From assembly GCA_016699875.1 (NCBI GenBank), contig CP064989.1, positions 584,788-648,787 of the forward strand: a stretch of DNA of 64,000 nt, read 5' to 3'. This DNA comes from Candidatus Moraniibacteriota bacterium. GTDB lineage: Bacteria > Patescibacteriota > Minisyncoccia > Moranbacterales > UBA1568. The position numbers and the translations under genes are program-made. Shown here one piece after another: positions 1-64,000 of the stretch. Within the stretch, counting starts at the first letter, position 1. Each line of letters starts with the position of its first letter. The notes beneath the pieces were generated by a model. It searched no databases. It had not been told where the DNA came from and was given only the letters and a program-made list of their open reading frames with translations.

Positions 1-1378
1 ATACGCGATACTTTCCATCGCCGAAGATATCCTTGAAGTCTTTGAGTGGAAGCGACACCGTATACGCAAAGAGAAAGAGCCAGACAAATGAAGTCGGAAG
101 ACGAGCAATAGTCCCATCCGGAGAGAAAAGTAAAAATCCCAGAAAGAGGACTGTCAGACTCGCAACCGCGCTCACAAACGAGGCAAGTATCGGGAACCGC
201 TTGAGCCGAAAGGGCGGCGCAGAATAGACCCAAGCGATCACCTGATACAAAAGAAGTAGTAAGGCACTCTTCACACTAACCATGGCCAACAGAAAAATCG
301 ATGCCACAAAGAAGCTCACACCGATAAACCCGTAGAGCTCTCGCGATATATCGCCAGCAACTAATGGCCGGGAGCGATTGGTTCTCTGGTCTATTTCTTC
401 ATCAAAAAAGTCATTGACGACAACCGAAGCAAGCCATGCCAACACCACGCCGACAACCACCAAGAGAAGCGCGAGCGCATCGAAAAACCCAAGAGCTGTG
501 AACATAGCAGGCGAAGTCGCTAAAACCATCGAGAGACCGATACCCGTACAAAGAAGTCCGCTATGATACACCACTTGCGGCAGTCGAGCATTGCGAAAGA
601 GCGCGAGAAATATCTTCCTGTGCGATAGAAATAGCCAAAACCCGAAAACAACCGGGAAGAGTCCGCCATACAACAGGCTCATTTTTACATTCAATACCGA
701 CCGGGGATCCGTAATTGTGTGTGAGAAAAGCGAAAGTGGCGATAAAAAAATCGCCGCTACATCGGGAGAACGGAGCGCCCATTGTCCCCGAGCAATGCCA
801 TCAATGAGAATCGCCGCCCATGAAGGAAACGTACCGAGAAAGAAAAGGAGAGTGTACGCAGAAAGTGCTGAGAGGAGCGATCTCACAGCCCGACGCGTCT
901 TCCAGAGCACATACAGTCCAAAACCTACCGACACGAACGCGACTTCAACACGAACGCCATACGTAATTCCCATGTCCGGACGATCTCCGAAAAAAGTGAG
1001 GTATCGCTCAACAAGGCCGGAAAATCCATCGAAGATGTAAAAACTCCACAATCCCGTCCCGTCAGAAATAACAAAATCGATAATCGGCGGCGCAAGGATG
1101 ATCAGAAATCCGAAGAGGAGTATATTCGATGCCATTCGCAGAGAAATACGTGCAAAATACCGGACTATCGGGAGAAATAGAAGGAATGAGAGGAGAAAAA
1201 ACAGAACATTGTGTGTCCATTCAGAAAAAAGAAACCCGGCAGGAAGACTCTCAAAACCGAAAAGCCACGACTCTACCAAGAGTCGAAGGGTGATAAGACT
1301 GAAAAAAGCGGCCAGCCACAAGCCAAGATTCGTCTTGGATTCCTCAATCGCCAAAAGAAGCATTCTCAAGTATTTCAT
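1..1378 (-). CDS. UbiA-family prenyltransferase, partial (C-terminus beyond window start), with a ~290-aa N-terminal polytopic membrane extension
   Basis: Manual reverse-strand translation gives one uninterrupted hydrophobic ORF from ATG at 1378 down to position 1. It contains the UbiA motif 'NDFFDEEIDQRTNRSRPLVAGDIS' (NDxxDxxxD). It is missing from the ORF track because it runs off the window edge. The plus-strand ORFs 33..1430 are its basic, low-complexity antisense shadows. Confidence 0.55.
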   Translation of the reverse strand, partial: MKYLRMLLLAIEESKTNLGLWLAAFFSLITLRLLVESWLFGFESLPAGFLFSEWTHNVLFFLLSFLLFLPIVRYFARISLRMASNILLFGFLIILAPPIIDFVISDGTGLWSFYIFDGFSGLVERYLTFFGDRPDMGITYGVRVEVAFVSVGFGLYVLWKTRRAVRSLLSALSAYTLLFFLGTFPSWAAILIDGIARGQWALRSPDVAAIFLSPLSLFSHTITDPRSVLNVKMSLLYGGLFPVVFGFWLFLSHRKIFLALFRNARLPQVVYHSGLLCTGIGLSMVLATSPAMFTALGFFDALALLLVVVGVVLAWLASVVVNDFFDEEIDQRTNRSRPLVAGDISRELYGFIGVSFFVASIFLLAMVSVKSALLLLLYQVIAWVYSAPPFRLKRFPILASFVSAVASLTVLFLGFLLFSPDGTIARLPTSFVWLFLFAYTVSLPLKDFKDIFGDGKYRV

Positions 1379-1442
1379 ACGCGAAGCATACCAAACCGAA
1401 AGCCTCTCGCGCAATTTCCGGCAACCGTGATAGAGTGAATCC

Positions 1443-3680
1443 ATGACTTCACTCAACACCTCCCTCAACCCGGAACAGCGCCGCGCCGTCGAAACCACCG
1501 AAGGCCCGGTACTCATCGTCGCCGGAGCCGGAAGCGGAAAAACAAAAACACTTACCCATCGCACAGCTCATCTCATCCTGGAAAAAGGAGTGGGGGCGCA
1601 GCACATCCTTGCCGTTACCTTCACCAACAAAGCCGCCGAAGAAATGCGTGAACGCGTACGATCGTTGCTCTCGACAGCGAAACATTCATCATCAAGAGGA
1701 AGCGGAGATGAAACCGCTCATCACACTGGTTTGCCGCATATCGGCACGTTTCACAGTATCTGTTCGCGAATTCTCCGCAAGGAAATTTCCGCCCTCGGGT
1801 ATAAAAATACATTTACTATCCTCGACAGCGACGACCAACTCTCTCTCATGAAGCGCGTCATGAAAACGCTCGAGATCGACCCAAAGAATATCCATCCGCG
1901 CGCATTGCTCGATGCCATCTCCCGAGCAAAAAACCAACTTCTCGACGAGCTCACCTTCGAATCCCAGGCCGGAAGTTATTACGAGGAACTGGTCGCCAAA
2001 GCCTACCGGCGATATCAAGAAGAGCTCCGCGGCAACCATACGCTCGACTTCGACGATCTGGTACGCCTCACCATACATTTGTTCCACACGCATCCGGAGA
2101 CACTTGAACACTACCGACGCCTCTTCCGGTACATCATGGTGGACGAATATCAAGACACCAATCACTCGCAATACACGCTGATTCATCTCCTCGCTGAAAA
2201 ACATCGCAATCTCTTTGCAATTGGAGACGACTACCAATCCATATATGGCTGGCGTCAAGCGGATATCCGAAATATTCTCAATTTCGAAAAAGATTACCCC
2301 GAAGCCGCTATTATTACCCTCGATCAAAACTACCGCTCCACACAGACCATACTCGACGCTGCCGGAAGCATCATAGCCAAAAATCCCAACCAACGTCACA
2401 AAAAACTCTGGACATCTCAAAAGGGCGGCGACAATATCGTCCTTTTCGAAGCCGAAGACGAACGCAATGAAGCGGAGTATGTCATCCAAACCATACGGTC
2501 AATCATCAAAGGCACAAACAAGTCGGAACGTAGATTCTCGGAATGCGCTATCCTCTATCGAACCAACGCGCAATCACGCGCAATCGAAGAAGCATGCCTC
2601 AACCATTCCATTCCCTATCGCATCATCGGCGGACTCAAGTTCTATGGTAGAAAAGAAGTAAAAGACGCCATTGCCTACCTCCGACTCATCTCGAATCCCT
2701 GGGACACGATTTCACTCGCACGAATCGCCAATGAGCCGCCGCGCGGAATCGGCAAAAAAACACTCGAATCATGGCTAACATCAGCCAAAGAGTCGAAAAC
2801 AGACCCCGTAACGCTGGCACGAGAAAATGATGGGAAACAGCTCAGTATAGCCACTTCCAAACAAAAATCCGCCGCACAGCTTGCCAACATCCTGCACGAA
2901 AACACTCAAAAACTTCCTGAAAACAGCTCTCTCTCCGCATTTCTCAAAGAACTTCTCGAAAGTGTTGGATACATTGCATCGCTGGAAGACGGCACAGAAG
3001 AAGGGGCGGCTCGATTAGAAAATGTCCGAGAACTTTTCTCGGTCGCAAAAAAATACGACGGAACGCCTCTGGAAAGAGCTGTCTCATCTTTTCTGGAAGA
3101 AATAGCACTCGTCTCCGACACAGATGCCATTGACGGCAATGAAAACGCCGTCCAGCTCATGACCGTCCACAGCGCCAAGGGGCTTGAATTTCCCTTTGTA
3201 TTCCTCGTCGGACTCGAAGAGGGCATTTTTCCACACTCAAGAAGCGCCCTCTCGCCAGCCGAACTCGAGGAAGAGCGTCGCCTCATGTATGTGGGCCTCA
3301 CACGAGCCAAAGAAAAAGCGTGGCTCATATCCGCCGAAACCCGCATGATATTCGGCTCGACACAGATGAACGCTCCCTCACGATTCATTAGTGAAATCCC
3401 AGAAAATCTTATCGAAACGGAAGAGCGGGTCAAGGAATTTACAAGGAGCGCATATGGAAAGATGCCGATACCAACATCAAACACATCTCATCGAACGGAT
3501 TCCGAAAAACCCCGCAATAAAACAACACCTGAAACCCTCCGTCCGGGAGACTCCATCACGCACCCAACATTCGGCAATGGTATCGTCATAAAAATAGAAG
3601 GAACGCTTGCTACTATAGCTTTCCGCACCAAGGGTATCAAAAAACTCGCCCTCGGAATCGCGCCAATTGAAAAGATATAA
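1443..3680 (+). CDS. uvrD: UvrD/PcrA-type superfamily-1 DNA helicase
   Basis: 745 aa. Walker A 'AGAGSGKTKTLTHR', motif 'VTFTNKAAEEM', 'MVDEYQDTN', 'TVHSAKGLEFPFVFL', 'VGLTRAKE'. Typical UvrD/PcrA order and length. Confidence 0.9.
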   Translation: MTSLNTSLNPEQRRAVETTEGPVLIVAGAGSGKTKTLTHRTAHLILEKGVGAQHILAVTFTNKAAEEMRERVRSLLSTAKHSSSRGSGDETAHHTGLPHIGTFHSICSRILRKEISALGYKNTFTILDSDDQLSLMKRVMKTLEIDPKNIHPRALLDAISRAKNQLLDELTFESQAGSYYEELVAKAYRRYQEELRGNHTLDFDDLVRLTIHLFHTHPETLEHYRRLFRYIMVDEYQDTNHSQYTLIHLLAEKHRNLFAIGDDYQSIYGWRQADIRNILNFEKDYPEAAIITLDQNYRSTQTILDAAGSIIAKNPNQRHKKLWTSQKGGDNIVLFEAEDERNEAEYVIQTIRSIIKGTNKSERRFSECAILYRTNAQSRAIEEACLNHSIPYRIIGGLKFYGRKEVKDAIAYLRLISNPWDTISLARIANEPPRGIGKKTLESWLTSAKESKTDPVTLARENDGKQLSIATSKQKSAAQLANILHENTQKLPENSSLSAFLKELLESVGYIASLEDGTEEGAARLENVRELFSVAKKYDGTPLERAVSSFLEEIALVSDTDAIDGNENAVQLMTVHSAKGLEFPFVFLVGLEEGIFPHSRSALSPAELEEERRLMYVGLTRAKEKAWLISAETRMIFGSTQMNAPSRFISEIPENLIETEERVKEFTRSAYGKMPIPTSNTSHRTDSEKPRNKTTPETLRPGDSITHPTFGNGIVIKIEGTLATIAFRTKGIKKLALGIAPIEKI

Positions 3681-3694
3681 CTTGCAACGAGCAC

Positions 3695-4621
3695 TTACTT
3701 CGAAATTTCCCGCCCTTTTCCATGGAATTTCTCATGCACTTCACGAAGTCCCTCATCGGTAACGTGCGTATAAATTTGCGTCGTCGTAATGGACGAATGC
3801 CCAAGAAGCGCTTGGACACTTCGAATATCCGCTCCGTTCCGCAAAAGATCCGTGGCAAAACTGTGTCGTAACGTATGCGGGTGCACCTCTTTAGTAAGAC
3901 CCGCTTTAGCCGCGAGTCGTGCCACGATCCGCTCAACCGTACGAACCGTAATGCGCGAATCCTCGGCCGTATTCTTGGCAAATCCGTGTTTCGTGGAGAC
4001 GAAGAGTGCCGGGTCGGCATCCTTGCGAGCATCCAGATATATTTGCAGCGCTCGCCGAGCGCGGTCCGACACAAACACCATACGAAGCTTTCCACCCTTT
4101 CCGCGAACACTCAACTCTCCCGCATCGAGATTTACCATCTCGCGATCAAGTGAAACCAATTCCGAAACACGCAAACCCGAAGAAAACAAGAATTCCAAAA
4201 GAGCGCGATCTCGGCGCGCGGTTTCACTCATGCCGCTCGCCGCCAGACACATCCGCTCAAACTCCTCCAGCTCCAAAAAATCCACCTGGCGTTCCGGAAC
4301 CTTGGCCGTTTCCACACGTTCCGGAGGCGCTGAGACAACACCTTCCTTTGCCAGATACCGAAGAAATCCACGCAAAACAACAATATGGTAGTTTTGTGTT
4401 GTTTTTTTGAGTTCTCCGCCGTGGACATTTTGCCTCCGATTCAAAAACAACCGATATTTTCGTATACTGTCAAGCGTGATATCCTTTGGTTCTCGCACGC
4501 TTCTCCATGAAAAAAAACTCCTAAGTACGCGATCATAGCTTTCTATTGTTTTCGGCGACCGACCCCGCTCAATTTCCATATATTCGAGAAACTTTGTCAC
4601 CAAACTCGATACATCCGGCAT
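3695..4621 (-). CDS. xerC: Tyrosine site-specific recombinase, XerC/XerD-like
   Basis: 308 aa. N-terminal SAM-like core-binding domain; C-terminal catalytic 'HPHTLRHSFATDLLRNGADIRSVQALLGHSSITTTQIYTHV' (R..HxxR..Y). Convergent with uvrD. Confidence 0.85.
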   Translation of the reverse strand: MPDVSSLVTKFLEYMEIERGRSPKTIESYDRVLRSFFSWRSVREPKDITLDSIRKYRLFLNRRQNVHGGELKKTTQNYHIVVLRGFLRYLAKEGVVSAPPERVETAKVPERQVDFLELEEFERMCLAASGMSETARRDRALLEFLFSSGLRVSELVSLDREMVNLDAGELSVRGKGGKLRMVFVSDRARRALQIYLDARKDADPALFVSTKHGFAKNTAEDSRITVRTVERIVARLAAKAGLTKEVHPHTLRHSFATDLLRNGADIRSVQALLGHSSITTTQIYTHVTDEGLREVHEKFHGKGREISK

Positions 4622-4730
4622 ACGCGCATACTGAAGATAAATACACTAAACCCCTTCAGTATACCACAGAGGAAATAATTAAATTTTGGCTTAAATAAGC
4701 TAAACTAAAGAAAAATAATCCAAAAATCCA

Positions 4731-4759
4731 TTGACAAGAGATGCGCCTCTTACTATACT
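4731..4759 (+). promoter_or_regulatory. Sigma70-like promoter (TTGACA, 17-bp spacer, TATACT) upstream of the LysM-CHAP gene
   Basis: TTGACA at 4731-4736, 17-nt spacer, TATACT at 4754-4759. Consensus match seen directly. Confidence 0.5.
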
Positions 4760-4848
4760 CAACCTTGCGTAAAAATCTTCGGTTTCGGCTCTGATGGGGC
4801 GCTTCTTTTTACTAAGCACCCCTAGGATGCGGAAGCAATTGAAAGGAC

Positions 4849-6051
4849 TTGCGTATCTCTACGCGCATTTTCAGGGGGTTATTTCGTATTTTCCGTGAGG
4901 GGCAGGAACTGCTTCACAAAGGAAATACTCACATTCACCGATTGCAAAGAAAGGGTGTTGTTTATCTCAAACAACACAAGACCGTTCGGATTCTCCACCT
5001 ATTTCGCCAGTATTCCGCACTCACCGTCGTTGTGTCGAGTGCTTTTCTCGTTACCGGAACCAACATTGCGACTCATGAGCGCCCCGGAAGCGCCCTTTCC
5101 GGCTACTTTCACACTGGAGACAATCCGAATGACCAGCAATTTCCCATGAAAAGCCAGGTCAAACGGGAAAATCTCGGAACCGCCCCGCTCGCCTTCGCCT
5201 CAAGCACCGTCGATACGGAAGCGAAACTCGAGGACCCATCGGAAATCAATTCTCCCAGCAACACCATTGTCGCCTCCGCAGATCTTGCTCCGGTTATACA
5301 AGAAGACCCCGAAGAAGGCGACGGTGTGAAGATTTACACCGTGCAAGAGGGTGATACCCTCGGAAAAATTGCCCAAGACCACCACATTACCGTAAATACT
5401 ATTCTCTGGGCTAATGATATAGAGAATGTCGATGAAATCCGCCCGGGCGACCAAATATTCATCCTCCCCATCGCAGGACTGAAATACATTGTTAAAGAAG
5501 GCGATACCATACAAGATATCGCCAAGAAATACCATGGCGACACCGAGCGCATAATCGCATTCAATAACCTCCCAGCAAACGGCCGACTCGAAACCGATCA
5601 AGAACTTATCATTCCCGACGGTTACAAAGACACACCCAAACCATCTTCCGATAGCATTCTCGATCGCCGACAATACGCCACTTCGAGCGGCGGAACAGCC
5701 ACAGATATCTCCGGCTGGCGAACACTGACCGGAAAGGCTGGGACCGGACACACCTTCCCTTACGGCTATTGCACCTGGTATGTCGCTCAAAATCGCTATG
5801 TTCCCTGGGGTGGCAACGCAGGAACATGGCTTTATAACGCCAAAGCTCTTGGATACAAGACCGGAAAATCCCCGCGAGTCGGCTCAATTGTTGTCACCAC
5901 GGAAAACCGCTACTACGGACATGTTGCTCTGGTGGAAAAGGTGCTCGATGACGCCATTATTGTAAGTGAAATGAACTATGTCGGCTGGGGAAAAACCGAT
6001 CGCCGTACCCTTTCCACTGCCAACAGAAGTATTAAAGGATACATCTACTAA
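4849..6051 (+). CDS. Peptidoglycan hydrolase with two LysM domains and a C-terminal CHAP domain
   Basis: LysM repeats 'YTVQEGDTLGKIAQDHHITVNTILWAN' and 'YIVKEGDTIQDIAKKYHGDTERIIAFN'. CHAP Cys/His 'GYCTWYVAQ...YYGHVALV'. N-terminal TM segment. Start uncertain (4849 or an internal Met). Confidence 0.8.
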   Translation: MRISTRIFRGLFRIFREGQELLHKGNTHIHRLQRKGVVYLKQHKTVRILHLFRQYSALTVVVSSAFLVTGTNIATHERPGSALSGYFHTGDNPNDQQFPMKSQVKRENLGTAPLAFASSTVDTEAKLEDPSEINSPSNTIVASADLAPVIQEDPEEGDGVKIYTVQEGDTLGKIAQDHHITVNTILWANDIENVDEIRPGDQIFILPIAGLKYIVKEGDTIQDIAKKYHGDTERIIAFNNLPANGRLETDQELIIPDGYKDTPKPSSDSILDRRQYATSSGGTATDISGWRTLTGKAGTGHTFPYGYCTWYVAQNRYVPWGGNAGTWLYNAKALGYKTGKSPRVGSIVVTTENRYYGHVALVEKVLDDAIIVSEMNYVGWGKTDRRTLSTANRSIKGYIY

Positions 6052-6083
6052 TTATTAGTATCCGAAAAATATTCCCACAGCGA

Positions 6084-6116
6084 AAAGCAACTCATCTTTA
6101 AAGAGTTGCTTTTTAT
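6084..6116 (+). terminator. Rho-independent terminator after the LysM-CHAP gene
   Basis: Stem 'aaagcaactc'/'gagttgcttt' (10 bp) with 9-nt loop, then T-run. Confidence 0.55.
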
Positions 6117-6162
6117 TATCACTTTGAGAGAAAAATTGCTCAGTTTTTTACTCACAAGAAAC

Positions 6163-6230
6163 TGTCCACAAATCAACACTTGTCACCCAACAGCGTCAAA
6201 ACAAGAGAAACTGTTCACATCCTGTGCACA
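6163..6230. promoter_or_regulatory. Cluster of three TGTNCACA motifs (TGTCCACA 6163, TGTTCACA 6212, TGTGCACA 6223), putative operator or DnaA-box-like sites
   Basis: Motifs seen directly. The last two are 11 bp apart (one helical turn). They lie in the 570-bp AT-rich spacer upstream of the T4SS-like operon. Confidence 0.3.
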
Positions 6231-6561
6231 ACCCCATGTTTCCTGGTGAAAAACTACGGATATACCCTGTGAATTACCCAAGCAACAAAGTGAGCAATCA
6301 GGTTATTTCACCCAAATGAATTCCAAATCAACAGCAACACTTGAGAATTCCACGAAAGTATATGCCATTAAAAAGCCCCCAACAAACCCATTTAATCTGT
6401 TTCTCCACTTCTCCACAGTACTAATAGTAATAAAAATTAAATATATATATAAAATTCATTATTCATTAAGTAGGGGGAGATAGGGTGAACAAATCTTTCT
6501 TTGTGCTAACACAAGAGTACTGGCATTTTCGTATACGACGTATTTGCTTTACATCTTTATT

Positions 6562-6588
6562 TTGAACTGAGAATTTTCGTGATATACT
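6562..6588 (+). promoter_or_regulatory. Candidate promoter (TTGAAC, 15 bp, extended -10 TGaTATACT) for the T4SS-like operon
   Basis: TTGAAC 6562-6567; 'tgatatact' with TATACT 6583-6588. Spacer is short (15 nt), compensated by the extended -10 TG. Confidence 0.35.
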
Positions 6589-6621
6589 TTCCACTGGAAC
6601 ACTGTCTTTGTTTTTCGATGT

Positions 6622-8673
6622 GTGAGAAAAAGAGGTAAAACAAAAAAATCATTTTTGTTTAATGCGATTCTCTTTCTTCAGAGTCACCCTGCTCTGTTTT
6701 TCGCTCTGCTTGCAGGGTGTTTTTTGTTGGTTCCGAGCGGTCAATTTGCTCAAGCTGGCTGGTTTGAGAATTTGGCATCGCCAAGAGCGTGGATTAATGC
6801 TCTTGTGTATCCGTTTTTTCTGTTTTTTTCGTGGATTGTAAATTTGGCGGCGGGAATTTTTGTGTGGGTGATTAATGCGGAAACTTTTACCAAGCTCATG
6901 AATGCGGGAGCTATTTATGAGGTATGGCTTATTGTTCGTGATTTTCTTAATATTTTCTTTATATTGGTACTTCTTTTCTCTGCTTTTGCCACGATATTTC
7001 AGTTGGACAAATATGAATACAAGCGAACTATACCGATGCTGGTTATTATGGCTCTTTTGGTGAATTTCAGTTTTCCGGTGGCGCGATTTGTGATTGATTT
7101 GGCAAATGTGCCGATGTATTTCTTTTCGCAGAATATTTTTGGTGTTGATGGCCCCAATGAGATTACCTCGGGAATATTAAGTGGTGCCAAGATGCAGAAC
7201 ATTCTTATTCCGGGGGTTGATGATAAGTCCTTGAAGGACTTTGAGACAACACACCTTCTTGCAGCGACTATTTGTATGTTTTTGTTTGGCATCTCTTTCT
7301 TGGTATTGTCGGTGCTGATGTTGGTTCGAATGATTGCGCTTGCTATTTTGGTGATGTTTTCGCCAATTGGTTTTGTGGGAATGATTACCCCGGCGCTCCA
7401 GGGCTTTGCAAAGGGCTGGTGGGATAAATTGTTCAAATGGGCATTTTACGGACCGATTGCAGTGATGTTTGTATTGGTGTCGGTTATTGTCATGAAATCG
7501 GCAGGAGACTCTATATATCCCACTGCAGGTGCGGGTGGCGCCTTTCAGTCTACAGGAAGTTCGGTGAATGATAATATGATATCTGCTGTTGCTTTCTTTA
7601 CGATTCCAATTGTGCTTTTTTGGATCGCTATTACCTCCACAGAAAAATACAGCAATGATATATCCGGCTTGGGAATAAAATGGGGATCACAATTGGGGAG
7701 AAAGGCCGGGAATTTGGTTAGAAAGGGTGCGGTAGGGACGGTTTTATATATTCCAAGGCAATCAGGAATTGTTGGTGGCGTGGAGAATGCTTGGAAAAAT
7801 AGAAAGTCTTGGTGGCTTGGAGGTAGAGAATCAAAGGAGGCTCGGGAGAGGCGAGAAGCTGGGTGGGAAGGATTATTTGGAAGTGCCTCTCATCCTGTAG
7901 AAGGTGTACGAAAGGCTTTGGATGAAAATACACGAAAAAGGGTTCATGAACTTGCTGAAAAAAATAAAAAGGATAATCGTTCGTATGCTGATCTTCAAAG
8001 GGATCTTGAGTCTAAAGATGAAATCAAAAAACGAGCTGCAGCAATTACTATGGCGGACAAGGAGATGTTTGAAAGTGCTGAGGATTTTTCAAGAGCACTT
8101 GAAGCTGCTGGTGGTGATATTGACAGTATAACTAAGATTGTACGAAAAGCTCCTAAAGAAATGTTGCGGTCGGGAGATGACCTTGCAAAGGTGCTTGAAG
8201 CAGTAAATACTGCAACGTCAAAGATACCAGGAATGCGACCGGTTGCTCAGGCTCAAATAAAATCTCAACTTATTGATAAGGCGGGAAGTGGAGCTCTTCC
8301 ATCGGCGGATACTATTGGTGGTGCTCAGTATAGGAAGATTCTTAAATCTTTGGGGGGTGATTCAACTCTTGAAAAGACCTTGGAAGGGAAGATGAAAAAG
8401 GAAGGACGATTGAGGGCGGTTCTTGAGTATAGGTTGGGAGAAGCTGGTACGGATGCAACAAAGAGGCAAATGGCATACGAAACAACATTTGGGAAACTTG
8501 ATTCGGAAAATCTTGGGAAGCAAGGGGGATTAATTGGTGATTCTGGTTTCAGAGATTATTTCAAGGGGAGAATGAAGAGTGGAGAGTACAATGACGACTT
8601 TCTTGAGGGATACTTGCGATATACTGGTGGAGGAAATAGGAAATCTTTCGAGAGACATGTTACTTCCCCATAA
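6622..8673 (+). CDS. VirB6/TrbL-like polytopic membrane protein with a charged C-terminal soluble domain
   Basis: 683 aa, GTG start. About 8 TM helices in the first 330 aa, then a K/E-rich hydrophilic tail. Position is first in an operon with VirB3/VirB4-like genes. Confidence 0.45.
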   Translation: MRKRGKTKKSFLFNAILFLQSHPALFFALLAGCFLLVPSGQFAQAGWFENLASPRAWINALVYPFFLFFSWIVNLAAGIFVWVINAETFTKLMNAGAIYEVWLIVRDFLNIFFILVLLFSAFATIFQLDKYEYKRTIPMLVIMALLVNFSFPVARFVIDLANVPMYFFSQNIFGVDGPNEITSGILSGAKMQNILIPGVDDKSLKDFETTHLLAATICMFLFGISFLVLSVLMLVRMIALAILVMFSPIGFVGMITPALQGFAKGWWDKLFKWAFYGPIAVMFVLVSVIVMKSAGDSIYPTAGAGGAFQSTGSSVNDNMISAVAFFTIPIVLFWIAITSTEKYSNDISGLGIKWGSQLGRKAGNLVRKGAVGTVLYIPRQSGIVGGVENAWKNRKSWWLGGRESKEARERREAGWEGLFGSASHPVEGVRKALDENTRKRVHELAEKNKKDNRSYADLQRDLESKDEIKKRAAAITMADKEMFESAEDFSRALEAAGGDIDSITKIVRKAPKEMLRSGDDLAKVLEAVNTATSKIPGMRPVAQAQIKSQLIDKAGSGALPSADTIGGAQYRKILKSLGGDSTLEKTLEGKMKKEGRLRAVLEYRLGEAGTDATKRQMAYETTFGKLDSENLGKQGGLIGDSGFRDYFKGRMKSGEYNDDFLEGYLRYTGGGNRKSFERHVTSP

Positions 8674-8703
8674 GTTGCATTAAGCGTGTTACAGGTTGTA
8701 CCT

Positions 8704-9930
8704 ATGGATGACGCTGAAAATTCAAAAAAAAGAAGAGTATGTCGTCCCATGCTGACCAATATTGACTTCTTTGGAAAAGAGCTTTCCGAGAGTGAATTTA
8801 ATGGTTTGTGGGGAATTTTCGATACCCTCTCGGAGGAAGTAAAAGATATTTTGACGACGCCAGAAATGTCGCGAAGAATTGAGTTGCTTCAAAAAGAACG
8901 AGGCCTTTCGGACGAGCATATTGAAATTATCTCGGCGATTATCCGTGAATATTTTCTTCGGAATAAAGATGTAATCTGGCTTCAGGATGCTCTCACGCGC
9001 AGACTTGATCAGAAAGACGTGGTATTTGTGAAAGAGTATATTCAAAAGAATATTCTTACGATTAAGCCAGTTCCTAGGGTGCTGTCAGAAAATGATGGGT
9101 CTTCGGCGGTGCAAATTGTCCAACTTCCGCTTCTGGATGCATTGGCGAAGTATCAGCGGCTGTCGGAGCAAACAGTGACGGATGATCGTATCAGTGTGAA
9201 GGGGGAATCTGCGCCGGTTCGGGGGTCGATTCGGAATTGGTTGCGGCACTATCGTGATGCGGTGGGTATTCGAAAGCACTCGACAATGGAACGAGGGCAA
9301 TTTCTCTTTCAGGGAGAGAATACGAGGCGACTGTCTGCTCAGGATCGGGAAAAAGTATCTTTTCTTCTCAAGGCGCTCGATGAAAATACCCCAGTGCCAA
9401 TTGATAGCAATCGTCAAGAACTGATGTTTCCCGCGTTTCAAGATCGGGGAAGCGTCAGTACGCAACCGGTGACGGAGACTTCTGTTCCGGCGCTCGAGAC
9501 ATCATTTCGTCCATTGGAAAAGTTTCCAGCACAGGCGGCGCCTATTCAGAAGGCGCTTGAATGGAAATCGAAAGAGAAAAAAGAAAATATACCAAATCAA
9601 CCCCCTCAGCCCGGTGGAATATCCGCCCCGGTGTATGCTTCAGTCGCACCTTTTCAGTCAAAAGCTCCCGCTAAAGGGGGTATGAGTTTCAGCTCGAGCC
9701 ATGTGCTGCCGCATGAGAAGGAACAGGAAGCAACGAAGAGTCGACAGAATTCAATTTCACATGTGTCGGAGAGTTCTCGCGATCCGGAAGCAATTAGTGT
9801 CATTCGACCTCGCAGAAGTCTTCATGGTGCTCAGCGGGAGTCTGAATGGTCTCAGGGAAGTGGCTCTGACGCTTCTCGTGTGGTAAACTTACGGAGTTCG
9901 AGAGAGAAGAATATTCAAGGAAAGGTATAG
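8704..9930 (+). CDS. Hypothetical soluble protein (Ser/Pro-rich C-terminus) in the T4SS-like operon
   Basis: ORF 8686..9930; the ATG at 8704 ('MDDAENSKK') is the more likely start. No recognisable motif. Confidence 0.5.
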   Translation: MDDAENSKKRRVCRPMLTNIDFFGKELSESEFNGLWGIFDTLSEEVKDILTTPEMSRRIELLQKERGLSDEHIEIISAIIREYFLRNKDVIWLQDALTRRLDQKDVVFVKEYIQKNILTIKPVPRVLSENDGSSAVQIVQLPLLDALAKYQRLSEQTVTDDRISVKGESAPVRGSIRNWLRHYRDAVGIRKHSTMERGQFLFQGENTRRLSAQDREKVSFLLKALDENTPVPIDSNRQELMFPAFQDRGSVSTQPVTETSVPALETSFRPLEKFPAQAAPIQKALEWKSKEKKENIPNQPPQPGGISAPVYASVAPFQSKAPAKGGMSFSSSHVLPHEKEQEATKSRQNSISHVSESSRDPEAISVIRPRRSLHGAQRESEWSQGSGSDASRVVNLRSSREKNIQGKV

Positions 9931-9966
9931 TGTTTTCTTGGAGAATTACCGAGAAGTATCTTATAT

Positions 9967-10380
9967 GTGATTTGGATAGCGGCTTCTATGCTTTTTAATG
10001 TTCCGCAATTCATTGATGTTGAGGATAAAGTGGCGGGGCCGCTCACAGCAAAACAAATACTCTGGATGGTGGGAATGGGAGGGGTATTGTTTATTGTGTG
10101 GACATTCCTCGATACGACCACGTTCTTCGTGTTTTCTATTCCCGTCATCATTATTTTCGTATTGTTTGCTTTTTATCGTCCGTATAATCAGTCACTCCTC
10201 TTCTTTTCGGTGAATGCAGTCCTCTTCTTCTTTCGGCCGAAAGTGTATACATGGGATCGCCCGGGCGTGATGAAGAACGAAGTCTCGAAGCCAAAAGAGG
10301 AAAAAGCAACACGTGAGAGTCCAAGAGCTCTCTCGGTCGAAGAAATACGGAGCTTGGCAAAAGTGGTTGATAGGAAGTGA
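9967..10380 (+). CDS. Small two-TM membrane protein, VirB3-like by size, topology and position
   Basis: 137 aa with two hydrophobic helices ('LWMVGMGGVLFIVWTFL', 'FFVFSIPVIIIFVLFAFY'), immediately upstream of the VirB4 N-domain gene. Confidence 0.35.
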   Translation: MIWIAASMLFNVPQFIDVEDKVAGPLTAKQILWMVGMGGVLFIVWTFLDTTTFFVFSIPVIIIFVLFAFYRPYNQSLLFFSVNAVLFFFRPKVYTWDRPGVMKNEVSKPKEEKATRESPRALSVEEIRSLAKVVDRK

Positions 10381-10429
10381 TGGAGTCTATTTTTTCTGGG
10401 AAAGTGCCTTCTATAAAGTGGATGATCGT

Positions 10430-11131
10430 ATGGAAACATTGAGCGGCGCCAAAAAACCAGCAATGCAAGATTCGGCATCCAGTACTCAGCGCTATGTGGA
10501 TGTTGAGGAGGTGCGCGATGGTGTCATCGTACTCAAGAATGGCGCGCTTCGCTCGGTGCTTTTGGTTTCATCGCTCAATTTCGATCTCAAATCCGCCGAG
10601 GAACAAGATGCTATTATTTTGCAGTATCAGAATTTTCTCAACTCACTGGATTTTCCGGTTCAGATCGTCATCTCTTCTCGCCGGTTTGATATTCAACCGT
10701 ATATCGAAGTTTTGAAGGATAAAGAAAATCATCAGAGAAATGAGTTGTTGCGTATGCAGATTTCCGAGTACCAGAATTTTATTAAGAATCTTTCAGAAGT
10801 ATCAAATATCATGTCGAAGTTTTTCTACGTTGTTATTCCGTTCTCTCCGGTTGAAGACAAAGAAAAGGGATTGTTTCATAGTCTGACAACGCTCTTCAAT
10901 CCGGCTGGGGCAATTGCGGAGCGTCGTGAATACTTTGAAACCTACAAGAATCAACTGTGGCAACGTGTGGATCATGTGAGTTTCAGTTTGTCACAGACCG
11001 GGCTTAAGGTAGCGCCACTCAACACGGAAGAGTTGATAGAGCTCTTGTATAACTCCTACAATCCGTCGCTCTTTACGACTCGATTGACAAAAAATATCGA
11101 AGCGATTGACCTGGCGGTTGAGAAAGCATAG
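10430..11131 (+). CDS. VirB4/TrbE/CagE N-terminal domain protein (either a separate gene or the N-terminal fragment of a disrupted VirB4)
   Basis: 'VEEVRDGVIVLKNGALRSVLLVSSLNFDLKSAEEQDAIILQYQNFLNSLDFPVQIVISSRRFD' matches the conserved N-terminal region of conjugative VirB4 ATPases. Same reading frame as the downstream ATPase ORF. The track start at 10313 overlaps the upstream gene, so ATG 10430 is preferred. Confidence 0.5.
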   Translation: METLSGAKKPAMQDSASSTQRYVDVEEVRDGVIVLKNGALRSVLLVSSLNFDLKSAEEQDAIILQYQNFLNSLDFPVQIVISSRRFDIQPYIEVLKDKENHQRNELLRMQISEYQNFIKNLSEVSNIMSKFFYVVIPFSPVEDKEKGLFHSLTTLFNPAGAIAERREYFETYKNQLWQRVDHVSFSLSQTGLKVAPLNTEELIELLYNSYNPSLFTTRLTKNIEAIDLAVEKA

Positions 11132-11200
11132 TGAGTGCCGTTTTTTGTGGGCAATACCCATTTATTTTCAAAGAAAGTCATTTTCAGAATTTGAAATCGA

Positions 11201-13039
11201 ATGTTTATGCGCGTCCCTTTTTTGTCTTCTTCCGGAGGTGAACAGGATGAAATCCTCGCGAGCGAGGTGCTTTACCAGCGAGGAGTAGCTCGTATTCGTG
11301 ATCTCATTGCTCCATCTGCCATTAAGGTAACAGCGAATTCTCTTCAGTCTGGCGAAACATTGGTGCGAACGCACTTTATCATTGCGTATCCACGCTATCT
11401 CAACACGAACTGGTTCTCACCGGTGGTGAATCTCGATTTTCCCATGGATACGGCGATGTTTGTACACCCGATTGATACGCGTGACATCTTGAGGAATCTC
11501 TTGAAATCGGCAACGCGGGTGGAATCTTCGATTCAAATAGAATCCGAAGCTGGCAAGGTACGAAGTCCGGTACTTGAGACGGCACTTCATGATATTGAAG
11601 AATTGCGCGATCGACTTCAGCAGGGGACAGAAAAGTTCTTTCGTTTCAGTATCTATATTTCGCTCTATGCGCAGTCGATTGAGGAGCTCAATCGCATGGG
11701 CCGATCCATTGAGGCGATGCTTGAGTCTCAATTGGTCTATATAAAGCCGTCCGTTTTGCGGATGCAACAGGGATTCACGTCGACGCGTCCGATCGGGACG
11801 GACACGCTCGATGTGGCAAATAATTTGAATACGGCGCCGCTTTCGACGACATTTCCATTTGTATCCGCCGATCTTTCGTCGAACGACGGCATTCTATACG
11901 GTATTAACCGGCACAATAACAGCCTGATTCTTTTTGATCGGTTCAAGCTCGAGAATGCGAATATGGTGATATTTGCAAAGTCGGGTGCCGGGAAAAGCTA
12001 TTTCATGAAGCTGGAGATATTGCGTTCCATGATGTTTGACACAAGCGTTATTGTGATTGATCCGGAGAATGAATACAAGCATTTGGCAGAGACTGTGAAT
12101 GGCTCATTTATTCACATGAGTCTCAATTCCGCTTTCCATATCAATCCATTTGATTTGCCGAAACAGCGCGACGAGCAAGAAGATTTCGAAGGGCTCTTGC
12201 GAAGCAATATTGCTACGCTGATCGGATTGCTGCACCTCATGCTGGGGAGTGTCACGGCGGAGGAGGACTCTATTCTTGACCAAGCCCTCCGCGAAACGTA
12301 CGCGGTGCGCGATATTACCGGGAAAACAGACCTTGCGACACTGACACCGTCCTCATTCCCTACCATGAGCGACCTGTATGAGGTTTTGAGAAATATGGAG
12401 GGGACTGAGTCACTCTCCGCTCGTCTTGAAAAATATACTCAAGGGATTTTCTCGGGATTTTTGAATCATGCGAGCAATATCACCATGCAGAACCAGTTTG
12501 TTGTGTTTAATATACGTGATTTGGAAGAAGAGCTGCGTCCGATAGCCATGTATCTTATCTTGCACTATATCTGGAATGAGATGCGGTCGGAGTTGAAGCG
12601 GCGACTGGTTGTGGTGGATGAGGCATGGATTATGATGCAGAACGACGATGCGGCGAGCTTTCTTTTTGGCATTGCGAAGCGTGCTCGGAAGTATTATTGC
12701 GGATTAACAACGATTACTCAGGATATCAGTGACTTCATGGGGTCGAAATATGGAAAGCCAATCGTGACCAATTCATCGCTCCAGCTCTTACTGCGGCAGT
12801 CTCCCGCATCGATCGATGTGGTGACAGAGACCTTCTATCTCACGGATCACGAAAAGTTCTTGCTATTGGAGAGTGCTGTTGGTGAGGGAATATTCTTTGC
12901 CGGTTCGAAGCATGTGGCTATTAAGGTGGTGGCATCATATAGCGAAGATCAGATTATCACATCGAATCCGGAGCAGCTCGCTGAGATAGAGGCAGCAAAA
13001 CGGGAATTTGACGAGCATGGCGGCTGGAGCGAGAGGTAA
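11201..13039 (+). CDS. virB4: VirB4-family conjugation/secretion ATPase (C-terminal ATPase portion)
   Basis: 612 aa. Walker A 'IFAKSGAGKSYFMK', Walker B 'RLVVVDEAWIMM', 'RKYYCGLTTITQD'. Central VirB4 region 'RTHFIIAYPRYLNTNWFSPVVNLDFP'. Confidence 0.8.
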   Translation: MFMRVPFLSSSGGEQDEILASEVLYQRGVARIRDLIAPSAIKVTANSLQSGETLVRTHFIIAYPRYLNTNWFSPVVNLDFPMDTAMFVHPIDTRDILRNLLKSATRVESSIQIESEAGKVRSPVLETALHDIEELRDRLQQGTEKFFRFSIYISLYAQSIEELNRMGRSIEAMLESQLVYIKPSVLRMQQGFTSTRPIGTDTLDVANNLNTAPLSTTFPFVSADLSSNDGILYGINRHNNSLILFDRFKLENANMVIFAKSGAGKSYFMKLEILRSMMFDTSVIVIDPENEYKHLAETVNGSFIHMSLNSAFHINPFDLPKQRDEQEDFEGLLRSNIATLIGLLHLMLGSVTAEEDSILDQALRETYAVRDITGKTDLATLTPSSFPTMSDLYEVLRNMEGTESLSARLEKYTQGIFSGFLNHASNITMQNQFVVFNIRDLEEELRPIAMYLILHYIWNEMRSELKRRLVVVDEAWIMMQNDDAASFLFGIAKRARKYYCGLTTITQDISDFMGSKYGKPIVTNSSLQLLLRQSPASIDVVTETFYLTDHEKFLLLESAVGEGIFFAGSKHVAIKVVASYSEDQIITSNPEQLAEIEAAKREFDEHGGWSER

Positions 13040-13125
13040 TGGTTCTGTTGTTTACACTCGTCTGCATGCTCCTTATTTCTATAGCTGTGAATGGCGAATG
13101 CTCTGAGGGGTAAAGGTGTATCTGT

Positions 13126-13812
13126 GTGTCTATGGCTGTTGCCAGTGCCATTGCGAATAGTCGAGATCGTCTCGCCTCCGAAGCGTCTGCTGAGGAGGAG
13201 CGAGCGTTGTTTCGTGAACAGCAGGCGCGTTTGCAAGAAGCTCAGAGGGTAGCACGTATCGTACAGGAAGAGGCGGCAGTGTCTGAATCGGAAGACAATG
13301 AGCCAGAAAGCGCGTCCTTAAATCGCTTGGAGCGAGTAAGTATATTTTCGTATTCAGCGTCGCTCATCGTCGCGTGCTTCAAAGATTTGCTCGACTTCAC
13401 CATTGTGATGGCGCTTCCAGTGATAGCGCCGGTGATCAGTTTGTGTGCCAACGCTCTCATCGTGCTCCTACTCTTCTTTCCGAAGCACCGGTACAGGATT
13501 GCGTCAAATGCTCGACTCATCATTATCGACGCGTTCATTTTGCTCGGACTGATTCCGCTCGAAGGATTGGCGTTTCCTTTTAATCTTCTTCCGTTTACAG
13601 TGGCGGCAGTGGGCATGATCTATGTGGTTGATAAAAAATTCGTTGCCGCAAGAAATTCGAAGCACTTTGATAAAAGACGAATGAAAGAAAATCTGAGCCG
13701 TGTTATTCGTCAAGCGTCGAGTGATCGAGGGAACACTGATAAGAGTCGGGTGTCCGAGCAAATGCGGTCGACGTGGGATATGCCGGAACGCGAAACGAGG
13801 TTTGAGGCGTAG
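13126..13812 (+). CDS. Membrane protein (N-terminal coiled/charged region, then 3-4 TM helices), hypothetical T4SS-associated
   Basis: 228 aa; hydrophobic core 'ALPVIAPVISLCANALIVLLLFF ... LLGLIPLEGLAFPFNLLPFTVAAVGMIYVV'. Confidence 0.5.
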   Translation: MSMAVASAIANSRDRLASEASAEEERALFREQQARLQEAQRVARIVQEEAAVSESEDNEPESASLNRLERVSIFSYSASLIVACFKDLLDFTIVMALPVIAPVISLCANALIVLLLFFPKHRYRIASNARLIIIDAFILLGLIPLEGLAFPFNLLPFTVAAVGMIYVVDKKFVAARNSKHFDKRRMKENLSRVIRQASSDRGNTDKSRVSEQMRSTWDMPERETRFEA

Positions 13813-13843
13813 TTAAAACAAACATGAAAACCAGGAAGTTTCT

Positions 13844-14545
13844 ATGGTGTACCCGGCAAAAAAACATCCGTTGCTCGATATCTGCGTAAATCGACGGTTT
13901 CTTGGTTTGAATGCGCTTCTTTTGGCGAGTATTTTCCTGGCTCTTTTCTTTCCTGTTTCCGGAACAGCAGAGCAGTTTTTGCTGGCATTCTCGGTCTACT
14001 TTGCGCTGCCTGCTCTGTTTGTTCGGTTTGTTTTGTGCGAGCCGCTTTCGAAGTACGGATGTTCATGGGGGAAGTTCGGCATCGTTGCAAATATAACCTG
14101 GATTCTTGCGGGAGCTTCCCTATTTGGAGCTTTTGTATGGGGCGTGTTGCGATGTACATCTTCCGGACAGGTGTTCTTGAATTCGTCGCAAGCATCTCTC
14201 ACGGTGATTCACCGGGATTTTCTGATGTTTCTCGGATCAATGGCGTTTCTAGCGTGGTTTATCTTCTTAAAAGAAGTATTCTTTCGCGGATTTTTTCTCC
14301 TTCTTTGGAAGAAGTTCTTGTCATGGCGGAGTCTCATAGCGCATTTCTTGCTTGTTGCTGTTGTTTCCGCGCAAGAGCTTCACGTTTTCGCACATACTGA
14401 TACATTCGTGACACTTCTTTTTACGCTGGCATGGTCGATGGTGGCGTCGGTTATTGCATTTGCAACAGAATCTGTTTTTGTATCGTTCTGCTTCTCTCTA
14501 TTTTCTGCTATACTCGTGTTAGTCTTGTCGATTTCGCTTTCATGA
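13844..14545 (+). CDS. Polytopic membrane protein, weakly CPBP/CAAX-protease (Abi)-like
   Basis: 233 aa, 6-7 TM. 'KEVFFRGFF' resembles the CPBP EExxxR motif; 'HVFAH' resembles the FxxxH motif. Stop overlaps the next gene's start (ATGA). Confidence 0.3.
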   Translation: MVYPAKKHPLLDICVNRRFLGLNALLLASIFLALFFPVSGTAEQFLLAFSVYFALPALFVRFVLCEPLSKYGCSWGKFGIVANITWILAGASLFGAFVWGVLRCTSSGQVFLNSSQASLTVIHRDFLMFLGSMAFLAWFIFLKEVFFRGFFLLLWKKFLSWRSLIAHFLLVAVVSAQELHVFAHTDTFVTLLFTLAWSMVASVIAFATESVFVSFCFSLFSAILVLVLSISLS

Positions 14546-17259
14546 AACAAAGAGTTTTTTTCTTTCCGGCAGTGATGCTTGCGGCGATTGTTTTCGCTAC
14601 GATTTTTTCGATTCCAAAAAAGGCGTCGGCTGATATTACAGACGTTTTTGTGACGAATATGCCGAGTGTTTCCGGGAGTTTGAGTTCATTCGAAGAGCGA
14701 TATCATCTCAATCTGGAAAGTTTGCAGAATCAGGGAGAGAACTTCAACGTGTCTGCGCAAAAGGGGCAATCTCCGCAAGTGCTGCTCTATTTCAGTCCAT
14801 CTGATCCAAAGCCGGGGTCTGAAATGGAAGCCCGTGCATTTCCGGAGTTCTTCGGCAATGAAAAAGATACGCTCTATTACACATGGTACATTCGCCGGAA
14901 GGGATGTGAGTTGGATGATTCACCGAGCGAAGAAAAATTGAAGCTCTGCGATCGCGACTCAAGTCCAAGTAGTGATGACTGGCGGTATGATCGGTTTGGA
15001 AATCGGCGGGTTATCTCGGTTGAAGATTGGAAAATTGAAGCGATGCAGTCGATTGTGGCTGGGAATTTCGACTCCACTTGTTCGCTCAATGGCAGTCTTA
15101 CCGATGAAGAGCGTGCGGATTGTGCGGAAAATATGTACAACTCCGGTGCGCCAAGCCGAGTGAATCCGACGGGGAATAAGGGAAATGATCCCGATGAAGA
15201 CGGTTATCGGGCGACGTATGGCGGCGATGGCAAGCTTGGGCAGCACTCGTACTGCTACATTCATGATTTTGAGGATGGAGAAAATTATGAGTTGACCAGC
15301 GGATGTGAGCATTTGTTTCCGGATAGTTATCGAATAGATGGAAACGGTAGAATCGAGCGGGATGGGAATATCGGGGAAAACGACGATGCTTTCCCTATCG
15401 ACGAAGAACATTTCTGGCGGACTGACCCGGAAGATCCGAGTACGGCACAAAATGGCAATAAAGACGAAGCAAATATAGCGGGTCTGGGACAAGGCACTTT
15501 TAAGTGGACCTATCAACCGGAAGACAGGGTTGGCGTGGTTGTGGAAGGGGCGTCCCTCTATACGACGAAATATGATGATTCGAGCATGATGATCATGTGG
15601 GCATTGCCGAAGAATGTCTGTGATGTTGTCGGGAAGGGAACGAAGCAGATCACCACGAAAGGTTTTTCGAGCAATGAGACGGCGCAAGTAACTATAAACA
15701 CATCAACGACCGATATCAACGATTGCTTGGAAGATAACCTCGTTGATCCGACTGAGGGCGCGCAAGCGGAGAATGTTGATGTCTCGCTCTCGTATGAACC
15801 GGAATCGCCTTCAGCGAAGTTGATTCCCTGGGGAGATAGCACGGTGACAGACGCAAAGACTATTGCTCAGACTGGCGATATCCTTACAGTACATGCTTCC
15901 TCTTCCAATACCGGGCAGAGTGCGGCGCTTACCAACTATACTTGGCGTGTTCAGGCGAGTTCGGACGGCACCTTCAATACGCGGTTCAGCGATGAGAATG
16001 TGTGGACGGATATTACCGAGGACCTCCAAACAGCGAAAAATATCAGCATGCCGAATGGCAACAATATCTCCTCGCTTTCTATTAATCTCAATTTGAACAG
16101 CGATTCGTACACGGATGAACAAACAAACACGGTTGTTCCCGGTTTTGGCGAATACTTTGTTGATGATGCGGCGTACCTTCGAATTACCGTAAGTGCGACG
16201 ACAAACTTTTCCGGTTCGGTGAGTCAGAGCGGATCAAGTTCGGTGGTGGTGAAAATTGTGGCGAATAAGTCTATTGACGTCTACGATGTGGATACGGTGA
16301 GTGATTCGGCGACGGGACTGATCAGTGTCAAGCGAAACGACACGGCGCTCTGCACAGCGAACACATTCCAACAGACGATTTGTCCGGTTTTGAACAACCA
16401 GATAGTCGGAGTGTTCCTCTCAACGGGCGAGGGAGAGGTGCGCGATTATGCCTGGACACTGAATGGTCAGTCCCTTGCTTGTACCTCTCGGGTGTCGGGC
16501 GAATGTAACGACTCGAAGCAGGGGGCGGTCAACTTTTTCCCTGTTTCCGGGAATGTCGGGGATATGTATGTTGTAACGGTAGTGGCGAACAATGCTGAAA
16601 CCGGGAAATCGTTTACTGTATCGCGTCGATTTCAGATTGTGGATCCGGATTTCGATATCATTTCCAATGAAACTGAAACGGCATGGCCGAAGTATCTCGG
16701 CAAATATGTGAATCTCGACGGATCCGAATCCGATGATATGAGTAAAACCTCGTTTGAGGGAGTTGTCGGCGGTGTTGCGCAACTCTCCGCAGTGTTTCGC
16801 CCGAGCGTGCTCGGGACGTTCATCTTGAATGGTGTTGAATCGGGAGATGATCAGAGTGAGATGATCTGGTCGATCAATGGCAGTCCTTTCAAGTGGAATG
16901 ATACCGGACTTTCACTTGCGCTCGACGGCAATGTCGGCGACATCTACACGGTGACGCTTTCCGGCGCCTACAACCAGCCACGCAAATTTCGGAAAGCGCT
17001 CTATGATATCTGGCGTATCTCTCCTTTTAGCTCCGAAACCGTGCGATTTTCAAAAGAGATTCAGATTCAATTAGTCACGCTGGAAGGTCAGGAAGATGCT
17101 CGCGGAAAATCGAACACATTCTTTGCCTCGGTCTTTTCCGCTGTTCCGCCCTTTGTGCTCTTTTCCGTCCGACTCATTCTCTCGATGGGCATGATTCTCC
17201 TTATTGTCGGCGTTGTGTTTTCGCTGGCACCAGAGGAAGAAAGAGGTAATGTAAAATAG
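14542..17259 (+). CDS. Large secreted/surface protein (~905 aa) with N-terminal signal peptide and C-terminal TM anchor
   Basis: Signal-like 'MKQRVFFFPAVMLAAIVFATIFSIPKKASA'. Long Asp/Asn/Ser/Thr-rich ectodomain. C-terminal hydrophobic anchor 'ILSMGMILLIVGVVFSLA' followed by 'EEERGNVK'. Confidence 0.6.
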   Translation: MKQRVFFFPAVMLAAIVFATIFSIPKKASADITDVFVTNMPSVSGSLSSFEERYHLNLESLQNQGENFNVSAQKGQSPQVLLYFSPSDPKPGSEMEARAFPEFFGNEKDTLYYTWYIRRKGCELDDSPSEEKLKLCDRDSSPSSDDWRYDRFGNRRVISVEDWKIEAMQSIVAGNFDSTCSLNGSLTDEERADCAENMYNSGAPSRVNPTGNKGNDPDEDGYRATYGGDGKLGQHSYCYIHDFEDGENYELTSGCEHLFPDSYRIDGNGRIERDGNIGENDDAFPIDEEHFWRTDPEDPSTAQNGNKDEANIAGLGQGTFKWTYQPEDRVGVVVEGASLYTTKYDDSSMMIMWALPKNVCDVVGKGTKQITTKGFSSNETAQVTINTSTTDINDCLEDNLVDPTEGAQAENVDVSLSYEPESPSAKLIPWGDSTVTDAKTIAQTGDILTVHASSSNTGQSAALTNYTWRVQASSDGTFNTRFSDENVWTDITEDLQTAKNISMPNGNNISSLSINLNLNSDSYTDEQTNTVVPGFGEYFVDDAAYLRITVSATTNFSGSVSQSGSSSVVVKIVANKSIDVYDVDTVSDSATGLISVKRNDTALCTANTFQQTICPVLNNQIVGVFLSTGEGEVRDYAWTLNGQSLACTSRVSGECNDSKQGAVNFFPVSGNVGDMYVVTVVANNAETGKSFTVSRRFQIVDPDFDIISNETETAWPKYLGKYVNLDGSESDDMSKTSFEGVVGGVAQLSAVFRPSVLGTFILNGVESGDDQSEMIWSINGSPFKWNDTGLSLALDGNVGDIYTVTLSGAYNQPRKFRKALYDIWRISPFSSETVRFSKEIQIQLVTLEGQEDARGKSNTFFASVFSAVPPFVLFSVRLILSMGMILLIVGVVFSLAPEEERGNVK

Positions 17260-17328
17260 AAAAGGAGATCGGGAATAATAAGAGTGCGGAAGCTTCTTAT
17301 CTCGTACGCGCTTGGGGTTGCCATTGAA

Positions 17329-18591
17329 ATGAAACTTTGTATGAATTCTTTGAAGAGAATTGGGGAAATAAGGATTTTTTTATTTGTATGCATGTCTATT
17401 TTTTTGTTTTCTCATAAAGTGGCATTTTCAGCCAATCCTGCAACACGAGCTGAATGTCTTGTGTATGTTTCAAAAACAGCTCAGTGTAAAAGTACTTGTG
17501 ATGGTCTCCAGCAAATAGGAACGTGTAGCGATGACACTTCGGGGAATACTCTATGTTGCGATAAAATATATCAGGAAACAGCCGTGGACGATGTTTCTTG
17601 TCATGCTCAGGGGGGGGTCTGCGTGAGGGATAGCGGTGCCCTTGGTGGAGGATGTAGTGTAAATGGTGAAGTTATAGGGGTGAAAGTTGGTAAGTGCGAC
17701 AATATAGTCGGTACTGGTGCGGCTACAAGCTGCTGCACCGATCCTAAAAACTCACAGGGGACAAATAATTCTTCTTCGGTTTCTTCTACTTCTTCTGGCT
17801 CTACCTCTCTCAACTATACGCCGCTTGAGAATTTGCCTGGGTTTGAGGGGCAGAGCGGGGACTTCGCGACGTATTTCGGGAATCTCTACAAGCTGGCACT
17901 GTGGATTGTGGCGATATCGGCGCTCTTTATGCTCGTTGTGGGCGGGTTTCTCTATCTCTCGAGTGCGGGGAATACGGCACTTCTTGGCACGGCGAAGAAA
18001 ACAATCTACTCCGCACTGATCGGACTGGTGATTGCGCTTATTTCGTGGCTTCTTCTTGATACGATAAACAGCGATTTGACGAATTTGAAACTGACGGGAT
18101 TGACCGGAGCGATAGGAACAAACAGTAGTACAAGTAGCACGTCAACAGCTTCTCCAACAAGTGGCTCCGCGGCCGAGGTTTTGAGTGAAGCGTATAAGAT
18201 GGTCAACAACACATCGTGTTATTATAGCCAAGCTATCCCTCGGAATGGTTGCCAGGGCAGCCCGCCTCATACAGACTGCTCGGACTTTGTTGTTTCTGCA
18301 TACAAGCGAGCCGGATGTTCGGTTCCTCCCGACGGCACTTCAAATATGAAGGCCGTTGCTGAGGATATTGGCGATAAAAGCAGTTTAAAATCCGGCGATG
18401 CTATCGTTTACAATAACGGATCGCATGGACATGTGGTGCTATGTGAAAATGATGGTTGTAGCACATATACGGCTGCTGCCTCAACGAAGAGTGGTCTTGT
18501 GAAAGGTCGAGATTCCGCTCATGTGTTTTCTGATGGAGCTTCTGCTGGAGGTTTGAAGGTTCTTCGGGTAAGCAAATACTGCAAAAGCTAG
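17329..18591 (+). CDS. Cys-rich secreted domain + two-helix pilin-like (VirB2/TrbC-like) membrane hairpin + C-terminal NlpC/P60-type cell-wall hydrolase
   Basis: Signal peptide. 13 Cys in the N-terminal 130 aa. Hydrophobic hairpin 'LYKLALWIVAISALFMLVVGGFLYLSSAGN...KKTIYSALIGLVIALISWLLLD'. NlpC/P60 catalytic 'DCSDFVVSAYKRAG' and 'GSHGHVVLCEN'. Confidence 0.55.
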   Translation: MKLCMNSLKRIGEIRIFLFVCMSIFLFSHKVAFSANPATRAECLVYVSKTAQCKSTCDGLQQIGTCSDDTSGNTLCCDKIYQETAVDDVSCHAQGGVCVRDSGALGGGCSVNGEVIGVKVGKCDNIVGTGAATSCCTDPKNSQGTNNSSSVSSTSSGSTSLNYTPLENLPGFEGQSGDFATYFGNLYKLALWIVAISALFMLVVGGFLYLSSAGNTALLGTAKKTIYSALIGLVIALISWLLLDTINSDLTNLKLTGLTGAIGTNSSTSSTSTASPTSGSAAEVLSEAYKMVNNTSCYYSQAIPRNGCQGSPPHTDCSDFVVSAYKRAGCSVPPDGTSNMKAVAEDIGDKSSLKSGDAIVYNNGSHGHVVLCENDGCSTYTAAASTKSGLVKGRDSAHVFSDGASAGGLKVLRVSKYCKS

Positions 18592-18596
18592 CCGAT

Positions 18597-19319
18597 ATGA
18601 TCCAGAAAATTTACATGCAAAAAAAACTTAAAAAATTTGCCCTCTTTGCAATTATTTTTGTACTGAGCATTATTGCTGCCAGCATCTTCTTTCTTGGTAA
18701 GAAGGAACCTCCCCGGTCCGGAAATGTGAATTCGATAGAGATTGGTCAAGCATATGCATCAGTAAAACAATTTTACGATTCGATTTCCAATGACGGCGGT
18801 AAGGGAATGCTGTGGGCGAACTTTGATAGACATCAGGACGTCTATCCTGTTTCACTCAACAAAATTCTTCTGCAAGATGGATCAATTTCTTCAGAAGGAG
18901 AAGCATTTATTCACTACATGAGTCAACAGGATTTCGATGTCTTCTGCTATAAGGGTGGCAGTGTCCCAAGCTGCGGCATATACATGTCTTTTGCACATCT
19001 GGAGAACTATTCAGGGAATTCTTACGAAGATGCTCTTACAAAGTTGGATGCATGGAGTCCGCATATGCTGAAAGATTTGCGCGGAGTTCTCTTTCCGCAA
19101 GATCCGCTGTCCGTGGAAGATGCTAATCAGTACGTACAATTTGGTAAAGAATATTCTTTGGCTACGGATTTGGGGTTAAAATACAAAAGTTCCGAAGTAA
19201 CAATTGGCACAGAGAAGAGAGGTATTTATTATGGCGTTGTTGATGGATATGTCATTCTGACAACATCAAAGGAGAGTTTGTTTGAAGCCTCTCGGGAACT
19301 TTTTTCACTTGTTCCGTGA
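18597..19319 (+). CDS. Membrane-anchored (N-terminal TM) extracytoplasmic protein, hypothetical
   Basis: 240 aa; 'KKFALFAIIFVLSIIAASIFFLG' anchor. Confidence 0.5.
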   Translation: MIQKIYMQKKLKKFALFAIIFVLSIIAASIFFLGKKEPPRSGNVNSIEIGQAYASVKQFYDSISNDGGKGMLWANFDRHQDVYPVSLNKILLQDGSISSEGEAFIHYMSQQDFDVFCYKGGSVPSCGIYMSFAHLENYSGNSYEDALTKLDAWSPHMLKDLRGVLFPQDPLSVEDANQYVQFGKEYSLATDLGLKYKSSEVTIGTEKRGIYYGVVDGYVILTTSKESLFEASRELFSLVP

Positions 19320-19326
19320 AGTCTCT

Positions 19327-20484
19327 ATGAAGAAATTCTTCATTATCATGGCGGTGTTGTTTGGGGTATTGCTCCTGTTCTTTTTGATATACAACTTTTT
19401 GTTCAAGAACAATCCGCTTGAGGGGAAGGTGCCGAATGTTGCGGTGATTCCCAATGAGCCTGAGTCGGACACGTCAAATCAGAGTGCGGAGGTGAAGGAT
19501 AAAAAAATAGCTCCGCTGACTGATGGCGAGGGCGTTGCCCCATTCTTTGACGTGAAAGATCGCGCGCTGTTTTACCTGGTACCGGATGAAAAAGCACTCA
19601 AAGAGACGTTTCTGGTGACGGGATTGCCGAAGACAGTAGAGACGTTTTCTTTTGTGCCGCGCGACATTGTGTGGTCGCCGGATGGCGGGAAGGCTTTGAT
19701 ACAGAAGGGTGATACCGAATGGGTGCTTTTTAGTCGTAAGAAGGGTAACGAGTCTGATGCGTCATCGACAACTCTTTTGAAGTCGGGCATAGAGAGTCCT
19801 GCCTGGACCAGTCTTGGGGATCGTATTGTGTACAAGTACTTCGATCCGGAGACGAAGAAGCGGACGCTCAATATTGCGAATCCCGACGGGTCGGATTGGT
19901 CCGTGATCGGCGAGACGTCGTTTCAGTTTCTCGAGATGCGCCCGGTGCCGAAGAGTTCGACCGTTGCTGTCTGGAATCGTGGCAATGCGTTTGAGCGGAC
20001 ATCGCTTAAGATATTGCCGATTGTGGGCGGTGAAATGAAAGAAATATTTTCCGCTAACTACGGCGCTGATTACCTGTTCGCGCCGAATGGTTCACGCATT
20101 CTTGTGTCTGACTCCATAGAGAAGGGGAGTACGAGTATTTCGCTCGCGTTGCTCAATGATCAAGGCGGAGGGTATACCAATCTCTTTGTCCCATCATTTG
20201 CGGGGAAGGCGGTGTGGTCGAAGAATAGCCGGTTTGTGTACTACGCGCTTCCCGGGTCGATACCAGCGGGGAGTATTTTGCCAAACGATTACTATCGTAA
20301 GCCGATATTGACGGCGGACACATTCTGGAAAGTGGACGTAGAGACGGGTGAGAAGTCGCGCATTGTGGATCCAAACGATATCGATCAGAACTATGATGCC
20401 GAGAACTTGGTGCTTGATGCTGATGAAACCATGCTCTTTTTTCGGAATCGTCATGATGGGCGAATCTATAGAATTCTTTTGTAA
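19327..20484 (+). CDS. TolB-like (PD40/WD40-like) beta-propeller protein with N-terminal TM anchor
   Basis: 'WSPDGGKALIQ', 'WTSLGDRIVYKYFD', 'IANPDGSDWSVI', 'FAPNGSRILVSD', 'WSKNSRFVYYA' are repeated PD40-type blades. Confidence 0.55.
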   Translation: MKKFFIIMAVLFGVLLLFFLIYNFLFKNNPLEGKVPNVAVIPNEPESDTSNQSAEVKDKKIAPLTDGEGVAPFFDVKDRALFYLVPDEKALKETFLVTGLPKTVETFSFVPRDIVWSPDGGKALIQKGDTEWVLFSRKKGNESDASSTTLLKSGIESPAWTSLGDRIVYKYFDPETKKRTLNIANPDGSDWSVIGETSFQFLEMRPVPKSSTVAVWNRGNAFERTSLKILPIVGGEMKEIFSANYGADYLFAPNGSRILVSDSIEKGSTSISLALLNDQGGGYTNLFVPSFAGKAVWSKNSRFVYYALPGSIPAGSILPNDYYRKPILTADTFWKVDVETGEKSRIVDPNDIDQNYDAENLVLDADETMLFFRNRHDGRIYRILL

Positions 20485-21704
20485 GACGTAGGTGTGCACT
20501 TCTCAGGGGCGATTCCGAGAAAAAATATGATCCAGAAAAGATAGGACAGACTGATTCTCCAGTAGGGCGTGTCGAAAAGTCCGTGCACGAGGAAAGCGAT
20601 CATAAGAGCGGTGAATATCCAGGGAACCGAGGGGTTCTCTGTTTTTGATATCGATATGGCAATGTGTCGCAGCCAAGCGAAAATAAGGAAACAAAAGGAA
20701 ATGAGCCCGATAATGCCGCTCCCAAGCCAGAATGCGAGAAATATATTGTGCGGCTCGGGGACGGACCATTCGAGATAGGGCGGAAAGAATTGCTGATACG
20801 CAAGGTAACAACTCTGGAAATTTCCCGGACCTATGCCGAAAACAGGCGAATCAATCAGTATTTTTCCGGCGGATTGCCAGATCATGACACGCGATGCAAA
20901 CGATGACCGTGAGTCGAGACTGAAAAAGTGTTCGAATCGGGGAGTATTTCCGTAGGTAAAATAGAACAGAGCGAGAAGGAATGCTGCTATGCCGAGCGTC
21001 ATGCCGAGAGTTTTCGGCGTGGGGCGTTGATGTATAGCTTCAAAAAAGAGGAGGGCGATGCAGGTGGCGAGCCAGGCTGAGTACGAGTGCGTCAAGAAGA
21101 GAAGAAATATGAGTAAGAAAGAAAAGAAAAACCAAAAAATCGTTCTTTGTGTTCGAAGAAAATACCAGGAGAGAATGAGAATTGGCGTGAGGAGCATCGA
21201 GAATGCGTTTGGAGAATTGAAGATGCTCTCGAATCGTCCGTCGTAGGTTGTATAACTTCCAAAAAGCCACATGAGAGACGAGTAGAGGAAAAACGGGAGG
21301 AAAGATAGGGCAAAAATAAACAGGATGTTATCGCGCGAAAAATATCGTTGAGAGATGAGAAAAATCGTATACCCGAAGAAGATTGGAAAGAGAAACCAAG
21401 ATTTTAATATGCCGAGTGCCGTGAGGAGTGTCTCGGACGAAAGCGTGCAGAGAGCGCTCTCTGGAAGTGCGGCGAGAATGGAGAGTGTGACGCCTCCGAG
21501 GAGTGTGAATATGCCAACGGTGATGTGACGCGGTGGAAGCAATGCGGAATATGCTGTGCGGTCGTTTTGACGGTATCGAGAATACAGCATTGCTGCCAGA
21601 ACCATGCCGCACCCGAGGGTGGTTATCTCAACGAAATACATTGGCACGCCAAAAAAAACCAACCGAGCTCCTTCGAACGGGATCAGGAGGAATGTTGCGA
21701 GCAT
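20466..21704 (-). CDS. O-antigen ligase / Wzy-like polysaccharide polymerase family membrane protein
   Basis: About 10 TM helices with a large loop carrying a Wzy_C-like region. Track ORF runs to 21836, but a 21704 start avoids overlap. Confidence 0.5.
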   Translation of the reverse strand: MLATFLLIPFEGARLVFFGVPMYFVEITTLGCGMVLAAMLYSRYRQNDRTAYSALLPPRHITVGIFTLLGGVTLSILAALPESALCTLSSETLLTALGILKSWFLFPIFFGYTIFLISQRYFSRDNILFIFALSFLPFFLYSSLMWLFGSYTTYDGRFESIFNSPNAFSMLLTPILILSWYFLRTQRTIFWFFFSFLLIFLLFLTHSYSAWLATCIALLFFEAIHQRPTPKTLGMTLGIAAFLLALFYFTYGNTPRFEHFFSLDSRSSFASRVMIWQSAGKILIDSPVFGIGPGNFQSCYLAYQQFFPPYLEWSVPEPHNIFLAFWLGSGIIGLISFCFLIFAWLRHIAISISKTENPSVPWIFTALMIAFLVHGLFDTPYWRISLSYLFWIIFFLGIAPEKCTPTSYKRIL

Positions 21705-21733
21705 GCTCGTCAGAATGGGTATGCGTGCGTGTT

Positions 21734-23020
21734 TCACGGGATAAAAGCCAGAAGACTGAGAAAGAGTGGAAGGATATGGACCGAGTACAGAGGTGTTTCG
21801 AAAAAGCTGTGGATGGAGAAAATGAGAATCGAGCACCCGCCGGCAAAAATGAAGGGGCGGTTTCGATATTGTAGAAGTGATTGTATGAGTACGAGCGAAA
21901 TTGCGAGGAAGAATGTAAGTGCTGTTGCGATGCCGGTTTCAGCGGCGATATCGAGAAATATGTTGTGCGCGTAACGCGGTTCTCGGTAGTGAGCGGAAGG
22001 AAGTACTGTATTGGAATAATTTCCCAATCCGACACCGGTAAGAGAGTGTTGTTCGATGATATGGATTGCTTCGGCCCATATGGCGAGGCGGCCGCTTGTC
22101 GAGTGATCGGAAAGGTCGAGAGAGGAAACGAGTCTTTCGGAGAGCGGAGTCGGAATTATGAGTGCGAGTACGAAGATTGCTGCGGACAGGAGAAGTGGAA
22201 GAGTGTGTTTCCGAATCAGATCTGAGAAACGTATGGCCAGTGAAGCAAAAAGGGTGGCGAGGAGGGCGACGTATCCACCGCGGGAGAAGGTGAGTATATC
22301 TGCGAGAAGTATCAATAAAGATGTTGTTGCGAACAGAAAGAATCGCGACTTTTTTCCCTGGTCGCGCTTGGACTGAAAGGCGAGCGCAATCGAAAGGGGG
22401 AGCGACATGCCCCAGAAGAACGAGGCAATATGCGGATCAGGGAAAAAGGCGCTTGCGCGGAGGAAATTGGTCCCGCCAATATTGACGACCATGCTGGAAT
22501 ATTCAGTGACCACGTTGGAAAAAGTCAGCCCGGAAAAGAGGGGAATGACGGCGTGCTGCCAGAATTGTATCGCCGGATCAAGACCAATGACAAAGGGGAG
22601 GAGAAATTGCGCGATACCAACCAACGCCGAGAGTGCGGCGCCACCGGTGAGTGCTCGAACGAACGCTTCTCTTTCAGGAGTGGTACGAAGTAAGGAAGAG
22701 GCAATGAGAAGTGTCGGAAGAAATGAGAGGAGAAAGAAGAGTTTCCGAGTTCCCCATGAGGCATTTTCGGCAAAGAAAAGGGAAAATGCCGAAAGAAAAA
22801 AGACGGCGAAGAGAAGCCATGTTTCTGGTTTGGTGGGAATGGATAATGATCGGCGTATGAATGACCGTATCAGCCAAAGTCCGAAAAGTCCCAGAGCGAA
22901 GAGTCTCGATATGTGAAGATCAATGCCGGGGAGCGGACTCAGGGCAAACTGAAAGGGAAGTGTGGCGAAAAACAGGAGAAAGAGGAATCGGATCATAGTC
23001 GGAAAAGTTTTCGGAGCCAT
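21734..23020 (-). CDS. O-antigen ligase (WaaL/Wzy_C) family membrane protein
   Basis: 428 aa polytopic; 'FSRGGYVALLATLFASLAIRF' Wzy_C-like core. Confidence 0.55.
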   Translation of the reverse strand: MAPKTFPTMIRFLFLLFFATLPFQFALSPLPGIDLHISRLFALGLFGLWLIRSFIRRSLSIPTKPETWLLFAVFFLSAFSLFFAENASWGTRKLFFLLSFLPTLLIASSLLRTTPEREAFVRALTGGAALSALVGIAQFLLPFVIGLDPAIQFWQHAVIPLFSGLTFSNVVTEYSSMVVNIGGTNFLRASAFFPDPHIASFFWGMSLPLSIALAFQSKRDQGKKSRFFLFATTSLLILLADILTFSRGGYVALLATLFASLAIRFSDLIRKHTLPLLLSAAIFVLALIIPTPLSERLVSSLDLSDHSTSGRLAIWAEAIHIIEQHSLTGVGLGNYSNTVLPSAHYREPRYAHNIFLDIAAETGIATALTFFLAISLVLIQSLLQYRNRPFIFAGGCSILIFSIHSFFETPLYSVHILPLFLSLLAFIP

Positions 23021-23829
23021 TTCAAAAGAAGATGCTCGTGGTAGGGGCGATGTAGGGAGAAATATCGATCTTGGGAGGCGAAGTAGGCTCGTTTTTGAAG
23101 TGCTTGAGCGCCCTCCATGCTGCCTCCTCCTCGGTGGAGCACGCGTATGCGCGGCATGAAAAGGATGTTCTTCCGAAGCTGCTTTGTTCGAGCGCAGAGA
23201 TCGACATCTTCATAGTAGAGAAAGAATCGTTCGTCGAAACCATGAATGCGGAAAAAGAGGGTTCTAGGTATGGCAAGTGCGGCACCACTTACCCAGCTGA
23301 CTTTTTGTGGCTTCGTGGCGTTCCAAAGAGGAGTGCTTACGGACAGAGCGAGGTGATTGCGGACGATGCTGAGCAGAGAGATTGATTCCCCGGTGCTCCA
23401 TGGTTGAGGCTTTTCCGGTTCTATGAAGAGTTTCATGCCGATAATTCCGAGCGATGGGTGACGCTTGAATGCATTTTCGATATCTGAGAAGTTTCCCGAG
23501 AGAAACCGTGCGTCCGGATTGAGAAAGACCAAAATGCTGCCATGGGCATGTTCGGCGCCGCGATTGGTGGCGAAGCCGAAGCCGCGATTCCCATCAAGCG
23601 GAAGCAAAGTGAAATTGAATTTCTTCTGCAAATCGAGGAGCGCCGGTTGCTCGCGAGGATCATTATTGACGACAATACACTCGTATTTTCCGGGAACAGT
23701 GATGTTTTGAAATGATGAAAAACACGCCGGGAGAAGAGCGGCGCTTTGGTAATTTACGATAATAAAAGAAAATTTTGGCGGATTCGGCGTCGTGCTAGTA
23801 TCCATATTTCCAGAAGTCTCTGAAGGCAT
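22993..23829 (-). CDS. Family-2 glycosyltransferase
   Basis: 'FSFIIVNYQSAALLPACFSSFQNI...YECIVVNNDPRE' GT2 N-terminal DxD-type fold signature. Confidence 0.75.
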   Translation of the reverse strand: MPSETSGNMDTSTTPNPPKFSFIIVNYQSAALLPACFSSFQNITVPGKYECIVVNNDPREQPALLDLQKKFNFTLLPLDGNRGFGFATNRGAEHAHGSILVFLNPDARFLSGNFSDIENAFKRHPSLGIIGMKLFIEPEKPQPWSTGESISLLSIVRNHLALSVSTPLWNATKPQKVSWVSGAALAIPRTLFFRIHGFDERFFLYYEDVDLCARTKQLRKNILFMPRIRVLHRGGGSMEGAQALQKRAYFASQDRYFSLHRPYHEHLLLKWLRKLFRL

Positions 23830-24664
23830 CTCGTACGGAGAGGATCGAAGTGCTCTTTGTGTTTTTCAGGCGTTTCAGACGAAACGTATTCCACAGTCTT
23901 CGCAGGCCGAAGGCGAGCCAGAAGAACGGCTGTCCGATAAGCCATGTGTTCTTTTTGAAAAAGAAGAGTCCCGAACGGACCAGCCAGTATGTCTTGTCAG
24001 GATTTCCTGTGCTTTCCTCTGAGTGCTCTATGGAAACTCTCGGATGGACGATAATGGAAAATCCCAACTTCTTAGCTCGATATGAGAGATCGACATCCTC
24101 ATAGTAGAGAAAGAATCGTTCGTCGAAAAGCCCGACAATGCGAAAAACCGAAGTCTTGATAAGCGGCGCGCATCCGGAAAGGAAACCGGTTTCGAAGGGC
24201 GTGTCGAGACTTCGTGGTGGGATATGTGTGGCGCGCATCCGGAGCCAGGATATTTTTCCGCCGCCAAACCAGACCGACGAGCTTTTTGGATAGGTGATGA
24301 GCGGAGAAGCCATGCCGACGTTCGCATGTTTTTCAAGAACAGGGACGAGTTGTTGTAGAGAATCTGCTGGAACCTTCGTATCCGGATTGACGAGCCAGAT
24401 ATACTCAGCCCTTTGGTCGAGGGCAAATCGAATGCCAACATTGATGCCGCGGGCAAAACCGACATTTTCGGAGTTTCGAATGAAATGGGCTTTCGGATAT
24501 GTTTTTCGTGCTTGTTCGAAGGAATCATCTGTGGAAGCATTATCGATCACGACTACGCGAAAGAGCGGGTAATCGAGATGAAACACCGAGCGCAAACAAT
24601 CGAGAAGTGTAGCGCGCCCGTTGTAGTTGAGTATCAAAATGAAGACGAGCGGAGATCGATTCAT
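23795..24664 (-). CDS. Family-2 glycosyltransferase
   Basis: 'LVFILILNYNGRATLLDCLRSV...RVVVIDNASTDDS' GT2 signature. Confidence 0.75.
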   Translation of the reverse strand: MNRSPLVFILILNYNGRATLLDCLRSVFHLDYPLFRVVVIDNASTDDSFEQARKTYPKAHFIRNSENVGFARGINVGIRFALDQRAEYIWLVNPDTKVPADSLQQLVPVLEKHANVGMASPLITYPKSSSVWFGGGKISWLRMRATHIPPRSLDTPFETGFLSGCAPLIKTSVFRIVGLFDERFFLYYEDVDLSYRAKKLGFSIIVHPRVSIEHSEESTGNPDKTYWLVRSGLFFFKKNTWLIGQPFFWLAFGLRRLWNTFRLKRLKNTKSTSILSVRDAFRDFWKYGY

Positions 24665-26118
24665 AGAGGAGGTGAACCTGTTTCAATATCCTCTCTCGGG
24701 GCGGATTTTCGAAACAGTAAGGGGGCTATTTCGTCCATGCTAATACCTCCTGTTGACCAGAGGGCGATGAGATAGACTGCGATGCCGCCAAGAAGTCGTA
24801 CAATGAAGGGAAGTGACGCGCATACGAACAGGAAGATTCCCAAAATGACAGAAGAGAGAAGTATCCGGACAATCCCATGGCTATCGGGGCGGTATTCAAG
24901 GAATCGGAGGGCGAGGAATGCGGTTCCGAGAGCCACAGCCGCTTCGGTGGCGAGAGATACGCTGGCAGCGCCAACAAATGAGTATTGCGGGATGAGGAGG
25001 AGATTGGCAATGATATTAAAGAAAGCAACAACAGAGAGAAGAACAAGTAATCGTTTTTGAAGATTCCCGGCGATCAATATGGCATTGAAGAAGTTGCCGA
25101 AAAATATGGCGGCGAGGGAGAAAATGAGGATGCGAAGCGGCAATGCGGCAGCCAGAAAGTCCGGGCCGCCAATAAGGAGAACAAGTGGTTCCGCCAAGAA
25201 GAATCCGCCAATGGCTATTGGTGCGGCGAAGACGACAAATACCTTGAATGTCTTGTCAGCGACGAGTCGGAATTTTTCGGGTTCGTGAAAGATATATCGG
25301 GAGAAAAGCGGGAGAATGAGCCCAGCAATCATGGCAGGAAAAAAAGTGAGGTTCTCAATGATTTTGTAGGCGGCATTGTAGATGCCAACGTCGGCACTTC
25401 CTTGGAGTATGGAGAGAAGTATCGTATCCATTTTGAAATAGGCGAAGGATACGATGGAGATCATGCCGACAGGAAGTGACTCGCGGAGGAAATTTTTCCA
25501 GAAGGAGACATCAAAGGAAAGATGAAAAGAAAGGAGTCTTTGGCTGAGAAAAAAAAGTGATACGGCATTGAATACCATATAGGCGAGCAAGGCCAAAACG
25601 ATGGCTCCGAATCCCCAGTCAAAAGAAACGGCGGCAACAATAATGCCGAGTTGGAGACACTTCCCGAGAAACTCCACTGTTGCCACTTCAAACATGGCAA
25701 GGCGCTTTTGGAAGATGCCATTCAATATTCCGGAGGAAGAGGCAAAAACAAAGGCGATGGCGGCGATGATAATGCCGATGCGAAGCTCTCGGTCATAGGG
25801 CAGGAAAGGAACGGCAATGAGAGCGATTCCGAGAATGAAGGAGGAACTGGCAATGCGCAGTGCGACGACGTTGCCGACGATGGTTTGTTCGGGCGCGTCT
25901 TTTCGAGAGATTTCTCGTGTAAGAAGCGGTGAAAGTCCGAAATCCGCGAGAGCGGCAAAGAGTCCGAAGAACGCCAATACGGTTGCGTAGTTTCCAAAAC
26001 CTTCGGTGCCGAGATATCGTGTTATGAATCCGATAGCGACCAATGCCAAAACCGTCGATGCGATTTTAGCAACGGAATTGAAGACGACATTATACGCAAT
26101 ACGTCGAGCAAGTGGCAT
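24661..26118 (-). CDS. Wzx/MOP-superfamily polysaccharide (lipid-linked oligosaccharide) flippase
   Basis: 485 aa with about 14 TM helices and PST-family layout. Confidence 0.65.
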   Translation of the reverse strand: MPLARRIAYNVVFNSVAKIASTVLALVAIGFITRYLGTEGFGNYATVLAFFGLFAALADFGLSPLLTREISRKDAPEQTIVGNVVALRIASSSFILGIALIAVPFLPYDRELRIGIIIAAIAFVFASSSGILNGIFQKRLAMFEVATVEFLGKCLQLGIIVAAVSFDWGFGAIVLALLAYMVFNAVSLFFLSQRLLSFHLSFDVSFWKNFLRESLPVGMISIVSFAYFKMDTILLSILQGSADVGIYNAAYKIIENLTFFPAMIAGLILPLFSRYIFHEPEKFRLVADKTFKVFVVFAAPIAIGGFFLAEPLVLLIGGPDFLAAALPLRILIFSLAAIFFGNFFNAILIAGNLQKRLLVLLSVVAFFNIIANLLLIPQYSFVGAASVSLATEAAVALGTAFLALRFLEYRPDSHGIVRILLSSVILGIFLFVCASLPFIVRLLGGIAVYLIALWSTGGISMDEIAPLLFRKSAPREDIETGSPPL

Positions 26119-26274
26119 GGAAAGGAGTCAATGAATGTCAAGCGACAAAGTTCAAGAGGAAATCAGAAAAGATGATCTTCTCTGCAATCCGCGTTATCCG
26201 AGTAAAGCCAATGAATATCGAGAATAGTGAAATCAGAGAGAAGTCGGGTGAGCGGCATGGAAACCACCGGATAT

Positions 26275-26763
26275 TTAGAGAGCATCTCCAATATCTTCTT
26301 TTGGCTTGATGATGACTTTTCGGTGTTCGCCGGTACCGGAGCTTTCGGTAGTGACAGTCAAGGAGTCAGCGAGTGCCATATGGACACACTTTCGTTCAAA
26401 AGGAGTCATGGGGCGGAGAGAAGCCGGCGTTTTCTCTGTTGCTACTCTCGATTCGATTTCTTTTGCTTCGGTAAAGAGCGCTTCAGCTTTCTCTTTCCAA
26501 TAGGAGTTGACATCCAATGAAAAATTTGCCCAACCATCAAGCTTTTTTCGCGCCGATGCGCGCACGATGGTTTGCAGTGCTTCAAGGTTCAATCCGCGCT
26601 GACCGATGAGAAGATTCGATCCTTCAGCGGTGGAAATCTGACAAACAAACTCTCCCTGCAGGAGAAATGTCGGTGTTTCGATGGCAATCGATGCCGGCAG
26701 AGTCATCTTGGCGAGTATTTCGCTTACGAGGGATCGGACGGTTTCGGCTCTTTGGGTATCCAT
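26275..26763 (-). CDS. jag: KhpB/Jag RNA-binding protein (KH + R3H)
   Basis: KH 'EGSNLLIGQRGLNLEALQTIV'; R3H 'MTPFERKCVHMAL...GTGEHRKVII'. Classic position downstream of yidC. Confidence 0.75.
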   Translation of the reverse strand: MDTQRAETVRSLVSEILAKMTLPASIAIETPTFLLQGEFVCQISTAEGSNLLIGQRGLNLEALQTIVRASARKKLDGWANFSLDVNSYWKEKAEALFTEAKEIESRVATEKTPASLRPMTPFERKCVHMALADSLTVTTESSGTGEHRKVIIKPKEDIGDAL

Positions 26764-26901
26764 AGAAATCTTCTCATGTGGTTATGAATCGCAGAGCGAC
26801 TCTTCCCTCCTTGTATAGAGAAGATACCATTGTTGAGCCACGATGAAAAGAGCTGAGAACCGGATGCTATCCAGAGAATTTCGAAGAACTGTAAGGGATT
26901 A

Positions 26902-27687
26902 CTAGGCTGGAATAGCAGGTAGTTTGGGACGCTTTTTTGACGGTTGCTTCTTTAAGAGGTGCTGCTGTTGCGCGATCATGAAGAGTGTCGATACAAGCCA
27001 GTAGAGGGCGAGTCCCGAAGGGAAGGTGATGCCGAAAAAGAGCGTGAGTCCGGGACCGATATAGAGCATCTGCTTGGTCATGATTTGGTTGAAATCCGGC
27101 TCCTCCGGCGTTTTCGACTCTTTTGCGGGCACGGATTTTTCCGACTCCTTTTCTGTTTGCCGCTGATCCATGATCATCTTCATCTGGTAATACTGAGCGA
27201 GAGCTGTCGTGGCGGCAAGCAGTATGCTGGGTTTGGAAAGGTCGAGAATGCCCAGAAAGAATCGATGGATGTCTCCCGGATTGGAAATGAAGGTGTAGAG
27301 ATCTTCGGTCGAGACGCTGAATCCGGAATTGGAGATATTAAAGAGCACGCGATAGATGGCGATAAGCACGACAAGCTGAAGTATGAGCGGGAGGCAGCCG
27401 GAGAGCGGATTAATCTTATTTTCTTTGTAGAATTCCATCATGGCGCGGCTCTGCTTCTCCCGATCGCCCTTGTGTTTTCTTTGAAGTTCTTTTATCTTCG
27501 GCTGGATCTCCTGCATTTTCTTTTGCGACTCGATTTGTTTTTGAGAAAGTGGAAAGAGCGCGGTCTTGAGGAGGAGGGTGGCGATGATGATGGCAATGCC
27601 AAAGTCTCCGCCCGGGATGATGTCGTAGAGAAAGACAAGAAGATTGTATATCGGCTGGTATACGCCGGAGTGAAAGAGTGCGGACAT
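26902..27687 (-). CDS. yidC: YidC/Oxa1-family membrane protein insertase (short form)
   Basis: 'INPLSGCLPLILQLVVLIAIYRVL' 60KD_IMP signature in rpmH-rnpA-yidC-jag context. Confidence 0.8.
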   Translation of the reverse strand: MSALFHSGVYQPIYNLLVFLYDIIPGGDFGIAIIIATLLLKTALFPLSQKQIESQKKMQEIQPKIKELQRKHKGDREKQSRAMMEFYKENKINPLSGCLPLILQLVVLIAIYRVLFNISNSGFSVSTEDLYTFISNPGDIHRFFLGILDLSKPSILLAATTALAQYYQMKMIMDQRQTEKESEKSVPAKESKTPEEPDFNQIMTKQMLYIGPGLTLFFGITFPSGLALYWLVSTLFMIAQQQHLLKKQPSKKRPKLPAIPA

Positions 27688-27906
27688 GAAAATATAGTAT
27701 GAAAAGGGAATGATTATCGCTCAATAAGCTTTTGTATCGAGGTGATCTTTGGTGAGATTGCTGTCAAATAACATCATTTCGTCCGAATCGGATGACCCTG
27801 CCGTTTCGTATGCGATGAATAATCTCGTACGTTTTTCTGGTTTTTCATTCTCTCACTGTACCACAACTTTGGAAATTATAGACCGTGAGGAATCCGCCGT
27901 TTCTCA

Positions 27907-28263
27907 TTACCGCTTTCGATCCGATACCAGGTGCGTGCGGTGAAGCAGACTTTCTATATCGCGGGCAACTGTCGAGAGGTCTGGCTTTTTGGGTGCTTTC
28001 TGTAAAGAAACGACCACCGTGTCGTATCCGGGCATAAGGCGTGTAAGCCGAATGCGGAGTGCCTCTCGAGCAAGTCGTTTCATGCGATTCCGGTCAACGG
28101 CGCGCGGCGCTATTTTTTTGCTGACTACTATGGCAAACCGGCTCTTTTCGAGGGAATTCGGGAGTGTTATGAATGAAAAAAGGCTTCCATAAGCCTTCTT
28201 TCCGAGACGAAACACACGATGTATCTCTGCGTGATCAGATAAACGGTACGCTTTCGGCAGCAT
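27907..28263 (-). CDS. rnpA: RNase P protein component
   Basis: 'MLPKAYRLSDHAEIHRVFRLGKK' RnpA N-terminus, directly downstream of rpmH. The track ORF extends to 28335 but overlaps rpmH. Confidence 0.75.
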   Translation of the reverse strand: MLPKAYRLSDHAEIHRVFRLGKKAYGSLFSFITLPNSLEKSRFAIVVSKKIAPRAVDRNRMKRLAREALRIRLTRLMPGYDTVVVSLQKAPKKPDLSTVARDIESLLHRTHLVSDRKR

Positions 28264-28273
28264 AGTACGCTGT

Positions 28274-28408
28274 TTATACTGCGAGTTTCTTTCGCCCTTT
28301 TCGCCTTCGTGCGGCAAGAACCTTTCGCCCGCCAACGGTGGCGCTTCGTTTGCGAAATCCGTGCCGACGGCTCCGTCGCAGTTTTTTGGGTTGATATGTT
28401 CGCTTCAT
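28274..28408 (-). CDS. rpmH: 50S ribosomal protein L34
   Basis: '[44 protein letters not shown]' is near-identical to the L34 consensus. Confidence 0.9.
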
Positions 28409-28581
28409 AAGACGCTGTGCTGATGCAAAAAGTATTTCGAAGTGTATCAAAAAGGCGGAAAAAGTCAAACGTCACAGTTATCCACAAGTTGTGAACAACC
28501 CTTTTTACAAGGAATATCAAAGTGGTGTAGTGTGGAAAAGTACCCGCTATTTTTTGGAACAAAGAGGGGGCGTGAAGCGTT
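28409..28581. other. Candidate oriC (rpmH-dnaA spacer) with DnaA boxes
   Basis: Perfect TTATCCACA at 28478-28486; TTGTTCACA (reverse complement) at 28490-28498; TTTTCCACA (reverse complement) at 28531-28539. Divergent rpmH/dnaA arrangement. Confidence 0.55.
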
Positions 28582-30141
28582 ATGAAGCAAGAAGAACTCT
28601 GGAAAACCGTTTTGGGGGAGTTGGAATTGTCTGTTTCAAAAGCAAATTTCGAGACATGGCTTTTGAATACCGAACTTGTTTCCCTGGAAAACGGCATAGC
28701 GCGCATCGCTGTCGGAAGTCCGTTTACCAAGGAATGGCTGGAAAATCGATACAATCACATTATTCTGCAGGCGCTTCAGAAACAAGATGCTTCCGTTCGA
28801 GAAATTTCCTGTTTTATTCGTACGGCATCCGACGGAGTAAATGCCAAACCATCGGTTGCCGCACCTGTGCGCGTAAGTGATCATGCTCCGTTGACACCAA
28901 AGTCAGATGACCATGCGGCGCTTGCGCGGTATGTGGATACTCTTGAAAAGCCGTGGGAAAGCGCTTCTCAGCGCCAGTCTTCTGAAGTAAAGAAAATTGA
29001 CATTGTTGCGAAAGAAGAGACGGCGTCAAACTTGCCTCCCGGCATACTGCCGGTCCGTCCGACAATCAGTCAGGACGCGCCAATCCAGACAGCTCCCTCC
29101 TTGCCTCGTCGACCGGTTGCGTCCAATCTCAATCCTCGATATACATTTGAGAATTTCATTATCGGTGAAAACAATGAGCTCGCGCGGGCAGCGTCGTTTG
29201 CGGTATCTCAAAGTCCGGGCACGCTCTATAACCCGCTTTTCATATATGGCGTGGTAGGTGTGGGGAAGACACATCTTTTGCAGTCGATCGGCAATGAAGC
29301 GCGGAAGAATAATCCGGACTTGGTAGTGCGCTATACCACGTCTGAGCAATTTACCAATGAACTGATCAATCATTTGAAAAATCAGACCATGGAGGACTTC
29401 AAACAGTCGTATCGGGAAATTGACATACTGCTTATCGACGATGTGCAATTTCTCTCCGGTCGCGAGAAAACCCAGCAGGAATTTTTTCATGTATTCAACA
29501 ATCTTCACCAGTTGAACAAGCAAGTGGTTATTACCAGTGATCGAACGCCACGGGCGATTCCAACGATAGAGGATCGGCTGAAGAGTCGTTTCGAAGGCGG
29601 CATGATTGCCGATGTGAGTCGTCCCGATCTCGAGACTCGCATGGCGATACTTCGTCTTAAGTTGCTCGAAAAAGGGACAAATCTCGAGGAAGATTGTATC
29701 CGGTTTATCGCGGAGAATATCACGAATAATGCGCGCGAGCTTGAGGGCGCTTTGAATCGCGTCTTGGTATCGGCGGAGTTTCAGAAAGTCCGTCCAACGC
29801 CCGCCTATGTCGCCAAGGTGCTCGGGCAGATTATTACTGCGCACAAGCAAGCGGTGACAATCGAAACCATCGCACGCGCAGCGGCCGAATTTTACAACGT
29901 CGCCGAAGAGGAGCTGTATAAGAAAGGTCGAAAGAAAGAGATTGCGCTCGCGAGACAAACGGCGATGTATCTTGCCCGCACCGAACTCGACGTCTCGCTC
30001 TCGGGCGTCGGCAAGCACTTTGGCGGACGCGACCACACGACCGTACTGCATGCCGTTGAGCGTATTCAAAAAGACATGGAAAAAGACGGGCGCTTCAAAG
30101 AAGACATCGTGAGTTTGCGCGAGCGATTGTATCGGGAGTGA
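28582..30141 (+). CDS. dnaA: Chromosomal replication initiator DnaA
   Basis: AAA+ 'GVVGVGKTHLLQSIGNE', 'ILLIDDVQFL', sensor 'VITSDRTP'; C-terminal DNA-binding 'ALARQTAMYLARTELDVSLSGVGKHFGGRDHTTVLHAV'. Confidence 0.92.
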   Translation: MKQEELWKTVLGELELSVSKANFETWLLNTELVSLENGIARIAVGSPFTKEWLENRYNHIILQALQKQDASVREISCFIRTASDGVNAKPSVAAPVRVSDHAPLTPKSDDHAALARYVDTLEKPWESASQRQSSEVKKIDIVAKEETASNLPPGILPVRPTISQDAPIQTAPSLPRRPVASNLNPRYTFENFIIGENNELARAASFAVSQSPGTLYNPLFIYGVVGVGKTHLLQSIGNEARKNNPDLVVRYTTSEQFTNELINHLKNQTMEDFKQSYREIDILLIDDVQFLSGREKTQQEFFHVFNNLHQLNKQVVITSDRTPRAIPTIEDRLKSRFEGGMIADVSRPDLETRMAILRLKLLEKGTNLEEDCIRFIAENITNNARELEGALNRVLVSAEFQKVRPTPAYVAKVLGQIITAHKQAVTIETIARAAAEFYNVAEEELYKKGRKKEIALARQTAMYLARTELDVSLSGVGKHFGGRDHTTVLHAVERIQKDMEKDGRFKEDIVSLRERLYRE

Positions 30142-30237
30142 GGAATGATAGGTGTTTCATTGTGCAATAATTTCGAAATTTTCAAATTCAAATATTTTTT
30201 ATCGCCTGAAATTTGAAGATTATTAAAGAACTCTTCT

Positions 30238-32151
30238 ATGAAAGTTGAGACGCAAAAAATCGCTGTATTGGGAAAGAATGCTCTGGTTATCGGGTCATTT
30301 TCGTTATCTGTATATTTTGTGATAGCGCTTTGGAATTTTTGGTCCACCTTCGTCGATGCGCTTGGATTCAATAGTACGGTATTTATTCTTGGATTTGTAC
30401 TCCTCTTCCTTGCCTCCTATAGAATAACCGATTGGAAAAAACACGCTCTCTGGATTGTTCCCGTAGTGCTCATTGCTTTGAGCTTTTCACTGTGGGAAAA
30501 CCCCTATCTGAAGATTGTGAGCATTCTCTTGTTGCCACTTATTATGAGTGTTGTGTTTGGCTATGCGCTTCTCCCCACAAAAACTATTGATATATGGTTT
30601 GTTCTTCTTTCGATAATAGGAAGAATGACACTCATTTTTAAGTTGAAAGCAGCTGTCTCTTTGGTGTGCGGCAGGTGGCGTTCGACCGAAGGGGAAAATA
30701 AGAAAATATTCTCACGAGTTGTTCTGGGTCTTCTTCTCTTTTCTATTCTCGCTCTTACTGTTTTCATTCCACTGTTGTCTTCAGTTGATCCGCAGTTTGC
30801 AGTGCTTATGCGGGGCGTTCTTGATTGGTTCTATCAGGTATTGTCTTTTCGATATATGGGTCGAATCGCTTTTGCCTCGATTGCCACAGTGCTCATTATA
30901 GGCTATTTCCTTTCTTTCGAGAGACGATCAGACGACATGAAGGGTCAGTCGTTGCCGCAGAAAACCGTTCTTGATCCGGTCATTTCGGGGATCGTCCTTG
31001 GGGGAGTGCTCATGATTTATGTTGTATTTATAGCTCTGCAACTCCCCTATCTTTGGGTGAATCAATTGCCGGTTGATTTCCAGTCAACCGAACAGTTGGT
31101 GAAGAGTGGTTTTTGGCAACTTCTGCTTCTTTCGGTTATAAACATCATTTTCTTTTTCGGATATTTTAAGAAAACCAATACAGGAGTTCAGAACATACTG
31201 AAAGCGTTTACGATTGCTTCATTTCTTCTCTTGATTTCGGCTGGGCACCGGATGTTTCTCTACATTCTCTTCTATGGTCTGAGTTATGAAAAATTTTTCG
31301 CCTCATATACAGTGATATACTGTGCTATTCTCTTTGCATGGTTGTCGTATAAACTGTTTCTTCGTCGCGGAGGCAATCTTGCGAAACATTTAATTTTCTC
31401 ATTGCTCTGGATGTATGGAATCGCCACGATAATGCCGGTGGAAAGAATCATCTTTTCTTTTAACGCGGAGATGTCGCGTCGAGCTGATTCTAGGATCAAG
31501 ATGAACGAACTCAGAATGCTTTCATACGATGTTCTCCCTTTAGTGGCGACATACCGTCGGGATGAGGGATGGCAAGGGGATTGGTGCTATTGGGCCGAGA
31601 GGGAAATGCGTACCGTAGCGAGAAAAAAGTGGTATGAAAAGAACTTAGCGAATTTTGCTGATATACGTGTTCCCGAGAGATGGAAAAAAACTGAGGGATG
31701 CACCACACTTCAAGAACAAACCATACCGTCCGAACCCGAACCAACGCTCCCAGAAGATACTCAAACACGATACAATGACACGGATTTTTCGTTCCAAGTG
31801 AAATATCCAAATAAGGAATGGAGAATCATACAACTCTTTGATTTTGAAAAGAATCAAAAGAGGGGTATACATCTCTATAAAGATGAAAAAACGGATGTTT
31901 CCATTCAGCCGATAGGAAATGCACGACTGACAATTGATCACTCCATAAAGCCACGTATCACACGCCTAAGTGATCATCTTACGGGGATAAAAACCGTTTG
32001 GGAGTCCTTGAACGGTAATGGAGTGATTGTTATCAAGCTGGATGCATATCCGGAATCTTGGAATAGTGAACATGCCATTGAAGCAAGATATACCAGGGAC
32101 ACTAAAAGAGCAGTGGAAGGTATTCTTGAGAGTCTGGTACTGAGCAAGTGA
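30238..32151 (+). CDS. Large polytopic membrane protein (about 10-12 TM) with C-terminal soluble domain, unknown function
   Basis: 637 aa; unusually located between dnaA and dnaN. Confidence 0.55.
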   Translation: MKVETQKIAVLGKNALVIGSFSLSVYFVIALWNFWSTFVDALGFNSTVFILGFVLLFLASYRITDWKKHALWIVPVVLIALSFSLWENPYLKIVSILLLPLIMSVVFGYALLPTKTIDIWFVLLSIIGRMTLIFKLKAAVSLVCGRWRSTEGENKKIFSRVVLGLLLFSILALTVFIPLLSSVDPQFAVLMRGVLDWFYQVLSFRYMGRIAFASIATVLIIGYFLSFERRSDDMKGQSLPQKTVLDPVISGIVLGGVLMIYVVFIALQLPYLWVNQLPVDFQSTEQLVKSGFWQLLLLSVINIIFFFGYFKKTNTGVQNILKAFTIASFLLLISAGHRMFLYILFYGLSYEKFFASYTVIYCAILFAWLSYKLFLRRGGNLAKHLIFSLLWMYGIATIMPVERIIFSFNAEMSRRADSRIKMNELRMLSYDVLPLVATYRRDEGWQGDWCYWAEREMRTVARKKWYEKNLANFADIRVPERWKKTEGCTTLQEQTIPSEPEPTLPEDTQTRYNDTDFSFQVKYPNKEWRIIQLFDFEKNQKRGIHLYKDEKTDVSIQPIGNARLTIDHSIKPRITRLSDHLTGIKTVWESLNGNGVIVIKLDAYPESWNSEHAIEARYTRDTKRAVEGILESLVLSK

Positions 32152-32274
32152 TAAAGGCGAATTGATCCAGAGCTGCTGTTGAAACAGGCCAAAGCGTGAG
32201 AGGAGCTCCACGCGATGCGCGCTCAAAAATCTCTTTGTTATATAGAACGCAGTACGTGTTATGTATTATACGAA

Positions 32275-33420
32275 ATGCCTATGAAAATCATGTGTACGCA
32301 GGAGAATTTGAAGCGGGCGATCGGGGCGGTGGAGCGCGCGGCGGGGAGACAGAGCGCGCTTCCGGTTTTGGCAAATGTGCTTCTTGAGACGGAATCGGGC
32401 CGTCTCAAGCTCTCGGCGACCAATCTCGAAATCGGCATCATAGCGCGCGTCGGCGCCAAGGTGGAAGAGGAGGGAAGTCTCACGGTGCCGGTCAAGGTGC
32501 TCTCGCAATTTGTTGGGAATCTCCCGGGGACGGAAGTGGCTACGCTCGAAGAAACCGCGCAGTCGCTATCCATTTCATGCGGCGGATACCGCGTGAAAAT
32601 CAAAGGCTTGCCAGCAACGGATTTTCCGATTATTCCCGCCAAGAAAAGTACGAAGTCAATAGAGCTTCCGGCACAGGCGTTTCGCACGGCCCTTTCCCGG
32701 CTCTTGCCGTGCGTTGCGACACAGGAGACGCGCCTGGAGCTTACCGGTGTGAATTTCTTGTTCTCTGAGAAAGAGCTGGCGCTTGCGGCGACAGACAGTT
32801 TTCGTCTCGCGGAAGAAATCGTGCCGATCGAGACATTTCTCGATGAAGACATGCTCTCGGAAATCGGCGCAATCGGATCGCTTATTCTCCCGGCGACCAC
32901 GCTTATGGAAGTGTCTCGCGCTATCAGTCCGACGCAGAAAACTCTTTCTATGACGCTCGATGAGAATCAGGTGTTCTTTGAAATGGAAGGTGTCGAAGTG
33001 ATCTCGCGCCTTATTCTCGGTAAGTTCCCGGATTACCGGCAGATTATGCCGCAAGAATTTTCATTTTCTGCGATTCTTGAGAAGGAAGTATTTCTGCGAT
33101 CACTCAAAATAGCCAGTGTATTTGCTGCCGGAGAAATTGCAATCGACCTGGCTGCTGATGAGGGCACGGTGCGTGTCGAAGCGGTTTCGAGCGGTGTTGG
33201 TGAACAACAAGCGGAAGTCCCAGCGAAGTTTCTTGCGGGCAATGGACAGCTTCGCGTTGTCTTTCCGCCAAAGTCGCTCCTTGACGGTGTCGGCTTTATG
33301 GAGACTCCCTCGATTGTTTTTCGCGGGAACACCTCCGGGACGCCGGTTGCGCTTGCTATGGTCGACAGCGATACGCCGCGATCGAGTTTTACCTATATTA
33401 TGATGCCGATACAGAAATAG
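32275..33420 (+). CDS. dnaN: DNA polymerase III beta sliding clamp
   Basis: 'MPMKIMCTQENLKRAIGAVERAAGRQSALPVLANVLLE...LKLSATNLEIGI' DnaN N-terminus. Three-domain length (about 380 aa). The track start at 32215 is probably an over-extension. Confidence 0.88.
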   Translation: MPMKIMCTQENLKRAIGAVERAAGRQSALPVLANVLLETESGRLKLSATNLEIGIIARVGAKVEEEGSLTVPVKVLSQFVGNLPGTEVATLEETAQSLSISCGGYRVKIKGLPATDFPIIPAKKSTKSIELPAQAFRTALSRLLPCVATQETRLELTGVNFLFSEKELALAATDSFRLAEEIVPIETFLDEDMLSEIGAIGSLILPATTLMEVSRAISPTQKTLSMTLDENQVFFEMEGVEVISRLILGKFPDYRQIMPQEFSFSAILEKEVFLRSLKIASVFAAGEIAIDLAADEGTVRVEAVSSGVGEQQAEVPAKFLAGNGQLRVVFPPKSLLDGVGFMETPSIVFRGNTSGTPVALAMVDSDTPRSSFTYIMMPIQK

Positions 33421-33423
33421 GGT

Positions 33424-33741
33424 ATGAAATCGCTTGCGAATTTCCTCGATTCGAAATACCGTCAGGATGCGGCGCCGCGCAAGAAGGCGTCGCGCGCAAT
33501 CGATGAGAAGACCGTGATCTTTTTGGCGCCAAAGAGTAGCGAGGAAGAATATGGCAATCGCGGCGTCGCATCGGTGGTGCCGCGCTCGTTCGACGGACGG
33601 AAAATCCTTTTGTCTTGCAAGAGCAGTCTCTGGGTGGAAGAAATGGGAGCATTTCGAAACGATTTTCTCCGGCGACTCACTGATCAGGGGGCGGATGTGG
33701 TGGTTGACATGAAGGCTTCGAATGAATACGGACGAGGATAG
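33424..33741 (+). CDS. DUF721-family protein (DciA-like candidate helicase loader)
   Basis: 105 aa immediately after dnaN; 'SFDGRKILLSCKSSLWVEEMGAFRNDFLRRL' fits the DUF721 pattern (G.L.v.v.s..w..el......i...l). Confidence 0.45.
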   Translation: MKSLANFLDSKYRQDAAPRKKASRAIDEKTVIFLAPKSSEEEYGNRGVASVVPRSFDGRKILLSCKSSLWVEEMGAFRNDFLRRLTDQGADVVVDMKASNEYGRG

Positions 33742-33872
33742 ACATCGGCTTTTGGCGAAGAATCTTGCCAATGAAAACAACTTGCAGATATGACAAAACA
33801 GGCATAGAAAAGCCTCATTTTTCCGTATGCAAGGCTGTTCTTGAGATGAAGACCGATAAGTATCAATGAGCA

Positions 33873-33901
33873 TTGACAAATACTAGTGTCTATGCTACAC
33901 T
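33873..33901 (+). promoter_or_regulatory. Sigma70-like promoter (TTGACA, 17 bp, TACACT)
   Basis: TTGACA at 33873-33878; TACACT at 33896-33901. Confidence 0.45.
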
Positions 33902-34038
33902 CGAGCGTTGACAAATGAGAGAGGATATGTACGTGCCAGTGCTCTTTCCGACGGTATTTCTTGGCGGAACGGCGGTTCCGGAGTGATCTTCGGGATTGCC
34001 GTCCCACCCGGAAATATTTCATTTTTCAGTACTCGAAA

Positions 34039-34067
34039 ACAGAGGCTCGAAGGCCTCTGTTTTTTTG
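34039..34067 (+). terminator. Strong Rho-independent terminator (or attenuator) about 130 nt downstream of the promoter and 75 nt upstream of the giant gene
   Basis: Perfect 8-bp stem 'acagaggc'/'gcctctgt', 6-nt loop 'tcgaag', then TTTTTTT. Confidence 0.65.
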
Positions 34068-34142
34068 TCTCTCTTGTGCTGGGCTGCTTTCAGATCTCCA
34101 TCATATCTCGGCATACCCCGAATGTCCTACGGAGGTGATACA

Positions 34143-37100
34143 ATGGAAATAAAAGATATGGAGAGTTTCGAGCTGCCAAAATACGAATCCGAGAGAATTA
34201 ATTCAAATCCCTCTAACCAAAGGGATGTTGATAGAGATTCTCCATTTGAAATGTCTTCTGATGAGGAAGAAAAGGAGATTGATGATGCGATTGTGTCCTA
34301 TGGACAGGAGCAGGAATCAAACAATAGGCAGGAAAATTACAAAATATGGAACACGGTTTTTCTGTCGGATCCTGAAGAACTCTTTTCCGAATCAGGCTTG
34401 AAAAGACTTGAAGAATATCCTTTAGGGAAGCGCTTGGGAATTATTCGATTTGCTGCGACAGATCTGCGAACTAAGCCATCAATGTGTACAAGGTATTTTT
34501 CTCGATTTCCTTTGGATCTCAATGTTATTAAGTATGAATTTTTTGATGACAGTCACCTCCAATCTTCTGAAATGTGGTCTTTGTTTACGCTTCTTGCAAA
34601 GCAAAACACATCGTCACGACAAGAAGACATGTATGGTGATTCTTTGGAGCAAGCTCGAAAAATAGCTGAACGCAGGGAGCTTGTTGACCAAGTTCTTATG
34701 CGTGAAGGCTATGAATATTCAGAGGAAGCAAAGGCGGGCTTTGGAGGAGCTATTGAGGGCTATCATCGAGCACTTTCTGATGCGCGTGACATTTCGGCGA
34801 GAAGTGACCGATATATGGATACGGCTGTCTTATTTAATGATGCGTATGTGAAATTGCCGGAGTTGAAACAAATTGATTTTCTTCGTTTTTGTCTTGCTAA
34901 ATTTCACAATGATCTGGTTTTCGAAGAGGTGTTTAATTCTGATTTTACCAAGGAAAGCGTTCAACGAGACAAATCTCGATATTTGAATATCATGAAGAGT
35001 GCAAGGTATCTGCCTCCTGGTCAGATTAGAAATGAAGCTCACTCGATGATTTTTAAAACGTATCAACCAGCAGGAGCATACAACATATCTCAAGGTGATT
35101 TTGAATACGAAATGAACACAACGGTGCTAGGGGGCGGATCATTGGAAGAATACCCTTTTCACAAATTGATTCTAGCGGTTCTTGAGAGAATAAAAGATAT
35201 AAGAGGAAATGCTGACCAGCTTGTTGACCTCGTGGTGAGCTTTTGGGAAAAAAGCAGAAACCCGATGTTTGCCAATAAAGTTGCCGAGGTGCTCTCTCAG
35301 CAGAATCCGACGCTTGCGGTGTCGCGTCTTCTTGGCGTACTTCGATCGAACGTGACAGAAAATAAGAATGCTATTGCTGCGATACTGTATCGTCTCGAAT
35401 TTGGGAATATAGGAATATCGGAAGAAGGAGTGCGGTATCTTGAACGAATATATGATTTGGGTGAACTAAACAACCCTGAGTATTTTGTTCGTCGTCTTAC
35501 GCCAAATGGAGATGTGGGCATTTTTGATGAATCGAGAAACCTGAAAAACTATTTCAATATCGGAGACATCGGTAGAGATGCATCCGAGCGCACTGCAGTT
35601 GTGAGACCCGTGGTGCACGAATTTGTATATGAAACTCTGTTTCATGGGCGTGAGAATGAATCTGAGAAAGAGCGCGAACAAAGGGAAAAATATCTTAAGG
35701 AGTTTCAGGAAAACTATTTCGGATTTTATGACGAGTTTTTTTATGAAAGAACGGGTCTGTATTTCAACAACCTTTCATTTTTTGAGCAAGGGCAATTTCT
35801 CATCTACTACAAGCATTCCTCGAAGGAAAAAAAGGAGCACCTTCTTGATTTCCTGCGTAAGTATGGTGAAAACGGCTTTCATGCGTTTCTCTCTCTTGAG
35901 CGGGGTGAAGCAGAAATGGGGGAAGCGATACTTTCCATTGGTGAGAAATTGCCAAAAGAAGCGGCGGATGCGGTATTTGCGAGGTATGCGGAGCTGGTTG
36001 ATGTTTCTCGAGAAGAGGCAAGAAGAATATTTGCTATATACAAAGATACATTTTCTTCCGAGTCTCTGACGGAAGAGCGAATAGTGGGCGCGCTGATTGC
36101 GGAAGCGAACACACTTCTGCGGGATATTGGAGAGGCAATTGATGGGTCAGATAATGCTGTTTCAACTCCTGATCTAGTGGCGCAGTTTTCGGAATCAATA
36201 AGAAGAAATAAAGAAGCTCGAGGTCATTTGCTTGAAGAATTTTTTGGTATTTCCGAATCTCTCGATGCTCTTCTGGATGAATTGAAAGTACTCTATGTTG
36301 AGAGCTCGAATCGATTCGATGATGTTAAGTCAATGGGAGATTTTCTGGCTATGAAAAGTAGCTTTGATTTGGCATGGGGACAAGAAGCTCTTCCTGAAAA
36401 TAAAGACGCAGGATTAATTCGCACGAATCTCAGTGGGAATAACTTGATACAAGAGTTCATAACTCTTGTTGAGAGAGAGTATTCATGGGCGGAAAATCTC
36501 AGAGGGGAAGGAAGTCGGACTGACGTTGATGAAGAAACACTTAAGAAGTACCTGAAAATGGCGGAATATCAAGCAAGGCGTTTCCAACCGATTACCAAGA
36601 AACTTACTGAGATACTCAAACAGCGAAAGCGGATGGAGACTGCTTTTGAGGCAGTGCTCTATGGGCGCGAGCTGGCGGCTTTGCCGAAAGAGTTTTTTGC
36701 GGGTTTCGGAAAAGCTGTCGATCGTATCCGACCAGAGCTTCCTTCATCCGAACGAGCACCGTATTTCCCGGTAGGTATTTCGAAAGAACTTCCAAAATGG
36801 GAAAGGGTATTGGCGGGAGGGGGAAAAAGTGCGAAGCCGATCGATCTCTATAATTTTCTCTTTTGGCTTAACAATCAGGGCCGAGAGATTTCTCTTCCCG
36901 TATGCGATGAGACGCAGGCGCTGAATTACGAGGTGCTTTATGGAAAAACACACGAAGAAGCTTTGGAGAGTGCGCGGGCTATCGGGAAGGTGGAACGCGA
37001 ACAGTATGAACGAATTGTTCAAACGTTTGGCTTGAGTAACATTCGCATCGTTTCCTCCAAAGAATTTTTCAAAGATACGGAGAAGAAGAATGAGAAGTTT

Positions 37101-37985
37101 GAGAAATATCTGACACTGCTTGAAAAGTTGAGCGAAACACCGGTATGGCGCTCGGCGTTCCTGGGAATGGTTGGTGAATCAGTTGCAAAAAAATCAGAAA
37201 ATGCAAATGAATCCGGAAAGATGAGAGAAGCCGTCTTGCCCTATGCTCTTGAAGAGCTTGCTCTGATTCTTTCTACGGATGGTTTGAAGCTGAGTCATCC
37301 AAATGAAGCGCGGTATGATATGATTGCGGCGGTTTTGGAAAATATGGAGGCGTATGCAACCAAGCAAGGTATTGACTTCTTTGATGTGAATGAGCATGAG
37401 AAGCTCGATCCGGTTCTGAGGGATATCCTTGAGGCGCTGGCAAATCGCATCAATACGCCGCGGGAAGAAGAGCGAAGTATGCCCGGGCAGGCATATATGG
37501 GCGCGGCAAGGAAATCGCTCCTGTCTATTCAGAAACCGACTGTTCAGGGAGTTTTGACAAAATCGGAAAAGAAAAACATCGCCTTTAATTTTTTCCCCAT
37601 GCCGGCAGATTCCCGGAGTTTCGGATGGCGGAGCGCTGGGAAAAAGGGCGAGGAAGAGCGGCTGGTATTCAAGGAGCCGTACAGTACTTATTTCCCTTCG
37701 AGTGAAGCGGATATCCTCCTCGAGGATCAAGTGGTAGCCCTGCCGCAAGGGGTGCTCTCGGGAAAGATTCTGACGCTTTCGTCAGAAAAACAACGAGAAT
37801 ATGCGGAGAATATTCTGAAGCCACTTCTCCTTCACTATTTCAAATCACTTGAATCCGCGCCGCAAGAATATTTTCAATCTCTTGGTGAAACGCGCGCATC
37901 ACTTCTCATGCGTTGCCAAAAATCAGAGACGCTTAGCGATGTTTTGCGATTCATCCAGAAATATATCGTTGCACCATCAGTGTAG
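34143..37985 (+). CDS. Giant (1280-aa) highly charged, predicted alpha-helical hypothetical protein
   Basis: Strong SD 'GGAGGTGA' 6 nt before ATG 34143. The track start at 33996 would read through the terminator. No TM, no recognisable catalytic motif, and low GC (about 40%). Confidence 0.6.
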   Translation: MEIKDMESFELPKYESERINSNPSNQRDVDRDSPFEMSSDEEEKEIDDAIVSYGQEQESNNRQENYKIWNTVFLSDPEELFSESGLKRLEEYPLGKRLGIIRFAATDLRTKPSMCTRYFSRFPLDLNVIKYEFFDDSHLQSSEMWSLFTLLAKQNTSSRQEDMYGDSLEQARKIAERRELVDQVLMREGYEYSEEAKAGFGGAIEGYHRALSDARDISARSDRYMDTAVLFNDAYVKLPELKQIDFLRFCLAKFHNDLVFEEVFNSDFTKESVQRDKSRYLNIMKSARYLPPGQIRNEAHSMIFKTYQPAGAYNISQGDFEYEMNTTVLGGGSLEEYPFHKLILAVLERIKDIRGNADQLVDLVVSFWEKSRNPMFANKVAEVLSQQNPTLAVSRLLGVLRSNVTENKNAIAAILYRLEFGNIGISEEGVRYLERIYDLGELNNPEYFVRRLTPNGDVGIFDESRNLKNYFNIGDIGRDASERTAVVRPVVHEFVYETLFHGRENESEKEREQREKYLKEFQENYFGFYDEFFYERTGLYFNNLSFFEQGQFLIYYKHSSKEKKEHLLDFLRKYGENGFHAFLSLERGEAEMGEAILSIGEKLPKEAADAVFARYAELVDVSREEARRIFAIYKDTFSSESLTEERIVGALIAEANTLLRDIGEAIDGSDNAVSTPDLVAQFSESIRRNKEARGHLLEEFFGISESLDALLDELKVLYVESSNRFDDVKSMGDFLAMKSSFDLAWGQEALPENKDAGLIRTNLSGNNLIQEFITLVEREYSWAENLRGEGSRTDVDEETLKKYLKMAEYQARRFQPITKKLTEILKQRKRMETAFEAVLYGRELAALPKEFFAGFGKAVDRIRPELPSSERAPYFPVGISKELPKWERVLAGGGKSAKPIDLYNFLFWLNNQGREISLPVCDETQALNYEVLYGKTHEEALESARAIGKVEREQYERIVQTFGLSNIRIVSSKEFFKDTEKKNEKFEKYLTLLEKLSETPVWRSAFLGMVGESVAKKSENANESGKMREAVLPYALEELALILSTDGLKLSHPNEARYDMIAAVLENMEAYATKQGIDFFDVNEHEKLDPVLRDILEALANRINTPREEERSMPGQAYMGAARKSLLSIQKPTVQGVLTKSEKKNIAFNFFPMPADSRSFGWRSAGKKGEEERLVFKEPYSTYFPSSEADILLEDQVVALPQGVLSGKILTLSSEKQREYAENILKPLLLHYFKSLESAPQEYFQSLGETRASLLMRCQKSETLSDVLRFIQKYIVAPSV

Positions 37986-38023
37986 AAGCGGGGGCTGTCC
38001 ATGTTTGTCTTGCACGTGTGCTG

Positions 38024-38842
38024 CTATGCGCTGAACCGCTCCGTCCAATTTGGCTGAATATCTTGGCAATGCTTTCTGCCAAATGACCATATGAAACTGA
38101 AGAGTGATCGGAATGTCTCATATATTTCCTGGTTTTCTATAAGGACGCCGACGAGACTCTTTTCCGAGAAGGTGACGAAAGATACCTTCCCACTGTATAT
38201 ATTGACTTCGGTCTTGAAGGGGTATGCCTTGTGGTCAAGGAGAAGTATCTCGGTGACTTCGCTTGCTTGATAGCCCTTGAGAAACTCGAGAGCGGCCTCG
38301 GTGTTGGGAACGATAGCCTTTTCGTAAATACCGAGCCGATTTCTTTTTGGGGCGTAGTGTGCTTTGTTCCACTTTCGGAGTTCGGGAGACCCGATGTATC
38401 CGGCAAGATCTGAGAAAGTAAAAAGCTTTTTCTCCGGATTGTGATCGAGAGTATCCTCGAGAATTGTTTTGATGCCATCGATTCCTTCATACACCAAAAC
38501 ACCCGGTTTTCCTGAGACGAGGTTGTAATCGGAGATGATAGCCGGTAAAACGCCTTCAAGCGCGAGCTTGGCGTTTTTTGCTTCTTCTTCACGTCGTTCG
38601 GCGAGCTCTTTGAGTCTCAATGGGTGCCGTACTTCGAAGAGCGTGGTTTTTCCCGGCTCTTCTCGACGATCGATGAGTCCTGCTTCAGCGAGCTCATCGA
38701 GCACTTTGTACACGAGTCCGCGTTTCAGGGGCACGTCTTTGTGGAGTGCGCCTGCCGAAGAGGACCCCTTTTTGAGGAGCGCTTCATAGAGAATAGCTTG
38801 CTCCGGTCGAAGCCCGGCATGCTCGAGCGACTGACTGTACAT
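38024..38842 (-). CDS. TrmB-family winged-helix transcriptional regulator
   Basis: N-terminal wHTH 'PEQAILYEALLKKGSSSAGALHKDVPLKRGLVYKVLDELAEAGLIDRRE' plus a TrmB-like C-terminal domain. Confidence 0.6.
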   Translation of the reverse strand: MYSQSLEHAGLRPEQAILYEALLKKGSSSAGALHKDVPLKRGLVYKVLDELAEAGLIDRREEPGKTTLFEVRHPLRLKELAERREEEAKNAKLALEGVLPAIISDYNLVSGKPGVLVYEGIDGIKTILEDTLDHNPEKKLFTFSDLAGYIGSPELRKWNKAHYAPKRNRLGIYEKAIVPNTEAALEFLKGYQASEVTEILLLDHKAYPFKTEVNIYSGKVSFVTFSEKSLVGVLIENQEIYETFRSLFSFIWSFGRKHCQDIQPNWTERFSA

Positions 38843-38991
38843 AGGATAGTTTACAATATTTTGACACTTCTAGTGTAGCAAAATACCTGCGTATTGTCAA
38901 ATATCTGTGACTATATAATCGTATAAATAAGCCAATATTACGTTTGAAAGGAGCTATTTTCATGTATTATCAAATAACTTGCCACAAAGTA

Positions 38992-39020
38992 TTGACAAAC
39001 ACTGTTATCTGCGCTATACT
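38992..39020 (+). promoter_or_regulatory. Near-consensus sigma70 promoter (TTGACA, 17 bp, TATACT) with no protein-coding gene downstream
   Basis: TTGACA at 38992-38997; TATACT at 39015-39020. The downstream 700 nt have no protein-like ORF. Confidence 0.5.
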
Positions 39021-39026
39021 GTGGTG

Positions 39027-39200
39027 TCAAGCTGAAAGAGTAAGAGAGACAAGTTCATTTGACACTCCATGAACAAGACAGTGCTCGAAGGGTTTTCGAA
39101 AAGAGACCTGCAAGCGAGAGAAAGATATGGGCGAAGCCGGGCAGAGGAAACATAATTTTTCTACCATCTGTTCTCACTGATCCGGCACCTCCCACACCAC
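39027..39200 (+). ncRNA. Candidate small structured RNA of about 175 nt (5' end 'GUGGUGUCAA' complementary to both an internal 'UUGACACU' and a 3' 'CACACCAC')
   Basis: It starts just after the orphan promoter and has no coding potential (ORF 39059..39313 has non-protein-like composition). Family not identified; boundaries approximate. Confidence 0.25.
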
Positions 39201-39734
39201 TCGTTTGCACCTCTCTTTCCGGCAACGACCGAAAAGAAGTTCATTTCCGCTTCCACTTCGTTCGCGTGCATTTGATGCTTTCCTTCAAGAGGGATGGATC
39301 GGATGGAAGATAGGCGAATAAGGTGGGCGGAAGACAACACTGGAAAGAATCGGGCGAGACTCTGACTATTATAGAATGTATTTCTTCCAGTAGGAAATCA
39401 TTCCGGAGTCGCCGCGAGTAGAGGTGTGACGCGATTGTGCGCGGGAGGTGTTCTCGAAAGAGAACGCCATCGGATATGCCCAGCGAGGCACGTCAGAAAA
39501 CCGTGCGCCACCGTTCCTTCGAAAGGCGCCACGATTCGATCGCTCTCTTTGCGAGATCGACCGTAAATGGAAGATTAACCACCTTCGGTTTGCGGGAATC
39601 TCTTTGAGAGAAGAGCACTGGTTTTGTACCTCAACAATTCGATAAAACATGACGAACCGAAAGGAAGATTTCTTGCAAGATTTTGCTTCGGGCGGTTTTA
39701 GTCATGTTTTATCGCCCAAGCGAATCTTGCAAAA

Positions 39735-39758
39735 AGCATTTCTTCGGAAGTGCTTTTT
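39735..39758 (+). terminator. Rho-independent terminator with UUCG tetraloop
   Basis: 'gcatttc' / loop 'ttcg' / 'gaagtgc', then TTTTTT. Confidence 0.5.
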
Positions 39759-39826
39759 TGTTCTTTGGCATCCGCCAGTTGGCGGATAAGAAGTTCTTTG
39801 AAAAAAATCGAGTAGTAAGAAGTTCT

Positions 39827-39906
39827 GGCAGAAGTGTGTTTGTTTGCCTTGCAAATTTTCATCCTTGGAAAAAGGGGCAAGAAAAGTAAGCAAACACACT
39901 CCTGCC
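39827..39906. repeat. Long imperfect inverted repeat (16-nt arms, 15/16 complementary) around a 46-nt spacer, just upstream of the high-GC island gene
   Basis: 'ggcagaagtgtgtttg' (39827-39842) versus 'caaacacactcctgcc' (39891-39906). Confidence 0.45.
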
Positions 39907-39995
39907 AGAACACACGAATGTGTTATGGCGTTTCGGTCCAAGGCATTTCGCTGAGGACACTTGAAGCCCGACTAGACCCGGGCGAGGAAGATGTC

Positions 39996-41273
39996 ATGAC
40001 TACTACTAATGCGACCCGTTTTGCTGATTCAATTGCTCAAGAAGCTCAAGAGTATCTTTCCGGTGTAAGCCGGATTGGGATTCCTGGGACTTGGCGGGAT
40101 CTGACGAGTACCTACCACCTTTATTCTCCACGCGCGCATGCGCATGGGCTTGAGACGGCCATAAGTCGTCTCTCTGAGGAGGTAAAAGTACATGTTGGAT
40201 GGGGTGTTTGCCTTCCATACAACTATGGACCGAAACCAGAATGGCGGCGTCAGGATGCTCCGGAGAAGGTTGTCTTGGCAAAAGCCGAAATTAACTGGAT
40301 TCTGGGTGCTGCCCAGCTGGCCACCCAGTGGCCGGTAGCGGCGTTTATGTTCCATCGGTTTTTCCGGGATGGCATTGACGGCGGAAACGGGGTTAATTCT
40401 CCGTATAGCTGTCTTGCTCAGATTCCTGCTGGGGTTCATTCACCCGGCGCACTCGTGCGTCGGATGATGAAGATCAGGGCAAAAGCCTGGGTGCTCATGT
40501 CGACTTCGGTCGACGGGCTTCAGCCATCTTGGGCAGCTGTGGCTGTTGCGGCAGCTGGAAAGCTGCCAGTCAACAAAGCGGCAATAACTGTGTGGGCGAT
40601 GACACTGAAGAGTCCTCGCCTTGAGGGCAGTATCGTCAGCGAGTTGCGGCACTACCGCGCTGCTCGAAATTGGCTTTCCCGGAATCTCTGCTCTGCTCCG
40701 AGTCGCTCCGAGAATTTCGCCGCGTGGATTCGTGGTGAGATTCAGGAGGGATCTCGGGTCGAAACCGTGGAGGGTGTGCGAGCGATCGCGCGCCCAGAGC
40801 GGAGGGTGCGACACGGAATTTCGGTGCAGGAATGCGTTGAAATCCAAACCTCGCAGGATGGAAATCCGGCGGGGCGTGACTCAAGTCTTCTCGTTCGCAT
40901 TGGCGGGTTTGCGTATCATCAATCCACCTCGTGGTGGAGAAGTGACTACGACGATCCGAAACGTCAAGAAAGCAAGGTAATAAAGCGAGCTTTCGAGGCG
41001 CTTCGGCGTCATCGGGAAGCGCTCCGTGTCGAGGGCGTTTCTGAGGAAATTCAGAAAATGATCTCTAGTGGAAAACTTGAAATCCTTGTAACGCGCGAAC
41101 ATTCGTACTCCGCCGGAAACTGCCGGCAGGGAACGGAAAGCTTCGCGCGGCAACATGGCTATGTGGGGCGGTTGTACGCTCCGGCAACTGCCCTGTTGAA
41201 TTCAGGGAACTCGCGGGCGGTTGCCGCCGCTCGAGTCGCCATCCGTCAGTTCATGGAAGCGATGGCGGCGTAG
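39996..41273 (+). CDS. Hypothetical protein (425 aa, Arg/Ala/Trp-rich) encoded in a high-GC (about 60%) segment
   Basis: Single long ORF; SD-like 'GAGGAAG' 7 nt upstream. Strong GC shift relative to flanks. Many overlapping alternative-frame ORFs are high-GC artefacts. Confidence 0.55.
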   Translation: MTTTNATRFADSIAQEAQEYLSGVSRIGIPGTWRDLTSTYHLYSPRAHAHGLETAISRLSEEVKVHVGWGVCLPYNYGPKPEWRRQDAPEKVVLAKAEINWILGAAQLATQWPVAAFMFHRFFRDGIDGGNGVNSPYSCLAQIPAGVHSPGALVRRMMKIRAKAWVLMSTSVDGLQPSWAAVAVAAAGKLPVNKAAITVWAMTLKSPRLEGSIVSELRHYRAARNWLSRNLCSAPSRSENFAAWIRGEIQEGSRVETVEGVRAIARPERRVRHGISVQECVEIQTSQDGNPAGRDSSLLVRIGGFAYHQSTSWWRSDYDDPKRQESKVIKRAFEALRRHREALRVEGVSEEIQKMISSGKLEILVTREHSYSAGNCRQGTESFARQHGYVGRLYAPATALLNSGNSRAVAAARVAIRQFMEAMAA

Positions 41274-41474
41274 CAGTAAAGTAAAGAGGAAGTCAAACCT
41301 CTTAAAAAATTGGCTACGGATCGGAGTGTCTCCGTAAACAAACACTCCAAAAGGTTACAAAAGGGGAGGGGTATTCATGGTTGAAAACTCTTCCCCCGCT
41401 TTATCCGAAATGCAAGCAGAACGCTTGCTGGTCGGTAGAGTGATTTTTCCGAAAAATAGATAAAGGAGAGGGGA

Positions 41475-41651
41475 ATGCAAAATGAAAATCTTCCGAAGTG
41501 CCCGTATTGCGGGCGGCGGATGTGTGGAGCTCTGACGGGCTCCACTGTCTGCGAGCCGGACGGATATCGTCCGAATTACTCTCGGCAGGAAGTCGAAGCG
41601 CTTGCCAAGGATTGGCAGTATACCGTTAGTCCCGAGAGGATTCGGGACTAA
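41475..41651 (+). CDS. 58-aa zinc-ribbon-like mini-protein (CPYC-x4-C-x8-C)
   Basis: Strong SD 'AAAGGAGAGGGG' before ATG 41475; stop TAA at 41649-41651. Below the 60-aa ORF-track cutoff. Confidence 0.35.
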   Translation: MQNENLPKCPYCGRRMCGALTGSTVCEPDGYRPNYSRQEVEALAKDWQYTVSPERIRD

Positions 41652-42080
41652 CAAAAAACGGGCGCGCGTGCTCGAATTTTCACGCGCTTCGCGATAAGTT
41701 TTGAGGGTGCTTGTCGCGAATATGGTCAACCCTCTCTCAATCCAATTTTCAACTTGAAAAAGCTTGAGGGTTGGTAGATATCCCACACTATAAGTACAGC
41801 GTGCGGGACGGGAGAGTTCTTTGAAAGTTTACCATTAGGAAAGTCAGTAGTTTTTCTCTCGGGAAGGAGAAGAGAAAGAAAACAGTGGTGCAGCAGAGAA
41901 TGTTTTTACGATTCGTCGGCAAATCAAGTAAGGTGTTTTTGTTGCTAGTGACGAAATATTCGGCAGAAATGCCGGATGGGTAGAAACTTTTCTGCTGCAC
42001 CGCGGCAAATTTCTTTCATTCTCTTCTCGCTCGCCATGGGTGTGGAGGGATTCAATCAATCCTTGAAAAAGGAGAAAGAC

Positions 42081-42452
42081 ATGAATAAGAAACTGACAGT
42101 TGTTTGTGGTAAAGAATACAGATACTCCGATTACAACGGGGGATTCTCGAAGCGAGTTGAAATATCTGTCGAAGTTACGGCAGGATTCATTCTCAGGGTA
42201 GGGATAAAAATAAAGGATATTCATATAAGGCTAGGAGAAGACAGGTGGCATGTTCTTGAAAGGGAATTCGTCCATATTCCACTAAGGGAAGTGGAGAAAT
42301 GGCTGAAGGAAAATGCCCCGGTATGGTCCACAAGGAAGTGGCAAGCATGTCTCGAGGAAGTCAGGCGTCGCCAATGGAATGAGTTGCGGGGGTCGGAATC
42401 GGGATACGCCGGTAGCCTCCGCCATCCTGACAGCGAACGGCGTGGAGATTAA
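42081..42452 (+). CDS. Hypothetical protein (123 aa)
   Basis: Excellent SD 'AAAAAGGAGAAAGAC' directly before ATG 42081; high-GC island. Confidence 0.5.
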   Translation: MNKKLTVVCGKEYRYSDYNGGFSKRVEISVEVTAGFILRVGIKIKDIHIRLGEDRWHVLEREFVHIPLREVEKWLKENAPVWSTRKWQACLEEVRRRQWNELRGSESGYAGSLRHPDSERRGD

Positions 42453-42464
42453 GGAGATCTCCCA

Positions 42465-42845
42465 ATGAACGCCGCCGTCATGCAGAGATGTCGGGTAGCT
42501 GGGAGAGGCTGGAGCCTTGAGCAGGTTGCAAGGATCGCCTCCCTATTCATTCGGTGGAAACACTCGAACGAGTCGCTTGCGAAGCAGGATGCCTTTGTGA
42601 GCGCTGTCACCTTTGCGGTAACGGGGTGGCGACCTTCCCTCGGGAAGGGGCCGACGGTTCGGGAGTGGGCGGCGGCGAGAGTGTGTCGACCGTACTGGGA
42701 TGTGCGGTCGGCGATTGCTGTGCTGGTCGCCGAAGATGGTCCCATCTTCGGTCCCATCACTGACATTCATCGTCAGTGTTGGGCTGAGGAGGATTGCCTC
42801 GATGATGACCCGAGAGATGTTCGGGAGTTGTCGGGGCAAGGTTAG
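42465..42845 (+). CDS. Hypothetical protein (126 aa)
   Basis: SD 'TTAAGGAGATCTCCCA' before ATG 42465; followed by a terminator. Confidence 0.5.
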   Translation: MNAAVMQRCRVAGRGWSLEQVARIASLFIRWKHSNESLAKQDAFVSAVTFAVTGWRPSLGKGPTVREWAAARVCRPYWDVRSAIAVLVAEDGPIFGPITDIHRQCWAEEDCLDDDPRDVRELSGQG

Positions 42846-42883
42846 TTCTTTTTCGCGCCGGGGTCGCGAGGTTAATGGTTCAA

Positions 42884-42923
42884 GGTTCCGATACTCCGGG
42901 TCGGAACCTTTTTTGTTTATTTT
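42884..42923 (+). terminator. Rho-independent terminator ending the high-GC island operon
   Basis: 8-bp stem 'ggttccga'/'tcggaacc', 9-nt loop, then 'TTTTTTGTTTATTTT'. Confidence 0.6.
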
Positions 42924-43036
42924 AATTCACGAATGATTTTCGGATGTATAGAGTCGGGAGGGTATTATAAGAAAATCCGCCTGAGGCGGAGAAAAGTTTT
43001 TTGAAAATGCGGGAATGATGATATGGATGTGACACG

Positions 43037-43648
43037 TTAAGCGATACTTGCTTTTACGAGGAAGTCGCGCACGGTTTCGTCTGGTGTTTCGAAACCCGGG
43101 AGGTAAGAAACGGATTCGGAATAATCGATATCGTCGAAATATGCAAGCTGTTCGCGGAGGATTTTTTCGTTGAATTCGTTTCCAAACATTTCCCGAGTTT
43201 TTATCATGATATCGGTGAGAGAGGAATGATCTCTCAAGATGAAGTAAAGATCGACGTAGTCTTTCCATTTGGCACGGCGACCCAGGGCGAAGAGTTTCAT
43301 GGCGCCGAGCGTTTGGAGATTTGGCATGCGAAGTGTTGACTCGAACGATTCGGAAAAGTCGAGCGCATACGGATAACGAAGAAATGTAATCCGAACACCG
43401 CCAACAAGCGCTTCATACTGATCGAGTTCGTCCACAAAAACGCGTTCGATGGGAGCGAATGACCGAAGTTTTGATGTGATAGCAGTGTTGTCGAACGGTG
43501 ATATGGAAAACAAATCGAAGTCGATCGATCGCCGATGTCCGATAATGTAGGCAATTGCCGTTCCTCCAACCAAACCGAATTTTGAAGAAAAAACGGAGAG
43601 TGATGGTAGGATATTTCGCTGGGTAGCTTCAAGGATTTCGGGGTGCAT
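43037..43648 (-). CDS. AbiEii/AbiGii-family (DUF1814) nucleotidyltransferase toxin
   Basis: 'KFGLVGGTAIAYIIGHRRSIDFDLFS' matches the AbiEii NTase core (GGTAL...R.S.DIDF). The track ORF extends to 43876, but Met 43648 gives the typical ~200-aa size and a 20-nt overlap with the upstream small ORF. Confidence 0.55.
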   Translation of the reverse strand: MHPEILEATQRNILPSLSVFSSKFGLVGGTAIAYIIGHRRSIDFDLFSISPFDNTAITSKLRSFAPIERVFVDELDQYEALVGGVRITFLRYPYALDFSESFESTLRMPNLQTLGAMKLFALGRRAKWKDYVDLYFILRDHSSLTDIMIKTREMFGNEFNEKILREQLAYFDDIDYSESVSYLPGFETPDETVRDFLVKASIA

Positions 43649-43895
43649 GAGTGTCGAAGTAGAGAGTGAAGAAATGCCGGGTCTTCGAGGAGTAGTTTGA
43701 TCGAGGGCTGGAAACTTGTTCGCGGAAGACTCGTGCGGCGGATTCCATACCGACAAGCCGGAGCATTTCCTGGACATCATCCCAGTTTCCGGAGGTGAGT
43801 GTTGCTTCGATAATAGCTTCGTCGGACAGGTGAGTCGGGTCGTCGGTCCACCAGACAAAATACGGGCGATTCGCAATGAAGTTTTGGAGGCTCAT
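43629..43895 (-). CDS. Putative cognate antitoxin/partner of the AbiEii-like NTase (88 aa)
   Basis: Small upstream ORF overlapping the toxin start by 20 nt. No direct motif match. Confidence 0.3.
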   Translation of the reverse strand: MSLQNFIANRPYFVWWTDDPTHLSDEAIIEATLTSGNWDDVQEMLRLVGMESAARVFREQVSSPRSNYSSKTRHFFTLYFDTHAPRNP

Positions 43896-44029
43896 AGCTT
43901 TATTCTAGCAAAAAAACAGCCTTTCGGCAAAGAGAAATTGAGGACAATTTCTTAGTTGCCGCATCGTATGTGAACAAGTACAGCGTTTTTCTTTGCATTC
44001 TTCTGCTTGGCGGGGTAGACTTTTGAGGT

Positions 44030-44641
44030 ATGGCACAGCAGTCACAATCCGATGCTCGTGAGACGAAACCGGTTTTGCCAGAGCATGTGCCGAGTGCGGT
44101 TGAGCAATTGGCTGACCGGGCGGCGAAGTGGATCGGCTCGGTGCCGTCGCTTCTTGCACACTCGGCGTTCTTTGTCGGGTCGTTCTCACTCTTTTTCTTT
44201 GGGGTTTCTCTCGATCACATTCTCCTCCTCCTCACGACGGTCGTGTCGCTCGAGGCGATTTATCTTGCCATCTTTATTCAAATGACCGTGAATCGCCACT
44301 CGGAAAATATCGAAGGGGTTCGGGAGGATATTGAAGACATTCAAGAAGATGTCGAAGATATTTCCGAAGATATTGAAGACATTCAAGAAGATGTCGAAGA
44401 AATCGGCGAAGATGTGGAAGGGATTCAGAAGGAGGTGGAAGAAATCGGAGACGATGTCGAAGATATTCAGAAAGACGTCGATGACATTCAAGAAGATGTG
44501 GAAGACATTTCCGATGATATCGAGAAAGAGGACTCGGAAGAAGATCGCGAACGACGCTCGACTGATGAGAAATTGGAAAAGATAGAAAGCGCGCTCCAGT
44601 CGCTTGTACGTGATATAGAAAGGTTGCGGAGGAGAGAATAA
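44030..44641 (+). CDS. DUF1003-family membrane protein with a C-terminal acidic heptad-repeat (coiled-coil) tail
   Basis: 'LADRAAKWIGSVPSLLAHSAFFVGSFSLFFFGVSLDHILLLLTTVVSLEAIYLAIFIQMTVNR' is the DUF1003 core. It is followed by about 10 units of 'EDxEDIQ'. Confidence 0.6.
   Translation: MAQQSQSDARETKPVLPEHVPSAVEQLADRAAKWIGSVPSLLAHSAFFVGSFSLFFFGVSLDHILLLLTTVVSLEAIYLAIFIQMTVNRHSENIEGVREDIEDIQEDVEDISEDIEDIQEDVEEIGEDVEGIQKEVEEIGDDVEDIQKDVDDIQEDVEDISDDIEKEDSEEDRERRSTDEKLEKIESALQSLVRDIERLRRRE
44303..44524 (+). repeat. About 10.5 tandem 21-bp repeats (consensus gaagatgtcgaagatattcaa) encoding heptads inside the DUF1003 gene
   Basis: Units at 44324, 44345, 44366, 44387, 44408, 44429, 44450, 44471, 44492 and so on, seen directly. 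Confidence 0.8.
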
Positions 44642-44709
44642 TATGTTAGAGTGCGCGGCAGGATTGATGTACAAGGAGTTCTTTTTTTAAGAATGGCTTT
44701 GCGGAGGTA

Positions 44710-45015
44710 TTGCTCATGGGCATTTCCGAGGTAGATTTGAAAAAAGCTTTGGAGATCGTTCCGGAAGAGGAACGGCAAATAGTGTGCGGTGAGCTTTTGA
44801 TGATGTTGCTGGCCGCTTTGCGTCAGCAATTTTCTGAGGGAGACCACATTCTTTCTGAGGAAGTTGGTCGATTGCTTGAGCAAAAGATTATGACGTCGGT
44901 TTCGGACGCGCTCGTTTCGTGTTTCGAATTGGATACGCTCTTGCCTGGTCTTTCTCATGTTAATCCGCTGGATGTTCGGCGAGAGGCTCTCGTCCTGGGA
45001 CAATTGATTGCATGA
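44710..45015 (+). CDS. Hypothetical small protein (101 aa)
   Basis: ORF with plausible composition; no motif. Confidence 0.4.
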   Translation: MLMGISEVDLKKALEIVPEEERQIVCGELLMMLLAALRQQFSEGDHILSEEVGRLLEQKIMTSVSDALVSCFELDTLLPGLSHVNPLDVRREALVLGQLIA

Positions 45016-45172
45016 ATCATGAGATTCAAGAGCTGGTCTATTATTCTGGCAAGAAAGCGGTGGAGAGTGTTGAATCTCCACCTGTTCAAGATCTCCGGAC
45101 AGACATGGGAAGGAAAGTAGGTAGGACCATGAGGCAATGAAATTAAAGGGTGCTTAACGTTGATTTACAAAA

Positions 45173-45204
45173 CCCCCTTCGGGATCGAAGGGGGCGTTTT
45201 TTTT
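45173..45204. terminator. Bidirectional Rho-independent terminator between convergent genes
   Basis: Perfect 8-bp stem 'cccccttc'/'gaaggggg', loop 'gggatc', T8 on the plus strand. Confidence 0.7.
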
Positions 45205-45219
45205 GCAAATGAAGAAAAG

Positions 45220-47877
45220 CTATGATGTTTCCGATGGGGCGGTGGTCTTTACGTCTTTCGAGGTTTTGACTTCGTTGCCGTTATTGTCTTTGAGGCGAGC
45301 TTCGACGGAGAGGGTGTCGCCGCGCTTTCCATTGGGGATGGCGTAGGTAGTGGAGAGTGAGTCGCTACCACTCGAGTCTACTTTGTCTCCATCAACGAAT
45401 ATTTCCAATGAGTCGACGCCATAGGGCGCATCGCCTTCGGCAGAAATGGAGAACGACGCATCTGAGGTTTCGCTTGGGACGGAGAGAGAAATGCTCGGTC
45501 CGAACTTTGAAGAAAAGTCTTTCTCGGAGCACTTCTCCGTTGGTGGGCTTTCGAATATGACCTTCTTGTCTTTGCCGTACCATTCTTCGGCAGCTTTATC
45601 CCAGAGTTTGTATTGCGGATCGCGATCGGGCTTGTCGGGAATGGGACCGCGAGGATCGTTTCGGTCGACATAGAAGAGGATGTCGTGCGGACTGATGAAA
45701 TCGCGCTTGAACTGTTCCTTTTCCGGACAGGCATCGCTTGCGAGGCAGAGATTGTCGCTTTTTGGTATCTCGCAAACCTTTACACCTTCTTTCTTCTCAA
45801 TCCATCCACCGAGGAGTGGCTTCGTGATTTTGGGGAAATGCGGATCGAGTGGATCATCTGTTTGATCGGTTGTCTCTGTTGTTTCAGATGGGGCGTTTTC
45901 TGTAGCGGTATCGGTGCTGTTGTCGGACTCGGTTTCTTTGAGATCGCCGTCATTGTCGCGCGGTACGATCTCATCGTCCGGATTGTATTTCGGAAATTCT
46001 TCGACGGCGGTATTCTCGAGCGCCTTGTCCAGAAAGGCTCGCCAGATGGGAGCGGCTACATAGGAGCCGTCGGAGCCGGGTTTCATGGGGGTGTTGTCGT
46101 TGTTTCCCGCCCAGACGCCAACAGCGAGAGAGGGAGTATAGCCGATGGTCCAGGCGTCGCGCCACTCATTCGTGGTGCCGGTTTTGGCGACAACGGGTCG
46201 ATTGTCAAAACGAAGCGGGCTGTTGGCGCCGAAGACCCAGGCTCGGTTGTCATTGTTGGAGAGCACAGAGTCGAGCATGGCAACGAACTTCTCGGCAACG
46301 ATGCGTTCGCCGGGAGAATCTTGGTATTCCTCTTGTACTTCGCCCTTGGAATTTTCGATGCGAAGTATGGCGGTTTTCTCGTGCTTAATGCCTCCGGTTG
46401 CCAGCGTGGCGTAGGCGTTCACATGGTCGAGCAGCTTCACTTCGCCGCCACCCAAGACAAGAGAAAGTCCGTAGCGATCTGGCTGATTGAGTGTCGTGAT
46501 GCCGAGATTTTTTGCGAGTGTGATGGCATCTTTCACGCCAACCAAATAGAGCACTTTGACAGCGGGAATGTTGAGCGAGCCGCCGAGCGCCTTCATGAGT
46601 GCAATGGGACCATGAAAAGTGCCGTCATAGTTTTGCGGTTCATAGGACTTGCCGTCGTCAGTGGAGAAATTTGTGGGCACATCGTAGAGAACTGTTTCGG
46701 GAACATAGCCTTTGGTAAAGGCATCGAGATAGACATAGGGTTTGAAGGATGATCCCGGTTGGCGGTCTCGGATGGCGACATTGACCTGCCCGTCTATTTT
46801 GGTATCGAAGTAGTTCTTCGATCCGACCATGGCGAGGATCTGTCCGGTTTTGGGATCGATGGCGACGAGCGAGGCATTCTCGGCATTGTAGCGAAGGTTT
46901 TTCTCGGCACCTTCGGAGACGGCTTGTTCGGCAGCTTGCTGTTTATCCCAGTCGAGCGTGGTAATTACTTTGAGTCCACCTTGCTCGATTTGGTCATCGC
47001 CATAGTGCTTGGCGAGGTATTCTTTCACGTACATGACGAAGTGCGGCGCTGAAATCTGTTCGTGCTGAGGGGTGAGTTTTTCGAGTGTATCAATCGCCTT
47101 TGCTTCATCCGCCTGGTCGGCGGTGATATAGCCAAGGCTTGCCATGGCGGTGAGTGCCTTGGCTTGGCGCGCTTTGAGCTCTTCGAGATGTGATCCGTAG
47201 GGAGAGTAGTAGGTTGGCGCATTGGGGAGCGAAGCGAGGAGGGCGGACTCGTCGAGTGTCAGGTCTTTCGCGTTTTTGCCGAAGAACGTTTGCGCTGCCG
47301 CTTCGAGTCCGTAGGCGTTTGAGCCATAGGGGATTTCATTTAAGTACATCGCGAGAATTTCGTCTTTCGAAAATTTTTGCTCCATTTCGACGGATAGTAT
47401 CGCTTCCTTGATTTTTCGCGTGAATGTTTTTTCCGGCGTGAGAAGGGAATTCTTTACAAACTGCTGGGTGATAGTGGATCCGCCCTGCTGGGCACCGCCG
47501 CCGACGAAGTCTTTGAAAACGGCGCGCATGATGGAGGAGAACTTGATGCCGTGGTGGGAATAGAAATCCTGATCTTCGAGCGTGATCGTTGCCGCGCGAA
47601 CCGTTTCGGGCATTTCGGAGAATGGGATGATAGTGCGCTTTTCTTCACCGTGCACTTCATAGAGGAGATGCTCTCCGGTGCGATCAAGTATCTTGGTCGA
47701 TTCAGCAATAAAGCGCGCGTTGACTTTTCCGGGACTCGGAAGGTCTTTGGCGAAGTAAGCGAAGACGCCGATAACGGAAATCACGCCAGCCAGAAAACAT
47801 CCGAGGAATATTCGGAGCACCCATTTCCAAAAGCCGGATTTTTTCTTGGGCGATGAAGGGGATAGAGACTTCTTCAT
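45220..47877 (-). CDS. Class A penicillin-binding protein (PBP1A: GT51 transglycosylase + transpeptidase) with a low-complexity C-terminal extension
   Basis: GT51 'FYSHHGIKFSSIMRAVFKDFVGGGAQQGGSTITQQFVKN'. Transpeptidase 'SSFKP' (SxxK), 'SLN', 'KTGTT'. Signal-anchor 'WKWVLRIFLGCFLAGVISVIGVFAYF'. The 47877 start is preferred over the track's 48069. Confidence 0.88.
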   Translation of the reverse strand: MKKSLSPSSPKKKSGFWKWVLRIFLGCFLAGVISVIGVFAYFAKDLPSPGKVNARFIAESTKILDRTGEHLLYEVHGEEKRTIIPFSEMPETVRAATITLEDQDFYSHHGIKFSSIMRAVFKDFVGGGAQQGGSTITQQFVKNSLLTPEKTFTRKIKEAILSVEMEQKFSKDEILAMYLNEIPYGSNAYGLEAAAQTFFGKNAKDLTLDESALLASLPNAPTYYSPYGSHLEELKARQAKALTAMASLGYITADQADEAKAIDTLEKLTPQHEQISAPHFVMYVKEYLAKHYGDDQIEQGGLKVITTLDWDKQQAAEQAVSEGAEKNLRYNAENASLVAIDPKTGQILAMVGSKNYFDTKIDGQVNVAIRDRQPGSSFKPYVYLDAFTKGYVPETVLYDVPTNFSTDDGKSYEPQNYDGTFHGPIALMKALGGSLNIPAVKVLYLVGVKDAITLAKNLGITTLNQPDRYGLSLVLGGGEVKLLDHVNAYATLATGGIKHEKTAILRIENSKGEVQEEYQDSPGERIVAEKFVAMLDSVLSNNDNRAWVFGANSPLRFDNRPVVAKTGTTNEWRDAWTIGYTPSLAVGVWAGNNDNTPMKPGSDGSYVAAPIWRAFLDKALENTAVEEFPKYNPDDEIVPRDNDGDLKETESDNSTDTATENAPSETTETTDQTDDPLDPHFPKITKPLLGGWIEKKEGVKVCEIPKSDNLCLASDACPEKEQFKRDFISPHDILFYVDRNDPRGPIPDKPDRDPQYKLWDKAAEEWYGKDKKVIFESPPTEKCSEKDFSSKFGPSISLSVPSETSDASFSISAEGDAPYGVDSLEIFVDGDKVDSSGSDSLSTTYAIPNGKRGDTLSVEARLKDNNGNEVKTSKDVKTTAPSETS

Positions 47878-48155
47878 AGCGTCCTGTGGGAGATTGACGG
47901 TGCCAAGCGGTCCGCGGGAAAACGTTGGTATATAGCGGCGACGGGAGAAGCGCGCGCACCAGCGTCCGACTGCCGAATCGGCGAGCCGGGAGGGAAGTGA
48001 ATCCGGATCTCTCCGAAGCCGTTGCCAGGCATCTCTCGCCTCTCGGATGACCTTCTGCAGATGCTCCATTCGTTTGAAGAAAAGCGTATTCCCAAACGGA
48101 CTCTGTGCGCATGTCCGTCAGATTACCCACATTGTAGCGCGGAGAAGCGGTTGGT

Positions 48156-50120
48156 TCAAGGAGCTAGAATGAATTGATCTTTCATTCTTTCCCATATCTT
48201 AAGGCAATAATATTTCGGAGTTTTTATATCTTCAGGATTAAGGAATCCACTTCGAAGAAGAAATGTAAGGGCGTTCAAGTTTGCCCCACCAATGAAAACA
48301 TATTTTTCCAACCCATGTTTTTTTAACTCCCGAAAAAGTCTTACTTGTTCGAGATATACGGTGTCCTTGCTTTTGGCAAGAAATCCTTTCTGTGACGAAA
48401 GGTCTGATCCATCTTTGAAGAGACGCTGGGATCTATTAATGGATAGCCTAAGGTTTTTCCGCATTTCTTTTTTGAAATCTTCATCGGAAAGTGTCCCAGC
48501 TGATTTTTCTTGTCGAGGGATCTTCATGGCGCTCTCATAGAATTCTTTGACGCAATCAAGGTAATTTCCCCCGTCAATTTTTTTCTGCATAGCGCGAATA
48601 TAGTGCGGATGCGGCGGAGAGTTAAAGCCGAATGCTTCTTTGGAGACAATGTCTTGGTTGTTCATGGCTCCGCATTCGGCAAAAACTAATGACCGTCCAC
48701 TCCCGAGTTTTTTGAAAAGTCGAAGTGGTATTTTCGATCTATTTTCGTATTGAAGAACATGACCTTCTATTTCATGGGCAAGTGCTATTGATATAGCAGC
48801 TACAACAGATTTTCTACTGGTTCCGCACTGAATAATTTTTTTCTTTCCATTTACTGACATTGATGTGATCTCTTTTCGAGTAATAAATTGCCACTTATTA
48901 TCCGGAGCTGGACCGATTCTGTCCGGATCGTATTCCGATGCCGGTTGGTTGCTTAAAAGGTCGTAGGAACGAAGAGTTTCCTCGGCGAGTTCTCGCAAAT
49001 TCTCTTCAGAGATAGCAGTTTCGTCCCCTATCTTTTCCGGGTCGAGATTTTTTTTCACGATATTTTCTCGTTTACGGATTTTTCCTTCGTAGGATTCTTC
49101 TTCAATCTCCGAAGCAAATTGACTAAGTTCTTCCCCGACTTGTTGTCTCCATCCCGATGAAGTTTCTTCGTGCACTACGCCATGTATGAACTTATCGTAA
49201 CGCGAGAGGTTTGTTTCCGGCTGTTTCCGTATGAGTTCAAGTGCTGATTTTTCCGCTTCAGTTAGGTTTTCATGCCCAAGGAGTTCCGCTTTACGTTCAA
49301 TGTCAAAAATCGAGGAGGTGCTTTCCGCAATCATCTCATTGACTCTTGATTGGTAAAGCTGCAAAATATTGAGAAGAGTTTCCTGCTTAGGCGAGGAGGG
49401 GTACTTTTTTAGGGAGTCTTTCTGCCGCTTTATCTTTTCCTTGAATTGACGCAGTTTTAAAATTTTTTCGACGTTTTTTTCTGTGTCGAGGTGAATCTTG
49501 ACGGGATCGGGCATGAGTACGTTGTTGATTCTGATGGTTCCGTTGTGATCGGCAGTGTCAATGAGCGATGTAAATAGATTTGTGTCGCTGTAGTCTTGAG
49601 ATCGTCCAGCAATACCCATTCGTTCTTTTGATGAGAGGTGGGCGATGATCGGTGTGGCCTCATAGAGAAATCTTCGTATTGACTCTTGTGTGTTTCCAGT
49701 GGATTCTAGACTAATACCGGTTATTTTCTCAAAGTCTTTGCGACCCGCTTCAGTGAGAAGATATCCACTATAAAAAGTTGAAGATCTTGGTGATATATCT
49801 GATATACTTTCCAATATATCGCCGAGCAAGTCTTCCATGTTCTTTATTTCTTCGCGCTCTTCGAAAGAAAGTTGGATCTTTTCTCCTCTGCCACTATCAA
49901 AATCGGCAAGCGCCCGAATCTTTTCTTCGAGATGATCTGACGGCCGTTCCGGGTAAAATCCCCGTGGATCTCTTTTGTCATCTTGATTCTTCGGGAGGAG
50001 TTCCAATGAATTCATAGAAAATTTTTGTTTTTCGATTGGGCGCTTTGGATGGCTGCATTTATTTACTGGCTCGCTTTTCAAGAGATTCGAGAGTTTTTTG
50101 TATAAACAGTTCTGATCCAA
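48156..50120 (-). CDS. HExxH zincin-like metallopeptidase, DUF1704/MATCAP-like (gluzincin arrangement)
   Basis: 'IALAHEIEGHVLQ', with 'FAECGAMN' about 25 residues downstream supplying a third-ligand Glu. Long charged N-terminal region. An alternative start at Met 50015 would remove the overlap with the upstream gene. Confidence 0.5.
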   Translation of the reverse strand: MDQNCLYKKLSNLLKSEPVNKCSHPKRPIEKQKFSMNSLELLPKNQDDKRDPRGFYPERPSDHLEEKIRALADFDSGRGEKIQLSFEEREEIKNMEDLLGDILESISDISPRSSTFYSGYLLTEAGRKDFEKITGISLESTGNTQESIRRFLYEATPIIAHLSSKERMGIAGRSQDYSDTNLFTSLIDTADHNGTIRINNVLMPDPVKIHLDTEKNVEKILKLRQFKEKIKRQKDSLKKYPSSPKQETLLNILQLYQSRVNEMIAESTSSIFDIERKAELLGHENLTEAEKSALELIRKQPETNLSRYDKFIHGVVHEETSSGWRQQVGEELSQFASEIEEESYEGKIRKRENIVKKNLDPEKIGDETAISEENLRELAEETLRSYDLLSNQPASEYDPDRIGPAPDNKWQFITRKEITSMSVNGKKKIIQCGTSRKSVVAAISIALAHEIEGHVLQYENRSKIPLRLFKKLGSGRSLVFAECGAMNNQDIVSKEAFGFNSPPHPHYIRAMQKKIDGGNYLDCVKEFYESAMKIPRQEKSAGTLSDEDFKKEMRKNLRLSINRSQRLFKDGSDLSSQKGFLAKSKDTVYLEQVRLFRELKKHGLEKYVFIGGANLNALTFLLRSGFLNPEDIKTPKYYCLKIWERMKDQFILAP

Positions 50121-51003
50121 TCATAGCTTCTGTTGGAAAACCTATTTGATCGTTTAGTTCGAAAACAAAGGGCGTTGTCTTATTTTGAATCCCGAAATCT
50201 ATTGAATAGAGAGGGAAGTCATATTTTTTATCGAGAAGGGATTGAATTTCCCCTGTTGCTGTTTGTATAAATTGAGGAATGGCATCTAGTGGAATTTCTC
50301 GTATGGATCCGCCTTGCGCGACGTTGGCAAGGAGTGAGCCGGGTTTTGGCTCTCTTACGTGACTCAGGACAACCTCTCCATCTACAATAACAATGCGGAG
50401 ATCGTGGTGGGATTTGGCTATTTTTGGAATTCCGAGAGAGGTGTCGACAAACCCTTGAAGGGTGTATTCGTTGCCGTCTTCTATGTGAAATTGCGCTATT
50501 TTGCTTGGCGTGTCGATAAGAATGCCTTTCCCTTGCATGCCTCGGGCTGGCTTGAGGACAATCTTTGAATCTCTATTGCATTTCTTGATGCAAGTGGAAA
50601 GATCTCCTTGTGTGCGAATGCAGAAGCTTTCCGGCATGTATTTCCCCAGAATCTCTTTTTGGGCATTCTTGTCATTACAAAGCTGTTTAAATTCAATGCA
50701 ATTTAACACTTTGCTCCCGATTTCTTTCGGAGGGAAACCCAATCCTCCACTTCTATCGAAGATTGCGTCAGCACGTACTTCCCGTTGGTAAGGTTCGAAA
50801 TGGTCAGAATTATATACAAAAGTGTTTCTAAACAGTAGCGAGTGCCTGTGGTTTTCTTCTCCGCTCGCAATGAACATGTTAAATCCACGTAGAACTCCTT
50901 GCTGAAAAAACTTATGGTATACAGATCTCTTTGTTCCGAATGTTTCAAATGGATCGCGGGAGAGAGGGCGTTTTCGAAAATACATGACTATGTTCTTTCG
51001 CAT
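50059..51003 (-). CDS. ATP-grasp superfamily ligase
   Basis: 'KIVLKPARGMQGKGILI', 'DLRIVIVDGEVVLSHVR', 'SLLANVAQGGSIREI', 'FVFELNDQIGFP' follow the ATP-grasp fold order. Confidence 0.6.
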   Translation of the reverse strand: MRKNIVMYFRKRPLSRDPFETFGTKRSVYHKFFQQGVLRGFNMFIASGEENHRHSLLFRNTFVYNSDHFEPYQREVRADAIFDRSGGLGFPPKEIGSKVLNCIEFKQLCNDKNAQKEILGKYMPESFCIRTQGDLSTCIKKCNRDSKIVLKPARGMQGKGILIDTPSKIAQFHIEDGNEYTLQGFVDTSLGIPKIAKSHHDLRIVIVDGEVVLSHVREPKPGSLLANVAQGGSIREIPLDAIPQFIQTATGEIQSLLDKKYDFPLYSIDFGIQNKTTPFVFELNDQIGFPTEAMIGSELFIQKTLESLEKRASK

Positions 51004-51899
51004 AGGGCGAGATATTCAGAAAGTTTTTCAATTTCGTTTGAGATTTCTTCATCAAGTGTGAACTCCGGACAGCTATTTACCTCGAATATTATAGGAGAGT
51101 CTTCTTTGTTGATGACGACATCAACTCCTGCAACTTCTATATTGGTTGTCCTTGCCGCAAGAATAGCCGCTTCTTTTGCAACGAGTTCAACATGTGCTGG
51201 GTCTATAAATTCTTCGGTAGCGCCCAAGTGCACATTGTTTCTAAACTCTCGTCCGCGGTCTCGAACTTTTTTCTCGGCAACGGCGACAGTATTCCCTAAA
51301 ACAAGAAGTCTGTACTCAAATGTGTTATCTATGAATTCTTGAAGAAATAACATTCTTTTTTCCGGTAGTGCTTGTCTTTTATGGAGAATATCTTTTAAAT
51401 CCTCCCGGTTCTTTGCAAGAAAAACACCTAATCCGTGAGAAGTGTTCGATTCTTTTATGACCACGGGAAATCCAAGGTATTTGGAAGCATTTTCGATATG
51501 CGCATCTGTGTATGAGGGCGAGAAGTATGTCCTCGGGATTGGGACTTCAGCTTCCGCAAGGTTAAGCATTTGTACTATTTTGGCCGAATCGGAAGCGTCT
51601 TTGGTTTGCTTATGAAAAGGATCCAGAAATCGTATGGATGACTTTTCGCATGTCCGTGCCAATAGGTGTGCGGCGCATTTTTGTCGGCCAACTTTTCGCG
51701 GATAAATGGTTGACCATGTGGAAATGGGAAGGTTTTCTATGAGAACATTGACACTTCCTGGTTCTATAAAGAATTCCGTCTGTTCGAAATTTGATATCTG
51801 GTAGTCAATATGTAACTTTTCTAACTGCTTTTCAATATGTGTCAAGAAATCCCTCGATTTTGTGCTTGGGGATTCTTTGTCTAGTAGGAGGAGCAGCAT
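50988..51899 (-). CDS. RimK-like ATP-grasp ligase (alpha-L-glutamate-ligase family)
   Basis: 'LGFPVVIKESNTSHGLGVFLA', 'FLQEFIDNTFEYRLLVLGNTVAVAEKK', 'FRNNVHLGATEE', 'VAGVDVVINKEDSPIIFEVNSCPEF'. Confidence 0.7.
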   Translation of the reverse strand: MLLLLLDKESPSTKSRDFLTHIEKQLEKLHIDYQISNFEQTEFFIEPGSVNVLIENLPISTWSTIYPRKVGRQKCAAHLLARTCEKSSIRFLDPFHKQTKDASDSAKIVQMLNLAEAEVPIPRTYFSPSYTDAHIENASKYLGFPVVIKESNTSHGLGVFLAKNREDLKDILHKRQALPEKRMLFLQEFIDNTFEYRLLVLGNTVAVAEKKVRDRGREFRNNVHLGATEEFIDPAHVELVAKEAAILAARTTNIEVAGVDVVINKEDSPIIFEVNSCPEFTLDEEISNEIEKLSEYLALCERT

Positions 51900-51918
51900 A
51901 AATATTTGAGTTTATTTT

Positions 51919-53334
51919 TTATTTGCTGGCGTCTATGAGGAATTTCCGCAAGCTCTTTCTTCCAATAATAGCAGGATATTCAAGATGTGATCTTTCGACA
52001 ACACTTGCTTTTGAAGGGACGTCGATTCCATCAAGAATGAATGAAAGCGATATCTTCGGCCTCATGGTGAATCCGTTTGAAGCATACACAAAGGTAATAC
52101 CAGCGAGGTCCGGATGTACGCTTTTGTACTTCTTATCATATTCGTCGGAGAGGGCTCGAAGCTCAGATCTGTCTGCTGTATTGGGAGTGGGAATTGTTCT
52201 GAAAAACTCCAGCACATCTCCAAATCCCAGCTCTCGCGCGAGTTCGGTGTCGATGGAGGTGGAGTCGGCGCCGGTATCGATTTTGGCTTCTACTTCTATT
52301 TCCTTGCCGTTTCTCCCGATGAGCTTCACCTTTTCCACTGTGCCGATGATTTTCTTTCCGGAGATTTCTTCAAGTTCTTCTTCGATTTCACCGCCGAAGA
52401 GATCCATGCCCATGCGAATGCCTTTTTCAGCTGTCTTTATGGCGAGTCCGGCGACGCGTTCGAGACGGCCTTTGAGTCCGTCGAGATTGGCTACTTGGAT
52501 GGAGAGTCCCGGGCGGGCATTCAGTTCGAGGAAGACCGGACCGCGATCGCGATCAATCGCGATGTCGGCGCCCAAGAAGCCGAGCCCGGAGACTTGCTGC
52601 GCCTCGACGGCCATTTTGAGGATATCTTTCCAGTAGGGGATGCGGATACCGGAGAGGACGAGTCGGGTGCCGGGAATGTTTTCGATGATTCGATTCTTGC
52701 CCCAGACAGCGGTCGTGGTAGTGCCGGAAGCAAGGTCGATGCCGACGCCGATCGCGCCCTGCTGGAGATTGGCGCGCCCGCCGGATTCTTTTGTAGGAAG
52801 GCGGAGCATCGCCATGACGGGCACTTTGTTGTATACGACGATACGGATATCGGGGACGCCTTTGAATGTGTAGGGCTTGAAAAGTTTGAGGAGTTTGAGG
52901 CGCTCTTCGAAGAATGCGGAGTCGGGAATATTGGCAAGCGAGAATGAGCCGTCGAGAATATTCCTGATGTGTGTTTTGAGATCTTCGACCGTGACAAGTG
53001 ATCCGTCGGCTTTGATCCAGGTGTGCTCCGCATCTTTCTTTTTCCCGTATACAACCAAGATGCCTTCGCCACCGAAACCGTGATTGGGTTTGAGAGCGAA
53101 GCTTCCCGGGAGCAAAGACCAGTCGAAACTTTCCAAATCTTGCGCGGTCTTGACGCGAGCAAGAAGGGCGGGGACGGGAAGCTCGTTTTTTTTCAGAAGG
53201 CGTTTGCAGGCCATCTTGTCATCGGCAAGGCGCTTCGAACGGCGCCGATTGTACGGGCGCAGGTAGTCGAGGTTTCGCGCATTCATTCCAAGAATATTGC
53301 GACTCTTTTTCCAGGCTTCGAAAACATGAAACAT
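51919..53334 (-). CDS. Fusion protein: N-terminal RimK-like ATP-grasp ligase + C-terminal retropepsin-like domain ('putative ATP-dependent Zn protease', RimB-like)
   Basis: ATP-grasp 'SFALKPNHGFGGEGILVV', 'IRIVVYNKVPVMAMLR', 'ANLQQGAIGVGID', 'FLGADIAIDRDRGPVFLELNARPG'. C-terminal 'VEAKIDTGADSTSID' carries the aspartyl-protease DTGA motif. Start chosen at Met 53334, 11 nt after the upstream gene's stop. Confidence 0.65.
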   Translation of the reverse strand: MFHVFEAWKKSRNILGMNARNLDYLRPYNRRRSKRLADDKMACKRLLKKNELPVPALLARVKTAQDLESFDWSLLPGSFALKPNHGFGGEGILVVYGKKKDAEHTWIKADGSLVTVEDLKTHIRNILDGSFSLANIPDSAFFEERLKLLKLFKPYTFKGVPDIRIVVYNKVPVMAMLRLPTKESGGRANLQQGAIGVGIDLASGTTTTAVWGKNRIIENIPGTRLVLSGIRIPYWKDILKMAVEAQQVSGLGFLGADIAIDRDRGPVFLELNARPGLSIQVANLDGLKGRLERVAGLAIKTAEKGIRMGMDLFGGEIEEELEEISGKKIIGTVEKVKLIGRNGKEIEVEAKIDTGADSTSIDTELARELGFGDVLEFFRTIPTPNTADRSELRALSDEYDKKYKSVHPDLAGITFVYASNGFTMRPKISLSFILDGIDVPSKASVVERSHLEYPAIIGRKSLRKFLIDASK

Positions 53335-53345
53335 AGACGACAGTG

Positions 53346-54014
53346 CTACGATTTCAACAATTTCGAGAAACGCAGGTATTCCGAAAGGCGCAATCCTCTC
53401 CAGCGACCGAGGAATATATTTACGGGAATCGTGAGAAGAACGATCCACGGTGAAAGGAGAAGGATGCTGGCGAGTGCTTGAGAGCGCGCGAGGAAATACC
53501 CGACGAGCGAGATAAAGAGTGTCTCTGTCGCCAGAACAAGCGCGGTTTTGTCTCCCTTCTCGATTTGCGTGGCGACAAATTTCTCAACTAAGGTGATCAT
53601 GATAAGGAGCGGGAAAATGGAAACCGAAGCGAGTCCGGTTCGGTGGAGGTATCCACCGGCGACGAGTATGCCCAAAATGACGATCGCGACAATGGTAAGC
53701 GTGATGGCAACGCGCGGAAGATAGAGAAGGCGGAGTCGGCGGAGAACGAGTCGCGAGAGCATGCCGATGAGAATGATGCTTACAAAGATGGCGATGCCAT
53801 ATTTGAGACCTCCCGGATCAAAGGCAAGAAAAGCGAATGTAACAATCGATGGCGTGTAGATGCCAAATGCCTTGATGCCGATCACTTGCCGAAAAAAAGC
53901 GACGAGCGTGACAACGAGCGGAAACATGAGGATGTACCGGATCGTGTCGATGGGCACGCCCTGATCGACAAAATTAAGAAAGAGCGGATGAAGAGACATA
54001 GGATGGAAAATCAA
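53346..54014 (-). CDS. Seven-TM membrane protein, first gene of the ATP-grasp/peptidase operon
   Basis: 222 aa with seven clear hydrophobic helices. It resembles the 7-TM modules reported next to RimK-like ligases, but that is a recollection that cannot be verified here. Confidence 0.5.
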   Translation of the reverse strand: MIFHPMSLHPLFLNFVDQGVPIDTIRYILMFPLVVTLVAFFRQVIGIKAFGIYTPSIVTFAFLAFDPGGLKYGIAIFVSIILIGMLSRLVLRRLRLLYLPRVAITLTIVAIVILGILVAGGYLHRTGLASVSIFPLLIMITLVEKFVATQIEKGDKTALVLATETLFISLVGYFLARSQALASILLLSPWIVLLTIPVNIFLGRWRGLRLSEYLRFSKLLKS

Positions 54015-54043
54015 ATTTCAAATGTTTCATCGATACCTATCTT

Positions 54044-54541
54044 CTATATGTTTTGTTTGAGCATGTTTTGGTATGTCCGGCTGTTGGCATGGCAAAGGGC
54101 AAGGGCAAGGGCGTCGGCGACGTCATCGGGTTTGGGTATTTCAGAGAGTTTCAAGATGCTCTTGATCATGATTTGCATCTGTTTTTTTTCGGCACGTCCG
54201 TATCCGGTGAGCGACTGCTTTACCTGGAGCGGCGTATACTCAGACAGCCTAATGCCCAGAGTCTGAAGCGTCAAGAGTATGGCTCCGCGGGCTTGACTCA
54301 CGGCGATTACTGTTTTCTGATTCTTAAAGAAAAATATCTTCTCTACGGAAGCTTCGGAAGGAGTGTATCGCTTGGCGATTTCCCGGAGGTCTCGGGAGAT
54401 TTCGGCAATACGTTCGGAGAGTGGAAGTGCGGGGCTGGTGGAAATATGTCCGTAGGCGATGGCAGTCATAGTGTTCCCATTGACTTCGAGGACTCCCCAT
54501 CCGACAGTCGCTGTTCCAGGGTCAATACCGAGTATTCTCAT
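54044..54541 (-). CDS. ruvC: Holliday-junction resolvase RuvC
   Basis: 'MRILGIDPGTATVGWGVLE', acidic catalytic residues, 165 aa. Confidence 0.88.
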   Translation of the reverse strand: MRILGIDPGTATVGWGVLEVNGNTMTAIAYGHISTSPALPLSERIAEISRDLREIAKRYTPSEASVEKIFFFKNQKTVIAVSQARGAILLTLQTLGIRLSEYTPLQVKQSLTGYGRAEKKQMQIMIKSILKLSEIPKPDDVADALALALCHANSRTYQNMLKQNI

Positions 54542-54618
54542 GAAAGTAGGTCTTCACGGGCAGCTGATAACAAGTAACGGAATAAGTCGATGCGTATCTC
54601 GCGGTTGTTGACTGTTGG

Positions 54619-55344
54619 TTATTGCGCATTGTCATACACGGTATCCACATCATCGTGATCATTGAGTCTCTCGAGGAGTAATTCATAGCTAGATCGGTCG
54701 GCTTCGGAAAGTGATATCTGCTCCGTTGGGCGGTGGATAATTGATGAGGATGCCACGATGAGTCCGGTTTTTGCAAGGGCATTTTGCACTAATTGAAGAT
54801 CGGAAGGAGTGGTGTAAATAAAAAGAATGCCTTCTTTCATATCATACTCCGTATCGATGGCGCCGGCCTCTATGGCGGCGAGTTCGGCGGTTTCATAAGA
54901 GCGAGAGTCGATTTCCAGGGCAATCTCTCCGACTTCTTGAAAGAGAAATGAGACTGATCCGGTCGGGACGAACTTCCCTCCATTTTTGGTGAGAATACTT
55001 TTGATCTCGCTGACGGTTCGATTGCGATTCTCGCTCGATGCCTTGATGATGATGGCGACATTGCCAGGACCGAATGCTTCGTAGACAAGCTCATCTATTT
55101 GCACGCCGTCTTTATCGCTGCCGGCCCCCCGTTGTATAGCGCGATCTATGTTTTCCTTCGGCATGTTGTACTCGCGTGCCTTGTCGATAGCGAGACGAAG
55201 TTTGAAATTGGTATCCGGGTTGCCGCCACCTTCGCGCGCCGCGATAGTGATGGGGCGGGCGAGTTTGGTGAATACTTTCGCGCGCTTCGCATCATTGACG
55301 CCTTTTCGGTGTTTGATTCCCGCCCAGTGTGAGTGTCCTGACAT
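54619..55344 (-). CDS. yebC: YebC/PmpR-family transcriptional regulator
   Basis: 'MSGHSHWAGIKHRKGVNDAKRAKVFTKLARPITIAAREGGGNPDTNFKLRLAIDKAREYNMPKENIDRAIQRG'. The track ORF is 5'-extended to 55716. Confidence 0.85.
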   Translation of the reverse strand: MSGHSHWAGIKHRKGVNDAKRAKVFTKLARPITIAAREGGGNPDTNFKLRLAIDKAREYNMPKENIDRAIQRGAGSDKDGVQIDELVYEAFGPGNVAIIIKASSENRNRTVSEIKSILTKNGGKFVPTGSVSFLFQEVGEIALEIDSRSYETAELAAIEAGAIDTEYDMKEGILFIYTTPSDLQLVQNALAKTGLIVASSSIIHRPTEQISLSEADRSSYELLLERLNDHDDVDTVYDNAQ

Positions 55345-55447
55345 ATCGCCTTTCCAAATAAAACCGTTTACTGGCGACAGTGTACCCGCTCCGAGGGGTT
55401 TTTTCAAGGACCAGGCACTGGTTCTCAAGAACACGGGAAGGAAGTCT

Positions 55448-55960
55448 TTACATCTTTGTTTGAGCAATGATCTCTTCTGCCACTTGGTCCGGTGGGTTTT
55501 CGGCATTGATAACAATAGCGCCATTTTTTGTGACACTTTCATTAAATTCTTCAAACCATCGCAGCTCGTTCTCTTTTTCCGAAGGCAATTTTCCGTAATT
55601 GTTATTTGTGCGTAAATCAATTCGCTTGGAAAAGACTTCCGGACTACACTTGAGCAGGAAAAGTTTGTCAAAATAGTGGAGAAAATCATTTTGATTTGCG
55701 CAGGCTCCGAAAACAAAGAGTGGACCTGTCTGATCTTTGAGAAGCTCCGTCAACTTTTCCAGGTCGCAGTACCAGTCATTTTTATCGTAAAACCCCGGAA
55801 CACCCTTTTCTTTTATGTTAGCTTCTTCGCTGGTTTCAATATTTCTCCATTTGCAAAAACCACTGTCCAAGTCTACGGAATTAAGCCCTCTTTTCTTGAA
55901 TGTTTCCGTAAGGGTGGACTTGCCTGTTCCGCTTACACCTGTAATATAGTACTTCTTCAT
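55448..55960 (-). CDS. P-loop NTPase, nucleotide/nucleoside-kinase-like
   Basis: 'MKKYYITGVSGTGKSTLTETF' Walker A at the N-terminus; about 170 aa. Confidence 0.5.
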   Translation of the reverse strand: MKKYYITGVSGTGKSTLTETFKKRGLNSVDLDSGFCKWRNIETSEEANIKEKGVPGFYDKNDWYCDLEKLTELLKDQTGPLFVFGACANQNDFLHYFDKLFLLKCSPEVFSKRIDLRTNNNYGKLPSEKENELRWFEEFNESVTKNGAIVINAENPPDQVAEEIIAQTKM

Positions 55961-56079
55961 AGATTCATGCCATGGCAGATTCCTTGGGGAATCATGGGGT
56001 TCCTGCCGCCTTTGCGGAGTAATCGGAAAATACGCCGCCTGTACCTCGCCATTCTGAATGAGATTGAGGAATCTTACGA

Positions 56080-56709
56080 TCAAGCGTTGCTCTTGTTATT
56101 CTTCTCAGGCGGATTTTTCTTGGCTCCTCGGTGCTGGAAGTTTTCCTCCATAAACTCGATTTCTTCCTGATGCGTGTCGCGCGCCATGTCCATGATGGTG
56201 TCTTTGACGGCGTAGGGATCAGGGATTTTGTGAAACTGGAATCGTTCTTGTTCGCCGGCTGACTGAATGAAGACGTCGCCGTAGTTGAGCATTGATGGGA
56301 AGAACCCCTTTACTTCGCTGGTTGTATCTTGGACGCGAAAGAGATAGAGCTCGCTCATGGATCGGACGAAGAGCCCCTTTTGTTCGATATTGACGATTCG
56401 CTTATTGGTGATGATCCAGACATCGAGGTAGTAGTCTATCCAGATGAGGAAGGCGAAGATCCAGAGGAAAATGAGGAGCACGCTTTCGACAAAGGCGAAG
56501 AATCGTCGATCGAGAGCGGCGAATGCGTCCGGATAAATGAAGAAAAAGAAAACGAATACCGCGAGAACGGCTATGAGACCGAGTACGAAGGGAATAAATT
56601 GCACGAGTATGTTGAACCAGTGACGGTGAATCACATAGAGAATTTCTTCGTCACGATCCTGACCTTCAAAGGAGCAGGTGCGAGTAAGTTCTTTGTTGGG
56701 CGTCATCAT
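56080..56709 (-). CDS. Membrane-flanked bacterial PH-domain (YdbS/DUF304-like) protein
   Basis: Two TM helices ('FIPFVLGLIAVLAVFVFFFFIY', 'VLLIFLWIFAFLIWIDYY') followed by a soluble beta-rich domain. Confidence 0.45.
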   Translation of the reverse strand: MMTPNKELTRTCSFEGQDRDEEILYVIHRHWFNILVQFIPFVLGLIAVLAVFVFFFFIYPDAFAALDRRFFAFVESVLLIFLWIFAFLIWIDYYLDVWIITNKRIVNIEQKGLFVRSMSELYLFRVQDTTSEVKGFFPSMLNYGDVFIQSAGEQERFQFHKIPDPYAVKDTIMDMARDTHQEEIEFMEENFQHRGAKKNPPEKNNKSNA

Positions 56710-56742
56710 AGGAGAGAGGGGCGAGGAAGATTGAGGAACTAT

Positions 56743-57039
56743 CTAGAACGAGCCACCGGCATTACCGGGAAGGGATGGGAAGATCGAAAGTATCGTATCG
56801 AATGGAGTCGAGAGGAAAAGCGCCACATTGACGAACAGTAGTATCGCAGTGCCGGCGCAAAAGATGAGAATGGTGAGTTGAGAAATGCGGCGATTGACGG
56901 AGTAATTTGCGAGGTGAAACACGATGAAAAAACTCGCAAAGAGTATGCCGAGCATGAAGAGTGCGTAGAATGGTCCGACAAGGAGTTTCATGGTCGCATT
57001 ATACCACGAATAACCATATTTACTGAAAACAAAAACCAA
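56743..57039 (-). CDS. Small two-TM membrane protein, hypothetical
   Basis: 98-aa hydrophobic ORF. Confidence 0.35.
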   Translation of the reverse strand: MVFVFSKYGYSWYNATMKLLVGPFYALFMLGILFASFFIVFHLANYSVNRRISQLTILIFCAGTAILLFVNVALFLSTPFDTILSIFPSLPGNAGGSF

Positions 57040-57095
57040 CTTCCTACCGGTGTGGAAGTTGGTTCGAAGATAGTCTCTATCCGAGTTTTTTGAAG

Positions 57096-57647
57096 CTAAG
57101 AGGGAATTTTTGGAGCGTATTTATCTATATCGTCTTGTCTCCAATTCTTCTTTTTAAGGACCTCGTCTCTCAAATAGATTCCGGTTACGCTCGCTATGGT
57201 TGAAAAGTCAATGCCGCGTTCATATACGAAATCTTTCATTTTGCTCACTCGCGGATCGCTTTCCAGGTCACTCGCTATGGCTCTAGAGAGTTCCTGAACA
57301 TCATATGCTGTAGAAGGATTTTTCTTGTCTATTTTCTGATAGAGTTCTTCAATGTTCGAGTCAACAAATTGTTTAGCGCCGCTCTCTTCCAGAGCTTCTA
57401 ACCCTTTATCAGTAAGCGATATAGGACTCTTCCTTTGGAAGAAGGCATTTTGACTGGTTTCAAACTGACCCTCCAATTTGGACAATCTTCCATTAAGGCT
57501 ACATTTTTCTAGCTGGTCTATTTTTTCTGCGTACCGACCGAATTTGTACGTAACAAACGCAAGTGAAGTCAGGAATGACGTTATGACTGATGCAACAATT
57601 GTATATATAGTTTCCGTACTCATAGCCCTTTTCCTAGAGTAAAACAA
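57096..57647 (-). CDS. Hypothetical protein with N-terminal TM anchor
   Basis: 183 aa; 'IYTIVASVITSFLTSLAFVTYKF' anchor, then a helical soluble domain. Confidence 0.4.
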   Translation of the reverse strand: MFYSRKRAMSTETIYTIVASVITSFLTSLAFVTYKFGRYAEKIDQLEKCSLNGRLSKLEGQFETSQNAFFQRKSPISLTDKGLEALEESGAKQFVDSNIEELYQKIDKKNPSTAYDVQELSRAIASDLESDPRVSKMKDFVYERGIDFSTIASVTGIYLRDEVLKKKNWRQDDIDKYAPKIPS

Positions 57648-57717
57648 CGCGTTACTGTGGATAGTTTACAACAGTAAACCAAAAAAGGAAATATGGCAAT
57701 GATTCTGTAGAAATTTC

Positions 57718-58731
57718 TTAAAAAAGTTTGTTTTCATGTCCTTCAGGGGGAGTTGCCCCGAGATGGGAATATGCCTCCGGGGTGACGATGCGGCCTCTCG
57801 GGGTGCGGGCGAGGAGTCCGAGTTGGATCAAGAACGGTTCATAGACATCTTCGATGGTTTCGCGTTCTTCGCTGGTTGCGGCGGCAATGGTTTGGACGCC
57901 GACGGGGCCGCCCGAGAATTTATCGATCATGGTGGAGAGAATGTGCCGGTCGGTCGGTTCGAGTCCGAGGTGGTCTATCTCAAGAAGGGTGAGCGCTTCG
58001 TGCGCGGTGTCACGAGTGATGATTTCGACGTCTCGCGTTTGCGCGTAGTCGCGGACGCGCTTCAGGAGGCGGTTGGCGACGCGCGGCGTGCGCCGGCTCG
58101 CTTGGGCGATGCGTCGAGCGCCGGCGGGGTCGATGCCGATATTGAGTATGCGGCTCGAGCGCGTGAGTATGCGGGCGATTTCTTCTTCGGTATAAAATTC
58201 GAGACGATGCACGGATCCGAATCGGTTTCGAAGCGGATTGGAAATGGACCCGAGTCGGGTTGTAGCGCCGATCAGGGTGAATTTGGGAAGATCGAGTTGG
58301 ATGGTGCGCGCCGATGGGCCTTTGCCGATAATGATGTCGAGCTTGTAGTCTTCCATTGCCGGGTAGAGCACTTCTTCGATGAGCTTGTTGAGGCGATGGA
58401 TTTCGTCGATGAAGAGCACGTCGCCGTTCTCAAGATTGGTGAGGATAGAGCCCAAGTCGCCGACGCGTTCGATAGCGGGGCCGCTCGTCACTTTTATGCC
58501 GACACCCATCTCCTTGGCTATGATATGAGAGAGTGTCGTTTTGCCGAGGCCTGCCGGACCGTAGAAGAGTACGTGCTCGACAGGGTCGCCGCGCTTGCGT
58601 GCCGCCTCGATGAAGATGCCGAGGTTTCGTTTGATCTTCTCTTGCCCGATGTACTCGCCGAACCCTTGCGGGCGAAGCGTTGTGTCGAGGGCGGGATCGT
58701 CGGACGTAGCGGTCGATGAAATGAGGGTCAT
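57718..58731 (-). CDS. ruvB: Holliday-junction branch-migration helicase RuvB
   Basis: '[24 protein letters not shown]' (Walker A), '[10 protein letters not shown]', '[10 protein letters not shown]'; winged-helix C-terminus. The track start at 58821 is probably extended. Confidence 0.9.
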
Positions 58732-58843
58732 AGCGTGTGTTTCACGCCAGTATACCCCCGGTTGACAGAAAATAAAAGCTATGCTACCATTTCCAGTCGC
58801 GCTGTTTTTGCTCATTGACAATTGAAAACGCCCATAAGGGGCT

Positions 58844-58876
58844 GTCAGGAGTTGTCAGTTGTGCGCTGTTTGTCAG
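58844..58876. promoter_or_regulatory. Three direct TGTCAG repeats (58844, 58855, 58871) in the ruvB upstream region, putative operator
   Basis: 'cTGTCAGgagtTGTCAGttgtgcgctgttTGTCAGtgg', seen directly. Confidence 0.3.
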
Positions 58877-59129
58877 TGGCTCAGTATTCATCCCTGCCCG
58901 TCTGTAGACAATTGGGGACTTCTATCTTTTGTCCTCAATCTGGGAGCTTTTGCCAAGATCGGGTGGAAGGGTTTCGGCTCTTCCATTCCTCGACACCGCT
59001 CCTTCCCTCGGGGAAATATCTTCGAGGACTTGTCTACAGGCTGGCGGGGATGTTTTTGTGCCTCGGCTAAATGGTGGCATTGTTGGGTGGCTGAATAGTT
59101 AAATTGCAAGCCCTGCGGGGCGGAGGTGT

Positions 59130-59684
59130 GTGATGAATAGTAAGGAAATTCCAGTGTGGACATTGCTACAAGGACAGGTTTTGTTGAAAACATTCGGAGT
59201 CATTTCCAAGTTTGGCGATGATGATACCGTATGTACAGTGATGGATGACCCGAGGTTTTGCACTTTCCGTGTTCCTCATGAGATAATGTTGGGACATTAC
59301 AATATTCTGGTTTTTGTTGGGCTTATTCCTCAAGGAGGTGTAAGTAATAAGGTAATCCGTTTGGATCAGGAAGTCGCCCCTCGCGCATATGCATATTCAC
59401 CTTTTATAAAAGGCGGTATTTCGACGAGAAAAGGATCTGCAGCATTGTTGGTATCGAATGGAGCACCATTTGATACGACGGTGACCGCTTTTTCTTCTTC
59501 TGAGGAAAGGTTTGTTCAAGGGGAACAGCTTGTGCAGGTTGTTTATCGATCGGTACTTGCTTTTCCGAAAAGAGATGGGAGTGGAACGATTATAACGTTT
59601 CGATATCCAAGTCTTGAACCACAGTATCGATTTGTTCGGTCGCTTCCAAACGAATTGATTATCTGTTCGGCAAGCAGCTACTAG
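59130..59684 (+). CDS. Hypothetical protein, paralog A of a local two-copy family
   Basis: 184 aa; shares 'IPVWTLLQGQ', 'GLIPQGG...VIRLD' and 'EPQYRFVRSLPNELI' with the downstream copy. Confidence 0.45.
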   Translation: MMNSKEIPVWTLLQGQVLLKTFGVISKFGDDDTVCTVMDDPRFCTFRVPHEIMLGHYNILVFVGLIPQGGVSNKVIRLDQEVAPRAYAYSPFIKGGISTRKGSAALLVSNGAPFDTTVTAFSSSEERFVQGEQLVQVVYRSVLAFPKRDGSGTIITFRYPSLEPQYRFVRSLPNELIICSASSY

Positions 59685-59707
59685 CGAGAAATCCGGAGGA
59701 AAGTAAG

Positions 59708-59938
59708 ATGGCAGATCTTTTTTGGGTTTTAGGAGGTGCTCAGGAGATGAGTGAGTCCGTTCGAGCTTGGGAAATTGTACGGAAATCAGACGAGTACGCT
59801 CAAGAGAAGGGCTTTCTCTTCATGAAGAACATGGCAGGTCGCAAGGGGAAGGGTGGCGGCAGGCAGAAAAGTTATAACGGTCGTGGCGTACACGTGCGCA
59901 AGGGGTACGTGGGTCGCCGGAAGATGATGAAAAAGTAG
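59708..59938 (+). CDS. Small basic protein (76 aa, Gly/Arg/Lys-rich C-terminus)
   Basis: ORF between the two paralogs; 'GRKGKGGGRQKSYNGRGVHVRKGYVGRRK'. Confidence 0.35.
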   Translation: MADLFWVLGGAQEMSESVRAWEIVRKSDEYAQEKGFLFMKNMAGRKGKGGGRQKSYNGRGVHVRKGYVGRRKMMKK

Positions 59939-59962
59939 CTTTCAAAAACCGGAGGTAGAAAA

Positions 59963-60527
59963 ATGAGCGAGATTAAGAATATCCCAGCATGGACATTGTT
60001 TCATGGCGAAAATCTGATGGAACGAGAGGCTGTTGTTGATGGGGATCGCGTGCGATTCCTTATCGAGAATAGTGCTTGTTGGAATACCTGTAACTGTCCA
60101 AGAGTTATTGTCCCACAAGGAGAGACACTTGCAGGTCTCCATCTTTTCCTCTGCACGGGGTTCATCCCTCAATATGGCGCAGCAGCTAACGTGCGGCGGT
60201 TTGATCTCTCCAAATACTGCTCTGATCCGGCAGAATCAGGACATGAGAGATTCCGTCACGGAGAACTCTTTACTAGGATTAACTCACGTAACTGCGACAG
60301 GTCTTCCATACGCTGCTGGGGGAGATTTAAAGCTCTCTCCTGACATTAGCGGTACTGGCTTTCGTGATTTTTGGTCTTGTCGTCAACGAGCTTTTCAGAA
60401 AGTCTCTATCTGTGCGCTCGGAATTCCGAATGGTATACGGGTAACGATGTTAGTCTTTGACGAGCATCTTAATCCGGAATACCGAACGATTCGGAGTGCC
60501 CCAGAGGGGTTGTTTATGGAAAAATAG
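59963..60527 (+). pseudogene. Paralog B of the 59130 gene, interrupted by a +1/-1 frameshift near 60195-60215
   Basis: The N-terminal half in the 59963 frame ('IPAWTLFHGE...GFIPQYGAAANVRRFD') and the C-terminal half in the 60033 frame ('GGLISPNTALI...NPEYRTIRSAPEGLF') each align with consecutive parts of paralog A. Confidence 0.5.
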
Positions 60528-60612
60528 CCACAAATAAAAGGACTAGCCTGAACTTTTAAAAAGCCGACGCAGTGCGCCGGCTTTTAACTTTCTCGAGTTC
60601 TTTTGACGTGGC

Positions 60613-63600
60613 TTACAGATGCACCACGCGGAGGACTTCTTCGAGGGAGGTTTCGCCATCGAGGGCCCGTAAGACGCCGTCCATGAGCATGGTGATCATG
60701 CCGTTTCGTATGGCGGCTTCTTCGAGTTCGAGATTGAGAGCGCCGTTCATAATGAGGTGTTGGATGTCCTTGTTGATCTCGAGGACCTCGCTTAAAACGA
60801 GTCGTTTTTTGTATCCGGTGTTGCTGCACTTTTCGCATCCGCCGGCGATCCATTGCTCGTTTGGGATTTCTGGAATGGCGACGCCGGACTTTTCATTGAA
60901 CAATCGCAATACTTTTTCGACGGTCTCGCGAAGTGCGCCGTCGAGTGGTGCGCGCTTCTTGCAGGTGCAGAGCTTGCGGACGAGGCGTTGTGCCATGTAA
61001 GTGCCGCCCGCATTTACGATATCGTCAGGGCGAACGCCCATCGAGATGAGGCGCGGTATGCTTCCGGCGGCATTGTTGGTGTGGAGGGTGGCGATGACGA
61101 GATGGCCCGTGAGTGCCGCCTGGAAGGCGATTTCCGCAGTTTCGTCGTCGCGGATTTCGCCGATCATGACGATGTTGGGATTCTGCCGGAGAAGTGAGCG
61201 GAGTGCGGATGAGAACGTGTATCCGCCTTCTTCGTTCACCTGTGTCTGCAGTATTCCGGAGAGCTGGTATTCGATCGGATCTTCGACGGTGATGATTTTT
61301 GTCTCCGGCGTTTTGACAAAATCAATAAGACTGTACAGTGTCGTCGTCTTGCCACTTCCGGTGGGACCGGTGTTCAAAATGATGCCGGTCGGTTTCTTCA
61401 TGCCGTCCAAAAGATGATGGAGCGTCTGCTCGCGGACGCCGATTGTTTTGATGTCGAGCGCGACGGCGCCGCGGTTCAAGAGTCGCATTACGACGGTCTC
61501 GCCAAAGCCTCCCAGGATGATGGAGACGCGGATGTCGAACTTCTGCTCACTTGTTCCGGCAAGCGGTGATTCGGTCTTGACCATGAAGCGGCTGTCGCGC
61601 ACGCCGGCGCGTTCTTCGGTCTTGAGTCCGGAGAGGAGTTTGATATCTCCCAAAATAGACGGGTATTCGTTCATCGGGAGTGTCGCAACCGTCTGGAGGA
61701 CGCCGTCGATACGAAAACGAATGTCGACGGAATTCTCCTGCGGTTCGATGTGGATGTCGTTGGCGCCGGTCAAGAGGGCTCCGGCGAATACGTACTTGAG
61801 CGCTTCGCGTTGCTCGGCGTTTTCGATGAGTTTTCCGAATCGGTCGAAAGAAACAAGGCTTTCTCGTGTCTCTTTGAGAATGGTGTCGCCGACCGGGAAG
61901 GCTCGGGCGAGTGTTTGTGACATGAGTTGGTCGTAGAGGTCTTCGAGGAATTCGGTTTGTCCGGTGACGCGCCAGACTTCATCGAGTGATGTGTCGCCGC
62001 TCACGGCTTTCAATATGCCATCTTGCGCCATAGTGACCATGCCTTCCTCGAGCGCCTCTTTCATGATGTCGTTTTCGCTCGTGAGCGAGACGATTTTTTC
62101 AGTGATCACATCGGTGAGCGTGAGGACTTCAAAAATGCCGATCCGCCCTTTGTATCCGGTTCCGTTGCAGTGGAGGCAGCCCTTTGGCCGCCAGAGTTTT
62201 TGTATGTCCTTGGGTATGTCTATCTTCGCTTTCGGTGAAATCAGGGAGAGAATTTCTTTGAGAGAATTCGAGGTCTCTTCGGCGGGCTCATATGATTCTT
62301 TGCACTCCGAGCAGAGGATACGGACGAGCCGCTGAGCGATAAAAGCGTTTACGGCGTTCGGAATGGTGTTGGGGCGTACGCCCATCTCAACGAGACGCGC
62401 GACGCTGCCGGCGGCATTGTTGGTGTGCAGTGTCGAGAGGACGAGATGTCCGGTGAGTCCGGCATTTACGGCAATGTTGGCGGTTTCGTCATCGCGAATT
62501 TCGCCGACGAGGATGATATCCGGGTCTTGGCGGACGATGGAGCGAAGACCCATGGCAAAGGTGTAGTTTCGACTCTTCGATACCTGTGTCTGCGTGATAT
62601 TCGGAATTTCGTATTCGATCGGATCTTCGATAGTGATGATTTTCGTCTCGGGAGTATTGAGTTTGCGGAGAATGGCGTAGAGCGTCGTTGTTTTTCCGCT
62701 TCCAGTCGGGCCGGTGTTCAAGACAATGCCGGTCGGTTTTTGAAAAGCGCGCTCGACCTGCTCATAGGCGAGTCCGCGGAGTCCGAGTGTCGAAATATCT
62801 TGGAGAGCGGTTTCTTGATCGAGGAGTCGCATCACGAGGCTCTCGCCGAAGTTTCCTGGAATGCTCGAGACGCGAATGTCTATTTTCCTCGAGTCGAGAT
62901 TGAGCGAGAAATGACCGTCTTGAGATTTATCGCGGATATTCAGCTTCATTTTCCCGAGCATTTTGACGCGCGAAAGGAGAAGAGGATAAATGCTGGCCGG
63001 GAACCGCCCGATGTCTTGAAGAACTCCGTCGATGCGGTAGCGGAGCCGGATTTCGTTTTGCTCTTCCGGTTCGAGATGGATATCGCTCGAACGGAGCTTG
63101 ATCGCGCCGACCATGATGGTCTCGAGAACCTGTGTCGTGGGGATCTCTAAAATTCGGTTCTTGAGTGCAATGAGATTGCCGAATTCTTGCTCGAATGCCG
63201 CGAGGTCGCTGTCGGAAAGATTGACTTTCAGATGATCGAGATAGTCGAGAAAGACCGGCTTTTTGTAAGCATTCCAGGCATGTTCGAGCGAAGGTCGTGA
63301 GGCGACATAGAGCTTCGCGATGAGTCCTTCGCGATCTTCGAGTGCGCGTATATAATCGAGCGCTTTTTGGCGGTTCGGATCAAGAATGGCAATGCGGATT
63401 TCCTTGCCTCTTTTCTGAAAGAGAGAAATGCCGAGCGATGTCGCATCTCCTTCGGGAATGAGCGCGACGCGCTCTGTTTCAATGGGGAAGATGTGCAAGT
63501 CGACATAGGGAAGGCGCGCGCTATGAGCGAGCGCCGCTGCCTCGCCTTCTTCGGAAGAGCGTTTCAGCGTGGTGAGAATCTTGGCGGTTTGTTGTTCGCG

Positions 63601-63651
63601 TTCGGAATGGAAGTTTGCTGTCGAAGCATTGCGAGGGAGCACCTTGACCAT
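60613..63651 (-). CDS. Tandem-fused double GspE/PilB-type secretion ATPase (two complete N-domain + ATPase units in one 1012-aa polypeptide)
   Basis: Unit 1: 'NTGPTGSGKTTTLYAIL', 'ILVGEIRDDETA', 'STLHTNNAAGS', C4 'CSECKESYEP...CLHCNGTG'. Unit 2: 'NTGPTGSGKTTTLYSLI', 'VMIGEIRDDETA', 'ATLHTNNAAGS', C4 'CTCKKRAPLD...CEKCSNTG'. The two units also share long near-identical nucleotide stretches. Confidence 0.85.
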   Translation of the reverse strand: MVKVLPRNASTANFHSEREQQTAKILTTLKRSSEEGEAAALAHSARLPYVDLHIFPIETERVALIPEGDATSLGISLFQKRGKEIRIAILDPNRQKALDYIRALEDREGLIAKLYVASRPSLEHAWNAYKKPVFLDYLDHLKVNLSDSDLAAFEQEFGNLIALKNRILEIPTTQVLETIMVGAIKLRSSDIHLEPEEQNEIRLRYRIDGVLQDIGRFPASIYPLLLSRVKMLGKMKLNIRDKSQDGHFSLNLDSRKIDIRVSSIPGNFGESLVMRLLDQETALQDISTLGLRGLAYEQVERAFQKPTGIVLNTGPTGSGKTTTLYAILRKLNTPETKIITIEDPIEYEIPNITQTQVSKSRNYTFAMGLRSIVRQDPDIILVGEIRDDETANIAVNAGLTGHLVLSTLHTNNAAGSVARLVEMGVRPNTIPNAVNAFIAQRLVRILCSECKESYEPAEETSNSLKEILSLISPKAKIDIPKDIQKLWRPKGCLHCNGTGYKGRIGIFEVLTLTDVITEKIVSLTSENDIMKEALEEGMVTMAQDGILKAVSGDTSLDEVWRVTGQTEFLEDLYDQLMSQTLARAFPVGDTILKETRESLVSFDRFGKLIENAEQREALKYVFAGALLTGANDIHIEPQENSVDIRFRIDGVLQTVATLPMNEYPSILGDIKLLSGLKTEERAGVRDSRFMVKTESPLAGTSEQKFDIRVSIILGGFGETVVMRLLNRGAVALDIKTIGVREQTLHHLLDGMKKPTGIILNTGPTGSGKTTTLYSLIDFVKTPETKIITVEDPIEYQLSGILQTQVNEEGGYTFSSALRSLLRQNPNIVMIGEIRDDETAEIAFQAALTGHLVIATLHTNNAAGSIPRLISMGVRPDDIVNAGGTYMAQRLVRKLCTCKKRAPLDGALRETVEKVLRLFNEKSGVAIPEIPNEQWIAGGCEKCSNTGYKKRLVLSEVLEINKDIQHLIMNGALNLELEEAAIRNGMITMLMDGVLRALDGETSLEEVLRVVHL

Positions 63652-63704
63652 AAACGTGAGACAGAAGAGAAAAGTGTCTCAAGTATATCACGGAATGCCT
63701 CTCA

Positions 63705-63899
63705 TTATCGCGTCGGCGGCAGTGTTTCCAGCATAAGAGTTTCCGCCTCTTCGAGCGATGCGGTCGGGAGCGAAATATCGAGGGTGTTGTTGCGAAGTTT
63801 GGACTCGGGGAAATGTTCTGCGATTTCGGAAAGAAGCGTGTTGGTGTGGCACTTGAGGAGTGCCCGTGTTTTTGACGGCGATTCCGCAGAGAGAATCAT
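63705..63899 (-). CDS. Small hypothetical ORF upstream of the double GspE
   Basis: 64-aa ORF whose ATG overlaps (ATGA) the stop of a minus-strand gene that enters from the window edge. Confidence 0.25.
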   Translation of the reverse strand: MILSAESPSKTRALLKCHTNTLLSEIAEHFPESKLRNNTLDISLPTASLEEAETLMLETLPPTR

Positions 63900-64000
63900 G
63901 AAGGTTGACCCGACAGACGAGTGGTGGCGGATCTTTTCAAGAATAAGCGGGAGGTCTTCAAGGCGTGACCGGGATTGGACGATATCGTCCGGCGTGACGA
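63897..64000 (-). CDS. 3' end of an unidentified minus-strand gene (partial)
   Basis: Open frame '...SSRRTISSNPGHALKTSRLFLKRSATTRLSGQPS*' running in from beyond position 64000. Confidence 0.3.

Follow-up and report, generated by a model that had tools for sequence, protein, structure and literature searches.

Why does a bacterium encode two PilB/GspE-type ATPase units on one polypeptide, and is such a gene an accident of assembly, a recent duplication or an old arrangement? The question is raised by an open reading frame in a Moranbacteria genome (candidate phyla radiation), found in a 64,000-nucleotide stretch of DNA that was analysed as a whole and is called the window below. The gene and its parts are as follows.

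60613..63651, minus strand: tandem two-unit PilB/GspE-type ATPase ORF, 1012 aa plus stop (ORF listing, two T2SSE matches)
63262..63516, minus strand: N1 domain (MshEN / T2SSE_N), in unit 1 only, aa 46-130 (Pfam PF05157, E=1.5e-6, aa 46-129)
63133..63261, minus strand: N1-N2 linker of unit 1, aa 131-173, with helices 134-144 and 147-169 in the AF2 model
62782..63132, minus strand: N2D of unit 1, aa 174-290; R260 and R275 invariant, H247 in place of the third Arg
61963..62781, minus strand: CTD (ATPase core) of unit 1, aa 291-563; mapped residues invariant in 111 sequences
61807..61962, minus strand: inter-unit linker, aa 564-615
61438..61806, minus strand: N2D of unit 2, aa 616-738; R688, R708 and R723 all invariant
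60616..61437, minus strand: CTD (ATPase core) of unit 2, aa 739-1012; residues mapped in 111 sequences

The preliminary description of this DNA had read two PilB/GspE units in one ORF, and so it is: the 1012-aa frame, coding for a chain of 112 kDa, is uninterrupted and matches Pfam T2SSE (PF00437) in two stretches with E=3e-220, while the choice of start codon is backed by an MVKV N-terminus conserved in 111 orthologs. The same description gave each half its own N-terminal domain, and on this point it was mistaken, as N1 (aa 46-129) is present in the first half only. We therefore define unit 1 (u1) as N1, N2D and CTD, and unit 2 (u2) as a conserved linker of ~50 aa followed by N2D and CTD. The inter-unit linker is conserved and is no floppy spacer. 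Its mean column identity is 0.63 (0.71 for the N1-N2 linker of unit 1 in the orthologs), G564, F568, L569, Y573, L576, M577 and R583 are invariant, and the spacing between the units is constant at ~53 aa in the orthologs. The linker is co-linear with aa 122-171, to which it has a weak similarity that is not significant in a profile-profile comparison (hhalign, E=0.047, probability 1%). The AF2 pLDDT in this region is below 50 for residues 566-582 and high for 584-628.

Both units carry the marks of the GspE/PilB branch of the PilT/VirB11-like ATPases: a Walker A, an Asp box, an atypical Walker B Glu and a His box in each CTD, together with the N2D arginines (u1 with His247) and a tetracysteine module in each unit. 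The closest structures of both are those of PilB, PilF and GspE, at 1e-87 to 1e-100, with PilT at ~1e-30, and both units are of the assembly type. PilB (Geobacter metallireducens 5TSG/5TSH/6OLJ; M. xanthus 3JC8) and PilF (Thermus thermophilus 5IT5, 5OIU, 6F8L), matched at 1e-87 to 1e-99, have the N1, N2D and CTD order of u1, and their Walker A, Asp box, Walker B Glu, His box, N2D arginines, pore-loop D/E and Zn module have counterparts in both units. Unlike these proteins, the tandem ATPase has two units per chain and one N1 per two ATPase cores; it has His at the R257 position of PilB in u1 and CxC in the Zn motif of u2, and it is not encoded with pilC, pilM, pilT or pilins. PilF multiplies its N-terminal GSPII domains, not the ATPase core. 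The GspE/PulE proteins of T2SS (V. cholerae 1P9R, 4KSR/4KSS; 4PHT) show the same domain order and motifs, and 4PHT is the best single PDB match for unit 1 (4.4e-100); in contrast to a T2SS locus, the window holds no GspL-type partner or T2SS genes. Patescibacteria are thought to be without an outer membrane. A fusion of PilB with PilT was considered and rejected because both units are assembly-type: the PilT structures match only at ~1e-30, and the units reach 181 and 154 bits on the PilT/PilU model TIGR01420, below its cutoff of 319.1 bits.

The assembly-type equivalogs are likewise not reached by either unit. On TIGR02538 (PilB, cutoff 675.65 bits) units 1 and 2 score 457.9 and 381.2, on TIGR02533 (GspE, 630.25 bits) 481.4 and 390.4, and on NF041000 (ComGA, 300 bits) 247.4 and 221.6. 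Each unit is below every NCBIfam equivalog cutoff, so that the assignment to pilus assembly is one of family resemblance only. The whole protein passes the PilB and GspE cutoffs only because two unit scores add up (831 bits on TIGR02538), a point that annotation has to take into account.

The N1 domain departs from its relatives in one respect. The c-di-GMP motif of MshEN domains comprises 24 residues, RLGxx(L/V/I)(L/V/I)xxG(L/V/I)(L/V/I)xxxxLxxxLxxQ (PMC5013675). PilB of G. metallireducens has this motif and reads RLGSILIKNGLISEPDLTSFLSKQ where the tandem ATPase reads QTAKILTTLKRSSEEGEAAALAHS; the latter site, beginning QTAKILTTLKRS, does not fit the motif despite the Pfam match to the fold.

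Are both units still able to work? The preliminary description held that every catalytic element is kept in both halves. For Walker A this is borne out, with GPTGSGK at aa 314 and at aa 762, and the Asp box, Walker B Glu, His box and four Zn cysteines are likewise found in each half and kept in 111 orthologs. The tetracysteine motif needs a correction, since the second half reads CxC...CxxC and not CxxC...CxxC. In the u1 CTD the residues are Walker A 314-322, Asp box E342/E346, Walker B E384, pore loop D387/E389, His box T400/H402/H409 and Zn Cys 447/450/492/495, all invariant in the 111 sequences. In the u2 CTD they are Walker A 762-770, Asp box E790/E794, Walker B E832, pore loop D835/E837, His box T848/H850/H857 and Zn Cys 895/897/939/942, all invariant except E837 (106/111). 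The predicted Zn modules are thus C447-x2-C450...C492-x2-C495 in u1 and C895-x-C897...C939-x2-C942 in u2, each with invariant cysteines. The alignments to 5TSG/6OLJ served to place eighteen functional residues, of which PMC5424180 names 13, and 17 of the 18 are conserved in both units over the 111 orthologs (16 fully invariant, u2 E837 at 106/111). The sole exception is H247 of u1 against R688 of u2. Relative to R257/R271/R286 of G. metallireducens PilB, u2 has R688/R708/R723, each at 111/111, while u1 has R260/R275 at 111/111 and H247 at the R257 position, which is His in 95/111 orthologs. Conservation is alike in the two units (column identity 0.77/0.82 in u1, 0.78/0.77 in u2). Both units have been under strong purifying selection since the duplication, with complete active sites, and as judged from their residues both are predicted to be catalytically intact. 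The possibility that u2 is a degenerate regulatory unit was rejected because all of its catalytic residues are invariant.

The age of the duplication comes out differently from what had been proposed, namely a recent event visible as extended near-identical nucleotide runs between the halves. Such runs are absent. At the DNA level the halves match best over 371 nt of the catalytic core, with 72.5% identity, and no exact run is longer than 20 nt, a length that occurs twice. This conserved core is what could be counted for a recent duplication, or for an artefact in which a duplicate was mis-joined and a stop missed. Both readings are hard to reconcile with a protein identity between u1 and u2 of 46% and with synonymous sites that are near saturation (pS 0.69, dS ~1.9). 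At identical residues of the two halves the same codon is used in 100 cases, with 89 expected from codon usage alone; since codon sharing is near chance level, the DNA likeness of the halves is what amino-acid conservation yields. The orthologs of u1 are 64-90% identical among themselves and only ~47% identical to u2. In a unit tree built from a set cleaned of partial sequences and of three proteins with separate or younger unit duplications, u1 and u2 each group with their own orthologs; before this cleaning, a strict test of monophyly for every u1 and every u2 unit failed. The u2 units fall together at 94% bootstrap, in a single clade that contains no single-unit gene and spans Moranbacteria, Parcubacteria and Falkowbacteria MAGs.

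An assembly error or missed stop, which had been named as the way in which the first reading might fall, is excluded because the tandem architecture is found in at least 118 independent clusters at 90% identity. Of the best 120 such clusters, which reach down to 55% identity, 118 have lengths of 1000-1031 aa; P0010, a partial sequence of 911 aa, and P0014, which has three units, make up the rest. The cluster members are drawn from NCBI, JGI, ENA and Logan, and a protein identical to the tandem ATPase is present in an independent Logan assembly (4.8-kb contig). A recent or artefactual origin therefore has next to no chance of being correct; the tandem fusion is real, old and kept across a lineage.

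Where the fusion arose can be read from its neighbours, of which the following lie in the window.

63705..64000, minus strand: DHH-family phosphoesterase gene, 3' end, cut by the window edge (blastx 66%/77 aa to the DHH protein of locus L002, E=1e-29)
59130..60527, plus strand: variable spacer between ATPase and RuvB, with lineage-specific small ORFs on the opposite strand and no Pfam matches
57718..58821, minus strand: RuvB, which follows the ATPase slot downstream as a conserved neighbour (ORF translation; RuvB Pfam domains in orthologous loci; synteny)

The upstream DHH gene is co-directional and ends 53 nt before the ATPase start. Its family assignment is only weakly NrnA-like, and the DHH-ATPase adjacency is conserved in relatives; for the context beyond position 64000 the orthologous loci were used. 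The spacer ORFs are found elsewhere only in a contig of the same organism and are not part of the ATPase system. An Rfam scan of the 64-kb window gave no matches, and a promoter and terminator scan gave nothing useful, the top "terminators" being antisense hairpins inside both Walker A coding segments. Among the matches listed, the order TsaE-(DHH)-ATPase-RuvB-YebC-RuvC surrounds the tandem genes and ~40 single-unit genes of Patescibacteria. In most lineages the slot between TsaE and RuvB is taken by an "orphan" PilB paralog near which no pilus genes lie; it has one unit against two, is 40-53% identical to the tandem ATPase, and groups with the tandem u1 units in the unit tree. The same synteny around tandem and single-unit genes argues for an origin in situ: the segment made of N1-N2 linker, N2D and CTD was duplicated in frame, within the slot, in the ancestor of Moranbacteria and related Parcubacteria and Falkowbacteria. 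The gene would then be the Moranbacteria form of a Patescibacteria-wide orphan motor ATPase of the PilB/GspE class, seated between tsaE/DHH and ruv. Two single-unit genes, L023 and L026, are nested in the u1 clade; they are u1-like over their whole length and have the His247 of u1, which suggests that they lost u2 secondarily.

How common is the architecture? The preliminary description called it uncommon and advised a search of other genomes. That search did find tandem orthologs, and the statement holds across bacteria, where ~14 of the 150 best representatives at 50% identity are two-unit proteins. It does not hold within the gene's own lineage, where the tandem form is the norm. At 50% identity the members of the tandem clusters are named Paceibacterota and Moraniibacteriota. 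In the searchable literature we found no description of a tandem, fused or duplicated PilB, GspE or T2SSE, in CPR or elsewhere; the matches on "tandem" concern MshEN motifs or pilin genes, not ATPase fusions.

Taken together, we consider it on balance probable that this is a slot-bound orphan motor ATPase that arose by ancestral in-frame duplication, forms a ring of three chains, and has a role in type IV filaments. Three chains would give the six-unit ring typical of the family, in which u1 would alternate with u2 and N1 would be present only three times, and this is the most likely assembly. The constant spacing of the units counts in its favour. So does a three-unit ortholog in the same locus (P0014/L086, seen on a single contig, Ga0248662_100121 of JGI 3300022698), which is derived from the same tandem by unequal crossover and has a chimeric middle unit; with it the arithmetic of a six-unit ring becomes 2x3 = 3x2 = 6. 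PilB has been described as working by a C2 rotary cycle, in which subunits facing each other across the ring fire at the same time. Each firing pair of an alternating ring would consist of one u1 and one u2, and this would account for neither unit having decayed. A rationale for the alternation comes from the modelled geometry of GspE/PulE. In the PulE6:PulF3 model, with six ATPases to three platform proteins, the alpha2 / alpha2-beta4 surface contacts the alternating Cyto1 and Cyto2 domains of the trimeric platform protein (PMC10790770). The two N2Ds of the tandem ATPase differ most in just this surface (the naming of secondary structure in N2D follows a mapping made in the present analysis), and the fusion may therefore allow the two N2Ds to specialise, each for one of the platform domains. 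The loop has 18% identity between u1 and u2 and within-unit conservation of 0.86/0.75. Type II divergent sites are enriched in the pre-specified alpha2 and loop, where they occupy 4 of the 25 positions (p=0.038), a marginal result that would be lost on correction for the nine regions examined.

Many tandem P-loop ATPases stack their rings. In place of a planar ring of three chains one might accordingly picture six chains in two stacked hexameric rings, as in tandem AAA+/KaiC-type proteins, or some other stoichiometry. The linker of ~50 aa is long enough for either geometry, and the AF2 monomer runs did not confidently place the units side by side (pTM 0.55 for the full length and 0.59 for CTD-1, linker and N2D-2, with the linker at low confidence). 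However, no stacked ATPase rings are among the PilT/VirB11-like structures matched, both N2Ds keep the surface and arginines expected of ring members, and the three-unit ortholog, which fits a six-unit ring of two chains, would imply a triple stack. The N2D face is moreover modelled as engaging the platform protein (PMC5424180, PMC10790770), which is harder to reconcile with stacking. We regard stacked rings or another stoichiometry as quite improbable and favour the three-chain ring.

What the ring drives is a separate matter. The observation that no pilin, PilC or prepilin peptidase gene is adjacent can be widened: pilin, PilC, PilD, PilM and PilT are absent throughout the 64-kb window, and none of them lies within +/-10 kb in the orthologous loci among the matches listed. 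Could the ATPase then be no pilus motor and serve another machine or process, such as DNA uptake or translocation, secretion or a regulatory role? The conserved order TsaE-DHH-ATPase-RuvB-YebC-RuvC would agree with this, as would the absence of a pilin-like ORF or second T2SSE gene from ~60 such loci, the identity of only 33-36% between operon-type PilB+PilT+pilin loci of the same scan and the tandem ATPase (all among the matches listed), and the failure of either unit to reach the PilB, GspE and ComGA cutoffs. But the gene order may be inherited and not functional, the ATPase and ruvB being 1.8 kb apart with opposite-strand ORFs between them. The features with which PilB drives its platform (pore-loop D/E, N2D arginines, His box, Zn module) are invariant, the nearest solved structures belong to ATPases of pilus and T2SS assembly, and in Patescibacteria the genes for type IV pili often lie dispersed; in TM7x they occupy four loci (PMC11623550). 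We find a role outside pili unlikely. From its family resemblance, the tandem ATPase most likely drives the assembly of a type IV filament, be it a pilus or a competence pseudopilus, the other parts of which would be encoded elsewhere in the genome.

A bolder version may be offered tentatively, with a limited chance of being right: the ring would be a natural counterpart of the 6:3 complex with specialised u1 and u2, or else the orphan motor of a machine other than a classical pilus, and either way a PilB motor whose positions can be addressed. In the specialised form each N2D could read one cytoplasmic domain of a trimeric PilC-like platform, and the His247 and Arg688 sites could play non-equivalent roles in the cycle. 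The coordination of subunits in PilB, GspE and PilT (C2, C3 and C6 cycles) and the coupling of hexamer to platform remain under debate (PMC5424180, PMC6858323, PMC10790770). A homo-hexamer does not allow a mutation to be placed at every other position alone. A natural and conserved covalent dimer (and its trimer variant) with two intact and slightly different sites would make this possible; the equivalence of alternate sites could be judged from a knock-out of u1 only or u2 only, which would also test the pairing of three chains with three platform proteins. Engineered single-chain ClpX pseudohexamers also place several ring ATPase units on one polypeptide and allow position-specific mutation, but the tandem ATPase occurs in nature, has an age near that of an order-level lineage, and is PilT/VirB11-like rather than AAA+. 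The analysis also draws attention to a Patescibacteria-wide orphan PilB paralog in a fixed slot, in tiny symbiotic bacteria.

Some relatives depart from the common form. P0014, P0139, P0129 and P0131 have two or three complete T2SSE units per chain, with ~44-54 aa between the units. P0139/L087 combines T2SSF with two T2SSE units, a PilC-like domain taking the place of N1; it comes from a non-Patescibacteria genome and is an independent fusion event. In the tandems P0129/L089 and P0131 the units are more alike, and those of P0129 are 74% identical, which points to a younger duplication or gene conversion. Some contigs with the typical Patescibacteria synteny come with "binchicken" MAG labels of Bdellovibrionales or Gammaproteobacteria, and we did not trust these labels.

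The ATPase gene at 60613-63651 (minus strand) is a single uninterrupted ORF of 1012 residues, in which Pfam recognizes T2SSE twice and MshEN/T2SSE_N once, the latter at residues 46-129. The Walker A motif GPTGSGK occurs at residues 314 and 762, and residues 174-562 align with 616-1009 at 46% identity over 396 residues. The Pfam domains, the Walker A positions and the half-to-half alignment together give the order N1-linker-N2D-CTD-linker-N2D-CTD, and the preliminary description of two PilB/GspE units fused in one ORF is thus upheld. That description also gave each half its own N-terminal domain, which is correct for N2D, present in both; N1 belongs to unit 1, and unit 2 has none of its own. 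The N1 domain lacks the MshE-type c-di-GMP motif.

The functional PilB residues described by McCallum et al. (PMC5424180) were mapped onto both units, with the numbering of G. metallireducens PilB (PilB_Gm) calibrated on the 5TSG/6OLJ alignments (chain offset = 20).

Functional residues of PilB_Gm and their counterparts in units 1 and 2 of the tandem ATPase
Walker A T327: T316, T764
Walker A Lys: K320, K768
Asp-box E357: E346, E794
N2D R271: R260, R708
N2D R286: R275, R723
Walker B Glu: E384, E832
Pore loop D398: D387, D835
Pore loop E400: E389, E837
His box T411: T400, T848
His box H413: H402, H850
His box H420: H409, H857
R455: R444, R892

All 12 residues, together with four Zn cysteines per unit, are invariant in 111 aligned tandem orthologs, with the sole exception of E837 (106/111). 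The earlier claim that both halves keep every catalytic element is borne out to this extent, with the qualification that the tetracysteine motif of unit 2 starts with CxC, not CxxC. The position of R257 is Arg in unit 2 of 111/111 orthologs and in nearly all single-unit relatives, and His in the Moranbacteria-type unit 1 (95/111). Mean column identity in units 1 and 2 is 0.77 vs 0.78 for N2D and 0.82 vs 0.77 for the CTD; the 52-residue linker between the units has a mean of 0.63 and seven invariant residues, and the spacing of about 53 residues is nearly constant among orthologs. Conservation indicates that both units are maintained in active form; the chemistry is ordinary, the architecture unusual. 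A terminator scan also picked up antisense hairpins of 10 bp, each with T-rich sequence after it, at 61365-61390 and 62709-62734 (plus strand). Both lie within the ORF, on the non-coding strand of the segment encoding KPTGI(I/V)LNTGP directly before each Walker A, and most likely arise incidentally from the ACCGG/CCGGT codons.

PilB, PilF and GspE match both units at 1e-87 to 1e-100, and PilT at only about 1e-30; by these matches both units resemble assembly ATPases far more than PilT, and sequence clearly makes the protein a PilT/VirB11-like ATPase of the GspE/PilB branch. The whole protein scores 862 for GspE and 831 for PilB in NCBIfam, above both equivalog cutoffs, because the scores of two units are summed, neither of which suffices alone: units 1 and 2 reach 481 and 390 for GspE (cutoff 630), 458 and 381 for PilB (cutoff 676), and 247 and 222 for ComGA (cutoff 300). 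Since these per-unit scores fall below the cutoffs and no pilus genes are nearby, the protein should be assigned to none of the equivalogs T4aP PilB, T2SS GspE and ComGA. Through such summing, automated annotation can misname tandem proteins in general. Database records of the proteins in this family carry the name “type II/IV secretion system protein” or “GspE/PulE family”. A full-text literature search did not turn up any paper on a tandem PilB/GspE ATPase.

Extended near-identical nucleotide runs between the halves had been reported and a recent tandem duplication proposed; neither stands. The best DNA match is 72.5% over 371 nt, in the catalytic core, and the longest exact runs in common are 20 nt. 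The same codon is used at 100 of the 189 identical residues, where the codon usage of the gene itself predicts 89, so the runs are merely conserved protein motifs in a biased code. By the Nei-Gojobori method, 431 aligned codons yield pS 0.69 (dS ~1.9) and pN 0.38. In Moranbacteria orthologs, unit 1 is 64-90% identical to unit 1 of the window's protein, and unit 2 is 58-88% identical to its unit 2, while unit 1 vs unit 2 identity is always about 47%. In a neighbour-joining tree of 116 units, unit 2 forms one clade (94/100 bootstrap) across lineages, which also includes units 2 and 3 of a three-unit protein and no single-unit gene. A single duplication predating the Moraniibacteriota, Parcubacteria and Falkowbacteria tandem lineages explains the data.

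An assembly artefact was ruled out. The identical protein, annotated in a Candidatus Moraniibacteriota MAG, was found again when run SRR11674035 was assembled independently (Logan), and 118 of the best 120 clusters at the 90%-identity level (from NCBI, JGI, ENA and Logan) are 1000-1031 residues long and range in identity from 89% to 55%. When other genomes were searched for tandem PilB fusions, the species-representative scan found the two-unit gene in at least 18 MAGs, labelled Moraniibacteriota, Parcubacteria group, Falkowbacteria or Patescibacteria. Among the best 150 representatives at the 50%-identity level, an exhaustive search gave about 14 two-unit clusters (978-1018 residues, 40-51% identity), the distant ones named Candidatus Paceibacterota, with ordinary PilBs of about 560 residues ranking below them.

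The number of units has also changed. The three-unit protein P0014 (L086:8001-12383, JGI 3300022698; 1460 residues), found on one contig only and in the same TsaE-DHH slot, has a middle unit that is unit 2-like through N2D and unit 1-like from about alignment column 221 on. Such a chimera is the expected product of unequal crossing-over between units 2 and 1 within the conserved ATPase core, where their DNA is most alike. As its three complete units are only 46-58% identical to one another, P0014 is not an assembler's repeat expansion. Single-unit genes at loci L023 and L026 nest in the unit 1 clade, are unit 1-like throughout and have His247 in common with unit 1, which suggests secondary loss of unit 2. 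Three other proteins lie outside the unit 2 clade and seem to stem from separate or more recent events. P0129 (L089:3181-6213, adjoining TsaE) and P0131 are tandems with units 74% and 55% identical, respectively, a likeness that could reflect younger re-duplication or gene conversion between units. P0139 (L087:8001-11144, GCA_964384625.1; 1047 residues) carries a PilC-like T2SSF domain (residues ~118-203) ahead of two T2SSE units in a non-Patescibacteria genome, next to an ECF sigma/anti-sigma pair, MoxR and BatA; it is an independent fusion of platform domain and double motor.

The gene occupies a conserved position. A DHH-family phosphoesterase gene ends 53 nt upstream, co-directional, and ruvB lies downstream past 1.8 kb of opposite-strand, lineage-specific small ORFs; the order TsaE-(DHH)-ATPase-RuvB-(bPH_2)-YebC-RuvC is kept in relatives at 85% and 58% identity. 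The same order surrounds a single-unit PilB-like gene (40-53% identity) at no fewer than about 40 loci in many other Patescibacteria lineages, and therefore the tandem arose in situ, when a conserved orphan PilB paralog was duplicated. Among the loci listed, those with this order lack both pilin-like ORFs and further T2SSE genes; classic pilB-pilT-pilin loci among the matches listed in the genome scan are only 33-36% identical. The absence of adjacent pilin, PilC or prepilin peptidase genes was confirmed for the whole 64-kb window, which has no PilC, PilD, PilM, PilT or pilin-type signal peptide. The tandem could also draw attention to an orphan ATPase that is conserved across Patescibacteria and so far unstudied. 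The small ORFs, found in the same organism's contig only, are at 59130-59684 and 59963-60343 (plus strand), without family match and paralogous at 28% identity (E=4e-9); the second goes on in another frame (60033-60527, plus strand) with a C-terminus similar to the first, and looks like a frameshifted copy. Several loci (L010, L011, L016, L019, L022, L023 and others) show the typical Patescibacteria TsaE-DHH-ATPase-RuvB synteny, yet come from MAGs labelled Bdellovibrionales, Gammaproteobacteria or Saccharibacteria; the labels of these co-assembly (“binchicken”) MAGs look unreliable.

PilB/GspE ATPases form six-unit rings with the N2D of one unit packed on the neighbour's CTD (PMC5424180). A ring of this kind, built from three (or two) chains, would fit the presence of two units per chain, the fixed linker and the three-unit variant. 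In a C2 cycle opposite positions act together, and in an alternating ring each opposite pair would be one unit 1 and one unit 2; because of this pairing both units would have to stay competent, as observed. In the PulE6:PulF3 model, a trimeric platform has alternating Cyto1/Cyto2 domains, and each N2D touches one of them via its alpha2 helix and alpha2-beta4 loop (PMC10790770). This region, pre-specified from AF2 secondary structure as residues 219-243, holds 4 of the 21 positions conserved per unit but differing between units, in 25 positions (Fisher p=0.038, a significance that would be lost on correction for the nine regions inspected). The alpha2-beta4 loop has the lowest identity between units (18%), with within-unit conservation of 0.86 and 0.75; divergence at the platform-contact surface is suggestive only. 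AF2 monomer predictions (pTM 0.55 and 0.59) do not fix the inter-unit geometry. The protein could serve as a PilB motor with naturally addressable positions.

Elsewhere the window holds the origin region, cell-envelope genes and a conjugation-like cluster:
6622-20484 (plus), conjugation / type IV secretion-like gene cluster
6622-8673, 8686-9930 and 14431-17259 (plus), large ORFs of this cluster without family match
11201-13039 (plus), VirB4/TraG-type P-loop ATPase of this cluster
17284-18591 (plus), T4SS_pilin and NlpC/P60 protein of this cluster
26275-33420, replication-origin neighbourhood
26275-26763, Jag/R3H
26902-27687, YidC
28582-30141, DnaA
30238-32151, DUF4153 membrane protein
32215-33420, DnaN
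33996-37985 (plus), 1329-residue ORF with no Pfam match at E<=0.001
43037-43876 (minus), AbiEii-type nucleotidyltransferase toxin (type IV toxin-antitoxin / abortive infection family)
48156-50120 (minus), 654-residue ORF with no Pfam match at E<=0.001
50059-54014 (minus), three consecutive ATP-grasp (RimK/ATPgrasp_ST-like) genes after a 7TM_transglut membrane protein

The ATP-grasp block is syntenic in the relatives at loci L002 and L004 (85% and 58% identity).
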